Source of the DNA: Zygnema circumcarinatum SAG 698-1b
Taxonomy: Eukaryota; Plantae; Zygnematophyceae
Reading direction: 5' to 3'
Length of the DNA stretch: 64,000 nucleotides
Assembly: GCA_037447605.1 (NCBI GenBank)
Contig: CM074819.1
Span: 1,882,297 to 1,946,296, forward strand
In this document: piece after piece, positions 1-64,000 of the stretch
Position numbering within the stretch: position 1 is the stretch's first letter
Layout: each line of letters opens with the position of its first letter
Translations under genes and position numbers: made by a program
Notes under the pieces: model-generated
Seen by the model: the letters and a program-made list of their open reading frames with translations, nothing else
Told to the model about the DNA's origin: nothing
Databases searched by the model: none

Positions 1-777
1 GGGTCATCCCCGGGAACTTGAAGCCACAATTCAGCAAAGCCGTGCCAAGATTGGGCGGAGTGATTCTGCATTCAGGAGGTGGTCGGGAGTGGGAGAGACG
101 GAGGGAGAGACGGAGGGAGAGGAGGGAGAGACGGAGGGAGAGACGGGGGGAGAGGATAGAGGTAGGTGGTTGGCATTTGTAAATAAGCATCGTATACATT
201 CTATTGGCTACATAGTCCTCTCCTCCTGTTTCTCTAGCTGCAGGAGTATACGAAACATTCTTTCCATGTTACTGTGGAGTAGATAGACACATAGTACATA
301 CTACATACATAGGTTCGCCTCCCCTCTCCTCGTGGTTTCTCCTAGCATCCTTTTTACAGGGTTGGATTCTTCAGGGCAGGGAAGCCGCGTGACTACTGAG
401 TCAGGTCATTGTGTTCCTCACATGGGGAAATAGGGTTCAATTAGGGTAAATCTTAGATTTGGGGCAGGGGAGGCGGAGAGCGAGAGAGCGAGAGAGAGAG
501 AGAGAAATTGCAGTCCCATTGGTTTCTTGAGACCCTTGTGGGGCAATAAACCCTTATCCATACTTGTACACGCACAGGCCTTGTTTTGGGGGTTCAGAAT
601 GGTTCAGTGTTTCGAAAATAAAAACCATCTGAGGTGTTGCTACTGGCGTTTTCTTCAAGAGAGCCCTCATTCTGTGGCTTTTTTCTGTGCAACTTCTCTT
701 CTGGTTTTCAAGGCCTTTAGGGTTTTTCCTCATACGTCCAATTGCAACATTTCACCAGCTTCATCTAAAAAATCCTT

Positions 778-1016
778 CGTAGGTCGGACCAGTGGATGGG
801 CAACCATTGGATGGCAATGGTTGGACGTCTCCAGTTTGGCAACCCGTCAAATGGTTGCCAACCATTGGCATCCACTGGTTCCGAACCATTCGAATGGTTG
901 TTTCGATCTGGCACGACTGGTTGCCAACCATTAAACGTCCAATCATTGCTATCCAATGGTTGGATGTCTAATGGTGCGCAACCAGTCGAATGGTTGGTCT
1001 AATGGTCCGACCTGTG
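778..1016. mobile_element. Non-autonomous hAT-like MITE (239 bp)
   Basis: Terminal inverted repeats CGTAGGTCGGACCA...TGGTCCGACCTGTG (11-bp perfect core). Flanked by direct repeat AAATCCTT (770-777 and 1017-1024), an 8-bp TSD. Interior built from AACCATT/AATGGTT motifs in both orientations. Confidence 0.75.
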
Positions 1017-1373
1017 AAATCCTTCACAAAAAATCAACTTAGGGTCTATTTACACACTTTTATTGGCTAGATGCACACCTTTTTTCGCCAGTCAGATTTT
1101 ATTTAGGGTTTTCAGGGTTTTGAGTTTTTTTTTTTTTTCTAAAAGGTGTGTAAATAATAATTTCCAAAATCAATACAAAATTTTGGCAGGAAGTCGTCCC
1201 CAACAGTACACAGCACAAGAAAACCACGAGGACTTTTGAAATATGCACATACTCAGTACAGCTCAAACGACCTCATAGCTTCATTGGCGGCCCCGAACCT
1301 TCAACCCTTCCAACCATAAACTGGACCCTAACCCCTAAATCCTACAAAAAAAGTCGATTTCGTTTTACAAAAA

Positions 1374-2462
1374 TCAATGTCCTGTCCCTGCAGACCTCGC
1401 CACCTCCAATGCTTTCTCCTCCAGCCTGGCCTCAAGCTCCTTCACACGTGCCAAGGCGCCTGCAAGGGCGTCCTGCAAGGTCTCAATCTTACCCTCCATG
1501 GCTGTTGCCTGCCGAGCACTCTCTTGCATCAGCTCCTTCACCTCCTCCACCTGCTCCGCCACGGCTTCCCTTCCTGTACCTCCTCCTCCTCCTCTCCTTC
1601 CCTCACTCCCATTCACTTTCCCGCTCCCACTCTCACTCAGCACAGAAAGCTCCGCCTGAGAGAGAGCCATCATCTGCAGCCTGTAAAGCGCCTCAGATTG
1701 CTCTGCCAACCGACCGCCATACTTTTCGTATTCGAGCATCTCCACTTCTTTCTCGATCTCCTCGGCGACTTTCTGCGTGGCTTCCAGTTTGTGTTCCAAT
1801 ACAGAGACCTTCGTCTTGGAATCCATGGCTTCCTTTGAAGCAGCTTTGAGCACTTCCTTCATATCCTCCACCTCGTGCAGGACCGCCTCCACCTTATCCA
1901 ACTTTTCCTCCGTTCCCGCCAGAATCTCCCGCAGTTGCTCCTTCTCCTTCTCCTCATCCTCCTCTCCCTCCCCCCCAGCCCCCATATCCTGGACCTTGGC
2001 ATCCCTCCGGCTCTTCTGCTCCTGCCGAGTCAGATGCCCCTCCCTGTGAGCCTTCTCTTTGATCACCTTTATCACTTCCGGCAGCGCCATAGCTCCCTCC
2101 TCGTTCTCTCTCGCCAGCCTCTCCCTCTCTTCCTTTGGTATCACACTCCTCCTCGCGGACTTCCACTTCCTTCCCTTATCCTCACCTCCTCCTTCCACCT
2201 CCTTCCCTCTCTCCTCCTTCCTCTCTCTATTTTCCTCCTCCTCCACTTCCTCCTCCTCCTCTCTCTCCCGCTCCTCCTCCCCTGCCGCTTCAGCCGCCGC
2301 CTTCACGTACCTCCTCAGTTCCGCCGCCGCCAAAACCCTAAACCTCAGCGCGTGCAGCTCCGCATTCGCTTCTGCGAGCGCGCTCTCACACTGCCGAGCT
2401 CTCGCCTCTGCCTCCTCCGCGCGCCGCTCCGCCTCTTTCAGCCGCCTCTCAAGGTCAGCCAT
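1374..2462 (-). CDS. Intronless coiled-coil, Glu/Lys/Arg-rich protein of unknown function (362 aa)
   Basis: Long ORF with good start context (GCAGCCATGG) and heptad-like segments (MADLERRLKEAERRAEEAEARAR; KLDKVEAVLHEVEDMKEVL; MEGKIETLQDALAGALARVKELEARLEE). No recognisable domain. Confidence 0.65.
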   Translation of the reverse strand: MADLERRLKEAERRAEEAEARARQCESALAEANAELHALRFRVLAAAELRRYVKAAAEAAGEEEREREEEEEVEEEENRERKEERGKEVEGGGEDKGRKWKSARRSVIPKEERERLARENEEGAMALPEVIKVIKEKAHREGHLTRQEQKSRRDAKVQDMGAGGEGEEDEEKEKEQLREILAGTEEKLDKVEAVLHEVEDMKEVLKAASKEAMDSKTKVSVLEHKLEATQKVAEEIEKEVEMLEYEKYGGRLAEQSEALYRLQMMALSQAELSVLSESGSGKVNGSEGRRGGGGGTGREAVAEQVEEVKELMQESARQATAMEGKIETLQDALAGALARVKELEARLEEKALEVARSAGTGH

Positions 2463-3029
2463 GGCTGCCCTCGCCCTCCCTCCCTCCCTGTCTCTCTCCC
2501 TCCCTCCCTCCCTTTCTCCCTCTCTCCCTCCCTCTCTCCCTCTCTTTCTCCCTCCCTCTCTCTCTCCCTCCCTTGCTCTCTCCCTCCCTCCCTCCCTCCC
2601 TCCCTTGCTCTCTCCCTCCCTCCCTCCCTCCCTCCCTCTCTCCCTCCCTCCCTGTCTCCCTCCCTCTCTCTCCCTCTCTCTCTCTTCCTCCCTCCCGCTC
2701 TCTCCCTCTTTCTCCCTCCCTACCTTTCTTGGAACTCGCCAAGTCTATCTCCAAGGCGTCTCCAGCAATCCAAACTCGGAAAAACCAGAAACCGGAAACT
2801 CAAAACTGAGTTTCAAATAATTTTCGGTTTAAGCGGTGACTGTCGGTTCCTGAATCTGTTCAAGCGAGCGGGCCCGGAACCTGGAAAAGTTATCGGGTAT
2901 CAGACTTCAAACATGAACGTTTTAGTAGTACTTTCAATTTACCATAATCTTTATTTTATTAAGTACTCGTTCTGGTTTCAAAATTCCCAGCAACAACTGA
3001 CCTGAGCGGGAGCGGACCTTTTGACCTTT

Positions 3030-3400
3030 TTGATGACCACGTGGCATTATGTGATTGGCTCAATGCGATTGTCCACGTGGCAATGTGTTTGTTTGTCGAC
3101 GTGGTATTATGTGATTGGCTTATTGTGACTCAGCCAATCAACATTGTCCAAGTTCTAGTGTGGCAGGTTCTGATTGGATCTAAGATCCTGCCGGCCGGCC
3201 ACCGCGTTGACTGACGGCCGTCACCTACTTTCAGTCGTTGACTTTCTGACTTTTCCGAAGTACCGGCCGACGGGCCGAGTCGGTCTCGTTAAAGTTCAAG
3301 CACTTCCTGCCAATCACGACCGGCCACGTGGCGCGCGACGTCTTGTGCCGTCACGAAGGCTAAAAAACAAGATGGCGTCATAAAATGACACGTGGCGGCG
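3030..3400. promoter_or_regulatory. G-box/ABRE plus CCAAT cluster upstream of the coiled-coil gene
   Basis: CACGTGGC at 3038, 3074, 3325 and 3389. Repeated module ACGTGG(C/T)ATTATGTGATTGGCT at ~3039 and ~3099. CCAATCA at ~3134 and ~3310. Confidence 0.4.
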
Positions 3401-3864
3401 TGTTACTACTTCCACTTCTACCCCATTTTTATATTCGGGTACGAACGAGAAATCCAAAAATTCCAAAGGTCCATTTCAATGTTCCTCGTCTCCAACTGAT
3501 TCAACCTTTTGCTCGTGCGATATGCCGTCAGCAGAGTTGAACCACATCAGCAAAAGTAGCAATGACTAGCCGCCTTTAGTCACCAGTCATGGCTAAAATC
3601 GACTAGGCCTCTCCGGCTCCAAGGGACTCCCTCTCAAGAGGAGAAACCCTAAAAAAAACATTAGTATCAATAAGTACAATCTCGCAATCGACACGTGGCC
3701 CTTCTTCTCATTTATTTACCCATCTATAAAACTGGTTTGTAAAGGACTTGCAACTCAGCAAGAATGAGTTTATAATTACCGTTAGAAAAAAAAAAATACC
3801 AAAAAAAATCAACAAAATTGTCAAGTAGTACTCATGTTCTCTCGTAGTCGCCCACTGCCCTGTT

Positions 3865-4076
3865 CCCTGCTTCCGTTCCCCTTCCCGTTCCATTCCCCTT
3901 CCCGTTCCATTCCCGTTCCCGTTCCGTTCCCGTTCCGTTCCCGTTCCGTTCCCGTTCCATTCCCGTTCTATGTTACAACGCTGAAAAAAACAAAAGACTC
4001 CCTCATTCTCTCGTCCCCACCGTCCTCTCAGTTCCAGATCCAGTTCCAGTTCCAGTTCCAGATCCAGTTCCAGTTC
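3865..4076. repeat. Microsatellites (CCCGTT/CCGTT)n and (CCAGTT)n
   Basis: Directly visible tandem 5-6-mers at ~3870-3968 and ~4029-4075. Confidence 0.85.
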
Positions 4077-4116
4077 CTCCGTGGAACAGCCCCGCACATG
4101 TGCATGCCCACACGTG

Positions 4117-4793
4117 TCAGTTGGGCGGGTACCGTAGCGCGAGGAAGTCGTCCATGCGGCGGCGCATGACCGGCGGCCACCGCCGTACGGCGCGCAGCCA
4201 CTCGCGGTCGCGGTCAGCAGCGTGGAGGGCCCCCTGATGCGCTCGCAGGCGGAGCTGCCACTCCTCCTGGCCTTCTCCCGCCTCGCCCTGCGAGACCGTG
4301 GGGCAGGGAGGGAGGGAGGGGAGGGGAGGGGAGGGGAGGGGAGGGGAGGGGAGGGGAGGGGAGGGGAGGGGAGGGGANNNNNNNNNNNNNNNNNNNNNNN
4401 NNNNNNNNNNNNNNNNNNNNNNNNNNNNNNNNNNNNNNNNNNNNNNNNNNNNNNNNNNNNNNNNNNNNNNNNNNNNNAGAATTGCGAGGGAGGTTGGAGA
4501 GAGGGGGTTTGAGAGAGGAGATTGTGAGAGAGAGAGAAAGGAGATATGTAACTTCAACCATGGTGGGTTTGCAGGATTGGTAGAGAAAAGGAAGGCTGCA
4601 TCTCCTCCCGACAGTGTCCCTCTCGGCGGGTCCAAAAAGTCGCTTGTAATTGTCGACCACTTGCCGCAGCCGCCGCCGCCAAAGTCCTCTTGCTGCTTTT
4701 GAGGGCACATGTGACGGCCAGTTAGGAAATCCGTTGGACGGTGGGACTACTGTGTTCCATGCTTCATTTATTTTCCTTTCTTTGAAGGTACTG
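4117..4793 (-). CDS. Possible small multi-exon gene or gene fragment, product unknown
   Basis: A polypyrimidine tract and CTCGCAG acceptor precede a GC-rich terminal reading frame GEAGEGQEEWQLRLRAHQ...MDDFLALRYPPN* (to 4117). An upstream coding-like stretch reads TFKERKINEAWNTVVPP...WRRRLRQVVDNYKRLFGP (~4793-4620). A 100-N gap lies between them and no homology is recognised. Confidence 0.2.
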
Positions 4794-5929
4794 TGTATAT
4801 AGATAGGGGGGGAATAAGGGACAGATTTGTAAAAAGATTGTCGGCCATGTCGGTCCCTCCATGTGTTACTGAAAAAAAAATAGCTTTCTGAAAGCTTATC
4901 TTTGGAAGGCAATTTGTAATTCAGAGATGGTAAAAATATATATAAGTATGGTTAGGATGTCCAGTGGCGGCTGTCGTCATCGACGCGTGAAAGGCGGCTC
5001 CTGATTGGTCGTCGAGGCCTTGACGTTGCGCTGTGGCTCGTTGATTTCCTCCTCGTGGTTTTCATGGTCCAACTTTCTGCAACTACTTACAACTTTGCTG
5101 ACGTATTCTTCCACTTGTGGACGGATGAAGTTTCTTGTATTGAACCTCTCGAAATTTGGTGCATACCCAAATAGAAAAATGGGGTAAACAAAGAAAAATT
5201 TACAACATCTTTTGACCGAAAGCCACCACGTGGCACATCTTGTTTGAATTTGTCCTGAAGCTCCATGTGGAGCTCCTTTCATCAGCCACGTGGCGCTATA
5301 GCAGTGGCGCTAGCGGCGGTAAGCGCACGCCCCTCCGGCTTCCATCCACTGTCCAACTGGATCGCACTTGCGGACGGTTGAAGTGCAGCGGTTGAAGCGA
5401 GCTCAAAAACTTCACTTGGGAAGTTGGAAAACTCGCGGCCTCAGTTTGCAACTTTAGCGCGTCGGAGGAGGCTTAAAAAAAAAGGAAAGAAAGAAAGTGG
5501 TCGAAAATCAGTTCAACTAAAGTTCGGAAAAATTCGGTACATGGAAACGCATTTATTGCCAGCATAGCAGCTCCTTATTGGTCGTCTTCCCAATCCAACT
5601 TTTTTTTTTTTTTCTAAATCCAACCGTTTTTTTCGCAGCAGAAAAATACTTCTCCGAACCGTCGCACGTGTGTTCACCGATCGGGATATTTCCCCATTGT
5701 GAACACGGATCCGGATATGTCTGAGCCCGTTCACACTGTCCCCTAGTTCAAGATTCTACTTCGCCCGTGATCTGCGCGTGCCGGCCTGCCACGTGGCGGC
5801 CTCTCCGTCGTTCTTGGATCGACCGACCACTCTGGTGGCGCTACGTGGACTCGCTCTCATTTTCAGAGATTTGCAGATTTAAGGTTTAGGGTTTAAGCGC
5901 CTCTAAAATCTCCACCCTTCCTCCTTCCT

Positions 5930-6497
5930 CTGAACCCTAACCCTAACACTTTTCCTGAACCCTGATCCTAACCCTAATTCTTACCCTAACCCTAATCTTA
6001 ACCCTAATCCGGAACCCTAACCCTAACCCTAATCACTGAGCCCTAATCCCAATCTAAATTCTATTAACCCTCACACTAGTATTACCTCTGATCCTAATCG
6101 TAGTCCTTAAACATTAGCTCTTCTCTCTTCCCCATTGTAACCCCACTCTAACCCTAATCTTAACGATGATCCGAACTCTAACTCTTATTTTACCCTTGTG
6201 TTAACTCTAACCCTAACCCTAATCCTAGCCTATGATCTAACAGTAGCGTTTACCCAGATCGTAACCCTAATCCTAATTCTAATAACCTCTAACTCTAACT
6301 TAACCTTGAATTAGGATCCTGATCTAAGCTCTGAGGTTCCCTAACCCTAACCCTAACCTTAACCCTAAATTTTAAGCTAATTATAACCCTGACATTAATT
6401 AAGCCTCAAGCCAGACTAAACGCTAACCTAAACGCCATCCGTGACCAAATCCTAACCCTAACCCTAACGATAATCCTAACCCTAATCCTAATCTGAC
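5930..6497. repeat. Degenerate telomere-like (CCCTAA/AACCCTA)n tract (telo-box-like) immediately upstream of the MINDY gene
   Basis: Many AACCCTA/CCCTAA units ending ~40 bp before the ATG at 6535. Confidence 0.75.
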
Positions 6498-6534
6498 CTA
6501 TCGAGGGCTGCATTGCGCAACCATAAAGCGCCAC

Positions 6535-9500
6535 ATGGCGGACATTGCGGACGAGGAGGATGAAGAGCTCCAAATGGCATTCAGGATGAGCCTCGCGGGG
6601 GAGGGGGGGGGAGGGAGTGAAGTGCCGGAAGCCAAGCGAAGCAGAGGGGAGGAAGCAGCAGAGGAGAGCTCGGAAGCCATGGCTGCTGCAGGAGCACTTA
6701 AGGCTTCAGAAGGAGAGAGGCCAGAAGAGGGGAAAGGGGAAGGGGAGAGAGAGGGGGAAGGAGAGGGAAAGAGCGAAGGGGGAAACGAAGAGGGAGAGAA
6801 GAAAGGTGGGAGAGAGGAGGATAACGAGGCAAGAGAACGGCGGTTGCAGAGGGAGATGCGAGCGGCAGCAGCGGAGAGGAGGTTTGCGGCAGGGAGGAAG
6901 ATGGAAGGAGGGACGGGAGAAGGTAGAGAGGTAGGAGGGAGGGGAGAGGGAGAGGGAGAGGGAGAGGGAGGGAGAGCGGAGAGAGAGGGATCTGTGCCCG
7001 GACGGTTGTCAGCCGTGCAGGCGGAGAAGCTCTTTGAGATGGTTTTTGGAGCAGAGCCCCCACGGCAGGCTATGGCGCAGTGGTCGCATCAGGGCTTTAG
7101 GTGCTCCTTCTCTCTCTCTCCCTTCGGGATCTGTCTCTCTCCTTTCCCTTCACTCCCTGCCTCTCTTACTCCCCCTTCCCTTCCTGTCTCTCTTCCTCTT
7201 TCCCCCTCCCTTCCTTCCTCTCGCTCTCCGCCTTCTGTATCTCTCCCTATTCTCGTTCTCCCGCCCCCCTCTCCCACTCTCTCCCCCTCTTCTAGTCCTC
7301 TCTCTCTCTTCCTCTCCCTCCCTTCCCCCCCTATCCATGTCTATCGTCCCCATTTCTCCTCCCTCCCTCTCTCTCTCTCTTCCCCTTCTATCCATGTCTC
7401 TCGTCCCCTTTCTGCCTCCCTCCCTCCCTCTCTATCTCCCTTCCCCTTCTATCCCTGTCACACTTCCCCTTCCTCCCTCCCTCCCTCCCTCCCTCCCTCC
7501 CTCCCTCTCTCCAACTTCCCTCCGCCTCCGACATTTTCAATTTCACTTTCATTTCCACATTTTTATTTTTTTAATGAACGGAAGCATTGTTCCGCATTTT
7601 TCCGCATGAAATCCGCAGGTTCAGCAACCACCTGGAAACTTCCTGGGGCCTCGTTCAAGGGGAGGGGGGGCCTTGCGGAGTACTGGCTCCGATTCAAGCC
7701 TTCGTTATGAAGCACCTCCTATTCACTGACATGGCAGGCGGCAGCCAATCAGAGGGCGCCACGTGGCAGCAGAGGGAAAGTTATGGCCAATCAGAGAGCG
7801 CCAGGTGGCAGCAAGGGGGAGCCGCCGAGGGGAAGGCGGGAGGGGAAGGGGAGGCTGACGTGGACCTTGTGTTCAGCGACGAGGAGAGGAATAGGTGAGA
7901 CTTTTTTTTCTGAAGGGTTTTAGGCTTAGGGTTCTAGGGTTTTTAGGGTTTCTGGGGGGGGGGGGGTTTCTAGGGCTCTAAATCCTCTACCAAGTGAAGG
8001 ACTGGGAGAGGGAGGGGGAGAGGAAAGGGAGATGGAGTGGGGAAGGGAAAGGCGGAGGGAGAGGGAGACGAGGGAGAGGAAGACGGAGAGGGAGAGGAAG
8101 AGGGTGAGGAAGACGGAGAGGGAGAGGGAGAGGAAGACGGAGAGGGAGAGGGAGAAGGAGAGGAAGTCGGAAAGGGAGAGGGACGGAGAGGGAGAGGGAG
8201 AGGAAGAGGAAGACGGAGAGGGAAAGGAGGGGGAGGGAGAGGAAGATGAAGACGGAGAGGGAGAGGGAGCAGCAGAAGAGAGCTAAAGGGAGGGGGTTCT
8301 AGGGGTCTTTCGTGTCCGCACGATTTTAACTCTTTTGATTTCTTTTCTTTTTCTCTCTTTTTTTTTCTTTCCTTTATTTTCCGGTCTGTTGGACGGAGGG
8401 TGCAGAGCGCTTGTGAGGGCTTTGGGAGAAAGTTTGTGGCAGGCGGGCAGCAAAAAAAAAGCGATTTTGGCCGTGATCGAGAGGCCGGGACTGGAGGAGG
8501 CTCTGAAGGCGGGCAGGGAGCGGCAGGACGAGGTCGGACATGGGGATCAGGGCTCAAGGCCCTTAAACCCTAAACCTTAAACCCTAAACGCTAAACCTTA
8601 AACCCTAATCCTTAAGCCCTCAACCATCAACCCTACCCTAAACCATAACCCTAAAACTTTAACCCTAAACCTAAGCCTTAAACCCTAGACCCTAAACCCT
8701 ACAACCTGAACGCTAAACTGTCAACCCCGGGCCCTAGACCCTCTAATCTCTACGCCCTTACGTCCCGTAAACCCTTATCAAGTGATCCCTTAACCCTAAC
8801 CTCTACACCCTAAACCCTTAAACCCTAATTCCTTAAACCCTTAACCCTAACCTCTAGACCCTAAACCCTTAAACCCAAAATCCTTATATCCTAAACTCTT
8901 AAACCCCTAAACCCTAACCTCTAAACCCTAGGCCTTAATCCGAAACTCTTAACCCTTGCCCTAAAACCCGACACCCTAACCCCTGAACCTTAACCCTAAG
9001 ACCCTAAGTTTAACCCTCCACCCTAATCCCTAAACCCTGGAATCACCCCAAGCTGCCTGCGGCACTCTATTCACATTTCACATTTCACATTTCACATTTC
9101 ACATTTCACATTTCACATTTCACATTCCACATTTCACATTCCACATTTCACATTCCACATTTCACATTTCACATTCCACATTTCACATTCCACATTTCAC
9201 ATTTTGACATTCCACATCTCACATTCAACATCTCACATCTCACATCCCACATTCCACATTTCACATTTTGACATTTTTCACAATTTGACATTTTGTGAGT
9301 GAGTGAGGGAGTGCGTGCAGGCCGTGGGGAGGGTCCTGGAGGGTCTGAGCCTGCACTCGGGGGCAGCGCTGAAGGGGGCGCTGCGAGTGAGGGAGTGTTC
9401 CTCTCTCGAGGAGACGGAGAGAGAGGTAGAGGGGGCACTGCCCGTGTTTAGGAGCGACTTTGGAGCCCTCCTGCTGCTCTTTTCTGCACTGCTATCCAGA

Positions 9501-11120
9501 ACTCTGGTGAGGGAAACCTCTCTCCCTCTCTCTCTCTCGCTCTCTTTCTCGCTACCTCTCCTTCGCGCTTTCCCTTTGGCCCTCTCCGTCTCTCTCTCCC
9601 TCACTCACTCTCTCCCTCTGCCTCTCCCCCCTCTCCCCCTCTTTCTCCCTCTCCCTCTCGCTCGCCCTCTCTCCCCCTCCCCCTTCCTCTTTATTCAATT
9701 TCCTTTCCACTTCTTGTAATGCATATTTCTCTCTCTCTCTCTCTCTCTCCCCGCGTGCTGCAGGAGGGCGCGCAGGAGGATAGAGACGACCAGGAGCAGC
9801 CTCTGGTGACCCGGCCCTTTGGTCATGCCTCACAGGTCTGCAGAGAGTGGGAGAGAGAGGGAGAGAGGGAGGGAGGGGGTGGAAGGGAAGGAGAAAGGAG
9901 GGGGGGGGAGGACCTGGGAGGTCCCAGGGAAGGAGAGGGAGGGGGAGGGAGGGGAAGAGGGAGTAGGGGAAGAGGAAAAGAGGGAGGACGAGAGAGGGAG
10001 GGAGGGAGAGAGTCGGTCAGGGAGATGGGGAAGGGGGGGGGGGGGGGGGGGGNNNNNNNNNNCGAGGAAAACAGAGAGTTTCAAATGAAGGACTTTTCAC
10101 TTTTATCCCACATTATCTCACAACTGGTCAACGACCCCTTTCAACCTCCATATTTCCTTCACGACTATTTTCAAAACCATAGTTTCTAATAATTATCTGA
10201 ATCGGAACAAAATTGTAATTTTTTTTCAGGAAATCGTGAACCTTCTGTTATGTGGTCGGGCAGCCCCAAATGTTTTCGACGACAACATCGATCTCGGAGG
10301 GGGAATGTGCTTGAAGGGAATTTCCTCTGAAGTGGAAGTGGGGTTTTTGACTTTATTGGAAGCCCTAAACCTTTGTAAAGTCGGGCAGCGACTGAAAAAC
10401 CCTAAATGGCCAGTTTGGGTGGTAGGGAGTGAGAGCCACTATACCGTTTTATTCGCTCGAAACATTTCAGTTTTGGAAGAAAGTGAAGCAGAAAGTAGAG
10501 AATTCAAAATAAAACAAGGGTTCGATGAATTAGATACAAGTGGGGGGGGGGGGTTCATCACTCCGGATGCCCTCCGTACATTGCTAACCGACTTCAGTAT
10601 CGATTTTCCGGAGAGTGTATTGACGGAATTTTCGAGCCTGGATATTGTGGTGTGGAACGACTTTCTTCAAGCTCTTACAAAGCTGGAGAAGGAGAGAGGA
10701 GGGCTGAGGGGGGTAGGAGGAGGAGGAGGAGGAGGAGGTCCTCTCCCACACAAGAAGTTTGAGATATACCATTTCAATGGAATTGCTAAGTTCGATGTGG
10801 GAGGGGGAAACAATGGAAGTGGACTTTATGGAGAGATGGGGCAGCAGAGACCCCGCTTGACAAAGTTAAAGGTCAGTGTTCCTCCAAAGTGGACCCCTGA
10901 TACTGTGTTGATCGACCAGTATCAGTCGTATGCTGTGAGAGAGGATGGGGAGTTGGAGGGGATGGGAGACTCTACAGAGATGGGAGGAGAGAGTTCAGAG
11001 GGAGGAGGAGGCGAGGGGAAGATGGAGGTAGTACAGAATGCCCCATTGGTGGACTGTATACGGACAAGATGGCAACGCGCTACGTGTAGATGGGTGGGAG
11101 ACCCACCGTCCATTGTTTGA
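6535..11120 (+). CDS. MINDY3: MINDY-3/4 family deubiquitinase (ubiquitin carboxyl-terminal hydrolase), plant type, ~705 aa, 6 exons
   Basis: Exons 6535-7100, 7619-7894, 8406-8532, 9321-9506, 9764-9835, 10230-11120. All introns are GT-AG and the total of 2118 nt is in frame. Motifs: N-terminal UIM-like DEEDEELQMAFRMSL, catalytic Cys in WGLVQGEGGPCGVLAPIQA, FGHASQEIVNLLLCGRA, GFLTLLE, catalytic His in LKNPKWPVWVVGSESHYTVLF, EF-hand-like FDELDTSGGGGFI, YHFNG and CIRTRW. Confidence 0.93.
8564..9040. repeat. Telomere-like (AAACCCT)n degenerate array in MINDY intron 3
   Basis: Repeated TAAACCCTAA/CCCTAAA units. Confidence 0.8.
9071..9292. repeat. Heptamer microsatellite (CACATTT/CACATTC)n in MINDY intron 3
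   Basis: About 30 visible tandem 7-mers. Confidence 0.9.
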
Positions 11121-12584
11121 TGAGGGGAGAAAGGGGAAGGGAGGGAGGGAGGGAGGGAAGGAGAGGGAAAGAGGGATAGAGGGATGGAGGAATGGAGGGA
11201 GGGAGGGAGAGGAGGGAGGGACGAAGAGGTACAGGGGACGGAATGAAGGAGGGGAGGGGAGGGGGGAGAGAGAGGCCTTGCGAGGTTGTCAAATTTTGTT
11301 GTAGCGTAGGCTGTGGTTAGAAGTTCAGACATTCGTAGTCATGTTCGAGCGTGAAAGGAAGGAATGAAGGACGACGAGTTTTTAACTTCGTCCCGTGGTT
11401 GTGTGCTTGTGGTGTTGGGTGCTTTGAAATGTGTTTGATGGGTTCGCTGCGATGGTCCATTTGTTCGTCGTTTTAATCATCCATGAACATCTCGTCAAAT
11501 TGTCATCAATTTCACCTGTACATTACTTTGATGATCGTGTAAAGGACTTCAAAATCTATGCCTATTCTAGCAATGAACAATATTGAGCCAAATTGTTTGT
11601 GGAAATATAACAAGTAAACCTTCTGAAAGGCCCTGCAAAGAATGCTTTCGAAACCTCTTCGCTAGCAGTGCAAAAACTCAGAAACAAAGCCGATATATCT
11701 GCGTATGAACGGATGCTATTTGCTTTGTCATTGTCTCGCAATGTCTCTCTATCTATCATATAATGATTATTTTCTTTGTTCCTTCCTTTCGACACCAGCG
11801 TTTACATCTTATGAAGAGTATGAAGACCGAACCGAACACGATAATATCGAACCAAACTGGGAAGGAAAGTATCGGATAGTTGATTCTTTAATAGACATTT
11901 TCTTCATGGCTATAACTCACTAACAAGTCTGCCTTAACGTAGGTTTCACCTTCCTCTCGATTCCCTGTTGGGTTTTCCTGTAAAACTCCATGTGACAGGC
12001 TTTTGTAGCAAGGTATAGTTATAACTGAGAACACGCAACTGAAAATCAAAACTTAGTCAAGAGTTTTGCCGACACTCGTCGGGACCTTTCCGTGCAATTA
12101 GGTTTTCTCCGGGTTGTCCGAGCTTTTGTACAAAAACTTATGGATTTCAGCCCATTTTTTTCCGCTTTAAAAACACAAGGTTATATTACAACGACATGGA
12201 CAAACAAGGAACTGCTTTTGCATGAAAAACTGAGTTGCCTCCGAGTTCTGCCTTCGAAAGAGGGAAATGTTGACTTCCACCTCCCTCTCTTCCTTCACTC
12301 CCCCCACCCTCCCTCGTCCTCCCCGCCGACTCTACCTTCGTTTATCCTCTCCCTCTCCCTCTCCCGCTCCCTCTCTGTTTCCCTCTGCCCACCTGTCCCT
12401 CCCCTCCTCGTAAAGCCGCATCTTCACAATGCTGCAACAAACTAACAGTAAATCAATAAATTCTTGATGCTCTCTCTTCAAAACACACCCTATTGGGAAC
12501 TACAACCCTCGTCTCTTCCCTCTCCACTCCCCACTTCTTTCTCCTCCCACTACTCCCTCCCCCCCCTCTTTCTCTCTCTTTCAC

Positions 12585-15221
12585 TCAAATCCCATTCTGA
12601 GCCTTGGGCTCCTCTCCCGGCACTGCTTCGTACCCGTCCTCTCTCACCTCCCTCCCCCTCGACGTTCTCTGGGGTGTGCCACCACCCGGCACAGGGATGA
12701 ACTTCACAACTGCGGCGATCGGCATACTGACAGCTCCAATAGCAGCACATATCCCCCACTCCCGGAGGGTAAGGGGCACTGTGGAGGCAAATTTTCCGAG
12801 AAATTGCACCAACACAATTTGGAAGGAAACAGTGACAAAAATGATACCGAGAAATATGTAGTTTTGGAATACATTACGGAACACATTCACACGTTCCATG
12901 TCGCGAGCGTTGAACTCGTTAAACACCTGCGAGAAGGGGCAGGGGCAAACTCGAGTCATATCTCAGGGGGATAAAATCACCTTCCTTCACTCTCTCCTGC
13001 CTCTCCTGCTTCCCCCCTCCTCCACCCTCTCCCCCTCCCTCCCTCTCTACGTTCCCTCCCTCCCGCTCCGCCTTTCTCCTCTCCCTCTCCCTCTTCCTCC
13101 CACATCCCATTTCTCCTCTCCCTCTCTCTCTCCCTCCCACATTCCATATCTCCTCTCCCTCTCCCTCTCCCTCCCACATCCCATTTCTCCTCTCCCTCTC
13201 CCTCTCCCTCTCNNNNNNNNNNCCCCCCTCTCCCTCCCCCACCTGGCACAACACGAAGGCGTTGAAAATCATGGTATTGAGCCTCATTTTCGCCGTCTCC
13301 CCGGTAAACCCGAGCAGCTCCGTCCCCTTCAACTGCAGAACCGCCAAAACTGCCAGCTGGTACACGGCCTGGCCAGTGATATTGCGCCACATCAGCAAGC
13401 TGACAAACTGTCCTTTCCGGCCGACCGGCGGTTTGCTCATGAGCGAGTCGTCCGGCGGGTCGGTGGCCAATGCGAGGGCGCCAAGTGTGTCCATGATCAG
13501 GTTGACCCATAGGAGCTGGACAGCTGTCAGGGGGGCCTCGCCTGGATGGGAAAGGGGGGGGGCGCAAAAATGGGGGTGAGAGAGACTGAGGGAGAGGGAG
13601 AGGTAGAGGGAGAGGGAGAGGAAGAGGGAGAGGGAGAGGGAAGGGGAAAGGAGAGGGAGAGGGAGAGGGAAGGGGAGAGGGACGGGGCGAGGGAGAGGGA
13701 GGGGAAGAGGGAAGGGGAGAGGAAGAGGGAGAGGGAATGGAGAGGGAGGGGGACGGGGAGAGGGAGAGGGAGAGGGAAGGGGCGATGGAGAGAGAGGGGG
13801 AAGGGGAGAAGGAGAGGGAGAGGGAGAGGGAAGGGGAGAGGGACGGGGCGAGGGAGAGGAGGGAAGAGGGAAGGGGAGAGGAAGAGGAGAGGGAAGGAGA
13901 GGGAGAGGGAAGGGGAGAGGGAGAGGGAGAGGGAAGGGGCGAGAGGGGGAAGGGGAGAAGGAGAGGGAGAGGGAGAGGGAAGGGGAGAGGGACGGGGCGA
14001 GGGAGAGGGAGGGGAAGAGGGAAGGGGAGAGGAAGAGGGAGAGGGAAGGGGAGAGGGAAATGGAGAGGGAGGGGGACGGGGAGAGGGAGAGGGAGAGGGA
14101 AGGGGCGATGGAGAGAGAGGGGGAAGGGGAGAAGGAGAGGGAGAGGGAGAGGGAAGGGGAGAGGGACGGGGCGAGGGAGAGGAGGGGAAGAGGGAAGGGG
14201 AGAGGGAGAGGGAGAGGGAAATGGAGAGGGAGGGGGACAGGGAGAGGGAGAGGGAGAGGGAGGGGGCGATGGAGAGAGAGGGGGAAGGGGAGAAGGAGAG
14301 GGAGAGGGAGAGGGAAGGGGAGAGGGACGGGGCGAGGGAGAGGGAGGGGAAGAGGGAAGGGGAGAGGAAGAGGGAGAGGGAAGGGGAGAGGGAAATGGAG
14401 AGGGAGGGGGACGGGGAGAGGGAGAGGGAGAGGGAAGGGGAGAGGGAGAGGGAAAGGGAGGGGTATTGGGAGTGGGAGAGGGACATGGGGAGGGAGAGGG
14501 ATGGAGAGGCAAGTGGGAGAAGCTGAGGGAGGGCGGGAGTGGGGGAGACAGACAGAGAGAGAGAGAAAGGGAGAGAGAGAGAGGCACATACCACTCAAGC
14601 AGGCAGAAACGAAGTTGATTACAAGAGCCACTATGTTGACGGTGAGTTGGAACTGAACGAATTTTTGAATATTTCTGTACACGGAACGGCCCCACTTGGC
14701 GACTTGCACGATGGTGGCGAAGTTGTCGTCCAACACGACAATATCCGCACTCTCCTTCGCTACCTGGGCAGGAGAGAGAGGGCAGGAGAGAGAGGGCAGG
14801 AGAGAGAGAGGGCAGGAGAGAGAGGGCAGGAGAGAGAGGGCAGGAGAGAGAGGGCAGGAGAGAGAGGGCAGGAGCGGGAGAGAGAAGAAGCGGATGAGAG
14901 ATGGAAGGGAGAGGGAGAAGGCAGGGAGAGGCAAAGGGATGGAGGGAGGAGAGAAGAACAGAGTGGGGGAAAAGGGAGGGAGAGTGCAGGAGAGAGAAGG
15001 GCCGGATGAGAGAGGGAAAGGAGAGGAAGCAGGTAGGAGAGGCATGGAGATGGAGGGAGGGGGAAGAGAGAGGAAAAGAGAGAGGGAGAGGGGACGCATA
15101 TGGTTGGGGGGATGAAGGGGGAAAGTGACTGCATGAATATCTGCGCTCGTGAGAGTGTGAGAGAGAGTGAGCGAGATAGACAGAGACAGAGGCAGAGAGA
15201 GAGAGAAAGAAAGAGAGAGAC

Positions 15222-15279
<58 letters not shown>

Positions 15280-18200
15280 CTTTGGTAGTACCTCCGTTCC
15301 AGCTATGCCCATGGCGAGGCCGATATCTGATTCCTTGAGAGCGGGCGCGTCATTAGTTCCGTCGCCTGTAACGGCAACTACCTCTCCCATAGATCGCAGT
15401 TCTGAGACCAAAATCAGTTTGTCGGAAGGAGAAGATCGAGCCATCACCTGTAAGGTTATAAATTGGTTAAGGTTAGAATTCGCAAGTTTCTAATATCCGA
15501 ACACAAATTAAAGAAAGTTAAGAAGAGACAAGATAATATGCAAAAAGCTCCATTCTTTACACCCTTATGGTTTTCAAGGCTGAGTTAACTCAGAAATCCC
15601 AAAAAAACTAAGGAACATGAAAACAAAAACCCTAATATGCGCAATAAAAAAAGCCCAAAAATGCCCTGAAAGTTACGAAGTAATTCACCTGCAGCCTCGG
15701 AATAAGTTTCCTCATTTCTACGGGATTCAGGTTACGGAAAATAGGGCCCTCTATGGCTTCTCCGTCTGTGAGAATTCCGCACTCCCTCGCAATAGCTTTC
15801 GCAGTTGTGAGGTTGTCCCCCGTCACCATGCGAACCTGTGAAAAAAATTGGGGGTGGGTTCAGGGTTTTAGGGTTGACGGGGTGTAGAATTTTTGAAGTT
15901 GTAGGGTTTTTGGGGGTTTCGGGGTTTTTGGAGTTGAAGGGTTTTTGGGGTTTTTGGGGTTTTAGGGTTTTGGGGGTTTTTTGGGGTTTAGGGTTTTATG
16001 GGTTTTAGGGTTTTCGGGTAATGGGTTTGTGGTTATGAAGCTTTTGAGCAGTGGGATTGTTAGGTTTTTGGGTTTTTTGGTTTTTGAGGTCTTTGGGATT
16101 TGGGTTTTGGGTATTGGGGGCTTACGAGTTTTTGGTTTTATGAATTCTTGGGATTTTGGGTTTTTGGGTTTTTGGGTTCGGTGGGTGGGGGAAAGGAGAG
16201 GTTGAGGGAGTGGGAGTTGGAGCGGGAGAGGGAGGGGGAGTGGGAAAGGGAAACAGAAAAAATAGGGAAATTAGAGAGAGAGAAAGGATAGAGAGAGGCA
16301 GAGAAAGACAGAAAAAAGGGAGAGAAGCAGAGTGAGAGAGAGAGAGAGAGAGGGAGAGAGAGGGGGAAGTGGGGGTAAATAGAGACCCACCATGATCCCT
16401 GCTGACTGACACAGTTTAACCGAATCCTGTACTCCACTCCGAAGTGGATCCTTGATTCCAACGATTGCCAGGAGGGTTAACCCCGACACTGGAATCGGGT
16501 GGTCGTCGGGCCACTCCCCCGCCGGCACCTCTCGCGGGTTCAAATCTTTGTATGCCAAACTCAAAGTCCGGAGAGCATCTTCCGCAAATCCGTTAATCAC
16601 ACCTCCAAGGGTTCCCTGTTCCATGCCATATACCTGCATACAAAGTCTCCGTAATTGGGTAAGAATTTTGGGTTTTTCAAAGCTTGAAAAACCTCAAGAA
16701 TTGGGTAAGAATTTTGGGCTTTTCAAAGCTTTAAAAAGCTTTATATTCTGATTAGGGTTTTTCAGGGGTGTTCAACTTCCATATTCAGGGGAGACAAAGA
16801 GGGAGGAGGCCGGGAGAGGGAGGAAGGGGGAGGAGGAAGGAGAGGGGGGCAGAGGGGAAGATAGAGAGGGAGGGAAAGTCGGAGGAGAGAGATGGAGCGA
16901 GAGAGAGAGACAGAAAGATTTACTTCTGCTTTTTCCTTTCAAGTTTCCTTAAGCTATCTTCATTGCTTTTTTTTTCGAGTTTTTTGAAGGGTTTTATCTT
17001 CTTCACTGACCTCCCCACTCGGTCCCATCATTTTGTCACACATTGAGAGAATAATTTCCGCCGCTCCTTTCCAGTGCACTCGATATCTTCCGTCGGGAAG
17101 TTTTATAACAGCCCCCATCCTTTTCCTTTTGGAGTTAAACGGATCAACGGCAACAATCTCCGCCATAGAACGAACATTGACGAAATTACATCCAAAAGAA
17201 GAAGCCATAGTTAGAATTGCAGCTTCAGTCGGGGTAGCATTGACCTTATTATCTTCATCGACATCTCCGCTCGTGTTCTGGTAAATATTTTCAACTAGTA
17301 CGGAAATGAATCTGGGAGAAAGGTCCTGCACAGACATCAGATGGAGAAGGGTGTAAAAATTGCAAGAAGGGTTTTTAAGGGTCTGTAAGGATATTTAGGG
17401 CTTTCAGTCTTTAGGCTTTTAGGGTTAATGTGAAATATTGGAAAGTTAACTTCAATTCTCCTATCTTTCACGTAGAATTGAATTAGCAACCTCTATGGCC
17501 TGCCCTCTCTCTTCACTCTCTCTCTCTCTCCCTCCTTCATCACGCCCTTTCCTCCTCCCTTCCTCCTCCCTCTGCAACCTTTCCCTTCCCTCCCTTCCCT
17601 TCCTCCCTTTCCTCCCTTCCTCCTCCCTTCCTCTTCCCACTCTCCCCTCTGCTACCTTCCTCTTCTCTCCCTTCCCTTTCTCCCTTTCCTTCCTTCCTCC
17701 TCCCTCTTCCCACTCTCCCCTCTGCTACCTTTCTCTTCTCTCCCTTCCTTTCCTCCCTTTCCTTCCTTCCTCCTCCCTTCCTCTTCCCACTCTCCCCTCT
17801 GCTACCTCTCTCTTCTCTCCCTTCCCTTCCTCCCTTTCCTTCCTTCCTCCTCCCTTCCTCTTCCCACTCTCCCCTCTGCTACCTCTCTCTTCTCTCCCTT
17901 CCCTTCCTCCCTTTCCTTCCTTCCTCCTCCCTTCCTCTTCCCACTCTCCCCTCTGCTACCTCTCTCTTCTCTCCCTTCCCTTCCTCCCTTTCCTTCCTTC
18001 CTCCTCCCTTCCTCTTCCCACTCTCCCCTCTGCTACCTCTCTCTTCTCTCCCTTCCCTTCCTCCCTTTCCTTCCTTCCTCCTCCCTTCCTCTTCCCACTC
18101 TCCCCTCTGCTACCTCTCTCTTCTCTCCCTTCCCTTCCTCCCTTTCCTTCCTTCCTCCTCCCGTCCTCTTCCCACTCTCCCCTCTGCTACCTTTCTCTTC

Positions 18201-21200
18201 TCTCCCTTCCTTTCCTCCCTTTCCTTCCTTCCTCCTCCCTTCCTCTTCCCACTCTCCCCTCTGCTACCTCTCTCTTCTCTCCCTTCCTTTCCTCCCTTTC
18301 CTTCCTTCCTTCCTTCCTCCTCCCTTCCTCTTCCCACTCTCCCCTCTGCTACCTCTCTCTTCTCTCCCTTCCCTTCCTCCCTTTCCTTCCTTCCTCCTCC
18401 CTTCCTCTTCCCACTCTCCCCTCTGCTACCTTTCTCTTCTCTCCCTTCCCTTCCTCCCTTTCCTTCCTTCCTCCTCCCTTCCTCTTCCCACTCTCCCCTC
18501 TGCTACCTCTCTCTTCTCTCCCTTCCCTTCCTCCCTTTCCTTCCTTCCTCCTCCCTTCCTCTTCCCACTCTCCCCTCTGCTACCTCTCTCTTCTCTCCCT
18601 TCCCTTCCTCCCTTTCCTTCCTTCCTCCTCCCTTCCTCTTCCCACTCTCCCCTCTGCTACCTCTCTCTTCTCTCCCTTCCCTTCCTCCCTTTCCTTCCTT
18701 CCTCCTCCCTTCCTCTTCCCACTCTCCCCTCTGCTACCTTTCTCTTCTCTCCCTTGCCTTCTTCTCTTCCTTCCTTCCTCCTCCCATCCTCTTCCCACTC
18801 TCCCCTCTGCTACCTCTCTCTTCTCTCCCTTCCCTTCCTCCCTTTCCTTCCTTCCTCCTCCCATCCTCTTCCCACTCTCCCCTCTGCTACCTCTCTCTTC
18901 TCTCCCTTCCTTTCCTCCCTTTCCTTCCTTCCTCCTCCCTTCCTCTTCCCACTCTCCCCTCTGCTATCGTCTCTCCCTTCCCTTCCTCCCTTTCCTTCCT
19001 TCCTTCTCCCTGCTCTCGCGCTTCCCTCCCTCCACCTCTCCAATTCAACTCCAGTCCTCCTAATCATCAACACATTAAGCTCAGAAATCTGAGACCTCAA
19101 CCAGACCTCCCATTTCTCTCTCACAGGCTATCTTCACGAAACTTGAACATGACCATGAACTGAAAAAAGCACAAAAAAAGAAAAATTTAAAGAGACTTGA
19201 ACTGAAACCAAGCCATGTAGGAAACCAACCCATGTAACCAGGTTTGCAGGTTTGCAACTAGAAACCACTCACAGCTATTCTCCCTCCCTCCATGGTCCGA
19301 ACCTTCCCTCCCATCCATGCTCTCACTACTGTCATTTTGTTGGTAGTGAGAGTGCCGGTCTTATCGCTGCAAATAGTGGTGGCGGAACCCATAGTTTCAC
19401 AAGCCGCCAATTTTCTCACAAGAGCATTATCCGCCATCATTCTTTTCATGGCAAAAGCAAGAGTTAAAGTGACAGCTAAAGGGAGCCCTTCTGGAACAGC
19501 AACCACTACTATTGTTACGGCAATAGCAAAAAATTCCACCATCTGGGCAGAAAAAGAAAAGAAAAGAAAAGAAACGGAGAAGGGTTAGTAGTTGTTCTTT
19601 CAAAAAAAAGGTTATCCCTTTAAAAAAGAAGACAAGAAATGGAGATATGGAACAAGAAAGCTAAGCTAAGCTAAGTCTCAAACTCTCACTCTCTCTCTCT
19701 CTTTCTCTCTCTCGCTCGCTCTCTCTCTCTCTCTTCTCTCACATCCGCCACCGATTCTCTCCCCCCATTTCAGAACGAACATGCGACCAATAAGATCAAC
19801 GAAATAAGACCAAAAACCCAAAAAAAAATACCACTAAAATACCTCAAAAAACGCACGCTCAAAAGCCTAAAAGAAACTCCCAAAAAAGGGGAAAGTTTCA
19901 GTTCCATGAAACTCACCCGAAGCACGTACTCTGTTTTCCATGTGAAATTAACTGAAATGAAAAAACGGACCACAAGGACAGTCAGTAAAAGCCCCGCCAC
20001 AATGAGGCCGAGATTTCCGACCAATGTAGCGACTCCACTTAGACGGACCTGCAAATTTAAAAAAAAAAAAAAAGAAGTTTCGCGAGAAGAGGAATCTCAG
20101 TAAATTTGAGTTTATATCAACAAACTTGGAACAATGCACAAAGGAAACTAAAAAAGTTAATAGGATATAGTACTTTAGGGTTGTAGGGTTCCAAGAAAAA
20201 CAGGGCCCTTTACACTACTAGGATTGTAAGCTTTTTAGGGAATGTAACTTGAAGAGCCTTAGAGTGTGATAAGTCTTGATATTCTCAGGGTTTCAGTAAT
20301 GCAAATATAGGGTTTAAAAGGGAACCGAGAGAGGGAGGTAGGGAGGGAGGGAGGGAGGGAGGGAGATGCAAAAATAGGGATTAAAAGAGGACGGAGAGAG
20401 GGAGGTAGGGAGGGAGGGAGGGAGGGAGGGAGGGAGATGCAAAAATAGGGTTTAAAAGGGGACCGAGAGAGGGAGGGAGGAGAGGGAGGGAGGGAGGGAG
20501 GGAGGGAGGGAGGGAGGGAGGGAGATGCAAAAATAGGGTTTAAAAGGGAACCGAGAGAGGGAGGTAGGGAGGGAGGGAGGGAGGGAGGGAGGGAGGGAGG
20601 GAGGGAGGGAGGGAGGGAGGGAGATGCAAAAACAGGGTTTAAAAGGGGACTGAGAGAGGGAGGAGGGAGGGAGGGAGGGGAGGGAGATGCAGAAATAGGG
20701 TTTAAAAGGGGACGGAGAGAGGGAGGTAGGGAGGGAGGGAGGGAGGGAGGGAGGGAGGGAGAAAGGGAGGGAGGGAGGGAGATGCAAAAATAGGGTTTAA
20801 AAGGGAACCGAGAGAGGGAGGTAGGGAGGGAGGGAGGGGGGGGGGAGGGAGATGCAGAAATAGGGTTTAAAAGGGGACGGAGAGAGGGAGGTAGAGGGAG
20901 GGAGGGAGGGAGGGAGGGAGGGAGAAAGGGAGGGAGGGAGGGAGATGCAAAAATAGGGATTAAAAGGGGACCGAGAGAGGGAGGTAGGGAGGGAGGGAGG
21001 GAGGGAGGGAGGGAGATGCAAAAATAGGGTTTAAAAGGGGACGGAGAGAGGGAGGTAGGGAGGGAGGGAGGAAGGGAGGGAGGGAGGGAGGGAAGAAGGG
21101 AGGGAGGGAGATGCAAAAATAGGGTTTAAAAGGGAACCGAGAGAGGGAGGTAGGGAGGGAGGGAGGGAGGAGGGAGGGAGGGAGGGAGGGAGGGAGAGGG

Positions 21201-23839
21201 AGGGAGGGAGATGCAAAAATAGGGTTTAAAAGGGAACCGAGCGAGGGAGGTAGGGAGGGAGGGAGGGGAGGGAGGGAGATGCAAAAATAGGGATTAAAAG
21301 AGGACGGAGAGGGAGGGAGGGAGGGAGGTAGGGAGGGAGGGAGGGAGGGAGGGAGGGAGATGCAAAAATAGGGTTTAAAAGGGGACCGAGAGAGGGAGGG
21401 AGGAGGGAGGGAGGGAGGGAGGGAGGGAGGGAGGGAGGGAGGGAGGGAGGGAGGGAGATGCAAAAATAGGGTTTAAAAGGGAACCGAGAGAGGGAGGTAG
21501 GGAAGGAGGGAGGGGAGGGAGGGAGGGGAGGGAGGGAGAGAGGGAGGGAGGGAGATGCAAAAACAGGGTTTAAAAGGGAACTGAGAGAGGGAGGAGGAGG
21601 GAGGGGGAGGGAGATGCAGAAATAGGGTTTAAAAGGGGACGGAGAGAGGGAGGTAGGGAGGGAGGGAGGAGGGAGGGAGGGAGGGAGAAAGGGAGGGAGG
21701 GAGGGAGATGCAAAAATAGGGTTTAAAAGGGAACCGAGCGAGGGAGGTAGGGAGGGAGGGAGGGGGGGAGGGAGATGCAGAAATAGGGTTTAAAAGGGGA
21801 CGGAGAGAGGGAGGTAGGGAGGGAGGGAGGGAGGGAGGGAGGGAGGGAGAAAGGGAGGGAGGGAGGGAGATGCAAAAATAGGGATTAAAAGGGGACGGAG
21901 AGAGGGAGGTAGGGAGGGAGGGAGGGAGGGAGGGAGGGAGATGCAAAAATAGGGTTTAAAAGGGAACCGAGAGGGAGGAGTAGGTAGGGAGGGAGGAGGA
22001 GGGAGGGAGGGAGGAGGGAGGGAGGGAGGGAGGGAGGAGATGCAAAAATAGGGTGTAAAAGGGAACCGAGAGAGGGAGGTAGGTAGGGGAGGGAGGGAGG
22101 GAGAGAGGGAGGGAGGGAGAGGAGGAGGGAGGGAGGAGGAGATGCAAAAATAGGGTTTAAAAGGGAACCGAGCGAGGGAGGTAGGGAGGGAGGGAGGGGG
22201 GGAGGGAGATGCAGAAATAGGGTTTAAAAGGGACAGAGAGGAGGTAGGGAGGGAGGGAGGGAGGGAGGGAGGGAGGGAGGGAGGAAAAGGAGGGAGGAGG
22301 AGATGCAGAAATAGGGTTTAAAAGGGGACGGAGAGAGGGAGGTAGGGAGGGAGGGAGGGAGGGAGGGAGGGAGGGAGAAAGGGAGGGAGGGAGGGAGATG
22401 CAAAAATAGGGTTTAAAAGGGAACCGAGAGAGGGAGGTAGGGAGGGAGGGAGGGAGGGAGGGAGGGAGGGAGGGAGGGAGAAAGGGAGGGAGGGAGGGAG
22501 ATGCAAAAATAGGGTTTAAAAGGGAACCGAGAGAGGGAGGTAGGGAGGGAGGGAGGGGGGGAGGGAGATGCAGAAATAGGGTTTAAAAGGGGACGGAGAG
22601 AGGGAGGAGGGAGGTAGGGAGGGAGGGAGGGAGGGAGGGAGGGAGATGCAAAAATAGGGTTTAAAAGGGAACCGAGAGAGGGAGGTAGGGAGGGAGGGAG
22701 GGAGGGGGGGAGGGAGGGAGGGAGGGAGGGAGGGAGGGAGGGAGGGAGAGTGTTAACCCTTACCTGCAGAGGCGTCTCTTCATCGTCATCTTCACTCAAA
22801 GTGGTCATTAGGCGTCCCCATTGCGTGTGTGCGCCCACACTCGTTACGAGCATTGTTGCCTCTCCGTCCTGCACAGTGGTGCCTGCTTGAAGGAAGGGGC
22901 GGGAGTGGTCGCGATGTTGGAGCTCACTCTCTCCCGTCATGCTCGAATCATCTATCATCAGGCCATAGCCTGCAAAACCGAACAAAGTATCGCGGAAAAC
23001 TCAGCAGTTTGCAAAGCACATGAATCGACAGTTCTTTCATCGCATGAGATTTCGTGGTTGTTCAATCTAGACGTAACAAGTTAAAGTTTTAGGGTTTTTA
23101 GGGTTTTGAGGGTTTTGAGGGTTTTGAGGGTTTTTAGGGTGAACTGTGGTATGAAATTGTGGCACGATTTGGGGTGCAGGTTGAGGGGGCAACCATGCAA
23201 GAAGAGACCGTCTGCAGGAATGATGTCTCCGATTTGGAGGTAGAGAATGTCCCCCGCTAAGAGGTCATAAATGAGCAGCTTTTGCCTCCTCCCATTGCGC
23301 AGCACATCCATAAAGATCTCCTTCTTCTTCTTGTCAAGCTCTCGGAACTGCGTGGGAGAGTGGGAAAGAGCGAGAGAACGAGAGAGAGAGATAGGGGGAG
23401 AGAGAGAGAGAGAGAGATTATTTGTGTGGACACATCATCACTTTCACTCACTTAAAAATTATCATTTACTTATCTTATCTTTGTTTCTATATTGATACCT
23501 TTCTGACTTTCCCTACTTTCCCATTACTTTCAACTTCACCCTGACCTTCAGCTTCATATTCATGTTAACCTTACCTTGGGGTTAATTTACTTCAACTCTC
23601 CGAAAAGAGGGAGAATGAGAGGAAGTCAGACAGGAGGAGGCATAGGGGGGGGGGAAATGGCGGGAAGGGGGAGGGAGAAAGAGAGGGAGAAGGCATAGGG
23701 GTAGGGGGAGAGAGCGTGAGGGGCGTAGAATGAGGCGAGGTGATGGAGGGGTTGAAGGGAGAGAAAGAGGCGGAGGACTTGAGGAGAAGAGAGAGGCGGA
23801 AAGAAATAAAGGAAGAGAAAGGGAGAGGGAGAGGAGAAG

Positions 23840-23889
<50 letters not shown>

Positions 23890-26887
23890 TTACCTGCAGA
23901 GACTGCTGGAAGTCGCTGCTTGCCGTTACCACTACCACTAGCATCACGCTGAATCCAATGCTTGCTCCGTCATACCATCCCTCCGCCAACCCCTCCGTGG
24001 GAATGCCAATAGCGACCGAAAGGACGGCGCAAAAAGTCAATATCATCAGGGTCACATCCTGCACAGGAACAAAAAAAATATGAGAAAAACATAACATAAA
24101 TCGACCGGAAAAATAGGTCATGCAGAGTGAAGAATTTGAGAGTATTTGATTAGGTTTGATGCAAATAGGGTTTCATTTGCAGCTTGAAGCATTGAGTTAG
24201 CGACAAGTCCCCTTGGTTACAGGCGAAGGTCAACATTATAGGGAGTGACTTGATGGCGGTTTACTCGGTTCCCTCAGTTAACGAGGTTTTTAGGGTTTTA
24301 GGGTTTTTAGGGTTTGTAGGGTTTTTAGGGTTTTTAGGGTTTTTAGGGTTTTCAGGGGTTTTAGGGTTTTTAGGGTTTGTAGGGTTATTAGGGTTTCTAG
24401 GGTTTCTAGGGTTTTTAGGGTTTTAGGGTTTTTAGGGTTTTNNNNNNNNNNTTTTAGGGTTTTTAGGGTTTTAGGGTTTTAGGGTTGTAGGGTTTTCAGG
24501 GTTTTTAGGGTTTTCAGGGGTTTTAGGGTTTTTAGGGTTTTTAGGGTTATTAGGGTTTCTAGGGTTTCTAGGGTTTTTAGGGTTATTAGGGTTTTTAGGG
24601 TTTTTAGGGTTTTTAGGGTTTTTAGGGTTTTTAGGGTTTCTATGGTTTTTAGGGGTTTTAAGGGTTTTTAGGGGTTTTAGGGTTTTTAGGGTTTTAGGGT
24701 TTTAGGGTTTTAGGGTTTTAGGGTTGTAGGGTTTTCAGGGTTTTCAGGGTTTTTAGGGGTTTTAGGGTTTCTAGGGTTTTAGGGTTGTAAGGTTTTTAGG
24801 GTTTAGGTTTAATGGTTTAAAGCGCCATGTGTTGAGTTGTGAAGAAAACAATGTGAGCAGGCTTGCATGCGGGGTTAACTTATGAGCCACTGATGACGTC
24901 ATCGCCTCTCTCACAATGAAAACACGTGAAATGTCAATGGGAGGCCAATCGAAATCCAAGCTAAGAACATCTGCAGAAATTAGACAAATTTCGAAAAAAA
25001 AAAAGAACTTTTTTGCGTGAGGTGGCTTTCGTACAGACAGTCTCAAAATGAACGAGCCCGTAACCCTTAAAAAAGAAAAAGGGGGAGGGAAGGGGGGGAC
25101 CCATCTGGCCAAAAAAATTTCAATTTTGGCCCCACTGTCTCACCTGCGCTGCATCCCAAACGAAGCTAAAAAAACTTTTTGGCGGTTTTTCGGGCAGTCT
25201 GTTTGATCCAAAAACTTTCTGCCTCTTCCTCTCCTCCTCCATGCTCCACTCAACCCCTTTATGAATACTTATTTTCAGAGCTTCCGCCACTCCCTCCACT
25301 CCTCCAAAATCCTCCAAATGCTTCATGTCTGCCTTCTCTATCAGCTCCTCCAATTCTCGGGCAGAAACATCAAACCCTTCTTCCTTAGCAATTCGGTCAA
25401 ACGTAGATACAGTATCTGGAAGAGCTGAAAAAAACAAAGAAAGGAACAATGAAAGGGAGAGGGAACTGTCACACTCTTTAATTCGTGTCATTTCTCCTGC
25501 AAAGCAACTCTAGGAGTTGAGGAAAGGGATCGGGTGAATGAGGGAGAGAGGGTGGGAGGGGGGTCCGGGGGGGGGCGGGGGAAGGAGAGAGAGGGTGGGT
25601 GCAGGGGAGGAAGGGAGAGAGAGAGCGAGAGAGAGATAGTGGAGGGGTGGCGGGAGGGGAGAGAGAGAGAGGGGGTCTGGGGGGCTGGGAGGAGAGAGGG
25701 AGAAAGAGAAGGGGGGTGGGTTGGGAGAGAGAGGGTGGGGGTGTGCGTGGAGAGGGATAGAGGTGGGTGCGGGAGAGAGTGAGAGAGGGAAGGGGTGCTA
25801 GTGGGGGGGAGAAATAGAAATGGGGTGGGGGGAGAGAGGGAGGGAGGGGGCTAGGATGGGAGAGAGGGATTGAGGAGGGGGAGAGATGGTGGGGAGGTGC
25901 GGGGACGAATAGAGAGAGGGAGGGGGTGTAGGGGGGTGGAGAGAAAGAGAGAGGGCGAGTGAAGGGGGGAGAGGGAGGGAGAGGGCGTGCTAGGGAGTGT
26001 AGAGAGAGCGAGAGTGTGGAGGGAAATAATGGGGGAGGAGAGAGGAGGAATGTGGGCTAGGAGGGAAGCGAGAGTGGGGTAGTGCAAGGGGGAGAGAGAG
26101 GGGGAGGGGGAGCTAAGGGGGTAGAGAGAGAGACTGAGGATGGTGGGGCAGAGAAAGGGGGGGAGAGAGAGAGAGCGCGAGAGAGAGAGAGAGCGAGAGA
26201 GAGAGAGGAACCTGCTTGAAACCTCCGCATAGCTTCCAATGTGAGGGCTCCCACACGAAACTGGTGCAAAGAACTCATGCTCTGAAATACACACATTTTC
26301 ATAAAGGGGGCAAAAGGGATATCAATATTGACAAAACCAAAGAACAGTGGAAAAAATAATCACAGGGAATACGAATTTCAATTTTCAAAACGTATGTGGA
26401 CAAAAAACAACATAATATACCACGAGGAGCACAAAGGCTTCAACCTAAAGCCTTTCTATTTTTCACAGTTCCGCCCTGAACCCTGAAACCGTCAACCTTA
26501 AACCCTCATAACTGACCATCCTAAACCCCCGAACCCTAATCCCAAAAGCCGGAAACCCTAAACCCTGACCATCCTGCACCCTAAACCCCAAACCCCAAAC
26601 CCCGAACCATAAACCATAAACCCTAAACTCTAAACCCTAAACCCTAAACGCTAAACTATCAACCCCAGCCCCTGCTCCCTGACCTTCATCCGCTTCTGCA
26701 GGTTGGCGGTGTAGCGGAAGCGGCGGTTGGCGTTGAGCACAAGGGAGGCCCTCCGCCACCGCTCGAGCGTTTCCATGTCGGCGTTCCGTTCCAACTGAAA
26801 GTCGTTCAGGTTAACGGAACGGAACCATGAGCTTCTCCGTTGGAGGTCATGCTCGCGGGGGAGGACCTCCCCCGCTTCCTCCGCCAT
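12585..26887 (-). CDS. ACA: P2B-type autoinhibited calcium-transporting ATPase (ACA/PMCA type), ~1051 aa, 15 exons
   Basis: Exons (minus): 26887-26684, 26281-26212, 25424-25144, 24058-23894, 23347-23194, 22969-22764, 20048-19917, 19542-19273, 17325-17011, 16633-16391, 15835-15689, 15447-15292, 14763-14592, 13541-13243, 12926-12585. All introns are GT-AG and the total of 3156 nt is in frame. Motifs: N-terminal CaM-binding autoinhibitor [39 protein letters not shown], phosphorylation site [48 protein letters not shown] and FNEFNAR. Confidence 0.96.
13590..14460. repeat. GA-rich low-complexity tandem repeat filling ACA intron 13
   Basis: Recurring GGGAGA/GGGAAGGGGAGA units with periodic GGACGGGGCGA and GGGGCGATGG variants. 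Confidence 0.85.
15858..16175. repeat. Degenerate (TTTTGGG/TTTAGGG)n telomere-like tract in ACA intron 10
   Basis: Visible GGGTTTT/TTTAGGG repeats. Confidence 0.65.
17560..19005. repeat. 77-bp polypyrimidine minisatellite (~18-19 copies) in ACA intron 8
   Basis: Anchor GCTACC recurs at 17801, 17878, 17955 and onward (period 77). Confidence 0.92.
20298..22750. repeat. Compound minisatellite GATGCAAAAATAGGGTTTAAAAGGGAACCGAGAGAGGGAGGTA(GGGA)n, >30 copies, in ACA intron 6
   Basis: Constant ~40-nt core separated by variable-length (GGGA)n spacers. Confidence 0.92.
24285..24808. repeat. Interstitial telomere-like array (T4-5AGGG)n in ACA intron 3
   Basis: Tandem TTTTAGGG/TTTTTAGGG units with a 10-N gap inside. 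Confidence 0.9.
26475..26660. repeat. Degenerate (AAACCCT)n tract in ACA intron 1
   Basis: Repeated TAAACCCT/AAACCCC units next to the first donor site. Confidence 0.7.
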
Positions 26888-27418
26888 GGATGAGGGAGAC
26901 CTTCAACCCTAGAGGCCTTGAACCCTGGGAGGCTTAGACCCTTCCAGCGAGAAAGGGGTGAAGCTATAAAAGACTGTATTGTAGGGGTTTGGAAGCTTGG
27001 AACCTAGGACCGAGAGAGAGGGAGAGAGAGAGAGAGAGAGAGACAGGGAGAGGGAAAGAGGGAGGGAGACAGATAGAGGGAGGGGCAAGGAGAGGGAGGG
27101 AATGGGAGACAGAGGAGTTAAAGAGGGAGGAAGAGAGCGGGAGAGATAGTGAGAAGGGAGAGCGGGCGGGGGGGGCGGGAGCGGTTTTTCCACGGGCCTA
27201 ACGGTAAGCCCCGTGCCGTCACCAAAGTCAGGTACCGTACTGTAAGTCTTAACGGCAAAATGTACGGTCGTTCCATGATGGACGGCACTTCTTGAAATAT
27301 AGTTTAGTTAAACGGGTAGGATAACGTGCAGCCGAACAGGTTGAGAAATGGAACAGTTGTTTTTGAATTCTAAAAGTGTTGAACTGAGACTGTACATTCA
27401 ACGTCGGAATTTTTTCGA

Positions 27419-28132
27419 TTTAAAAAGGAAAGTGCTATTTACAGTGTCCTTCTCCTGAATGTAGTGTACTTTTTCGCCGGGCAGCTTGTACAAAGGATTT
27501 TTTTTGCGAAAAATGCGTTTCATACTTTTCAGAATAGATACAAACCTTTTTTCGTCGGATGTACGGATAGTGATTTGAAATGTACGAAGCGCGCGCGTCT
27601 ACAAGGTATAAGGGCGCAACACGTGGAGCGACATGATTGGTCGCGATAACATATGACGTGACAAGTATGTTTGGGACCGTGACGTGACGAAACGAGACGC
27701 GACAAAAGTGGAGTCCGCGGACGGCAGTCGGAAATTGGCGGGAATTAAAACTGACAGAAAAGGATAGGGCACATAACGTAGCGTGTTTCAGGAAAAATCT
27801 GTCAGTTTTAATTCCCGCCAATTTCCGACTGCCGTCCGCGGACTCCACTTTCTTCGCGTCTCGTTTCGTCACGTCACGGTCCCTAACATACTTGTCACGT
27901 CATATGTTGCCGCGACCAATCATGTCGCTCCACGTGTTGCGCCCTTATACCTTGTAGACGCGCGCGCGTCGTACATTCAAATCACCATCCGTACATCCAA
28001 CAAAAAAGGTCTGTATCTATTCTGAAAAGTATGAAACAGCATTTTTCGCAAAAAAAACCTTTGTACAAGCTGCCCGGCGAAAAAGTACAATACATTCAGA
28101 ACAAGGACACTGTAAATAGCATTCTCCTTTAA
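27419..28132. repeat. Long inverted repeat (~340-bp arms, ~40-bp spacer), foldback/MITE-like
   Basis: 27419-27758 is the reverse complement of 27799-28132 with scattered substitutions (e.g. ...GGAATTAAAACTGACAGA / TCTGTCAGTTTTAATTCC...). Confidence 0.9.
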
Positions 28133-28137
28133 AAAAT

Positions 28138-30641
28138 GGGTAGTGATATTTCCACCCCTTTTTTGGATCCAAACACCCCTTCCCGGCCGGGCAGATTTCA
28201 AAAAGGATTAAAAACGGAAAATGCTTTTTTCACACCTTTTTGGAATCGATACCCACCCTCCATCGGCAAATCATATTTTTGCGAAACAAGGAAAATGATA
28301 ACCCGTCAACCCATTTTGAATATCCCGCCTACTGAATTTTTTTTCACGCGTGCGGTCAATCGCAGCCGTCGATTCCCTCGCAGATCGCAACACGGCAGAT
28401 CACTATTTGATCTGCAGCCGGGCTCGGTCACAGCGAATGGCACTTGCCCACGTATCCCGCCAAAGTCGTCTCAAAAGTTTGTCCGTACAAATGTGGTACG
28501 GTCGCAACTTTGAGGAACCCAAAATTTCATACATTGAGAGCTTGAACCAATCAAAAATTTCCACGTCGATATGTATCACGTGGCAGAAGTTGATTGGCTG
28601 GAAGCAACGTGGCGAATCTGAGGCCAGGGCGCGCGGCACTGGCGGCGGAGTCCCCGGTTTTGAGCGGGACTGGTGGCGCTTTCCATTCAGTTGAGATCAG
28701 GCCCGGCTTCAGAGTCGGGCGGTGATCTCCGTGGTGGATCTCCGAGGGAAGTGCGACAGCTGCGATGACACACATGTGAAGGACGGACACCAGAGCAATG
28801 CTCGTCGCGGGCGGACCTGTTGGTGCAGGGCCAGAGGGCAGACTTCAAGGAAGGGATAAATACATGCCCGGATGAAGCTCAAAACTTTCTTCATCTTCCA
28901 CTTGGGCCACATACCGCTTCCTCCACGATCTGCCTTCCATCCACCCCTTGCCAGGTGCGCACAGCGGAAACTAAAAGCGCCACCTACAAGAACACTTCAA
29001 CTCCTCCATGGTCTCGGCTCCTCAAGTCCACGCTCCTCCAATGATCTCCTCGTGTGGAGCAACACACCGCCCATACAATGGTCGCCTCCACTCATCCACC
29101 ACGTCAATCCAACACGAGGACTCACATGACAAATGATGCAGTAGTAAGGAGAAAGCCCACGGCCCCAAAACTCCTTAAACTTCATGAGTGTAATACAAGC
29201 TCTTCTAAGAAATCTACATAATCCCTTATGCTAGATTCTCCTCCTCACATGAGCGCTATCCTATCCTCTGATAGACAGCCTACACCCCAACTGCAGTAGC
29301 CAAGCACTAACTGCCTCCATGAACTCCTCCTCTACCTCAACACATGAGGGACACATCATCTAACTTCTTCACTAAAGCTTAGCATGATGAGAGCTAGTTC
29401 CTTTCACGACCTTCATACACAAGGCCGGACTCCTCTAGGCCTCAGCCTCTGCCTACTCTTCCTAACACGAAGGTTGAGCAGCATAACATTCAGAGAGAGT
29501 AAGTTGAGCGAGTGAGTTTGCTCCCTTTTGAACAACAATGGCGATGTGACGTGACACAAGTTGTCACGTCACGGCCGGCCCTTGCATCCGGCAAAGCGGC
29601 GCACCCAATTAGCGACCTACGATAGTGGTCCCGTAAACCTATAGTGGCACCGACCTACGCTTTGCCCAGCCGTACAGTTTCACCAAGCGGCGGGTCCCCT
29701 TTTTGGTCCCTTCTCACTTTTCCGGCAGCCGACCTTTCTTCCGTACGCTCAGACCCGCCGACCCACTACCGAGTGGTCCACGTGGCGTGGCCTGACTCGT
29801 CACCGACTTCCTGAAGCGCCTCCACTGACGCTTCACTCCGCCGCTTCGCGCACCGCCTCAAAAGTCCTCTAGTTGTGCCATGTGTCGCGCGCTCCGTACT
29901 CCGCCCTCGCGCCGCGACCAATCAGCGCACTCCGTCATCTCACATATTCTCCACCGACATTGCCGAACCATGCGTCACGTCACGCATAGAGACGAGCCGC
30001 GATTCGCGTGCTGTCGCGACCAATCATGTCGCTTCACGCAAATCCGCCTCTCGCGCTTCCAAATCTCCGCGTCCGTCAACTTCCGCGTCGTCCGTACAAT
30101 TCGCGCGCCGTCCGTACGGCCGCGCTCCAAATCCGTCCAGGCGCACTCCGCGCGCCCCCTTTGGTTCGATCTAAGTCAAGGCCGCAAACCTACGACCCTA
30201 GACTATTCCTAGACCTGCCGTACCGTGCCCTAACGATACGGGCACCACCCATGTTAGGTCCATTACCGAATCACTCATGCATGACATTGTCCCTACACCA
30301 AAACATTGATGTCCCCGACAACATTCATGCTAGGAACTAAGTACCAACAACTTGATGTACCTCATACATCAACAGGACCTTCCGCTCCGAGCGGATTCGG
30401 GCAGGCAGATATTTCTTTCCCTCAAAAAAAAAATTCAGGGAGGCGGGATACAGTATTCAAAATGCAGTGACGGGGTATCATTTTCCTTGGTTAGCAAAAA
30501 TAAAATCAGCCGACGGAAGAAGGTGGGTATCGATTCCAAAAAGGTGTGCAAAAAGCATTTTCCGTTTTTAATCCCTTTTGAAATCTGCCCGGCCGGGAAT
30601 GGGTGTTTGGATCCAAAAAAGGGGTGGAAATATCACTACCC
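28138..30641. mobile_element. Non-autonomous DNA transposon with ~205-bp TIRs (Mutator/foldback-like), interrupted by a solo LTR
   Basis: TIRs GGGTAGTGATATTTCCACCCC... (28138-~28343) and ...GGGGTGGAAATATCACTACCC (~30424-30641). Flanking direct repeat TAAAAAAT (28130-28137; 30642-30649). No transposase ORF. Confidence 0.8.
28818..30374 (-). mobile_element. Solo LTR of the copia-related family (1557 bp)
   Basis: TGTTG...CAACA termini with 5-bp TSD GGACC (28813-28817; 30375-30379). Shares GGAGAAAGC..AAAACTCCTTAA and the TGACGTGACA..TGTCACGTCA palindrome with the copia LTRs at 37926 and 60394. Confidence 0.85.
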
Positions 30642-32122
30642 TAAAAAATGAACAATTTGAATTGAATTTGAATTTTTCACAATGTATTATTCTAGACTCC
30701 ACCACGTCAGATTCGGCCAAATCAGAGGACCCGGTCAAGATCTGGTCTGACTTTGCTGTACCATTGTTTTAACAGATCATGACAAAAGTACCGTAAGGTT
30801 TGGTCCGGTCCTTTTCAGGGCAAATCAATGACTGCCGTACCATACACTCAGATAGCGTATCAGATTCTTCCGGGCGGGCACCGACACATCAGAATCGCAA
30901 ACGGCCAACGGAGAGATAAGCACAAGGAGACAAATCTACATTCTCCAAAATAATTAGGATAAACCGAAATAAACCAATCAAAGTTCGCCACGTCATAACA
31001 GTAATAGTTGGACCTCAAAAACAAATCAAAAATTTTGTCACATCTGCTCACACAGTCATTAGGAGGCATGCCAGAACAAGCTGACAAATCAGTTTGACCG
31101 TACGATGTACAGATTCGGAGCACCTGGGGGCGAGCTCCAGCCGACTGCTCGCTCCCTTCCGCCAACCATAAGCCGCCACCTGGAACATACGGATCCGCTC
31201 GCAATCGCCTCCTCCCTCCCTCTCTCCCTCTCCCTCTCCCTCTCTCCCCCTCGCCCTCCCAATCTCTCCATCGTCCTCTCCCTCCCCCTATCCCTCTCCC
31301 TCTCGCTCTCCCCCCCTCACCCTCCCCCTCTCTCCATCGTCCTCTCCCTCTCCCTCTCCCTCTCCCACTTCCACTTCCTCTCCCTCTCCCTCTCCCTCCT
31401 CTCTCTTTCTCGTTCAGTTCTTGATGTAAGCCGGCGAGCACTGTGCCTGCAAAGCCCCTCCCTTTCGTCTTTGTCCGAGCACTATCTTTGGTATGCATTT
31501 ATCAGTTCTCCGCTGCCTCCTCACCCTCTCTCCTTTTCTCCCTTCGTTTCTCGCTCGCTCCCTCGCTCTCTCCCTCTCTCTTTCCGTCTCGCATTGCCCG
31601 TTTTATCTTTCTATGAGTCTTCCCCTGTCTTGCTGCGATCATGTGACTCTGCCCGTATCCCCGCCACCTTCACTTCTCACCTCTTATCCTCTGTCCCTCC
31701 CTCTCTCCCTCGCTCCCTCTGTCCCTCTCTCCCTCTCTCCCTCCCCCCACCATCCCTCCCACTGCCTCCCCCGCTTTATCCCACTCTATCTCTCTCCTCT
31801 CGTTTCCACCCCGCCTTTCCCTTCCCTCACTCTTTCTTCCTCTCCCTCCCCCTGGCTCTCTCTCTCTCTTGCACTCCCCTCACCTCCCACCCTTGTCCTT
31901 CCTCTCACGCACCCCCTCTCCCCTTCATCTTTCCCTCCGTCTCTCACTCCCTCTCTCGCTTTCCCCTCCCCCCCTCTCACTCCCACTCTCGCTCTCCCCT
32001 CCCCCCCCTCTCACTCCCTCTCTCGCTCTCCCATCCCCCTCTCACTCCCACTCTCGCTCTCCCCTCCCCCTCTCACTCCCTCTCTCGCTCTCCCCTCCCC
32101 CTCTCACTCCCTNNNNNNNNNN

Positions 32123-34602
32123 GTCCCTTTCCGAGTTGCGCGCGGACTGCGCGGGGACGCCCCGTGCAGTCCGTGCCCGCTCACCAGCGGCTTGCGCCTC
32201 CCAATATAAGTTCACGAGCTCTTGGCAATGGGTCAAATTGCCGTCTTTCTCCCACGTGCTATGTTCAACCCAATAGCCCAGCCACTTCAAGAGATATTCG
32301 TGGCGGGAGGTCTGACCCCTGTTCACGGTTCGGTGGGTCTGAATGGACTCGACCTGCGTACTTTCGAGGTCGCCTTCAATATCCTTTGGGGGTGGAGGTG
32401 AAACAGTCTCCGTGCTCAAATGGCGCTTTAAGCGGGGCGCTCATGAAACACGGATGTATCTTCATGTAGGCGGTAAAAAACAACTTAGCGACCGTAATCG
32501 CGGCTCAAGACGAATGGCCGATGAACGTGGCCCACAACTACGGGTTCCCCGTAAGCCTTGATCTGAGTTCGCGGTACCTTTCGGCGGCCGTCGCCCGGTG
32601 GGCATTGAGCTGGAGTCCGTTCTTGATCGACATAGGTCTTCTGTCGGGACTGTGCTGCCAGCAGTGTCTGCCTTGCACGCTGCACAGCTTCGGACATGAG
32701 TCGAACAAAAGATCTAAGGGCGGGTGGGTGATCCCCCCCAGCTCCTCTCAAGCCCCAAGGGTCATCGTCCCGGTGGATGCCTTCATTCCACGAGGACGGT
32801 GGCTGATCCCTTGGCTGCAGGGGATTTAGAGGATGCTGACCATAATTTAGAAAGAAGGGGGTCGTACCGATTGATTCCTGATGAGCATTGTTGATGGCGT
32901 ACTCCGCCAATGGGAGCAAGGTATCCCACTCATCCGGCGTGGGTCCCACGTAATGCCGCAGGAAATCTTCCACAATGCGGTTGACCCTCTCCGTCTGGCC
33001 GTCAGTTTGCGGATGGAAAGCTGTGCTGAGCGCTTGCTTGGTGCCCACGATTTTCAGAATTTCAGTCCAAAAGTGACCGGTAAATCGGGGATCCCTGTCA
33101 GAAACAATGGTGGACTAAACCATCCAAGCTCCACACCTTGTCGACGTAGAGTCGCGCCACCTCTTCCGCCCCAGCGGACTTCTGAGTAGGTGCAAAGTGC
33201 ACCATTTTGCTGAGACGGTCGACAAACACCATAATAGCATCGTGACCCCGTGGGGTTTCTGGTAAATCTGTGATTAGATCCATACCGATGCTCTCCCACT
33301 TACGGAAAGGGGGAGTGAGTGGTTGAAGCTGGCCAGGAATCCTGCCAGTGCGGGGCTTATTACGTTGACAGGTTGGACAGGCCAGCACATATGCCGACAC
33401 ATCCGTCGTGAGTCCCGGCCACCAAAACTCACGGAGTACTGCCTCGGAGGTTTTGGCAACACCCATGTGGCCCCTGTAAGGAGGATCGTGCATCTCACTT
33501 AGAATGAGCTGCCNNNNNNNNNNAGCAGACTCACATGAAACACCGGATGTATCTTCATGTGAGCCGGTAAAGCCAACTTGTAAGCGACTTCGCCAATGCG
33601 GCTCAAGACCTTGAATGGCCCGATGAACCGTGGCCACAACTTACGGGTTCCCCCGTAAGCCTTCAGTCTCAGGTTCGCGGTACTCAGCAGCACGTCCGCC
33701 CCAGGCTGGAACGTGAGCTGAGTCCGTTTGCGATCAGCATAGGTCTTCTGTCGGGACTGTGCTGCCAGCAGTGTCTGCCTTGCACGCTGCACAGCTTCGG
33801 ACATGAGTCGAACAAAAGATCTAAGGGCGGGTGGGTGATCCCCCCCAGCTCCTCTCAAGCCCCAAGGGTCATCGTCCCGGTGGATGCCTTCATTCCACGA
33901 GGACGGTGGCTGATCCCTTGGCTGCAGGGGATTTAGAGGATGCTGACCATAATTTAGAAAGAAGGGGGTCGTACCGATTGATTCCTGATGAGCATTGTTG
34001 ATGGCGTACTCCGCCAATGGGAGCAAGGTATCCCACTCATCCGGCGTGGGTCCCACGTAATGCCGCAGGAAATCTTCCACAATGCGGTTGACCCTCTCCG
34101 TCTGGCCGTCAGTTTGCGGATGGAAAGCTGTGCTGAGCGCTTGCTTGGTGCCCACGATTTTCAGAATTTCAGTCCAAAAGTGACCGGTAAATCGGGGATC
34201 CCTGTCAGAAACAATGGTGGACTAAACCATCCAAGCTCCACACCTTGTCGACGTAGAGTCGCGCCACCTCTTCCGCCCCAGCGGACTTCTGAGTAGGTGC
34301 AAAGTGCACCATTTTGCTGAGACGGTCGACAAACACCATAATAGCATCGTGACCCCGTGGGGTTTCTGGTAAATCTGTGATTAGATCCATACCGATGCTC
34401 TCCCACTTACGGAAAGGGGGAGTGAGTGGTTGAAGCTGGCCAGGAATCCTGCCAGTGCGGGGCTTATTACGTTGACAGGTTGGACAGGCCAGCACATATG
34501 CCGACACATCCGTCGTGAGTCCCGGCCACCAAAACTCACGGAGTACTGCCTCGGAGGTTTTGGCAACACCCATGTGGCCCCTGTAAGGAGGATCGTGCAT
34601 CT
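32123..34602 (-). mobile_element. Ty3/gypsy chromovirus integrase and chromodomain fragments (family A), partly duplicated across gaps
   Basis: HHCC zinc finger (HDPPYRGH...CPTC), rve core ([27 protein letters not shown]), GPY/F (FIGPFKV) and chromodomain (EYLLKWLGYWVEHSTWE). ~32630-33493 and ~33738-34600 are near-identical. Confidence 0.9.
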
Positions 34603-34612
34603 NNNNNNNNNN

Positions 34613-34791
34613 CCAATCAGCGCCGCTCGTTCGTACTCCGCGCACTCGCGGCGCACTCACCTGAGTCAGAGCACCGACATTCCTCAATCTAAGAGCACTA
34701 CGCCTAGCAGATCTCATGTTCTACAAACTGAGTACCACAACAAGTTAGTGTGTGCCATACAATGTCTAACTATCATACACTAACACTAACA
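34613..34791 (-). mobile_element. 5' end of a copia-family LTR (fragment)
   Basis: Ends ...CTATCATACACTAACACTAACA, the same terminus as the copia LTR at 43862 and the reverse complement of 60394. Confidence 0.75.
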
Positions 34792-34899
34792 CAATATCTG
34801 TCTGCTTGTTTGCTTGCTTGTTTGCTCGCCTTCTTGCTTGCGTGTCTCCCTCCCTCCTTCCTTTCCTCCTACCTCCCTGCCTCCGTCCATCACATTTTT

Positions 34900-35154
34900 C
34901 AATTGTCAATAGCAGCTGCCGATGCAGGGTGACCGAGAACTGCTTGAGCAACTTTGGCAAGCGTTGGATAGTCCAATTGGACCTTCCTCCAGTAGTTGAG
35001 AATATCTTTGTAAGGTACATCCTCAAACGTTGGATTTTCTTTTGTCAAATATCCCTCTAACTCGCCATTGATTCGCTCATGTGCAGTAGGTGGCCTTATG
35101 GCCTCTCCGTCTTCAAGCTTGTCTCGCCCACCATCGTCAAGAATTCCCAAATTT
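34900..35154 (-). pseudogene. hAT transposase C-terminal dimerisation-domain fragment
   Basis: ELEGYL...DILNYWRKVQLDYPTLAKVAQAVLGHPASAAAI matches the hAT dimerisation pattern (W..yP.La.lA...L..paS). Truncated by an LTR insertion at 35155. Confidence 0.8.
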
Positions 35155-35579
35155 TGTTGGTGCAGGGACTCCTCCACTGCTGCCGGCTTCTCCACTCGCA
35201 TCACCTTCCATCGGAGTTCGCGTTCCAATCGATGATGACATTTCCCAAACTCTCACATTCACTCATAGCCCATTTTACTCACAGAGTGAACCTCTCAGAA
35301 TATGCACAGCGGAATAACAGAGAGAAAAGGATAGGAGAAAGCTCTCGGCTCTAAAACTCCTTAATAATAATCTTATCAACACAAAATGAGAGACCCCCTC
35401 TCAAATAGCCCAATAAACTCAAAAGCTCACTACCTCGCAGCACAAGCAAGTGTAATGTTCAGCAACACGAGCATCAGCTTCTCAAAGTCTACAATAGCTA
35501 CGTTGATAATCTGAAGTTAAAGATAAACAACCAAACTAAACAACACACTATATACTATGTCACAACATCCGTGACACTA
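35155..35579 (-). mobile_element. Copia-family LTR (divergent variant, U5/R end) inserted in the hAT fragment
   Basis: Begins TGTTGGTGCAGGG like 28818. Contains GCACAGCGGAA..GGAGAAAGCTCTCGGCTCTAAAACTCCTTAAT, homologous to 38090-38152. Confidence 0.8.
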
Positions 35580-35896
35580 NNNNNNNNNNCGCGTCGACAT
35601 TTTGACGCCGCATCGCGTCAAGTCCGAATCGTTCAATCCAAAGGTTGACGCCGCGCCGCGTCACTTCTGATTCGCGCGCAGATTCGCGCGTCGCGCCAAT
35701 CCTTCAATTCGCTCCGCGGCCGCGTCCGCGCCACGTCACTTTTCGATTCGTCACGTTGCGCCTCGTCACTTCTGACTCCGTCGCGCCGCGCCTCTTCCAC
35801 CGACCAAATGTCCGTACCCCCGCCTACTAACTTAGGCGCGCACCGCCGCCAATCTCCGTCACCAGGATACACGAACAAGATGTATCGATGTGTTCG

Positions 35897-37920
35897 TCGG
35901 TACTTCCCATGTCTCAACCGCAACCACCTTAGCAGGGTGTGGTCGAATGCCCTGATCATTCAGGATATGCCCAAGGTAAAGCAGCTCACGCTGCATGAAG
36001 TGACACTTCTTCCACTTGGCATAAAAATGATGCTTCCTCAGAACTTCAAACACTGTTCTCACGTGTTGAAGATGATCCTCAATTGTCTTACTAAAGATGA
36101 GGATATCATCGAGGTACACCAAAACAAAGTACATCCTGCCTTAATAGCTTTAGCCAACTGCATGGCTGAGCACAGAAAAGGTGTATTAGACTGCTCAGCA
36201 GCATCTGAAGTCGTAATGCCTGGACGTAGAGTTATTCGTCGTGCGCCACAATGCAAAACCCAAGTGGGTATGGAAAAATCCATCTGAGCCTTGACCATGG
36301 TTAACCACTGACTTCCCAGAATAACATCTAGGCTAGGCGCCAGATTAGTGAGAAAACACCGAATCTGCCCTGAGTAAGTCTGAATCTTCAGACGTGTGGT
36401 TATGGTTCCAAGGATTTGACCCTGTCTACCATCACCAAAAGTCACAACTTCGGTAAGAGGGGAGACGGGCAAGTCAACAAGCTTAACAAGTACAGCACTA
36501 ATGAAATTAGCATCAGCACCTGAATCAAGTAAAACTACTACAGATCTGCCGCCAATGAATCCCTAAAAGGTCATTGCACAGTGTGCAAGGTGGAAGAGTG
36601 AACGCAATACATACGATGATGGAGAACATGAAGTCCGCCAGATCAAAGGGTATGGCGATCCAACCAGCAAACTGGTAAAAGTATCCACCCAATGTAGCAT
36701 GGGATGTCCTTTTCGCCAGATCTTCACCAACTTCCAGTTAGTATGGCTAAAAGTCCCAATAGAAGCATGCAAACGCATCAATACATGCAAACTTGAAACA
36801 TGATTTGTGGTGCGCTGTTAACGTAGAGCAACAAATGTGCAATCAATAAGAGACACATGACCTGAAGGATTCAAAATCCAAACAGTCAATTGTTCTCCAT
36901 TCATCACAACATTCATGAAAGAGTCAGGAGTCACGATTAAGGAAATCAAGAATGGAATCACATTTAGATGCTCAGGACACAAAGTCAAAAATACATCATG
37001 GTCATCCGGCTGTCTGCCCATCAAATTCAAAATATCAAGAGGTTGTGGTACAAACAAGCCTCTAGAACTGATGGCAGCAGCTGCAATCCTTAATCTATCT
37101 TCTCCACCCGCAGCGACTCCTACACTGCTGGTGGTGTGCCGTTTTCCGGCCCTTTTCCCTTCTTGTCCTTGATGCTTTGCGGATTGTCCTTCGCCATATG
37201 GCCAGACTGCCGGCATCGAAAGCAACGTCCTTCTTTCTTCATCTTCTCCATTTCCTGTGGAGTAAGCTTCTGCACCTTCGCAGAAGGCTGTGGGGCAGAG
37301 GTTGCACTCGGCTTCCTCTTTTGCGGATTTTCCCCCTTAAGCTTTGGAAATGAAGGGAAGAGCTTCCGGTCTGCCTGGAGGTGGTGGACGTGAAGGCCTG
37401 GCGCCGCCGCCAGGAAAGGAATCAGCTTGCAAAGCCGCCGCATAGAAGAATTCTACATCCACGGGCTCCCACGGTTGAGATGTACGTGGATTTAATCGCA
37501 ATTCCTTCTTCAAATGCGGCTTCAGGCCCATCCAGAAGTGATAAAACACTGCTTCATCAGTAGGACGATGTGTCTTAATGAGTGACACCGTCATACGCAG
37601 ATCTCGCAGGAACTTCTTGGCACTACCAGTTTGTACCATATTGTGGTACCTTTGACGCGCTTCCATTCCAGGATCCAAAAACCCAAAATGACGCTCAAGT
37701 TCTTTGCAAAATTTCTCCCAATCACTCCCAATCTTAGTGGCTAAGCTCTCGTATACACGATAGGCATCGCCGCGGAGTGATGGATATGAGAAATTCACCC
37801 ACTCCTTCTGTGGGCAATTCGTGGCGTGAAGGTAACCCTTCACTTGGCCCAACCACTGTTCGATAGAACAGTCAGTTGTCGGGTGTTCTCCCCAAGGAGA
37901 AATGGGGGTTACCTTGGCCC
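35897..37920 (-). mobile_element. Ty3/gypsy family A copy 1: gag C-terminal half, extra domain, protease and internally deleted RT (pseudogenised)
   Basis: Gag (FSYPSLRGDAYRVY, CFRCRQSGHMAKD), protease LLDSGADANF and RT FVLVYLDDILIFSK, with premature stops. Confidence 0.9.
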
Positions 37921-37925
37921 TGTTC

Positions 37926-40900
37926 TGTTGAAGGAGGGAACATCTCGCTGCTTCCGGCTCCACCTCGCGTGTCGCCCTCCACAGGAACTCGTGTTCCCAC
38001 CGATGAAGACATTTCCACTCTTGCACTCTCAAAGCTCTATCTCACAATTCACTCATCGCCCATAACTACAGAATGAACACCAGAGACAAGCACAGCGGAA
38101 ATCAATCGAGAGAAGTGTAGGAGAAAGCTCACGGCTCTAAAACTCCTTAATAAATGTCTTCCCACATGAAAGTTCACTTCCCACCCTTTGAACCTATCTT
38201 CTCTTACTCACTACCTCACAACACGAGCAAGGCAGCCTAGCAACACGAGCTGGCACAGAATGAGAGACAGACTAGATTACCTACCAAACACACAACACAC
38301 GCTATATACTATATGGCGTTGTGACGTGACACACATGTCACGTCACGGCCGCCATAGCTGGCCCTTGCATTCGCAAAGCGGCGCATCACAATAGCGACCC
38401 ACGGGTAGTGGTCTCCGGAAACTACGACGACACTGACCTATTTCTGTCCCTATCTGTACCAGCTGCTGCGGCCTACCTTAAAGACTTTTTGCCGACTCCT
38501 TCGCTGGATTGTCGAACTGAATGGGCCCACCAGGAAGCGGCCTATGCGGCGCCTGCGCGGGATCGCCGCTGACATTCTTTGCCGCTTCGTGCCACTGATG
38601 CACTCGCGGCCTCGCCTGCCGCCGTGTCCAACTCACTTTGCGCACCCGCACTGGACGCCGCTTTCTTCGCGCCAGCGCCGGCCAGGAAATCAGCTTGCGC
38701 GCTCTCCAAGTTACTGCGTGGATCAATCAGACCTCGCCCATCCACATCCGCCTGCCAGCTCATCACAACTCTGAGCTGTCACTGCTATCCTTACTCATAC
38801 CAGGAAGTTCCCATGCTCAGATGACACCAAAATGAGTGTGATTATGAAATGTTAATGATCACATGAACAGCATATTCCCCTCTGGGTTTAGTCTCTCAAT
38901 GGTTTGCAGCTGTGGAGCAAGCTGCTTATTCACCATACTGTTTTCCCTAAATCTCTCTTACATATCTGCATGCTGTGTTCACTTCCAACGAACTTCACAA
39001 CGATCATCCCTTCCTCCACCAACTCTCGCACATAGTGATACTGCACTCTGATGTGCTTGGTCCTCTTGTGGAACACTGGATTTTCCACCAAGGCAATGGA
39101 CGACCGGGATGTCCTCGCGGAATGTAGCTACCTGCAGCTGCGCCTCAAGCACTCCCTCGGGAAATGCTCAAACCACACTCCCTCTCCTCTCGCCGCACGC
39201 AGCCCCCCCATGTACCGCCTCGACAAGCTTGGATAACGCTTATTGAATCTTGAAGCTTGAGTTTCCAATGATGGCTCTTCCTCGCCCATTCAGAATACGT
39301 AACTCGGAAAGCGATCTTGACAAAGTGTCCACTACCACCCCAATCTGAATCTGCGTAACCAATCACACCATTCGCCCCTCTCTCATAACTGGCGTCGCAT
39401 CTGTTCTCTGCACATACCTCGGCACATTATCTCTTTCACGCTTCTAATGTTCGTCTCCGGATTCTCCATGAACTGACTTGTCGCGGCTCACGGCCAAGTC
39501 CCGGCTGCACTCACCCACGTACATGAGACTTCCGAGCAATAGGGGATATCCAGGGACGCAAGACTGTGACATCCGCCTGCATCAGATCCGGCGGGCGGCT
39601 TGTTCCTTCGGTGTCGCGCCCGACCCCCATCGTGGGCTGGTGTACCTGCCCAAGTAATCCCTCCATGTGAAATCTCGCAAGGACATCCATCGTGCATTCT
39701 TTTGACTCAGAAGAGGCTCGTCTGCCCCCTTCAGCTGAATCCCTAACAGATACATAATGAGGTCGTCAACGTAGATCCCAACGTACATGAGATCCTCCCC
39801 CTCTCCTTGTCGGTAGACGGAATGATCCGTCTCAAATCGCGCAAATCCGTTCCTCCTGAGAAGATCGTCTATCTTCTCGTACCATATCCTGGGCGCCTGT
39901 TTCAGTCCGTACAGGCTCTTCACTAAGCGACAAACGAGATGCTCTTGACCGGGAGCCACCTTTCCTTCGGGCTGCTCCATGTAGATCTCCTCGGTGAGAT
40001 CTCCGTACAAAAACGCGGTCTTGATGTCCAACTGATGGACATGCATCCCCTCCGCAGCTGCAATCGAGATCAAGGCTCTAAGGGAGTTGAATTTCACCAC
40101 TGGGGCAAAGGTCTCCGTATAGTCAACTCCGTACTTCTGGCTGAAGCCTTTCGCCACCAGCCGCGCCTTGTAGCGGTCGACGCTCCCGTCAGCTTTCCGC
40201 TTCACCTTGAACACCCACTTGCATCCAATGGCTTTCCTTCCTCTCGGCAGCTTCTGCAGTCGCCACGTGCCATTCTCAATCAGACTATCCCATTCGCTGT
40301 CTATCGCCGCTCTCCACTTATCTCCATCGACCCCATCATGAGCCTCCATAAACGTTTGCGGCTCGGTAATCATGAAGCAATGAGCAACACCTGCGAGATC
40401 AGCGGAGTCTGAAGGCACTCTCTCTTGCACCAGGTTATTTTGTGAGGGCCTGAAACGATCAGGCTTCCTCACCGCTTGGTGCTCCTCCACTCCCTTGCAC
40501 TCTCCCACTTCTGGATGAGACATGCGAACAACCCAGGCATGTTTGATACATCGCGTCTCTCTTCCGTGTCAGTCATCAGATTGTCGAGGCAGGCTGTTTG
40601 CCCAAGTCCTCCGCCTGAAGAACACATGCGTGTGTATTGAGCGTCTCTAGCCGAGCCTTGCGGTTCTCCCGCATGCGGCGCTTCGGGTTCATCTCCGACT
40701 GCCGCCTCAGCGCTTGGTGCTGCCTCTGGCTCAGCTCCTCCGCTCTCTGGCGTGCTGATCTCCTCCAGGGCCGGGACTGGGGAAGCATCGTCGCCTCCTC
40801 CACTAGTCTCCACATCCTCGTACACAATTTCCAAATCTGCCTTCTGGGGTCGGGTCTCACCTAGTCGTGCCACCGCCCCTCTCTCATCCACCGTGACATC

Positions 40901-43862
40901 CCTCGAACTCTGAACTTCATTCAATCGGGGGTTCCACACCCTGTAGGTGCGACTGTCAGCGTTATAGCCGAGAATGTACCCTTCTACGGCTCTCGGGTCG
41001 AACTTCCTCTTCTGCTTCGCTTTCGGAACTGTCGACCAACACCGCGCTCCGAATGCCTTCAGGTGAGTGACCGTGGGTTTCCTCCCACTCCACACCTCCT
41101 CAGGAACCTGATCCTTGAGGACAGAGGATGGACATCTGTTCCTAAGGTAAGCGGCAGTCATCACTGCCTCTCCCCAAAAAGATGCCTGAAATGGGGAATC
41201 AATCAGCATGGTCCGCGCCATGTCCCCCAACGTCCTGTTAACTCTCTCAGCAGCTCCATTACTTTGAGGGGAATAGGGAGCAGAGAATTCATGCCTTATG
41301 CCTTGAGACTTGAGATATTCACCAAACTCCTTGGACTTGAACTCGCCTCCGTTATCTGAACGAAGAGTCTTCAACTTGTGTCCAGTCTCTCTCTCCATCT
41401 GAATCTGCCAATCTCTGAAGGCTCCGAATGCCTCAGACTTGTTCTTGAGAATCTTCACCCAGATCTTCCTCGAAAAATCGTCGAGGAAGGTGATGAAATA
41501 ACGGGCTCCTCCTGTTGTTGTCGGTGTCACGGGGCCACAGAGGTCGGTATGGATTAACTCCAACTTCTCCTTCGCATGGAACGCCTCTTCTCCACTCCTC
41601 GAAAACGGTCTCCTACGCGCCTTCCCCTCCACACACTCTTTGCAAAGTCCGAGCTCCTTCTCAACTACGTCAACATCCAACCCACGGACCAGCCCCTTTT
41701 CTGCCAGTTGCTGCAAGCCCCTATGGTTGAGGTGACCAAGTCTACGATGCCAGAGATTCACTGCATCTTCAGCCACGGCCATGACTTCCTCGTCTTCTTC
41801 TCTCCTATAGTGAAGGTAATACAACCCTCCTTTCTCAAACCCCTTAAACAGCTGCTTCCCCGTCACAAGGTGAGTAGCTACACATGACTTCTCCCTGAAC
41901 ATGACCTCATACCCCTTCTTACATACTTGGCTAACAGACATAAAATTCTGTTTCAGCTCAGGGGTGTGAAGGACGTCACCGATGCAGAGGCGCTCTTGCC
42001 TCTTTTCTTCGTAGATCACGGAGCCGTCTCCGAGGATCATCTTGACTTCACCTCCTTTTGCGTGCTGCGCATTTCCTCTCGGCAGCTGATGAACGGGAAC
42101 GTGTCCTCTCCAACGTGTCCAACGTGGAAAACATTTGCTTGTCGCCACACATGTGTGTGGAAGCGCCAGAGTCGATCAGCCATGGCCGCTTCAAATCCTG
42201 AACCTGGATCTTCCCAACAAAGTCAGAATGTTCAGTCACCATGAGGTTGGTCTCCACCGCCACTCTGCAATCTGCACTCTTGTGGCCACGCTTCTTGCAC
42301 TTGAAGCAGGTCCTCCCTTGAACCCCTTCCTCATCCTTCTTGATGATGACGAGCGCCTCCTCTCGACTCGGGTCTCTTGTTTGTAATAGTCCTTTGAAGA
42401 GTGGCCGCTCTTGCCACATGGTAGCAGATTCCGAGGATGCTCTCTCGACTGACTTCACCTGCTTCTTCTGCTCTACGTGCAGTGTGAGCACCTTCTCCAC
42501 CTTCGAACGTCTTGAACTGAGTCCTCCTCCTTGATCCTTCGCTTCACTTGCTCAAGGGTCATTTTCGAATTTGTTAGGACGGTTCTAAGAGCCGCAACTG
42601 CTACATCAAAACGGGCAGGCAGTCCCCCCAGAAACTGGCTAATCTTATGATCACTCTCTAATGGTTTCTGAAGGGCTATGAACCTTTCCATCAGAGTATC
42701 AAACCTGACCATATATTCGCTAAGTTTCTCATCTGAGGACATCTTCATTTTCCCTAGCTGCGTGTAAAGGTTGACAATCGTCACATTATCCTTTACATCA
42801 TACATCTCTTCTAAGCACCTCCACATCGCATGTGAGGTCTTGAGATCATACAGCATAGAGGAGGGACTTCCCCTCACACTCATGACGATCTGGGTAAGGG
42901 CCTTGTTGTCCTTGGCCTTCCATCTGGTGAGCGCCGTGTCGAACTCCGACTGCTGCTCCGCCGTGGCTCCCTCCGGTAGCACTGGTGCCTTGATGGTGCC
43001 GTCAACGTACCCCAACAGCCCCTTGCCCACGAGCAAGGGGACCAGCCGCCACCTCCACCCCTTGTAGTCCGATCCATCGAACGCCGGGATGCTGAACTTC
43101 ACGTGGTCCTCGTCGCCACCATTGGCTCTGATACCACTTGTTGAAGGAGGGAACATCTCGCTGCTTCCGGCTCCACCTCGCGTGTCGCCCTCCACAGGAA
43201 CTCGTGTTCCCACCGATGAAGACATTTCCACTCTTGCACTCTCAAAGCTNNNNNNNNNNCCAAACACACAACACACACTATATACTATATGGCGTTGTGA
43301 CGTGACACACATGTCACGTCACGGCCGCCATAGCTGGCCCTTGCATTCGGCAAAGCGGCGCACTCAGAATAGCGACCTACGGTAGTGGTCTCGTAAACCT
43401 ACGACGACACCGACCTATTTCCGTCCTATCTGTACAGTGCCGCCGTTCGTCGGGTACCCTTAACATTTTCCGGCCGCCGACTCCTTCGCCGTACGCTCGA
43501 ACCAACGGGCCCACTCAGTAAGTGGCCCGCGTGGCTGGCGATTAAATTACGCCCGACATTCCTTAAGTAAACGGCGTCCTTAAATAGCTGGCGCTCCAGC
43601 GTCTTTCAGCGCCCGTGTCCAATCATCACCGGCGCATCCGTGCAGCGCGCCGGCGTCAGTAGCGGCGACAATCCAGCTCCAGCGTCTCAATTCTGTAGCG
43701 ATCAATCCGCGGCCGTTCATCACATCCGCCCCGTAGCGCCACACAGGGAACTTAAGTTGCTGACGTCATCGTGACTCATACTAGGTAGTTTCCATGACTG
43801 AGTACCACAACCAAGTTAGTGTGTACTATGTAATGCTTAACTATCATACACTAACACTAACA
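37926..43862 (-). mobile_element. Full-length but degraded Ty1/copia retrotransposon inserted into gypsy gag
   Basis: 5' LTR 43862-43139, PBS TGGTATCAGAGCC (43136-43124), gag (FDGSDYKGWRW), CCHC, protease WLIDSGAS, HHCC (LWHRRLGH..CKEC), rve (IHTDLCGP, LRSDNGGEF, NGAAERVN), RT (YKARLVAKGFSQ, LDIKTAFL, LYGLKQAP, YVDDL), RNase H GYADSDW, PPT ~38873-38883 and 3' LTR ~38872-37926. TSD TGTTC at 37921-37925 and 43863-43867. Confidence 0.93.
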
Positions 43863-43867
43863 TGTTC

Positions 43868-44130
43868 CCCTAAGACCAATCTTGAGGAGGGGCCAAGGGG
43901 CCAGATCCTATTCCAGGAAGTCCCCCATCACCAGAGGGTGATCCCGAAAAGGGGTCTGCCACAGACTGAAATCTCAGCCCCTTCAACCGTGGCCGGAAGT
44001 CCAGCTAAGTTCTGCACTCGAGGGTCTCAACAAAGGGAGAGAGAGCTTCGAGGGGTGGTGCAGCCTGGGCAGGGGTGGTCTGCCCGGTACGTTGGTTGGG
44101 TAGACGGCGGTCACCCTCGGCCCTGCTATG
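43868..44130 (-). mobile_element. Continuation of gypsy family A gag upstream of the copia insertion
   Basis: Removing the copia rejoins ...PLAPPQDWS*GNRAKVTPISPWGE, homologous to PPPDWGLRNRAKVPPISLWGE at ~60160-60220. Confidence 0.6.
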
Positions 44131-44199
44131 CTTCCCCGTTGGAATGCCTGCAGCATGGAGGATTGGAAGCGGGCTGTCGGTGGCAGGGTTACCACCGTG

Positions 44200-47100
44200 T
44201 CCTCTCTGACCCGAATCAGTCAAAGTGTGTACAGCAATACGCGAGCGCTGCCGCATTCCGCGCGCGCAGGCGTGGCGCAGTCCCCATGCATTGGTGCACC
44301 ACGGACCCTGGGCACACGGCCGGGGTCCAATTGTCAGTGCGTTCGGTGCCCAGCGGTAATCCGGTAATGTGCGGGCGGCATGCCGTTCGAGGTCCGGCCC
44401 GGAGTCCGGTGGCGTGGCTGGATTGGTCCCGGTATGCGTATCTAATGTCCCAGTGTGCGGAGGGGGACCTTGGCGGGTGATGTGGGGCGCACCGTGACTA
44501 TATGGTGCCCCCACGTGTGAACCAGTTCTTACGGTTCGAACCTAGGACCTCCGTCGTCCTATAGGGTATCCGATGCCCTAACCATTAGGTAATGCATTGG
44601 ATGGAAACATAAGGCCACGCCGGGCTTTAAGTAATCCTTCCCCCTTGGGGTGACTGTAGCGTTTCGCTACATTACTACCCCCCTGTGAGAATGTGACAGC
44701 GATTCACATGTGTGGGGTAATGAGGGCAGCTCGTAGTTTGGGCGGCACACGTCGAACTCTGCGTGATAGGAAGGCTCAGCAATAATCCCGGTCAGTCAGC
44801 TTTCGAGTTGCGGCGGGGACAGCTCAGGAACCCCAGGGCCGGTCTCGCCCCGCTCTCCTGCGGCCTACGCCTCCTAGTACAAGTTGATGAGCTCCTGGCA
44901 ATTGGTTAAGTTGCCCTCGGCTTCCCATGTGCTATGTTCAACCCCATAGCCCAACCATTTCACGAGGTATTCGTGACGGGAAGAACGACCCTTTCTCACA
45001 ATACGATGGGCTTGAATGGTTTCAACTTCATACTCAAGTTCACCTTCAAGTTCCANNNNNNNNNNCTTACGTGTTCCGCCATAAGCTTTGAGTCTCAAGT
45101 TCGCCGTACTTAGCAACACTTCATCGCCCTCATTGAAAGTGAGTTGGGTACGGTGACGGTCAACATAGGCCTTTCGTCGCGACTGGGCCGCTAGCAGGGT
45201 CTGCCGTGCCCTCTGCAGCGCCTTAGACATTAGCCGGACAAAAGATCTGACTGCGGGAGGTTGGGTCCCATCAGTCCCTCTCTACTTCCAAGGGTCGGGG
45301 GTTCTGTGGACGCCCATGTTCCACGGATCAGGGGGCTGATCCCTTGGTTGCAGGGGATTTAGAGGATGCTGGCCAAAGTTCAAGAAGAAAGGGGTGGTAC
45401 CAATGGACTCCTGGTAAGCATTATTGATGGCATACTCACGCAAAAGGCAGCGTCCGCCCATCCGGGTAGGTCCCACGTAATGCCAGAGGTAATCCTCCAG
45501 GATACCTGTTCCACCCAACCCCAGTACCGCCATCAACTGCAGGGTGGAAAGATATACTGGGGGCCAGCTGAGCCCCACAATTTTGACACTTCAATCCAGA
45601 GATGGCCAATAAATCGTGGATCGCAGTCCAACACAATTTTGGCTGAAGACCATATGGCTCCACACTTTGTCGACATACAAGCCGTGGGCTGATAGACCCA
45701 GGCAAACTTAGTAGTTGGTGCAAAATGCACCGTCTTGCATGAGCCGATCAACAAAGACGAGGATGGAGTCATGCCCCCAAAATATAGCGGAAGCTGTGAT
45801 CAAGTCCATACCCACACTATCCTGTTGCGGAAAGGAGTGTGAGGGGTAGGCTCCACGGGGACACTGCAGGTGCGGGTTTGCTCGTGACAAGTTGGACAAA
45901 CGAGTACATGCCGCTTCACGTCCTCTCGGAGTCCAAGCCACCAGAACTCACGAGCGGTGCTCAGCGGGTGGCGCTTCCCATGTGAGTCTCGATGCGGAGG
46001 ATCATGTAAGCTCACTCAGATCAGGAACTTCCGTGCGGTCCGGCCTAAGACACAACCAACTCCTCACATAGTACCCAAAATCCATCCTTGAGCACCACTT
46101 TGTCCTTATAGCCATTACCTTGGCCATCCAGGAACAAAGGATCACCAGTATACCCCTCCTGAATCATCCGTTTGAGATCAGAGAGAGCAGGAGGGTCGAC
46201 TGCGTCACTGGTGGAGGGATCTATGACAAAGCATGCTGGAGACGGAAACTCGGGGTTGGCCAGCCCCTCACCTCCGTCCCACCAACACTCGGGGGTGGCG
46301 GGCGCACCATGCGGGGCAGGGGATGCCGAGGTGTGTGAGTGGGTTTGCTACATTCGAGCCTTGTGGGCCGATCGCCCGTTGGCAGTCGAACCTCGGAGGG
46401 ACTTCGATTAGCGTGCCTGCCGCCTAGACAGGGTCTGTTGGGTTGAGAGGAACGTCAGCGGGCGGTGGTCAGTGACCAGCGTGACCGCTTTCGCCCCCTC
46501 CAAATAGCACCGCCATGTCCTCAGGGCGTGGACTACTGCAAGCAGTTCCTGTTCTGTTGCAGAATAGTTGCGCTCAGCGGGATTCATTTTGCGACTTTCA
46601 TACGCCAAAGGTTGGCCATCTTGAAACAAGACGGCACCCAAGGCGAATCCCGAAGCATCACAAACCACTTCATAAGGTTTGGACGGGTCCGCTAAACGGA
46701 GAGTGGGTGCGGTAACAAGTGCATGGCGTACGCCCTCAAATGCTTCCTGACATTCAGGGGTCCATGCAAAGGGGACACCGGAACGTGTCAAATTAGTCAA
46801 GGGAGTAACCANNNNNNNNNNACAAGATGGGCGCCCCAAAGGGGCTCTGACTGGGTTCTATCCAGCCTTTGTCCCGTAAATTAGTCAACTGCTTACGCAT
46901 CTCTTCGGTTTCTTTTGGGCTTAACCGATAAATCGGCCGCCAAGGCGGCTTTTGCTCAGGCTCTAGAGGGACTGTGTGCCCCACTCCTCTAGATGGTGGC
47001 AACCCTCTTGGAAGGTCGTCAGGGAAGACATCCCTGAATTCATCCAACAAAGGTTGGAATTTGGGTGGAACGGCCGAGAGCACATCCGTAGATGTGATCT

Positions 47101-48690
47101 GCCACTCCTGATCTTCGTCATGCACATCCTCAGTGGCTGCCATGACACGCACCATGAACAAGGTGCAACCCTCCTTAACTGCTTTGGCCAGTTGCATGGC
47201 CGAACAGAGATAAGGGTCATCCAACTGTTTGGAAACAGTGGATGTGGATCTGCCAGGGTGCAAGGTTATGCGCCTGTCACCACTGTGCAGAACGCAATGG
47301 GGGATGGAGAAATCGAGTTGGGCCTTGACCATGGTTAACCAAGCACTCCCCAAAATCACATCAGTTCCAGGGGCCAGCTGTGTCAAAAGACACTTCACTC
47401 CCCCGGAGTAGGATTGGAGCTTGATCTTGAGGGTGACGCTTCCAGAGATCTGGCCCTTGCGTCCATCCCCGAAAGTAACACTTTCGGTATGGGGATCTAT
47501 GGTCAATTCCAACCTCTGGGTGAATGCAAAACTAACGAAGTTAGCATCTACCCCAGTATCTAGCAGTATAACTGCTGGGTGGCCATTGGCTAACCCGGTG
47601 AAAGTCATTGCACGATGGGCAAGATGGAACATGGAGCGCACTAAATGCGAGGGGTGAGGACGAGCCGTCCTCCACACCAAGGTGTAGGGTGATCCGACCA
47701 GCAAACTGGCGGATCCTTCCATCATTTGCACTAACTTGTGCCCTTTCCTCAATTGTTTCACCAACCGCCAAGTGGCGTTGGGAAAGGTGCGAGCTGCCAT
47801 GTGTTGAGGAACCAGCACATGCAGCCCAAGGACATGGGAGGTGTTTCCCATGACATGCAAAGAATCTATGGCACATTGCATGAGAACATCATCGCCCATG
47901 ACATTGAGGATAAAGACATGCCAATCACCATTCATCACTACATCCATAAACCTAGAAGGAGTCACTACAGTGGCAGGGAAGAGAGAAATGGACGCAGGGA
48001 GTGCATCACACGCAAAGAGGTCGTGCATTCCCAAAGGTCTGCCCATCAATTTAAGAATGTCCAAGGTTCTAAGAAACAAATGTCCCCTAGCCCTGGCGGC
48101 AGCTTCCATCCTTTCCCCTAACCTAGCATGTCCACCAGCAACGACCCCTAAGCTGCTGGTGGGTTGGGGTTTTCCGGCCCCTTGCCCTTCTTGTCCTTGG
48201 CGTTAAGAGGGCAATCCCGGGCCTTATGCCCCTCTTTCCTGCATCGGAAGCACTTGTTCTCCCGCTGCATCCGCTCCATCTCTTCCGGAGTCAACTTCTG
48301 CGGCCGTGCAGGGGCTGGGCGGGCAGTCGTTTGCGGCTGTTTCCGCTTGTTCTTTCCTGCCGGTTTGGCAGGAGCAGAGGGTCCCGCCTTCCATGACCCT
48401 GTCACATCTCCCGACCTCTGCTGGGGTCGGGAAGGGCCTGCATCGCCTGCAGGGGCGGTGTCCAGCTGAATGGCTGCATCAAAGTACAGCTCGGAGTCAG
48501 CGGGGTCCCACNNNNNNNNNNTGGTGCCCCCACGTGTGAACCAGTTCTTACGGTTCGAACCTAGGACCTCCGTCGTCCTATAGGGTATCCGATGCCCTAA
48601 CCATTAGGTAATGCATTGGATGGAAACATAAGGCCACGCCGGGCTTCAAGTAATCCTTCCCCCTTGGGGTGAATGTAGCGTTTCGCTACA
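44200..48690 (-). mobile_element. Ty3/gypsy chromovirus family B copy 1 (gapped): LTR start, gag end, extra domain, PR, RT start, RNase H, integrase, chromodomain, PPT, 3' LTR
   Basis: LTR starts TGTAGCGAAACGCTACA at 48690 and 44671. PPT 44685-44672. CCHC (CFRCRKEGHKARDC), LLDTGVDANF, VCDASGFALGAVL, NYSATEQELLAVV and chromodomain EYLVKWLGYGVEHSTWE. The left boundary is uncertain because of poor sequence. Confidence 0.85.
44528..44595 (-). promoter_or_regulatory. tRNA-like Pol III type-2 promoter module in gypsy B LTR (also at 48547-48614 and 50621-50688)
   Basis: Minus strand TACCTAATGGTTAGGGCATCGG...GGAGGTCCTAGGTTCGAACC: D-arm/A-box-like hairpin and a canonical B-box GGTTCGAACC. Confidence 0.6.
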
Positions 48691-49097
48691 GGATCCACCA
48701 CCACTAGAAGGTGCGCCACCCTCGTTGGGGTGACTCCCCCCTGTTGCAGAGACAGGGGGTCCAGACGACCGTCCGCTGCTTGAGGCAGCAGGTTGGGTCG
48801 TAGTTCTCGTGGCATTTGATGGTGCTACCCCATCAGCTACCCCAGGAAAATCTTTCCTTGCCTTAATAGCTTCGGCCTGGGCAATGTTGGACGTACCTTT
48901 AGCTCCCGTCAAATTCTCCATGGCGAGGGCTAAATCCCCTCGCAGGTCCGCAGGGAGCTTGTCCATCAACTTCTGAATTCTCCTCCGTCGGGTGGTCCTC
49001 TTGGTCCTCAGGGCTGGAAGGCGGAAAAGGCGGAAATTCTGGAAATGCCACCATTGCACAAACAATCCTAGCAAGAGAAGCACAATCTCTGATACCA
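48691..49097 (-). mobile_element. PBS (tRNA-iMet) and gag N-terminus of a gypsy element, probably the 5' part of family A copy 1
   Basis: TGGTATCAGAG at 49097-49087. Peptide ...QPAASSSGRSSGPPVSATGGSHPNEGG is similar to family B gag QPAAGSSRQKSGPPGFSTGGSHPHGGG. Interrupted by the B LTR at 48690. Confidence 0.7.
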
Positions 49098-49098
49098 A

Positions 49099-49229
49099 TG
49101 TAACAAACCACTGCCTCCAGCAGGGTTCGAACTCAGGACCTCCCGGTATTCACCTAAGTGCTTTACCATTAAAAGGCAACCGCGGATGTAAGTACTAGGT
49201 CATACACCCCATGTATACCGTTCGTTACA
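49099..49229 (-). mobile_element. 131-bp mini-LTR (TGTAAC...GTTACA) containing a tRNA-like module
   Basis: Preceded by PPT GGTGGGGAGGAA (49241-49230) and followed by a PBS. Internal TGCCTTTTAATGGTAAAGCACTTAGGTGAATACCGGGAGGTCCTGAGTTCGAACCCTGCTGGAGGCA (49178-49112). Confidence 0.8.
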
Positions 49230-49401
49230 TTCCTCCCCACCTAAACCGTGCTCGTCCTCGAGCACAACACTCAAGGGTTTTCACGAGCGCGTTCAAGCTC
49301 CTTCATCACATGGCAGTATGTACGGTTCAGACCCTCTGGCCAACCATACCATGCTCAGAGATCATGGTGTTTTTAGGGTGGATTGCAAATACCCGTCCTT
49401 A

Positions 49402-49828
49402 GGCTTTGATACCAAAATGTAGCAAGCCTTGAGCACAACACCCAAAGCCTGCTAGAAACTAAATCACTTAAACGTGTAATGCTGGTTTTTGGAACGATTG
49501 CAAGTGCCCCCTCCAGGAAGCCCCCTCTTGCATTCATCCCACGCCCCTTATACGCTCCCCCCGTCGAACCCTTTACCAGCGTAAGGGACCGGGAGCAGGG
49601 CTAGCCAATGGCGCCATGCCACGTGGCCAATCGGCTGGTCCAATGCCAGTTGTAGAGAGGCCAGTCACGAGCCAGCATTTCTCAATGTGTGACCGTGACG
49701 CGTCACTCCGCATAGCGACCGGCGGTCGTGGTCGCGTACCGATCTCGAATGCGACGCGCGACGCCGCAGAATCACCGTCAGTCCATACCGCCCGTACGAC
49801 GGTACGGATCCGTACGGATACACCGTAC
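49402..49828 (-). mobile_element. 3' part of a long gypsy LTR (...GCTACA) plus PBS TGGTATCAAAGCC
   Basis: LTR end at 49418 and PBS at 49414-49402. Contains TATA-like CGTATAAGGG, CCAAT boxes and a G-box. Probably the distal part of the B-type LTR that starts at 50764. Confidence 0.65.
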
Positions 49829-50387
49829 TGTTGGTGCAGCGGCCTCCGTGCGAGGTGCTGCCACTTCTCCTCTGCCCTCGGTAGAGCTCGACATCTTCAA
49901 TGACTTGATCAACCACACTCCTCAAGGATGTAGACACACACACAAGTCTGAATGCAGTAGAACAGATCAGCGGAAAAGAGAAGATGTAAGGAGAAAGCCT
50001 CCAGCCTAAAACTCCTTAATATAAAGATGAATACAACTTGACAACTCTAGAGCCAAGCTTCAAGCACCTAAACTCAAGCTACGTGATTACACCACCCCAC
50101 TACAAGCTGAACACTTCCCACTATCTTCTAAGCCCAAAGCAAGATAGCCTCACTACCTACGTGAGTCCCGAGAAGGTTAACTCCTTCAAAACAGACCTCT
50201 ATCATATACAACAATGGCCGTGTGACGTGACACAAGTTGTCACGTCGCGTCCGCCATTGCAAACCCATGCACAATCTCGGTGGGCGCACTCAAGAATAGC
50301 GACCAGCTAGTGCGCCTCGTAAACCTACGACAGCACCGACCTAGTTCTTGTCTATTCGTACATCTGTCCGTACAGTTCTGCCGCTTC
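49829..50387 (-). mobile_element. Copia-family LTR variant inserted in the gypsy LTR (repeated at 51183-51771)
   Basis: Begins TGTTGGTGCAG and shares AAAACTCCTTAAT and TGTGACGTGACACAAGTTGTCACGTC with the other copia LTRs. Confidence 0.8.
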
Positions 50388-50397
50388 NNNNNNNNNN

Positions 50398-51182
50398 GTC
50401 CGATTGTCAGTCCGTTCGTAACAACGGTAACCCGTAACTGTACGGACGACTTGCCGATTCCAAAAGGGGGATCTGGACCGCGGCCCGAGATCCAATCGCG
50501 GGACCGGATTGGTCCTGTGGTGGCGTTAGTCCCCAATCCTCCCTTATGCCGAGGAGGGGACCTTGGCGGGTGATGTGGGGCGCACCGTGACTATATGGTG
50601 CCCCCACGTGTGAACCAGTTCTTACGGTTCGAACCTAGGACCTCCGTCGTCCTATAGGGTATCCGATGCCCTAACCATTAGGTAATGCATTGGATGGAAA
50701 CATAAGGCCACGCCGGGCTTCAAGTAATCCTTCCCCCTTGGGGTGAATGTAGCGTTTCGCTACAGGATCCACCACCACTAGAAGGTGCGCCACCCTCGTT
50801 GGGGTGACTCCCCCCTGTTGCAGAGACAGGGGGTCCAGACGACCGTCCGCTGCTTGAGGCAGCAGGTTGGGTCGTAGTTCTCGTGGCATTTGATGGTGCT
50901 ACCCCATCAGCTACCCCAGGAAAATCTTTCCTTGCCTTAATAGCTTCGGCCTGGGCAATGTTGGACGTACCTTTAGCTCCCGTCAAATTCTCCATGGCGA
51001 GGGCTAAATCCCCTCGCAGGTCCGCAGGGAGCTTGTCCATCAACTTCTGNNNNNNNNNNCTCCGCATAGCGACCGGCGGTCGTGGTCGCGTACCGATCTC
51101 GAATGCGACGCGCGACGCCGCAGAATCACCGTCAGTCCATACCGCCCGTACGACGGTACGGATCCGTACGGATACACCGTAC
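50398..51182 (-). mobile_element. Duplicate contigs of gypsy B LTR and gag fragment
   Basis: 50596-51049 is essentially identical to 48522-48975, and 51060-51740 to ~49706-50387. Both are bounded by 10-N gaps. Confidence 0.75.
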
Positions 51183-52496
51183 TGTTGGTGCAGCGGCCTC
51201 CGTGCGAGGTGCTGCCACTTCTCCTCTGCCCTCGGTAGAGCTCGACATCTTCAATGACTTGATCAACCACACTCCTCAAGGATGTAGACACACACACAAG
51301 TCTGAATGCAGTAGAACAGATCAGCGGAAAAGAGAAGATGTAAGGAGAAAGCCTCCAGCCTAAAACTCCTTAATATAAAGATGAATACAACTTGACAACT
51401 CTAGAGCCAAGCTTCAAGCACCTAAACTCAAGCTACGTGATTACACCACCCCACTACAAGCTGAACACTTCCCACTATCTTCTAAGCCCAAAGCAAGATA
51501 GCCTCACTACCTACGTGAGTCCCGAGAAGGTTAACTCCTTCAAAACAGACCTCTATCATATACAACAATGGCCGTGTGACGTGACACAAGTTGTCACGTC
51601 GCGTCCGCCATTGCAAACCCATGCACAATCTCGGTGGGCGCACTCAAGAATAGCGACCAGCTAGTGCGCCTCGTAAACCTACGACAGCACCGACCTAGTT
51701 CTTGTCTATTCGTACATCTGTCCGTACAGTTCTGCCGCTTCGCCAGCCCTTTTAGCGACTTTTGTCCGCCGNNNNNNNNNNGCGTCTCCACCATGGCTTG
51801 TTCGAGGAAGGTGGATGACATGGAGCTCACGGTCCGCCGCCTGGTGGACACGCTCCAAATGGAGTTCCGGGGCCTTGCGGACAGGCTCCGGAGGATCGAG
51901 GAAGGTATGCCCCGAACCCCCCCTCAGGCTGTAGAGGCAGTAGATGCAGCAGGTCCTGGGGAAGGGGTTAGGCAAACCACTCCGGTAGCGTCGTCTGTCC
52001 CGACGCCCCAACCGGCTGCCGGAAGCAGCCGGCAGAAGTCCGGACCCCCTGGTTTTTCCACGGGGGGAAGTCACCCCCACGGGGGTGGCGAACCACCCAG
52101 CAGTGGGGGACCCCCGTCGGGGGCAACTGCTGGGGGCGGAGGAGATCCCAGTCCTCGGACTGCTCCCCCGCAACCTACTGAGGATGCCCGACGGAATCGG
52201 GCCAAGGTGGCCCCTCTNNNNNNNNNNGATGCAGGCCCTTCCCGACCCCAGCAGAGGTCGGGAGATGTGACAGGGTCGTGGAAGGCGGGACCCTCTGCTC
52301 CTGCCAAACCGGCAGGAAAGAACAAGCGGAAGCAGCCGGAAACGACTGCCCGCCCAGCCCCTGCACGGCCACAGAAGTTGACTCCAGAGGAAATGGAGAA
52401 GATGCAGCGGGAGAACAAGTGTTTCCGCTGCCGCAAGGAGGGGCACAAGGCCCGGGATTGCCCTCTGAACGCCAAGGACAAGAAGGGCAAGGGGCC

Positions 52497-52540
52497 GGAA
52501 AACCCCAACCCACCAGCAGCTTAGGGGTCGCTGCTGGTGG
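52497..52540 (+). promoter_or_regulatory. Putative -1 programmed ribosomal frameshift signal (gag-pol)
   Basis: G_GAA_AAC heptamer (52497-52503), 6-nt spacer and 11-bp stem CCACCAGCAGC/GCTGCTGGTGG. Also at 48175-48132, 37147-37104 and 59821-59778 on the minus strand. Confidence 0.7.
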
Positions 52541-55500
52541 ACATGCTAGGTTAGGGGAAGGGATGGAGACTGTTGCCAAGACTAGGGGACAATTGTTTCT
52601 TAGAACCTTGGACATTCTTAAATTGATTGGCAGACCTTTGGGAATGCACGATCTCTTTGTGTGTGATGCACCCCCTGTTTCCATTTCCCTCTCCCCTGCC
52701 ACTATAGTGACTCCTTCTGGGTTTATGGATGTAGTGATGAATGGTGATTGGCATGTCTTTATCCTCAATGTCATGGGCGATGATGTTCTCATGCAATGTG
52801 CCATGGATGCTTTGCATGTCATGGAAACACCTCCCCATGTCCTTGAAACATGTACTGGTTCCTCAGCACATGGCAATTCGCACCTTTCCCAACGCCACTT
52901 GGCGGTTGGTGAAACAGTTGAGGAAAGGGCACAAATTGGTGCAGACGATGGAAGGATCCACCAGTTCGCTGGTTGGGTCACCCTACACCTTGGTGTGGAG
53001 GACGACTCGTCCTCAACCCTCGCATATAGTGGGATCCATGTTCCATCTTGCCCATCGTGCCATGACTTTCCGGGGGTCAGCCAATGGCAACCCAGCAGTT
53101 ATATTGCTAGATACTGGGGCAGATGCTAACTTTGTTAGTTCTGCATTCACCCAAAGATTTGGGTTGACCACAGATCCCCATTCAGAAAGTGTTACTTTCG
53201 GGGATGGACGCCAGGGCCGGATCTCTGGCATCGTCACACTCAAGATCAAGCTCTAATCCTACTCCGAGGCAGTGAAGTGTCTTCTGTCACAACTGGCCTC
53301 TGGTACGGATGTTATTTTAGGGAGTACTTGGTTAACCATGGTCAAAGCCCAATTGGACTTTTCCATCCCACACTGTATTCTGCACAGTGGGGATAGGCGC
53401 ATCACACTGCACCCTGGCAAACCCACATCCACTGCAATCACGCAGGTTGATACTCCTTATCTCTGCTCGGCCATGCAATTGGCCAAAGCTGTTAAGGAGG
53501 GTTGCACCTTGTTCATAATGCATGTCATGGCAGCCACTGAGGATGTGCATGACGAAGATCAGGAATGGCATATCACATCTATGGATGTGCTCTTGGCCGT
53601 TCCACCCAAATTCCAACCTTTGTTGGATGAATTCAGAGATGTCTTCCCTGACGACCTCCCGAGAGGGTTGCCACCATCTCGAGGAGTGGGGCACACAATC
53701 CCTCTTGAGCCTGAGCAAAAGCCGCCTTGGCGGCCGATTTATCGGTTAAGCCCAAAAGAAACCGAAGAGATGCGTAAGCAGTTGACTAATTTACGGGACA
53801 AAGGCCGGATAGAACCCAGTCAGAGCCCCTTTGGGGCGCCCATCTTGTTTGTTGGGAAAAACGATGGCTCGTTGAGAATGTGCATTGATTATCGCGCACT
53901 CAACAAGATCACCGTAAAGAATCGATTTGCTTTACCACGTATTGATGATCTGTTAGATCGTCTTCACGGCGCCAAAGTGTTTACTTCACTTGACCTTGCT
54001 CAGGGGTATCATCAGATCCGCGTAACGGAAGCTGATGTGCCAAAAACTGCGTTCCGGACGCCGATTGGTCATTTCCAGTATAAGGTGTTGCCCTTTGGAT
54101 TGACTAATGCTCCGGCGACTTTCCAGGTTGTAATGAACGAGATGTTCATCGGCATGGACGCGTTTGTTTTGGTTTACCTCGATGACATCCTTGTCTTTAG
54201 TAAGACAGAGGGGGAACATCTTGAACACGTTCGGAAAGTGTTTGAGGTACTGAGGACGAACCGGTTTTATGCCAAGAGAAAGAAGTGTCACTTCATGCAA
54301 CGTGAGTTGCTCTATCTTGGGCATATTCTCAATGATCAGAGCCTTCGGCCAGATCCTGCCAAGGTTTCTGCGGTAGAAACTTGGGCGCCACCGACTGACT
54401 TACATTAGTTGCGGTCATTCTTAGGATTTGCGAATTATTTTCGTAAATTCATCCAAGGGTTTAGTAAGCTGGTTACTCCCTTGACCAATTTGACACGTTC
54501 CGGTGTCCCCTTTGCATGGACCCCTTAATGTCAGGACGCATTCGAGGGCGTGCGCCATGCACTTCTTACCGCACCCACTCTCCGTTAAGCGGACCCGTCC
54601 AAACCTTATGAAGTGGTTTGTGATTCTTTGGGATTTGCCTTGGGTGCCGTCTTGTTTCAAGATGGCCAACCTTTGGCGTATGAAAGTCGCAAAATGAATC
54701 CCGCTGAGCGCAACTATTCTGCAACAGAACAGGAACTGCTTGCAGTAGTCCACGCCCTGAGGACATGGCGGTGCTATTTGGAGGGGGCGAAAGCGGTCAC
54801 GCTGGTCACTGACCACCGCCCGCTGACGTTCCTCTCAACCCAACAGACCTTGTCTAGGCGGCAGGCACGGTGGTCTNNNNNNNNNNGTTGGATGAATTCA
54901 GAGATGTCTTCCCTGACGACCTCCCGAGAGGGTTGCCACCATCTCGAGGAGTGGGGCACACAATCCCTCTTGAGCCTGAGCAAAAGCCGCCTTGGCGGCC
55001 GATTTATCGGTTAAGCCCAAAAGAAACCGAAGAGATGCGTAAGCAGTTGACTAATTTACGGGACAAAGGCCGGATAGAACCCAGTCAGAGCCCCTTTGGG
55101 GCGCCCATCTTGTTTGTTGGGAAAAACGATGGCTCGTTGAGAATGTGCATTGATTATCGCGCACTCAACAAGATCACCGTAAAGAATCGATTTGCTTTAC
55201 CACGTATTGATGATCTGTTAGATCGTCTTCACGGCGCCAAAGTGTTTACTTCACTTGACCTTGCTCAGGGGTATCATCAGATCCGCGTAACGGAAGCTGA
55301 TGTGCCAAAAACTGCGTTCCGGACGCCGATTGGTCATTTCCAGTATAAGGTGTTGCCCTTTGGATTGACTAATGCTCCGGCGACTTTCCAGGTTGTAATG
55401 AACGAGATGTTCATCGGCATGGACGCGTTTGTTTTGGTTTACCTCGATGACATCCTTGTCTTTAGTAAGACAGAGGGGGAACATCTTGAACACGTTCGGA

Positions 55501-56386
55501 AAGTGTTTGAGGTACTGAGGACGAACCGGTTTTATGCCAAGAGAAAGAAGTGTCACTTCATGCAACGTGAGTTGCTCTATCTTGGGCATATTCTCAATGA
55601 TCAGAGCCTTCGGCCAGATCCTGCCAAGGTTTCTGCGGTAGAAACTTGGGCGCCACCGACTGACTTACATTAGTTGCGGTCATTCTTAGGATTTGCGAAT
55701 TATTTTCGTAAATTCATCCAAGGGTTTAGTAAGCTGGTTACTCCCTTGACCAATTTGACACGTTCCGGTGTCCCCTTTGCATGGACCCCTTAATGTCAGG
55801 ACGCATTCGAGGGCGTGCGCCATGCACTTCTTACCGCACCCACTCTCCGTTAAGCGGACCCGTCCAAACCTTATGAAGTGGTTTGTGATTCTTTGGGATT
55901 TGCCTTGGGTGCCGTCTTGTTTCAAGATGGCCAACCTTTGGCGTATGAAAGTCGCAAAATGAATCCCGCTGAGCGCAACTATTCTGCAACAGAACAGGAA
56001 CTGCTTGCAGTAGTCCACGCCCTGAGGACATGGCGGTGCTATTTGGAGGGGGGCGAAAGCGGTCACGCTGGTCACTGACCACCGCCCGCTGACGTTCCTC
56101 TCAACCCAACAGACCTTGTCTAGGCGGCGAGCACGGTTAGTGCGAGGATTCCTCCAAAGATTTGGTACCCGAGTGGGTCTCGGCGGAAGAAATTTGAATG
56201 CTTAGCAAACCGCGGCGGGCAGCCTCGGCATCTTGCTGGATGTTGGCTTCGTCATTTCGGTGTTGGTGGAGCGAGGATGAGCCAGGAGTGGTACAGCCAG
56301 CCCCGGTTTCCGTCTCCAGCGTAGCTTTGTCATAGATCCTCCACACCCGGTGGCCAGCGGTCGACCTCGCTCTCGATCTCAAACGG

Positions 56387-58024
56387 ATGATTCAGGAGGG
56401 GTATACTGGTGATCCTTTGTTCCTGGATGGCCAAGGTAATGGCTATAAGGACAAAGTGGTGTCTAAGGACGGATTTTGGTACCACGGCCAGCAGTTGGTC
56501 GTGCCCAAGACCGGGACTGTACGGCAGCTCATTCTGAGTGAGTTACATGATCCTCCGTACCGAGGTCACATGGGAGTTGCCAAAACCCGTGAGGCACTGC
56601 TCCGAGAGTTCTGGTGGCCTGGACTCTCGAGGGACGTGAAAGCGTATGTACTCGCTTGTCCAACTTGTCAACGAAACAAACCCCGCACTGGCAGGATCCC
56701 TGGCCAGCTGCAACCCCTCACACCTCCTTTTCGGAAATGGGACAGTGTGGGTATGGACTTGATCACAGATCTTCCTGTGACACCTCGGGGGCATGACTCC
56801 ATCCTCGTCTTTGTCGATCGGCTCAGCAAGATGGTGCATTTTGCACCAACTACTAAGACCGCTGGGGCCGACGAGATTGCACGGTTGTATGTTGACAAAG
56901 TGTGGAGCCAGCATGGTCTTCAGTCAGAAATTGTGTCTGACCGTGATCCACGATTCACCGGCCATTTTTGGACGGAAGTGCTCAAAATCGTGGGGACCAA
57001 GCCGGCCCTGAGTACAGCTTTCCACCCGCAAACCGATGGCCAGACGGAACGGGTGAACAGGATCCTGGAGGATTACCTCCGGCATTATGTGGGACCTACC
57101 CCGGATGGGTGGGATGAACTGCTCCCAGTGGCTGAGTATGCCATCAATAATGCTTACCAGGAGTCCATTGGTACCACCCCTTTCTTCTTGAACTTTGGCC
57201 AGCATCCTCTAAATCCCCTGCAACCAAGGGATCAGCCCCCTGATCCGTGGAACATGGGCGTCCACAGAACGCCCGACCCTTGGAAGCTGAGAGGGACTGA
57301 TGGGACTCAACCTCCGGCGGTCAGATCTTTTGTCTGGCTAATGTCTAAGGCGCTGCAGAGGGCACGGCAGACCCTGCTAGCGGCCCAGTCGCGACAAAAG
57401 GCCTATGCTGATCGTCACCGTACCCAACTCACTTTCAATGAGGGCGACGAAGTGTTGTTAAGTACGGCGAACTTGAGACTCAAGGCTTATGGCGAAACAC
57501 GTAAGTTGTGGCCCCGCTTCATCGGACCCTTCAAGGTCGTGAAGCGCATCAATGAGGTCGCTTACCGGTTAGATTTACCATCTCACATGAAGGTGCATCC
57601 GGTCTTTCATGTGGGCTTGCTAAAGGTCTACCGTAGCGATGGGAGGATCCAGCCACCTCCCCCACCAGTGGAACTTGAAGGTGAACTTGAGTATGAAGTT
57701 GAAACCATTCAAGCCCACCGTATTGTGAGAAAGGGTCGTTCTTCCCGTCACGAATACCTCGTGAAATGGTTGGGTTATGGGGTTGAACATAGCACATGGG
57801 AAGTCGAGGGCAACTTAACCAATTGCCAAGAGCTCATCAATTTGTACTGGGAGGCGCAGGCCGCAGGAGAGCGGGCGAGGGCGGCTCGGGGGATTCCTGA
57901 GCCGTCCCCGCGCAACTCGGAAAGGGACTTGACCGGGATTATCGCTGAGCCCTCCCGGTTATCACGTAGAGTTCGACGCGTGCCGTTGAAACTACGAGCT
58001 GCCTTTACTACCCCACACACGTGA
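56387..58024 (+). CDS. Gypsy integrase-chromodomain portion of pol (intact 545-aa frame)
   Basis: HHCC, DDE core, FIGPFKV, HPVFHV and chromodomain YEVETIQAHR...EYLVKWLGYGVEHSTWE. Confidence 0.88.
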   Translation: MIQEGYTGDPLFLDGQGNGYKDKVVSKDGFWYHGQQLVVPKTGTVRQLILSELHDPPYRGHMGVAKTREALLREFWWPGLSRDVKAYVLACPTCQRNKPRTGRIPGQLQPLTPPFRKWDSVGMDLITDLPVTPRGHDSILVFVDRLSKMVHFAPTTKTAGADEIARLYVDKVWSQHGLQSEIVSDRDPRFTGHFWTEVLKIVGTKPALSTAFHPQTDGQTERVNRILEDYLRHYVGPTPDGWDELLPVAEYAINNAYQESIGTTPFFLNFGQHPLNPLQPRDQPPDPWNMGVHRTPDPWKLRGTDGTQPPAVRSFVWLMSKALQRARQTLLAAQSRQKAYADRHRTQLTFNEGDEVLLSTANLRLKAYGETRKLWPRFIGPFKVVKRINEVAYRLDLPSHMKVHPVFHVGLLKVYRSDGRIQPPPPPVELEGELEYEVETIQAHRIVRKGRSSRHEYLVKWLGYGVEHSTWEVEGNLTNCQELINLYWEAQAAGERARAARGIPEPSPRNSERDLTGIIAEPSRLSRRVRRVPLKLRAAFTTPHT

Positions 58025-58175
58025 ACGAGGGCGTTCACATCCTCACAGGGGGGGAGTAATGTAGCGAAACGCTACAGTCACCCACGGGAGGTGTACTTAG
58101 GGCGCGCTCCGTCCTAGTACTCTCACCCCGGGCGCGGGCCGAGTGGTCAAGGCGCCGGGGACCACNNNNNNNNNN

Positions 58176-60030
58176 CGCCCCCTCCAAATAGCACCGCCAT
58201 GTCCTCAAGGCGTGGATTACTGCAAGGAGCTCCTGCTTAGTTGCAGAATAGTTACGTTTGGCTGGGTTCATCTTACGACTTTCGTACGCAAGAGGTCGAC
58301 CATCCTAAAACAGAACGGCTCCTAGAGCAAATCCGGACGCATCACAAACCACCTCATATGGTTTGGTAGGGTCTGCCAACACCAATGTAGGTGCAGTGAC
58401 TAAGGCATGTTTGACACCCTCGAAGGCCCTTTGGTATTCAGGCGTCCAAATGTAGTTGACACCGGCACGTGTCAAATATGTCAAGGGAGTAACAAGTTTG
58501 CTAAACCCTTGAATAAATTTACGAAAATAATTCGCAAATCCGAGGAAAGACCGCAACTGATGTAAATCAGTCGGTACTTCCCATGTCTCAACCGCAACCA
58601 CCTTAGCAGGGTCCGGTCATATGCCCTGAGCATTCAGGATATGCCCAAGGTAAAGCAGCTCACTCTGCATGAACTGACACTTCCTCCACTTGGCATAAAA
58701 ATGATGCTTCCTCAGAACTTCAAACACTGTTCTCACGTGTTGAAGATGATCCTCAATTGTCTTACTAAAGATGAGGATATCATCGAGGTACACCAAAACA
58801 AAGTACATCCTGCCTTAACAGCTTTAGCCAACTGCATGGCTGAGCACAGAAAAGGTGTATCAGACTGCTCAGCAGCATCTAAAGTCGTAATGCTTGGGCG
58901 TAGAGTTATTCGTCGTGCGCCACAACGCAAAACACAAGTGGGTATGGAAAAATCCATCTGAGCCTTGACCATGGTTAACCACTGACTTCCCAGAATAACA
59001 TCTAGGCCAGGCACCAGATTAGTGACAAATCACCGAATCTGCCCTGAGTAAGTCTGAATCTTCAGACGTGTGGTTATGGTTCCAAGGATTTGACCCTGTC
59101 TACCATCACCAAAAGTCACAACTTCGGTAAGAGGGGAGACAGGCAAGTCAACAAGCTTAACAAGTACAGCACTAATGAAATTAGCATCAGCACCTGAATC
59201 AAGTAAAACTACTACAGATCTGCCGCCAATGAATCCTTGAAAGGTCATCGCACAGTGTGCAAGGTGGAAGAGTGAACGCAATACATACGATGATGGAGAA
59301 CATGAAGTCCGCCAGATCGAAGGGTATAGCGATCCAACTAGCAAACTGGTAGAAGTATCCACCCAATGTAGCATGGGATGTCCTTTTCGCCAGATCTTGA
59401 CCAACTTCTAGTTAGTATGGCTAAAAGTCCCAATAGAAGCATGCAAAGGCATCAATACATGCAAACTTGAAACATGAGTAGTGGTGCGCTGTAAACGTAA
59501 AGCAATAAATGTGCAATCAATAAGAGACACATTACCTGAAGGATTCAAAATCCAAACAGTCAATTGTTCTCCATTCATCACAACATTCATGAAAGAGTCA
59601 GGAGCCACGATTAAGGAAATCGAGAATGGAATCACATTCAGATGCTCAGGACACAACGTCACAAATACATCATGGTCATCCGGCTGTCTGCCCATCACAT
59701 TCAAAATATCAAGAGGTTGTGGTACAAACAAGCCTCTAGAACTGATGGCAGCAGCTGCAATCCTTAATCTATCTTCTCCACCCGCAGCGACTCCTACACT
59801 GCTGGTGGTGTGCCGTTTTCCGGCCCTTTTCCCTTCTTGTCCTTGATGCTTTGCGGACAGTCCTTCGCCATATGGCCAGACTGCCGGCATCGGAAGCAAC
59901 GTCCTTCCTTCTTCATCTTCTCCATTTCCTGTGGAGTAAGCTTCTGCACCTTCGCAGAAGGCTGTGGGGCAGAGGTTGCACTCGGCTTCCTCTTCTGCGA
60001 ATTCGCCCCCTTAAGCTTCGGAAATGAAGG
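58176..60030 (-). mobile_element. Ty3/gypsy family A copy 2: gag end, extra domain, PR, deleted RT, RNase H (pseudogenised)
   Basis: [48 protein letters not shown] and VCDASGFALGAVL. Same RT deletion as copy 1. Confidence 0.9.
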
Positions 60031-60040
60031 NNNNNNNNNN

Positions 60041-60393
60041 ACGGGTAGGGGCTCCTGCGATATCCGATGGGGTCATCCTCCCCGTCGTGGGGGATACCCC
60101 ACCCGATACACCTGCGGGGGGGACGGGCCCGGTGACCTTGGCCCCGCAGGCGATTGCGCCACCCCCTGACTGGGGTTTGCGCAACCGCGCCAAGGTCCCA
60201 CCCATTTCATTGTGGGGTGAGCGACCAGCTACCGACTGCCCGTTTGAGCAGTGGGTCAGCCAGACCGAGGGTTACCTTTACGCGACCCGCTGCCCACCGG
60301 AGGAGTGGGTGAACTACGCGTACCCCTCTCTCCGCGGACAGGCTTTCCGCGTGTTCTCCAACCTTCGGGCCAGCATCAACGGCAGTTGGGCTC
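60041..60393 (+). mobile_element. Gag fragment of a related gypsy element, interrupted by copia
   Basis: NRAKVPPISLWGERPATDCPFEQWVSQTEGYLYATRCPPEEWVNYAYPSLRGQA is homologous to family A gag at ~37920-37760. Confidence 0.8.
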
Positions 60394-63300
60394 TGTTAGT
60401 GTTAGTGTATGATAGTTAAGCATTACATAGTACACACTAACTTGGTTGTGGTACTCAGTCATGGAAACTACCTAGTATGAGTCGCGATGACGTCAGCAAC
60501 TTAAGTTCTGAGGTGCGCTTGTAGCGCGCGCGGGCGGAGTGTGGATGAACGGCCGTGATTGATCGCGGCGGTAACTTGGAGACGCGCGGAGCTGATTGGT
60601 CGCGGCGCTGACGCGAAGGCGCGTGGTACGGATGCGCGAAGATGATTGGACACGGCGCGGGCGCGAGGACGCGGAGTGCGCGTCGGTGACGCGAAGCGAC
60701 GAAGGAATGTCGGCGACGAATCGCGCAGCGCCACGTGGGCCACTTACTGAGTGGGCCCGTTGGTTCGAGCGTACGGCGAAGGAGTCGGCGGCCGGAAAAT
60801 GTTAAGGGTACCCGACGAACGGCGGCACTGTACGGATAGGACGGAAATAGGTCGGTGTCGTCGTAGGTTTACGAGACCACTACCGTAGGTCGCTATTCTG
60901 AGTGCGCCGCTTTGCCGAATGCAAGGGCCAGCTATGGCGGCCGTGACGTGACATGTGTGTCACGTCACAACGCCATATAGTATATAGCGTGTGTTGTGTG
61001 TTTGGTAGGTAANNNNNNNNNNGCCTTGCTCGTGTTGTGAGGTAGTGAGTAAGAGAAGATAGGTTCAAAGGGTGGGAAGTGAACTTTCATGTGGGAAGAC
61101 ATTTATTAAGGAGTTTTAGAGCCGTGAGCTTTCTCCTACACTTCTCTCGATTGATTTCCGCTGTGCTTGTCTCTGGTGTTCATTCTGTAGTTATGGGCGA
61201 TGAGTGAATTGTGAGATAGAGCTTTGAGAGTGCAAGAGTGGAAATGTCTTCATCGGTGGGAACACGAGTTCCTGTGGAGGGCGACACGCGAGGTGGCGCC
61301 GGAAGTCGCGAGATGTTCCCTACGTCAACAAGTGGTATCAGAGCCAATGGTGGCGACGAGGACCACGTGAAGTTCAGCATCCCGGCGTTCGATGGATCGG
61401 ACTACAAGGGGTGGAGGTGGCGGCTGGTCCCCTTGCTCGTGGGCAAGGGGCTGTTGGGGTACGTTGACGGCACCATCAAGGCACCAGTGCTACCGGAGGG
61501 AGCCACGGCGGAGCAGCAGTCGGAGTTCGACACGGCGCTCACCAGATGGAAGGCCAAGGACAACAAGGCCCTTACCCAGATCGTCATGAGTGTGAGGGGA
61601 AGTCCCTCCTCTATGCTGTATGATCTCAAGACCTCACATGCGATGTGGAGGTGCTTAGAAGAGATGTATGATGTAAAGGATAATGTGACGATTGTCAACC
61701 TTTACACGCAGCTAGGGAAAATGAAGATGTCCTCAGATGAGAAACTTAGCGAATATATGGTCAGGTTTGATACTCTGATGGAAAGGTTCATAGCCCTTCA
61801 GAAACCATTAGAGAGTGATCATAAGATTAGCCAGTTTCTGGGGGGACTGCCTGCCCGTTTTGATGTAGCAGCTGCGCTCTTGGTGAACCGGCCCTAATGA
61901 AATTCGAAAATGACCCCTTGAGCAAGTGAAGGAAGGATCGGCGAGGAGGACTCAGTTCAAGACGCTGGCGCACCCCAGGAGAAGGTGCTCGGCCGCACAC
62001 ACGCCAAGACCGGGAGGAGGCGCTGTGAAGCCAGACCTAGGAGAGCCGGGCCCCGCGAAAGGTGCTACACGTGCGGTGGCAAGAGCGGCCACTACTCGGC
62101 AGACTGTTACAAGAACAAGGGGACCCCAGATCGGGGAGGAGGCGCTTCGTCATCCATCAAGAAGGATAAGAAGGGGTTCAAGGGGACCTGCTTCAAATGC
62201 AAGAAGCGTGGCCACAAGAGTGCAGATTGCAGAGTGGCGGTGGAGACCAACCTCATGGTGACTGAACATTCTGACTTTGTTGGGAAGATCCAGGTTCAGG
62301 ATCTGAAGCGGCCATGGCTGATCGACTCTGGCGCTTCCACACACATGTGTGGCGACAAGCAAAATGTTTTCCACGTTGGACACGTTGTAGAGGACACGTT
62401 CCGTTCACTCAGCTACCGGAGAGGGAGTGACAGTCACGAAAGGAGGTGAAGTCAAGATGATCCCTCGAGACGGCCCGCGATCTACTGCAAGAAAAGAGTA
62501 AGAGCGCTCAAGACGGGTGACGTCCTTCACACCCTGAGCTGAAACAGAATTTTATGTCTGTTAGCCAAGTGTGTAAGAAGGGGTATGAGGTCACGTTCAG
62601 AGAGAAGTCATGTGTAGCTACTCACCTTGTGACGGGGAAGCAGCTGTTTAAGGGGTTTGAGAAAGGAGGGTTGTATTACCTTCACTATAGGAGAGAAGAA
62701 GATGAGGAAGTCATGGCCGTGGCTGAAGATGTAGTGAATCTCTGGCATCGTAGACTTGGTCACCTCAACCATAGGGGCTTGCAGCAACTGTCAGAAAAGG
62801 GGCTGGTCCGTGGGTTGGATGTTGACGTAGTTGAGAAGGAGCTCGGTTTTTGCAAAGAGTGTGTGGAGGGGAAGGCGCATAGGAGACCGTTTGCGAGGAG
62901 TGGAGAAGAGGCGTTCCATGCGAAGGAGAAGTTGGAGTTAGTCCATACCGATCTCTGCGGTCCCGTGACACCGGCAACGACAGGAGGAGCCCGCTACTTC
63001 ATCACCTTTCTTGACGATTTTTCGAGGAAGATCTGGGTGAAGATTCTCAAGAACAAGTCTGCGTATCTGGAGCCTCAGAGATTGGCAGATCTGTATTGAG
63101 AGAGACTGACACAAGTTGAAGACTCTTCGCTCAGATAACGGAGGCGCAGTTCCAAGTCCAAGGAGTTTGGTGAATACCTCAAGTCTCGAGGCATAAGGCA
63201 TGAATTCTCTGCTCCCTATTCCCCTCAAAGTAATGGAGCTGCTGAGAGAGTTAACAGGACGTTGGGGGACATGGCGCGGACCATGCTGATTGATTCCCCA

Positions 63301-64000
63301 TTTCAGGCATCTTTTTGGGGAGAGGCAGTGATGACTGCCGCTTACCTTAGGAACAGATGTCCATCCTCTGTCCTCAAGGATCACGTTCCTGAGGAGGTGT
63401 GGAGTGGGAAGAAACCCACGGTCACTCACCTGAAGGCATTCGAAGCGCGGTGTTGGTCGACAGTTCCGAAAGCGAAGCAGAAGAGGAAGTTCGACCGGAG
63501 AGCCGTAGAAGGGTACATTCTCGGCTATAACGCTGACAGTCGCACCTACAGGGTGTGGAACCCCCGATTGAATGAAGTTCAGAGTTCGAGGGATGTCACG
63601 GTGGATGAGAGAGGGGCGGTGGCACGACTAGGTGAGACCCGACCCCAGAAGGCAGATTTGGAAATTGTGTACGAGGATGTGGAGACTAGTGGAGGAGGCG
63701 ACGATGCTTCCCCAGTCCCGGCCCTGGAGGAGATCAGCACGCCAGAGAGCGGAGGAGCTGAGCCAGAGGCAGCACCAAGCGCTGAGGCGGCAGTCGGAGA
63801 TGAACCCGAAGCGCCGCATGCGGGAGAACCGCAAGGCTCGGTGGAGAGGGCTCCGGTACACACGCATCTGTCAGACGAGGAGAACTCGGACGAGACCGTT
63901 CCATTGCATCGACAAGGGTCTAATGACTTGGAGGCGGAAGAGAGAGAGGCGATGTTATCGATCATGCCTCCAGGGTTTGTTCCCGGCATCTTCTTCAACC
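60394..64000 (+). mobile_element. Second Ty1/copia copy (5' LTR, PBS, gag, PR, integrase; frameshifted; runs off the window)
   Basis: LTR 60394-61330 (TGTTAG...TCAACA), PBS TGGTATCAGAGCC 61333-61345, gag FDGSDYKGWRW, CFKCKKRGHKSADC, WLIDSGAS, LWHRRLGH, VHTDLCGP and NGAAERVN. Near-identical to 37926-43862. Confidence 0.93.

What the first reader, a model, noticed from the sequence alone, without database searches (positions are those of the whole stretch)
47610..48110. Conserved ~170-aa extra domain between Gag and protease, resembling a degenerate Dam-type N6-adenine methyltransferase
Seen: in family B copy 1 the Pol frame is open for ~170 aa before the protease (LMGRPLGMHDLFAC...SRFMDVVMNGDWHVFILNVMG...LHVLVP...WRLVKQLRKGHKLV...GSPYTLVWRT). 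The divergent family A keeps the same block (LMGRQPDDHDVF...SFMNVVMNGEQLTVWILNPSG...LHVLMP...WKLVKIWRKGHPML...GSPYPLIWRT; 37100-36575, 59775-59250; B copy 2 at 52545-53060). Known: ordinary Ty3/gypsy Pol begins with the protease, and DIRS retroelements carry a phage-Dam-like methyltransferase domain with DLFA, a hydrophobic strand plus (N/F)PP, and an ILxxP strand. Inference: the order DLFA/DVF, SF, hydrophobic strand-LNP, hydrophobic strand-P matches that fold. The catalytic NPP(Y/F) is eroded to LNPSG/LNVMG, suggesting an inactive MTase-fold nucleic-acid-binding domain kept under selection in a chromodomain-bearing retrotransposon.
Basis: partly seen in the sequence, partly recalled or inferred. 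Interest (0 to 1): 0.8.

Follow-up and report, generated by a model that had tools for sequence, protein, structure and literature searches.

The report
Extra Pol domain, possible dead methyltransferase
Two families of a very abundant algal jumping gene (a chromovirus) encode an extra, selected protein domain of about 165 residues just before their protease; it may be a worn-out DNA adenine methyltransferase, but no statistical test here could confirm that.

Summary
All four Ty3/gypsy (chromovirus) copies in the window carry a homologous block of about 165 aa. It lies at the start of Pol, after a -1 frameshift from Gag and directly before a Pfam-recognised protease. Only copy B1 (47612-48109, minus strand) is intact. 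Families A and B are 43-47% identical in the block, against about 60% in the protease. dN/dS between them is about 0.2, and codon position 2 is more conserved than position 3, so the block is coding and under purifying selection.

The methyltransferase reading is not established.
- Pfam, PHROGs, NCBIfam, a phmmer scan of 1.84 billion proteins, a custom phage-Dam HMM and HHalign all gave nothing above shuffled controls.
- The AlphaFold model is poor (pLDDT 52). A control shows why: the element's real protease also failed with the same shallow alignment.

Some weak evidence points the same way.
- Both models predict the same alternating alpha/beta pattern.
- Protein-language-model neighbours of B1 are PCIF1, N6-adenine and Dam families (0.78-0.84).
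- One Smith-Waterman alignment is colinear with Dam motifs.
- A 2026 preprint describes Dam-carrying chromoviruses in green algae.

I put a dead Dam-derived domain at about 0.45 and an unrelated lineage-specific domain at about 0.40. This scan has noted the same domain before on other DNA of this genome.

The parts
47612..48109 (-). Family B copy 1: the extra Pol N-terminal domain (166 aa), the only intact copy in the window
   Evidence: It is residues 1-166 of the open 438-aa ORF 46793..48109. tblastn self-hit. No Pfam family at E<=10.
47894..47911 (-).
   Evidence: It lies at the C-terminal end of a strand predicted in both AlphaFold runs (E63-68 and E63-69).
48166..48172 (-). Candidate -1 slippery heptamer A AAC CCC in the Gag frame, 15 nt upstream of the Gag stop
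   Evidence: Read directly. The Pol frame is -1 relative to Gag. Function is inferred, not tested.
48148..48150 (-). Gag stop codon (TAG) of copy B1
48110..48165 (-). Transframe stretch of Pol between the slip site and the domain (PQPTSSLGVVAGGHARLGER)
   Evidence: AlphaFold confidence is low at this N-terminal end of the modelled region.
47252..47611 (-). Protease of copy B1 (catalytic DTG at 47552-47560), directly downstream of the extra domain
   Evidence: Pfam RVP_2 at 2.3e-06, Asp_protease_2 and gag-asp_proteas at residues 171-268. Coordinates.
52563..53058 (+). Family B copy 2 of the domain, broken by a frameshift near 52848
36581..37099 (-). Family A copy 1 of the domain, with an in-frame stop at 36818-36820 and another at 36563-36565 just before the protease
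59255..59773 (-). Family A copy 2 of the domain, with an in-frame stop at 59408-59410
56387..58024 (+). Integrase plus chromodomain ORF of copy B2, which shows the element is a chromovirus
   Evidence: Pfam Integrase_H2C2, rve, SH3_Tf2-1, and Chromo at 5.7e-16.

Best explanation
The block is a real protein domain of about 150-165 residues. It is translated only as the first part of Gag-Pol, after a -1 ribosomal frameshift near the end of gag, and it sits immediately before the retropepsin.

It most likely folds as an alternating alpha/beta (Rossmann-like) domain. On balance it is a catalytically dead remnant of the Dam-type adenine methyltransferase domain that DIRS elements and some green-algal chromoviruses carry.

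The NPP(Y/F) catalytic motif is gone in both families, so it should not methylate. Because it is kept under purifying selection in a very high-copy, recently active element, it must serve another purpose. The roles I infer are binding nucleic acid (or a host chromatin factor) inside the particle or pre-integration complex, or acting as a pro-region that controls when the adjacent protease is released.

Shown: the domain's existence, position, frame, selection and missing motif. Inferred: its fold, its Dam ancestry and its role.
For: Domain, position and frame.

Selection: A versus B dN/dS is 0.20, close to the protease's 0.13-0.15, and codon position 2 is more conserved than position 3.

Abundance and recent activity: thousands of Logan contigs from four DNA runs lie on the stretch, several hundred of them at 99% identity or better.

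Fold:
- Two independent AlphaFold runs give the same order of secondary-structure elements: helix, strand 29-34, helix 51-60, strand 63-69, helix 74-87, strand 93-101, helices 102-123, strand 142-148. The domain-only model has pTM 0.55.

Family:
- The ESM feature neighbours of B1 are PCIF1_WW, N6-adenineMlase and Dam clusters (0.78-0.84).
- The best HMM local hit places LHVLVPQHMAARTF on the Dam 'vvmllpadtstkwf' strand at a colinear position.
- The best Smith-Waterman alignment of family A to a T1-like Dam covers VWILNPSG/IWLNPPYS, LHVLMP..TF/IDILLP..WF and IWRKGH/IWITGE in order over 73 residues, with z 3.4.

Precedent: bioRxiv 10.64898/2026.05.21.726589 reports Dam domains in Chlorophyta chromovirus-like elements.
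Against: No statistical support for Dam or any methyltransferase homology:
- Pfam, PHROGs and NCBIfam found nothing at E<=10.
- The custom Dam HMM score was within the shuffle range.
- HHalign, local and global, did no better than column shuffles.
- Pairwise z-scores of B1 against 18 Dams were no higher than against controls (p 0.82). Family A was only marginal (p 0.027), the targets were not independent, and non-colinear alignments reached similar z.

The ESM score is below the 0.9 level, and a truncated family A query gave no hit.

AlphaFold predicts a helix where Dam has strand beta6 (residues 109-123).

All profile tests used phage Dams. Eukaryotic retrotransposon Dam sequences could not be obtained here.
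Confidence: 0.45

Rival explanations
1. A lineage-specific Pol N-terminal domain that does not descend from a methyltransferase. It would be either newly evolved or captured from an unrecognised source. It would work as a transframe pro-region of the protease (like p6* of HIV-1 or the junction region of Ty3), or as an adaptor for a host factor. The Dam-like motifs would be coincidence.
For: No relatives at all: phmmer against 1.84 billion representatives gave only two spurious hits to repeat proteins; the word search found none; metagenome and viral scans found none. Every profile and structure test for methyltransferase homology fell within its null range. A rival motif match that looked equally convincing by eye, to the protease, was also picked up by HHalign and was equally non-significant. 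That shows how easily such matches arise.
Against: The ESM neighbours fall exactly in the N6-adenine methyltransferase class. Whole-domain structure matches are dominated by class I methyltransferases. Dam domains are already known in green-algal chromoviruses.
Confidence: 0.4
2. A degenerate tandem duplicate of the retropepsin, with the catalytic Asp replaced by Asn. It would pair with the active protease as a pepsin-like pseudo-dimer.
For: By eye, NGDWHVFILNVMGDDVLMQ resembles NGHPAVILLDTGVDANFVS, and LLVGSPYTLVW resembles VILGSAWLTMV, with similar spacing. BLASTP and HHalign choose these same stretches as their best local alignments.
Against: Both alignments are non-significant (E 22; HHalign P 0.27). 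There is no Pfam protease hit on the block, whereas the true protease is hit. In both AlphaFold runs the block is alternating alpha/beta with long helices, while the true protease in the same run is mostly beta. No retropepsin appears in any structure search.
Confidence: 0.07
3. A non-functional spacer, or sequence conserved only at the nucleic-acid level (for example a packaging or frameshift signal).
For: Three of the four copies in the window are broken. No known family matches.
Against: dN/dS is about 0.2 between families. Codon position 2 is much more conserved than position 3 (0.71 against 0.42). The selection level is similar to that on the protease. The breaks are private to old copies.
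Confidence: 0.03

Closest known systems
[quoted passage not shown]
   Same: They are green-lineage Ty3/gypsy elements with a chromodomain and an extra domain of about 150 aa in the polyprotein. The eukaryotic DAM domain is described there as a five-stranded sheet with an N-terminal helix and C-terminal helices, which is compatible with the element order predicted here.
   Different: Those domains are detectable as Dam and keep Asn-Pro-Pro almost invariably. This one matches no Dam profile and has NVM or NPS instead. The preprint reports no DAM-LTRs in Streptophyta, whereas other notes of this scan (not checked by me) call this genome a streptophyte alga. The position of DAM within those polyproteins is not given in the text I could read.
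Phage T1-type Dam, Pfam PF05869 (also the MT domain of DIRS1-like elements)
   Same: There is a colinear by-eye correspondence of helix (W.TP / PQP), DxAA/DLFA, hydrophobic strand plus N, LLP/LVP strand, and GRxxF/KGHKL, with spacing within 2-4 residues.
   Different: T1 Dam scores 236 bits against PF05869; this domain scores nothing. The catalytic NPPY is absent. There is no significant HMM or HHalign signal.
Pre-protease Pol/Pro regions of retroelements (HIV-1 p6* transframe region, Ty3 junction region, betaretroviral dUTPase in the pro frame); comparison from my own knowledge
   Same: Each is translated only after a frameshift and lies directly N-terminal to the protease.
   Different: p6* and the Ty3 junction are short and largely unstructured. 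dUTPase is an all-beta trimer with five conserved motifs, none of which is present here.

Membership tests
Dam-type N6-adenine methyltransferase (Pfam PF05869 / eukaryotic retrotransposon DAM) | Significant match to the family profile (Pfam gathering score 28.1 bits) | tested here: not met
   No hit at E<=10. The custom HMM of 18 diverse phage Dams gave -1.7 bits, and 108 of 1000 shuffles scored as high. HHalign probability was below 1%. A profile of eukaryotic retrotransposon DAMs could not be tested.
Dam-type N6-adenine methyltransferase (Pfam PF05869 / eukaryotic retrotransposon DAM) | Catalytic motif IV, (N/D)PP(Y/F/W), after a hydrophobic strand | tested here: not met
   B has FILNVMG and A has WILNPSG. 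Only the Asn (plus one Pro in A) remains at the end of predicted strand 63-69.
Dam-type N6-adenine methyltransferase (Pfam PF05869 / eukaryotic retrotransposon DAM) | Class I (Rossmann-like) methyltransferase fold | tested here: inconclusive
Dam-type N6-adenine methyltransferase (Pfam PF05869 / eukaryotic retrotransposon DAM) | S-adenosylmethionine binding and adenine methylation activity | not testable with these tools
   This needs biochemistry. The preprint's own intact eukaryotic DAMs showed no activity in E. coli.
Dam-type N6-adenine methyltransferase (Pfam PF05869 / eukaryotic retrotransposon DAM) | Encoded within a retrotransposon polyprotein of a lineage known to carry DAM (green-lineage chromoviruses) | tested here: met
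   Chromovirus architecture is confirmed. Context alone does not show homology.
Retropepsin (Pfam RVP / RVP_2) | D(T/S)G catalytic triad, profile match and mostly-beta fold | tested here: not met
   The sequence has NVM or NPS in place of DTG. There is no Pfam hit on the block. HHalign against the element's own protease gave P 0.27. The predicted fold is alpha/beta.
Ty3/gypsy chromovirus (the host element) | Gag with CCHC, protease, RT, integrase and a C-terminal chromodomain | tested here: met
   Retrotrans_gag, zf-CCHC, RVP_2, RVT_1, Integrase_H2C2, rve, SH3_Tf2-1 and Chromo were all found.

The most novel reading that the evidence does not exclude
The block is a protein domain with no detectable relative among 1.84 billion protein clusters. 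It would have arisen within chromoviruses of streptophyte algae as a new first module of Pol, unrelated to methyltransferases, and would be kept under selection as a regulator of protease release or an adaptor to host chromatin.
Probability: 0.4. Interest if true: 0.5.

Novelty: new variant of a known kind. Interest (0 to 1): 0.45.

Why it matters
Suppose the Dam ancestry holds. The element would then show that adenine-methyltransferase-carrying chromoviruses also reached, or predate, the land-plant lineage. A Pfam-based survey reported none there. It would also show that the domain was kept after losing its catalytic motif. That points to a non-catalytic use of the fold and bears on why retrotransposons carry such domains at all.

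Suppose instead the ancestry does not hold. The element still offers a selected, high-copy and experimentally tractable new Pol domain next to the protease.

In either case the domain is invisible to standard domain annotation, so surveys of retrotransposon 'epigenetic toolkits' will miss it.

Tried and rejected
- Word-index protein search of the domain: no hit.
- Full phmmer scan of 1.84 billion proteins: two hits, both to repeat proteins (SpaA_4 and others), judged spurious.
- PDB profile search: WD40 hits that arise only from summing weak repeats, so spurious.
- NCBIfam UreE at 16.7 bits against a cut-off of 199: spurious.
- tblastn against phages: noise only.
- Two metagenome scans and one viral scan for relatives: nothing.
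- Attempts to widen the Dam profile returned only T1-like Dams. I then fetched 14 diverse phage Dams one by one.
- Dam HMM against all six frames of the window: no intact Dam anywhere.
- ESM search with a truncated family A piece: no usable hit.
- Exact look-up of the integrase ORF, hoping to find other copies and the organism: not on record.
- My own idea of a duplicated dead protease: rejected.
- Complex prediction was not used, because the report claims no binding pair.

Broken copies were compared piece by piece.

Full report
**What is there**

The window holds four copies of two related Ty3/gypsy families. B1 is on the minus strand around 46.8-48.7 kb. B2 is on the plus strand at 51.6-58.0 kb. 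A1 is on the minus strand around 33-38 kb, and A2 on the minus strand around 58.9-60 kb.

Pfam confirms a chromovirus layout:
- Retrotrans_gag and a CCHC knuckle in Gag.
- RVP_2, Asp_protease_2 and gag-asp_proteas.
- RVT_1.
- Integrase_H2C2, rve and SH3_Tf2-1.
- A C-terminal Chromo domain.

In B1 the ORF 46793..48109 (minus strand, 438 aa) is open. Its protease match begins at residue 171-174 and LLDTG is at residue 182.

The Pol frame is -1 relative to Gag. Gag ends ...GKGPENPNPPAA-stop. A heptamer A AAC CCC (48166-48172, minus strand) lies 15 nt upstream of the Gag stop and fits the X XXY YYZ rule. The block is therefore made only as the first part of Gag-Pol.

**Checking the observation**

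All quoted peptides are present. The family A quotation mixes A1 and A2.

B1 is the only intact copy. B2 has a frameshift near 52848. A1 has stops at 36818-36820 and 36563-36565. A2 has a stop at 59408-59410.

Families A and B share 43-47% identity in the block, against about 60% in the protease.

**Selection**

Nei-Gojobori dN/dS between A and B is 0.20 for the block (bootstrap 0.10-0.47) and 0.13-0.15 for the protease. dS is saturated, so the ratios are rough. The direction is still clear, because identity by codon position is 0.54, 0.71 and 0.42.

Within-family comparisons give ratios of about 0.5 with wide intervals, as expected for copies that are decaying after insertion.

Logan contigs of four DNA runs place thousands of pieces on the stretch, several hundred of them at 99% identity or better. 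The family is very abundant and was active recently. The 'spacer' reading is rejected.

**Sequence tests of the methyltransferase reading**

All came back empty:
- Pfam at E<=10, PHROGs and NCBIfam found nothing relevant.
- The word-index search found none.
- The phmmer scan of 1.84 billion representatives found only two repeat proteins.
- PDB sequence searches found only artefacts.

I then built my own Dam profile. I took phage T1 Dam, which scores 236 bits against PF05869, and added 14 diverse phage Dams fetched one by one.
- hmmsearch with all filters off gave -1.7 bits for B1, and 108 of 1000 shuffles scored as high.
- HHalign gave probabilities below 1%. Its local and global scores were matched by 55 and 63 of 200 column shuffles.
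- Pairwise Smith-Waterman z-scores against 18 Dams were no higher than against 30 control proteins for B1 (p 0.82). They were only marginally higher for family A (p 0.027, with non-independent targets).

**Why I do not call it refuted**

The tests were weak. Only two families exist, so the profile is shallow (Neff 1.5). Only phage Dams were available, and the preprint says eukaryotic DAMs align with only part of the prokaryotic enzyme.

Several weak signals agree with each other:
1. The ESM feature neighbours of B1 are PCIF1_WW, N6-adenineMlase and Dam clusters at 0.78-0.84. Such scores are common for random sequences. Landing in the one enzyme class proposed in advance is not.
2. The HMM's best local hit puts LHVLVPQHMAARTF on the Dam strand 'vvmllpadtstkwf' at a colinear position.
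3. The best alignment of family A to a T1-like Dam runs for 73 residues through VWILNPSG/IWLNPPYS, LHVLMP..TF/IDILLP..WF and IWRKGH/IWITGE (z 3.4). Non-colinear alignments reached similar z, however.
4. Family A keeps Asn-Pro of the catalytic motif, and B keeps only Asn.

**Structure**

AlphaFold2 on the block, using the four copies as the alignment, gave pLDDT 52 and pTM 0.55.

A second run on block plus protease gave pLDDT 34. Even the genuine protease came out at about 30. Low confidence therefore reflects the shallow alignment, not an unusual fold.

Both runs agree on the order of elements in the block: N-terminal helix, strand 29-34 (HDLFAC), helix 51-60, strand 63-69 (HVFILNV), helix 74-87, strand 93-101 (VLGLHVLVP), helices 102-123, strand 142-148 (TLVWRTA). 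In the same run the real protease is mostly beta.

Structure searches found nothing significant:
- Foldseek against PDB and BFVD gave E>0.04.
- Atlas TM-scores were 0.37-0.48.

The matches that span the whole block (100-130 aligned residues) are nearly all class I methyltransferases: M.MpeI 5.3, HhaI 4.8, Hen1 4.5-4.8, PCIF1 4.0 and T4 Dam 4.0. These make up about half of the top 50 rows. SepF, IF3-C and antizyme match only the C-terminal 80 residues.

This favours a methyltransferase-like alpha/beta topology. It counts against my own alternative, a duplicated dead protease, whose by-eye motif match was also non-significant.

**What is already known**

A preprint of May 2026 (bioRxiv 10.64898/2026.05.21.726589) reports Dam domains in LTR retrotransposons. 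These include a Chlorophyta DAM-chromovirus-like clade. Asn-Pro-Pro is almost always kept, no activity was seen in E. coli, and no such elements were found in Streptophyta.

Other notes of this scan call this genome a freshwater streptophyte alga. I did not verify that.

The same domain was noted many times elsewhere in this genome. One earlier follow-up (s1-319547) reached the same 'dead Dam' reading. That is not independent evidence.

**Verdict**

The domain is real, selected, and invisible to standard annotation.
- A catalytically dead Dam-derived fold is the single most likely reading (about 0.45).
- An unrelated lineage-specific Pol domain is nearly as likely (about 0.40).
- A dead protease duplicate (about 0.07) and a spacer (about 0.03) are unlikely.

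The role is inferred only. The candidates are non-catalytic nucleic-acid or host-factor binding, or control of protease release.

Broken copies were compared in pieces.

Noticed in passing
window 48148-48172 (minus strand); equivalent in B2 near 52497-52540: The Gag-Pol junction has the heptamer A AAC CCC 15 nt before the Gag stop TAG, which fits a -1 slippery site. Another first-reader note describes a hairpin with the stop codon in its loop.
   Followed up: partly
window 32485-34717 (minus strand): The integrase part of copy A1 appears twice in tandem with a period of about 1.1 kb. The ORFs 32485..33048 and 33499..34155 are identical for their first ~140 residues and then diverge, and 33098..33637 and 34205..34717 share the same ~130-residue C-terminal part. 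10-N gaps lie at 33514 and 34603. This looks like an assembly artefact or a recent tandem duplication.
   Followed up: no
window 53272-55673 (plus strand): The reverse-transcriptase segment of copy B2 is repeated. ORFs 53272..54408 and 54870..55673 share the same roughly 260 residues, next to a 10-N gap at 54877. This is probably a scaffolding artefact.
   Followed up: no
window 39582-43312 (minus strand) and 61238-61897 (plus strand): There is a Ty1/copia-type element (Gag, integrase, RT), with a second partial Gag copy that is nearly identical in protein sequence.
   Followed up: no
window 12919-15447 (minus strand): Exon-like pieces of a P-type ATPase ([26 protein letters not shown]...) are interrupted by long CT/GA-rich low-complexity tracts. 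These tracts translate as LSLSPS or GEGRG repeats in several frames.
   Followed up: no
window 46822-48511: At about 40 listed sites, nearly all contigs of four public runs carry a different base from copy B1. B1 therefore has many private substitutions relative to the bulk of its family.
   Followed up: partly
method note (model mcb073410f620): With only the four window copies as the alignment, AlphaFold2 failed (pLDDT about 30) even on the Pfam-confirmed protease. This is a useful warning for any fold-based claim about elements of this genome.
   Followed up: yes

Follow-up and report, generated by a model that had tools for sequence, protein, structure and literature searches.

The window analyzed here, a stretch of 64,000 nucleotides from Zygnema circumcarinatum SAG 698-1b (contig CM074819.1), lies on a gappy scaffold with plant-type telomere-like repeats, and nested gypsy and copia fragments fill it from 32 kb onward. 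The focal feature is a 131-bp LTR, hereafter the mini-LTR, which is listed below together with its surroundings.

49099..49229, minus: 131-bp LTR of a Helenus-type TRIM with TG..CA ends, a PPT before it and a PBS after it
49160..49176, minus: D-arm and degenerate A-box of the tRNA-like module (tRNA HMM match 49170-49113), with none of the listed variants inside
49124..49141, minus: variable loop AGGTC and B-box
49171..49174, minus: sole T4 run of the 317-nt TRIM unit, a candidate Pol III terminator
49230..49415, minus: 186-bp non-coding TRIM interior, from the PBS (49414-49403) to the PPT (49242-49230), with internal variants
49087..49097, minus: second PBS and crossover region; the 317-bp unit is absent here in other copies
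48691..49086, minus: leader and gag N-terminus of a chromovirus of the B/C clade (38% identity over 95 amino acids to the gag of element C, pairwise E=2e-16)
49418..49829, minus: 3' part of a long LTR ending in GCTACA, joined directly to the PBS and gag leader in contigs

The gag fragment is interrupted at 48690 by an LTR of a second type (family B, described below). Duplication in the assembly is common, with near-identical contigs on either side of 10-N gaps (53622-54871/54887-56137 and 32442-33495/33534-34602). It was also noted that the copia-type LTR pieces at 49830-50387, 43260-43862, 60394-61330, 37926-38861, and 29532-29856 share a block of ~150 nt with a palindrome, and that one such piece is seemingly inserted in the long gypsy LTR and another in the 3' LTR of family B. 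A near-perfect inverted repeat at 27579-27977 (arms of 180 nt, 97%, spacer of 39 nt, with longer flanking symmetry) is possibly a foldback element.

A tRNA-derived module in a 131-bp LTR

As previously described, the mini-LTR (49229-49099 on the minus strand) is immediately preceded by a PPT and immediately followed by a PBS of the tRNA-iMet type, and it contains a D-loop AATGGT, a variable loop AGGTC, and the B-box GTTCGAACC at class-I tRNA spacing. A tRNA HMM was built from 54 class-I tRNAs (of 63 distinct tRNAs) from two bacterial genomes and searched against the 64-kb window, where the mini-LTR and 3 modules of family B took ranks 1 to 4 among 8 matches. The mini-LTR module ranked first with 14.1 bits (E=0.002), as compared to a maximum of 9.8 bits in 40 shuffles, and the family-B modules scored 7.7 bits (E=0.2), within the range of the shuffles. 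A loose A..B pattern was found 4 times in the window versus a mean of 0.5 and a maximum of 3 in 100 shuffles. A strict A/B pattern occurred 4 times versus 0 in 100 shuffles, but this count was discounted because the pattern was derived from the finding itself. The motifs are real and tRNA-derived, as the preliminary description held. No tRNA-like module was identified in 6 other LTR pieces of the window.

A functional tRNA gene was considered and rejected, in line with the earlier view, as no cloverleaf with acceptor, anticodon, and T stems was recovered by ARAGORN, Rfam, or folding. ARAGORN reported 0 tRNAs with default settings and only noise with relaxed settings that allow introns, and the relaxed Rfam search that had been proposed as a check gave no tRNA match at E<=10 in 34 kb plus 2 short stretches. 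Two structural details had to be revised. The D-stem as paired earlier was slipped by one position relative to the tRNA numbering; in register, the mini-LTR has C, C, and T at tRNA positions 8-10 and thereby lacks the 5' half of the A-box, which is degenerate in all 3 LTR types (mini, B, and C). The TGCCT and AGGCA segments, previously described as able to pair at the module ends, do pair in the predicted fold, yet not in the register of an acceptor stem, and shuffled sequences fold just as well as the module (z 0.04).

A comparison of the conservation of the box motifs with that of their surroundings had been proposed as a check. Among the variants listed from public contigs, which amount to at least 17 sites and require 80% likeness for a contig to be placed, 0 of 17 sites in the mini-LTR fell within the 21 box positions (P=0.04), as against 2 of 17 within the 35 positions of the wider arm regions (P=0.11). 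Since the P values are calculated from the variants listed, box conservation in the TRIM LTR is suggestive only.

The usual form of the element was deduced from public contigs of 4 runs (X1, X2, X5, and X6; 4 samples from 3 studies) placed on positions 48960-49480. Contig joints led from 49401-49415 back to 49111-49134, and the loose ends behind 49415 read as the end of the mini-LTR in 3 runs, the joints showing the same in all 4. Furthermore, one X5 contig contained 2 LTR copies located 340 nt apart. A TRIM of 131+186+131 nt follows from these joints and loose ends, the copy in the window having a single LTR. The summed depth over LTR and interior was 1,385 to 334,000 in X1, X2, and X5 versus 329 to 862 on the gag leader, and in X6 it was at least 4-fold that of the gag leader, although these depths are not copy numbers. 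Several variants of the TRIM interior were seen in the contigs, and the loose ends included TRIM LTR variants that begin like the LTRs of families B and C. The usual form is LTR-PBS-186 nt-PPT-LTR, an abundant non-coding TRIM of ~450 bp. Judged by its structure, it appears to be a new Helenus-type TRIM, which adds one more element to a known group.

The order of features in the window, where a PBS, a leader, and gag come after the mini-LTR, would also fit the 5' LTR of a coding chromovirus whose gag comes next. This we consider very improbable. In 4 of 4 runs, from 3 studies, the gag leader is directly contiguous with the long LTR and its PBS, the 317 nt being skipped; the joint of the empty site (49085-49403, where 10 letters fit either side) was found in one contig per run at the full depth of the gag leader. 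None of the contigs listed joins the mini-LTR to the gag leader, none contains the TRIM/leader junctions of the window itself, and a PPT and TRIM interior precede the mini-LTR. As it is missing from the coding element in these runs, the 317-bp unit appears to have been recombined or mis-assembled into the chromovirus PBS in the window, either as a crossover of one 317-bp unit, which has the size of a one-LTR circle, or as an assembly chimera.

Homologous modules in the LTRs of coding chromoviruses

Modules related to that of the mini-LTR are located in 2 further LTR families of the window, here called B and C.

44533..44671, minus: start of a family-B 3' LTR after a chromodomain and PPT (module 44592-44533); same order in a 414-nt X6 contig
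48522..48690, minus: start of a family-B LTR inserted in gag (module 48611-48552)
50398..50764, minus: duplicate of the LTR start at 48690, likely an assembly duplication (module 50685-50626)
56336..58024, plus: open integrase-SH3-chromodomain frame of element C, 562 amino acids
58060..58165, plus: start of a family-C 3' LTR after a PPT, with a tRNA-Leu-like D-arm at 58137-58156 and the B-box in an N gap

The modules reported earlier are thus present at these positions, but the 3 family-B modules represent at most 2 loci, since the segments 48522-48975 and 50596-51049 are 100% identical over 454 nt, the segments 49706-50387 and 51060-51741 are likewise 100% identical to each other, and all are located beside N gaps. 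Two of the 3 are probably one duplicated locus or contig.

Both B and C contain the Pfam domains RVT_1, Integrase_H2C2, SH3_Tf2-1, and Chromo, with the chromodomain after the integrase; B and C are chromoviruses by their Ty3/gypsy order and chromodomain. The integrase frame of C is open over 562 amino acids, but there are stops in the RT and in B, in addition to assembly gaps. Among the 120 database relatives listed for the C integrase, the best were 56% to 65% identical, and a Volvox africanus protein 49%. The earlier claim that LTRs of a chromovirus lineage contain the module therefore stands for B and C, whose LTRs follow integrase-chromodomain ORFs, but not for the mini-LTR, which is the LTR of a TRIM.

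The 48690 and 44671 LTRs differ at only 2 of 208 nt (44464-44671 compared with 50557-50764, the duplicate). Beyond these 208 nt, the 99% likeness of the 2 B LTRs drops to ~70%, which could mark a recombination breakpoint or a homogenized U3 head. The sequences preceding the B and C LTRs are 89% alike, and the first 24 nt of the LTRs are identical, after which they diverge, with the D-arm at LTR position 82 in B and 79 in C. From the D-arm onward, 17 of 28 positions are identical between B and C, versus 9 of 40 just upstream in an ungapped alignment (about half if gapped). We noted that the B and C LTRs (44655-44671, 48674-48690, and 58060-58076) start with a perfect 7-bp hairpin that itself has TG..CA ends; the 17-nt palindrome at the LTR start had 7 viral-contig matches, unrelated on inspection.

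Contigs supplied the letters of the C gap, with AGGTC and a B-box behind 58165 in X1 (12 contigs), X5 (3), and X2 (8). The C B-box is GGATCGAACC in X1 and X5, and the X2 consensus has one B-box base changed (8 contigs, agreement 0.88). In the gap-filled C module, the B-box is placed at the same spacing as in B, and 41 of 58 positions match between B and C without gaps (counted by eye). From position 26 to the T-loop, B and C measure 33 nt and the TRIM 27 nt, which makes the B/C spacing 6 nt longer than class I and equal to that of the tRNA-Leu of locus L226 (by eye). The C D-arm motif fell within an ARAGORN tRNA-Leu in 61 of 72 viral-contig matches, the others being one tRNA-Ser and 10 uncalled. 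The mini, B, and C LTRs align colinearly (p 0.001-0.004), and the chromovirus module, situated ~80 nt into the LTR, is homologous to the TRIM module.

Agreement among the loose ends before 58060 is low (0.46-0.49), as would be the case for the flanks of many insertions. In X1 and X2, the C module and the coding end ahead of the PPT have depths of similar magnitude. X6 gives no coverage of the C type, and its 414-nt contig continues into a B-type LTR. This continuity and depth indicate that the module is a regular part of the B and C LTRs and not a one-off insertion. A SINE insertion with its own TSD, which had been named among the findings that would overturn the LTR interpretation, was rejected, with no tail or TSD seen and the module located at a homologous place in 3 LTR families.

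A different possibility keeps the TRIM as a Pol III element but sees a mere passenger in the coding LTRs: template switching would have placed a TRIM LTR at the 5' end of U3, where it would have been copied along ever since without any use to the chromovirus. At the end of the first 157 nt of B, a motif terminating in CA can be aligned with the end of the mini-LTR, as in a whole TRIM LTR, and this, together with the mosaic LTRs (the breakpoint in the B pair and the parting of B and C after 24 nt), makes the possibility a serious one. Recombination between TRIM and chromovirus is also seen in the window itself, and chimeric LTR donation between TRIMs has been reported (PMC13570524). However, no PBS follows the CA-terminated motif in B, and both B and C have kept the D-loop, variable loop, B-box, and spacing while the upstream sequence diverged. 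Their spacing is furthermore unlike that of the TRIM, their A-box is without the T4, and AGTGGT is kept in all 3 of the loose ends listed for the C subfamilies. On balance, we regard capture as unlikely, although well worth keeping in mind.

The module had also been suggested to act at the RNA level, imitating a tRNA in priming or packaging. Both B and C are predicted to form a D-arm hairpin, and the start of the C LTR has a stronger fold than shuffled sequences (z -2.98), partly due to the terminal hairpin. In B, 6 nt in the loop of the anticodon region (44565-44572, minus) match the complement of the PBS, a feature similar in the TRIM and absent from C, which is probably due to chance. Set against these observations are the z values of 0.04 for the mini-LTR and -0.74 for the B module, the absence of a conserved cloverleaf, the broken T-stem and acceptor stem, one C subfamily that breaks a D-stem pair, and the PBS, which is an ordinary iMet PBS; in addition, there is no PBS complementarity in Helenus according to the account by Kojima (PMC10886601). 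A role as tRNA mimic has little support and is highly improbable.

Related chromovirus loci outside the window, 185 in total, had best matches of 32% to 54% identity, none being of the lineage in the window. Among 90 loci with a putative PPT+TG start and at least 200 nt, B-boxes in the first 350 nt were found 4 times in sense and 3 times in antisense, several of these crude LTR-start calls being wrong; a module is thus not general among distant chromoviruses. Two loci, L009 and L171, each contained 2 tandem A/B-type modules at the same LTR positions (L009:4490-4720 and L171:3270-3500), and they were the only ones to score among 9 LTRs with that PPT signature and at least 250 nt. The second L009 module was the top HMM match among all loci (E=0.026), the first L171 module had E=1.6, and the first module of each folds as D-arm and T-arm hairpins (z -3.75 and -2.97, respectively). 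Modules of this type were not found in the sister loci L003, L006, and L138, and the search for further L009-like elements returned L009's own contig and one weak match only. From their chromodomain and PPT, we take L009 and L171 to be land-plant Tekay-like chromoviruses. In an integrase tree of 41 rows, inferred without reference elements, the 2 were sisters placed far from the window element, which points to an independent gain of the land-plant Tekay-like modules. A tRNA-like, SINE-like piece was also noted in antisense inside another gypsy element (L150:1099-1160, minus).

Possible transcription and maintenance of the module

Transcription by Pol III had been proposed for the LTRs as a whole. 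For the coding chromovirus genomes it was rejected, because the interiors, with 8 T4 runs in B and 11 in C, show no depletion of such runs. These runs, together with a TATA-like box at 49552-49548 (minus) in the long LTR, 130 nt before the LTR end, suggest that the coding genomic RNA is likely made by Pol II, for which the box is the putative promoter. The B-type LTR start is tentatively linked to the long LTR end at 49418 by scaffold order and terminal repeats, and a test of distal LTR homology between them was not significant (score 39 versus a shuffle maximum of 43). A second B-box-like motif was noted just upstream of the TATA-like box (49562-49571, minus).

For the TRIM, Pol III transcription is plausible. 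The sense strand of the 317-nt unit contains one T4, located inside the A-box, whereas the B and C modules are without it and have their first T4 about 220 or 640 nt downstream. Our preferred reading, in which our confidence is slightly better than even, is that the 131-bp LTR is the terminal repeat of the abundant ~450-bp TRIM, that this TRIM is likely transcribed by Pol III, and that it is likely copied in trans by the neighboring chromoviruses that share its module. By analogy with Cassandra, the start and stop of transcription can be predicted. TFIIIC would bind the B-box in the 5' LTR, and Pol III would start 10-20 nt ahead of the A-box, near LTR position 34-47, partly read through the T4 inside it, cross the PBS, the interior, and the PPT, and stop at the same T4 in the 3' LTR, at LTR positions 56-59. 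The product would be an RNA of ~330 nt whose R region, at ~15-25 nt, would resemble that of Cassandra, and the common iMet PBS, PPT, and LTR termini would let the chromovirus Gag/Pol package and copy it.

Several observations do not sit easily with this reading. The Helenus A-box motif TRGCY occurs in none of the 3 LTRs, and a T4 so close to the start, at ~25 nt or less, should halt Pol III in the 5' LTR as well. Furthermore, the B module scores inside the shuffle range, the C B-box of X2 has a changed base, and the coding copies in the window carry stops. Alternatively, a single ancient SINE or tRNA insertion into an ancestral LTR may have left all of the modules as non-functional remnants, with Pol II serving both the TRIM and the coding elements. 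The degenerate A-boxes, the lack of Rfam and ARAGORN matches and of a significant fold, and the weak conservation statistics argue for such decay. Yet the mini-LTR consists of little beyond the module and is abundant nevertheless, the B-box and D-loop survive in 3 diverged LTR families, and the lone T4 is located at a Cassandra-like place. We consider the relic explanation improbable.

In the coding elements, the module occupies the 5' end region of U3, at a long distance upstream from the TATA-like box, and could not give rise to the genomic RNA. A B-box alone can bind TFIIIC, and tDNAs act as chromatin barriers. Under our preferred reading, the module in the coding LTRs may have persisted because a TFIIIC/Pol III site keeps U3 accessible or protects the Pol II promoter against flanking heterochromatin, although we rate the chances of this part just short of even.

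A broader scenario can be outlined, which we offer tentatively and consider rather doubtful as a whole. At the 5' edge of their U3, a lineage of coding algal chromoviruses would maintain a TFIIIC/Pol III cassette of tRNA origin, which would serve as a built-in barrier or a helper promoter in the face of the heterochromatin that the chromodomain integrase targets, and the Helenus TRIM would have arisen by deletion and become a complete Pol III replicon by gaining the A-box T4, the land-plant Tekay cassettes being independent. If true, TRIMp3 elements would have an origin other than SINE insertion, plus a named helper. The pairing of TRIM and chromoviruses also makes it testable whether heterochromatin-targeting retrotransposons carry their own tDNA-type barrier.

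Comparison with known systems

No account of tRNA modules in the LTRs of coding chromoviruses was found in the literature searched, Repbase entries and most subscription papers being outside the search. The coding elements resemble the Chlamyvir-like algal chromoviruses in having a Ty3/gypsy integrase with an aromatic-cage-type chromodomain (PMC6317226). The window integrase was placed near the Volvox protein and apart from the Tekay-like loci, the clade name being given by likeness as the tree is without reference elements. In contrast to the elements in the window, the Chlamyvir-like elements have no tRNA-like LTR module in the available part of their description (PMC6317226). Pol III units with A/B boxes are also known from the U3 of foamy viruses, which are coding LTR elements transcribed by Pol II, but these retroviral units encode short hairpin miRNAs and have terminators of their own (PMC3993851), whereas the module described here is tRNA-derived and its first T4 is located about 220 or 640 nt downstream.

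Cassandra and the TRIM in the window have in common, as predictions for the latter, a Pol III-type internal promoter in the LTR, a terminator inside a small-RNA-derived domain, and a short R, which in Cassandra is 18 nt, with the terminator inside the 5S domain (PMC10886601; PMC12486564; PMC10853983). They differ in that Cassandra is 5S-derived, with demonstrated transcription and no helper identified in these accounts, whereas the TRIM is tRNA-derived.

The closest likeness is to Helenus or TRIMp3, non-coding TRIMs with tRNA-derived LTR sequence that were already described (Kojima 2024, PMC10886601). With its 2 LTRs, PBS and PPT, and tRNA-derived LTR, the TRIM appears to fit Helenus by structure, and it is similar also in its non-coding form of <1 kb, its short tRNA-like LTR, and the lack of a functional tRNA. 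Of the boxes typical of most Helenus families (TRGCY and YGG in the A-box, GGTTC in the B-box), it has YGG but not TRGCY, and its B-box has an A in place of the first G of GGTTC, with a G variant in one X6 contig. Helenus-1_SMo from Selaginella (supplement of PMC10886601) has a 120-bp LTR, an 85-bp interior, a similar PBS, and a close stretch of variable loop and T-arm (by eye). Selaginella is the only plant host of Helenus according to Kojima (PMC10886601), whereas the host here is algal.

Kojima also remarked in passing that tRNA-like parts exist in "not a few" Repbase LTRs, of which the TRIMs alone were kept for analysis, and argued for helpers that are transcribed by Pol II and would hardly have LTR sequence in common with the TRIM (PMC10886601). 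No TRIMp3 is known to have a helper that shares its LTR. The likely helper here is instead a gypsy chromovirus that shares both the 5' part of the LTR and the module, and the presence in one genome of a TRIM and coding relatives with homologous modules makes the origin of the TRIMp3 promoter testable.
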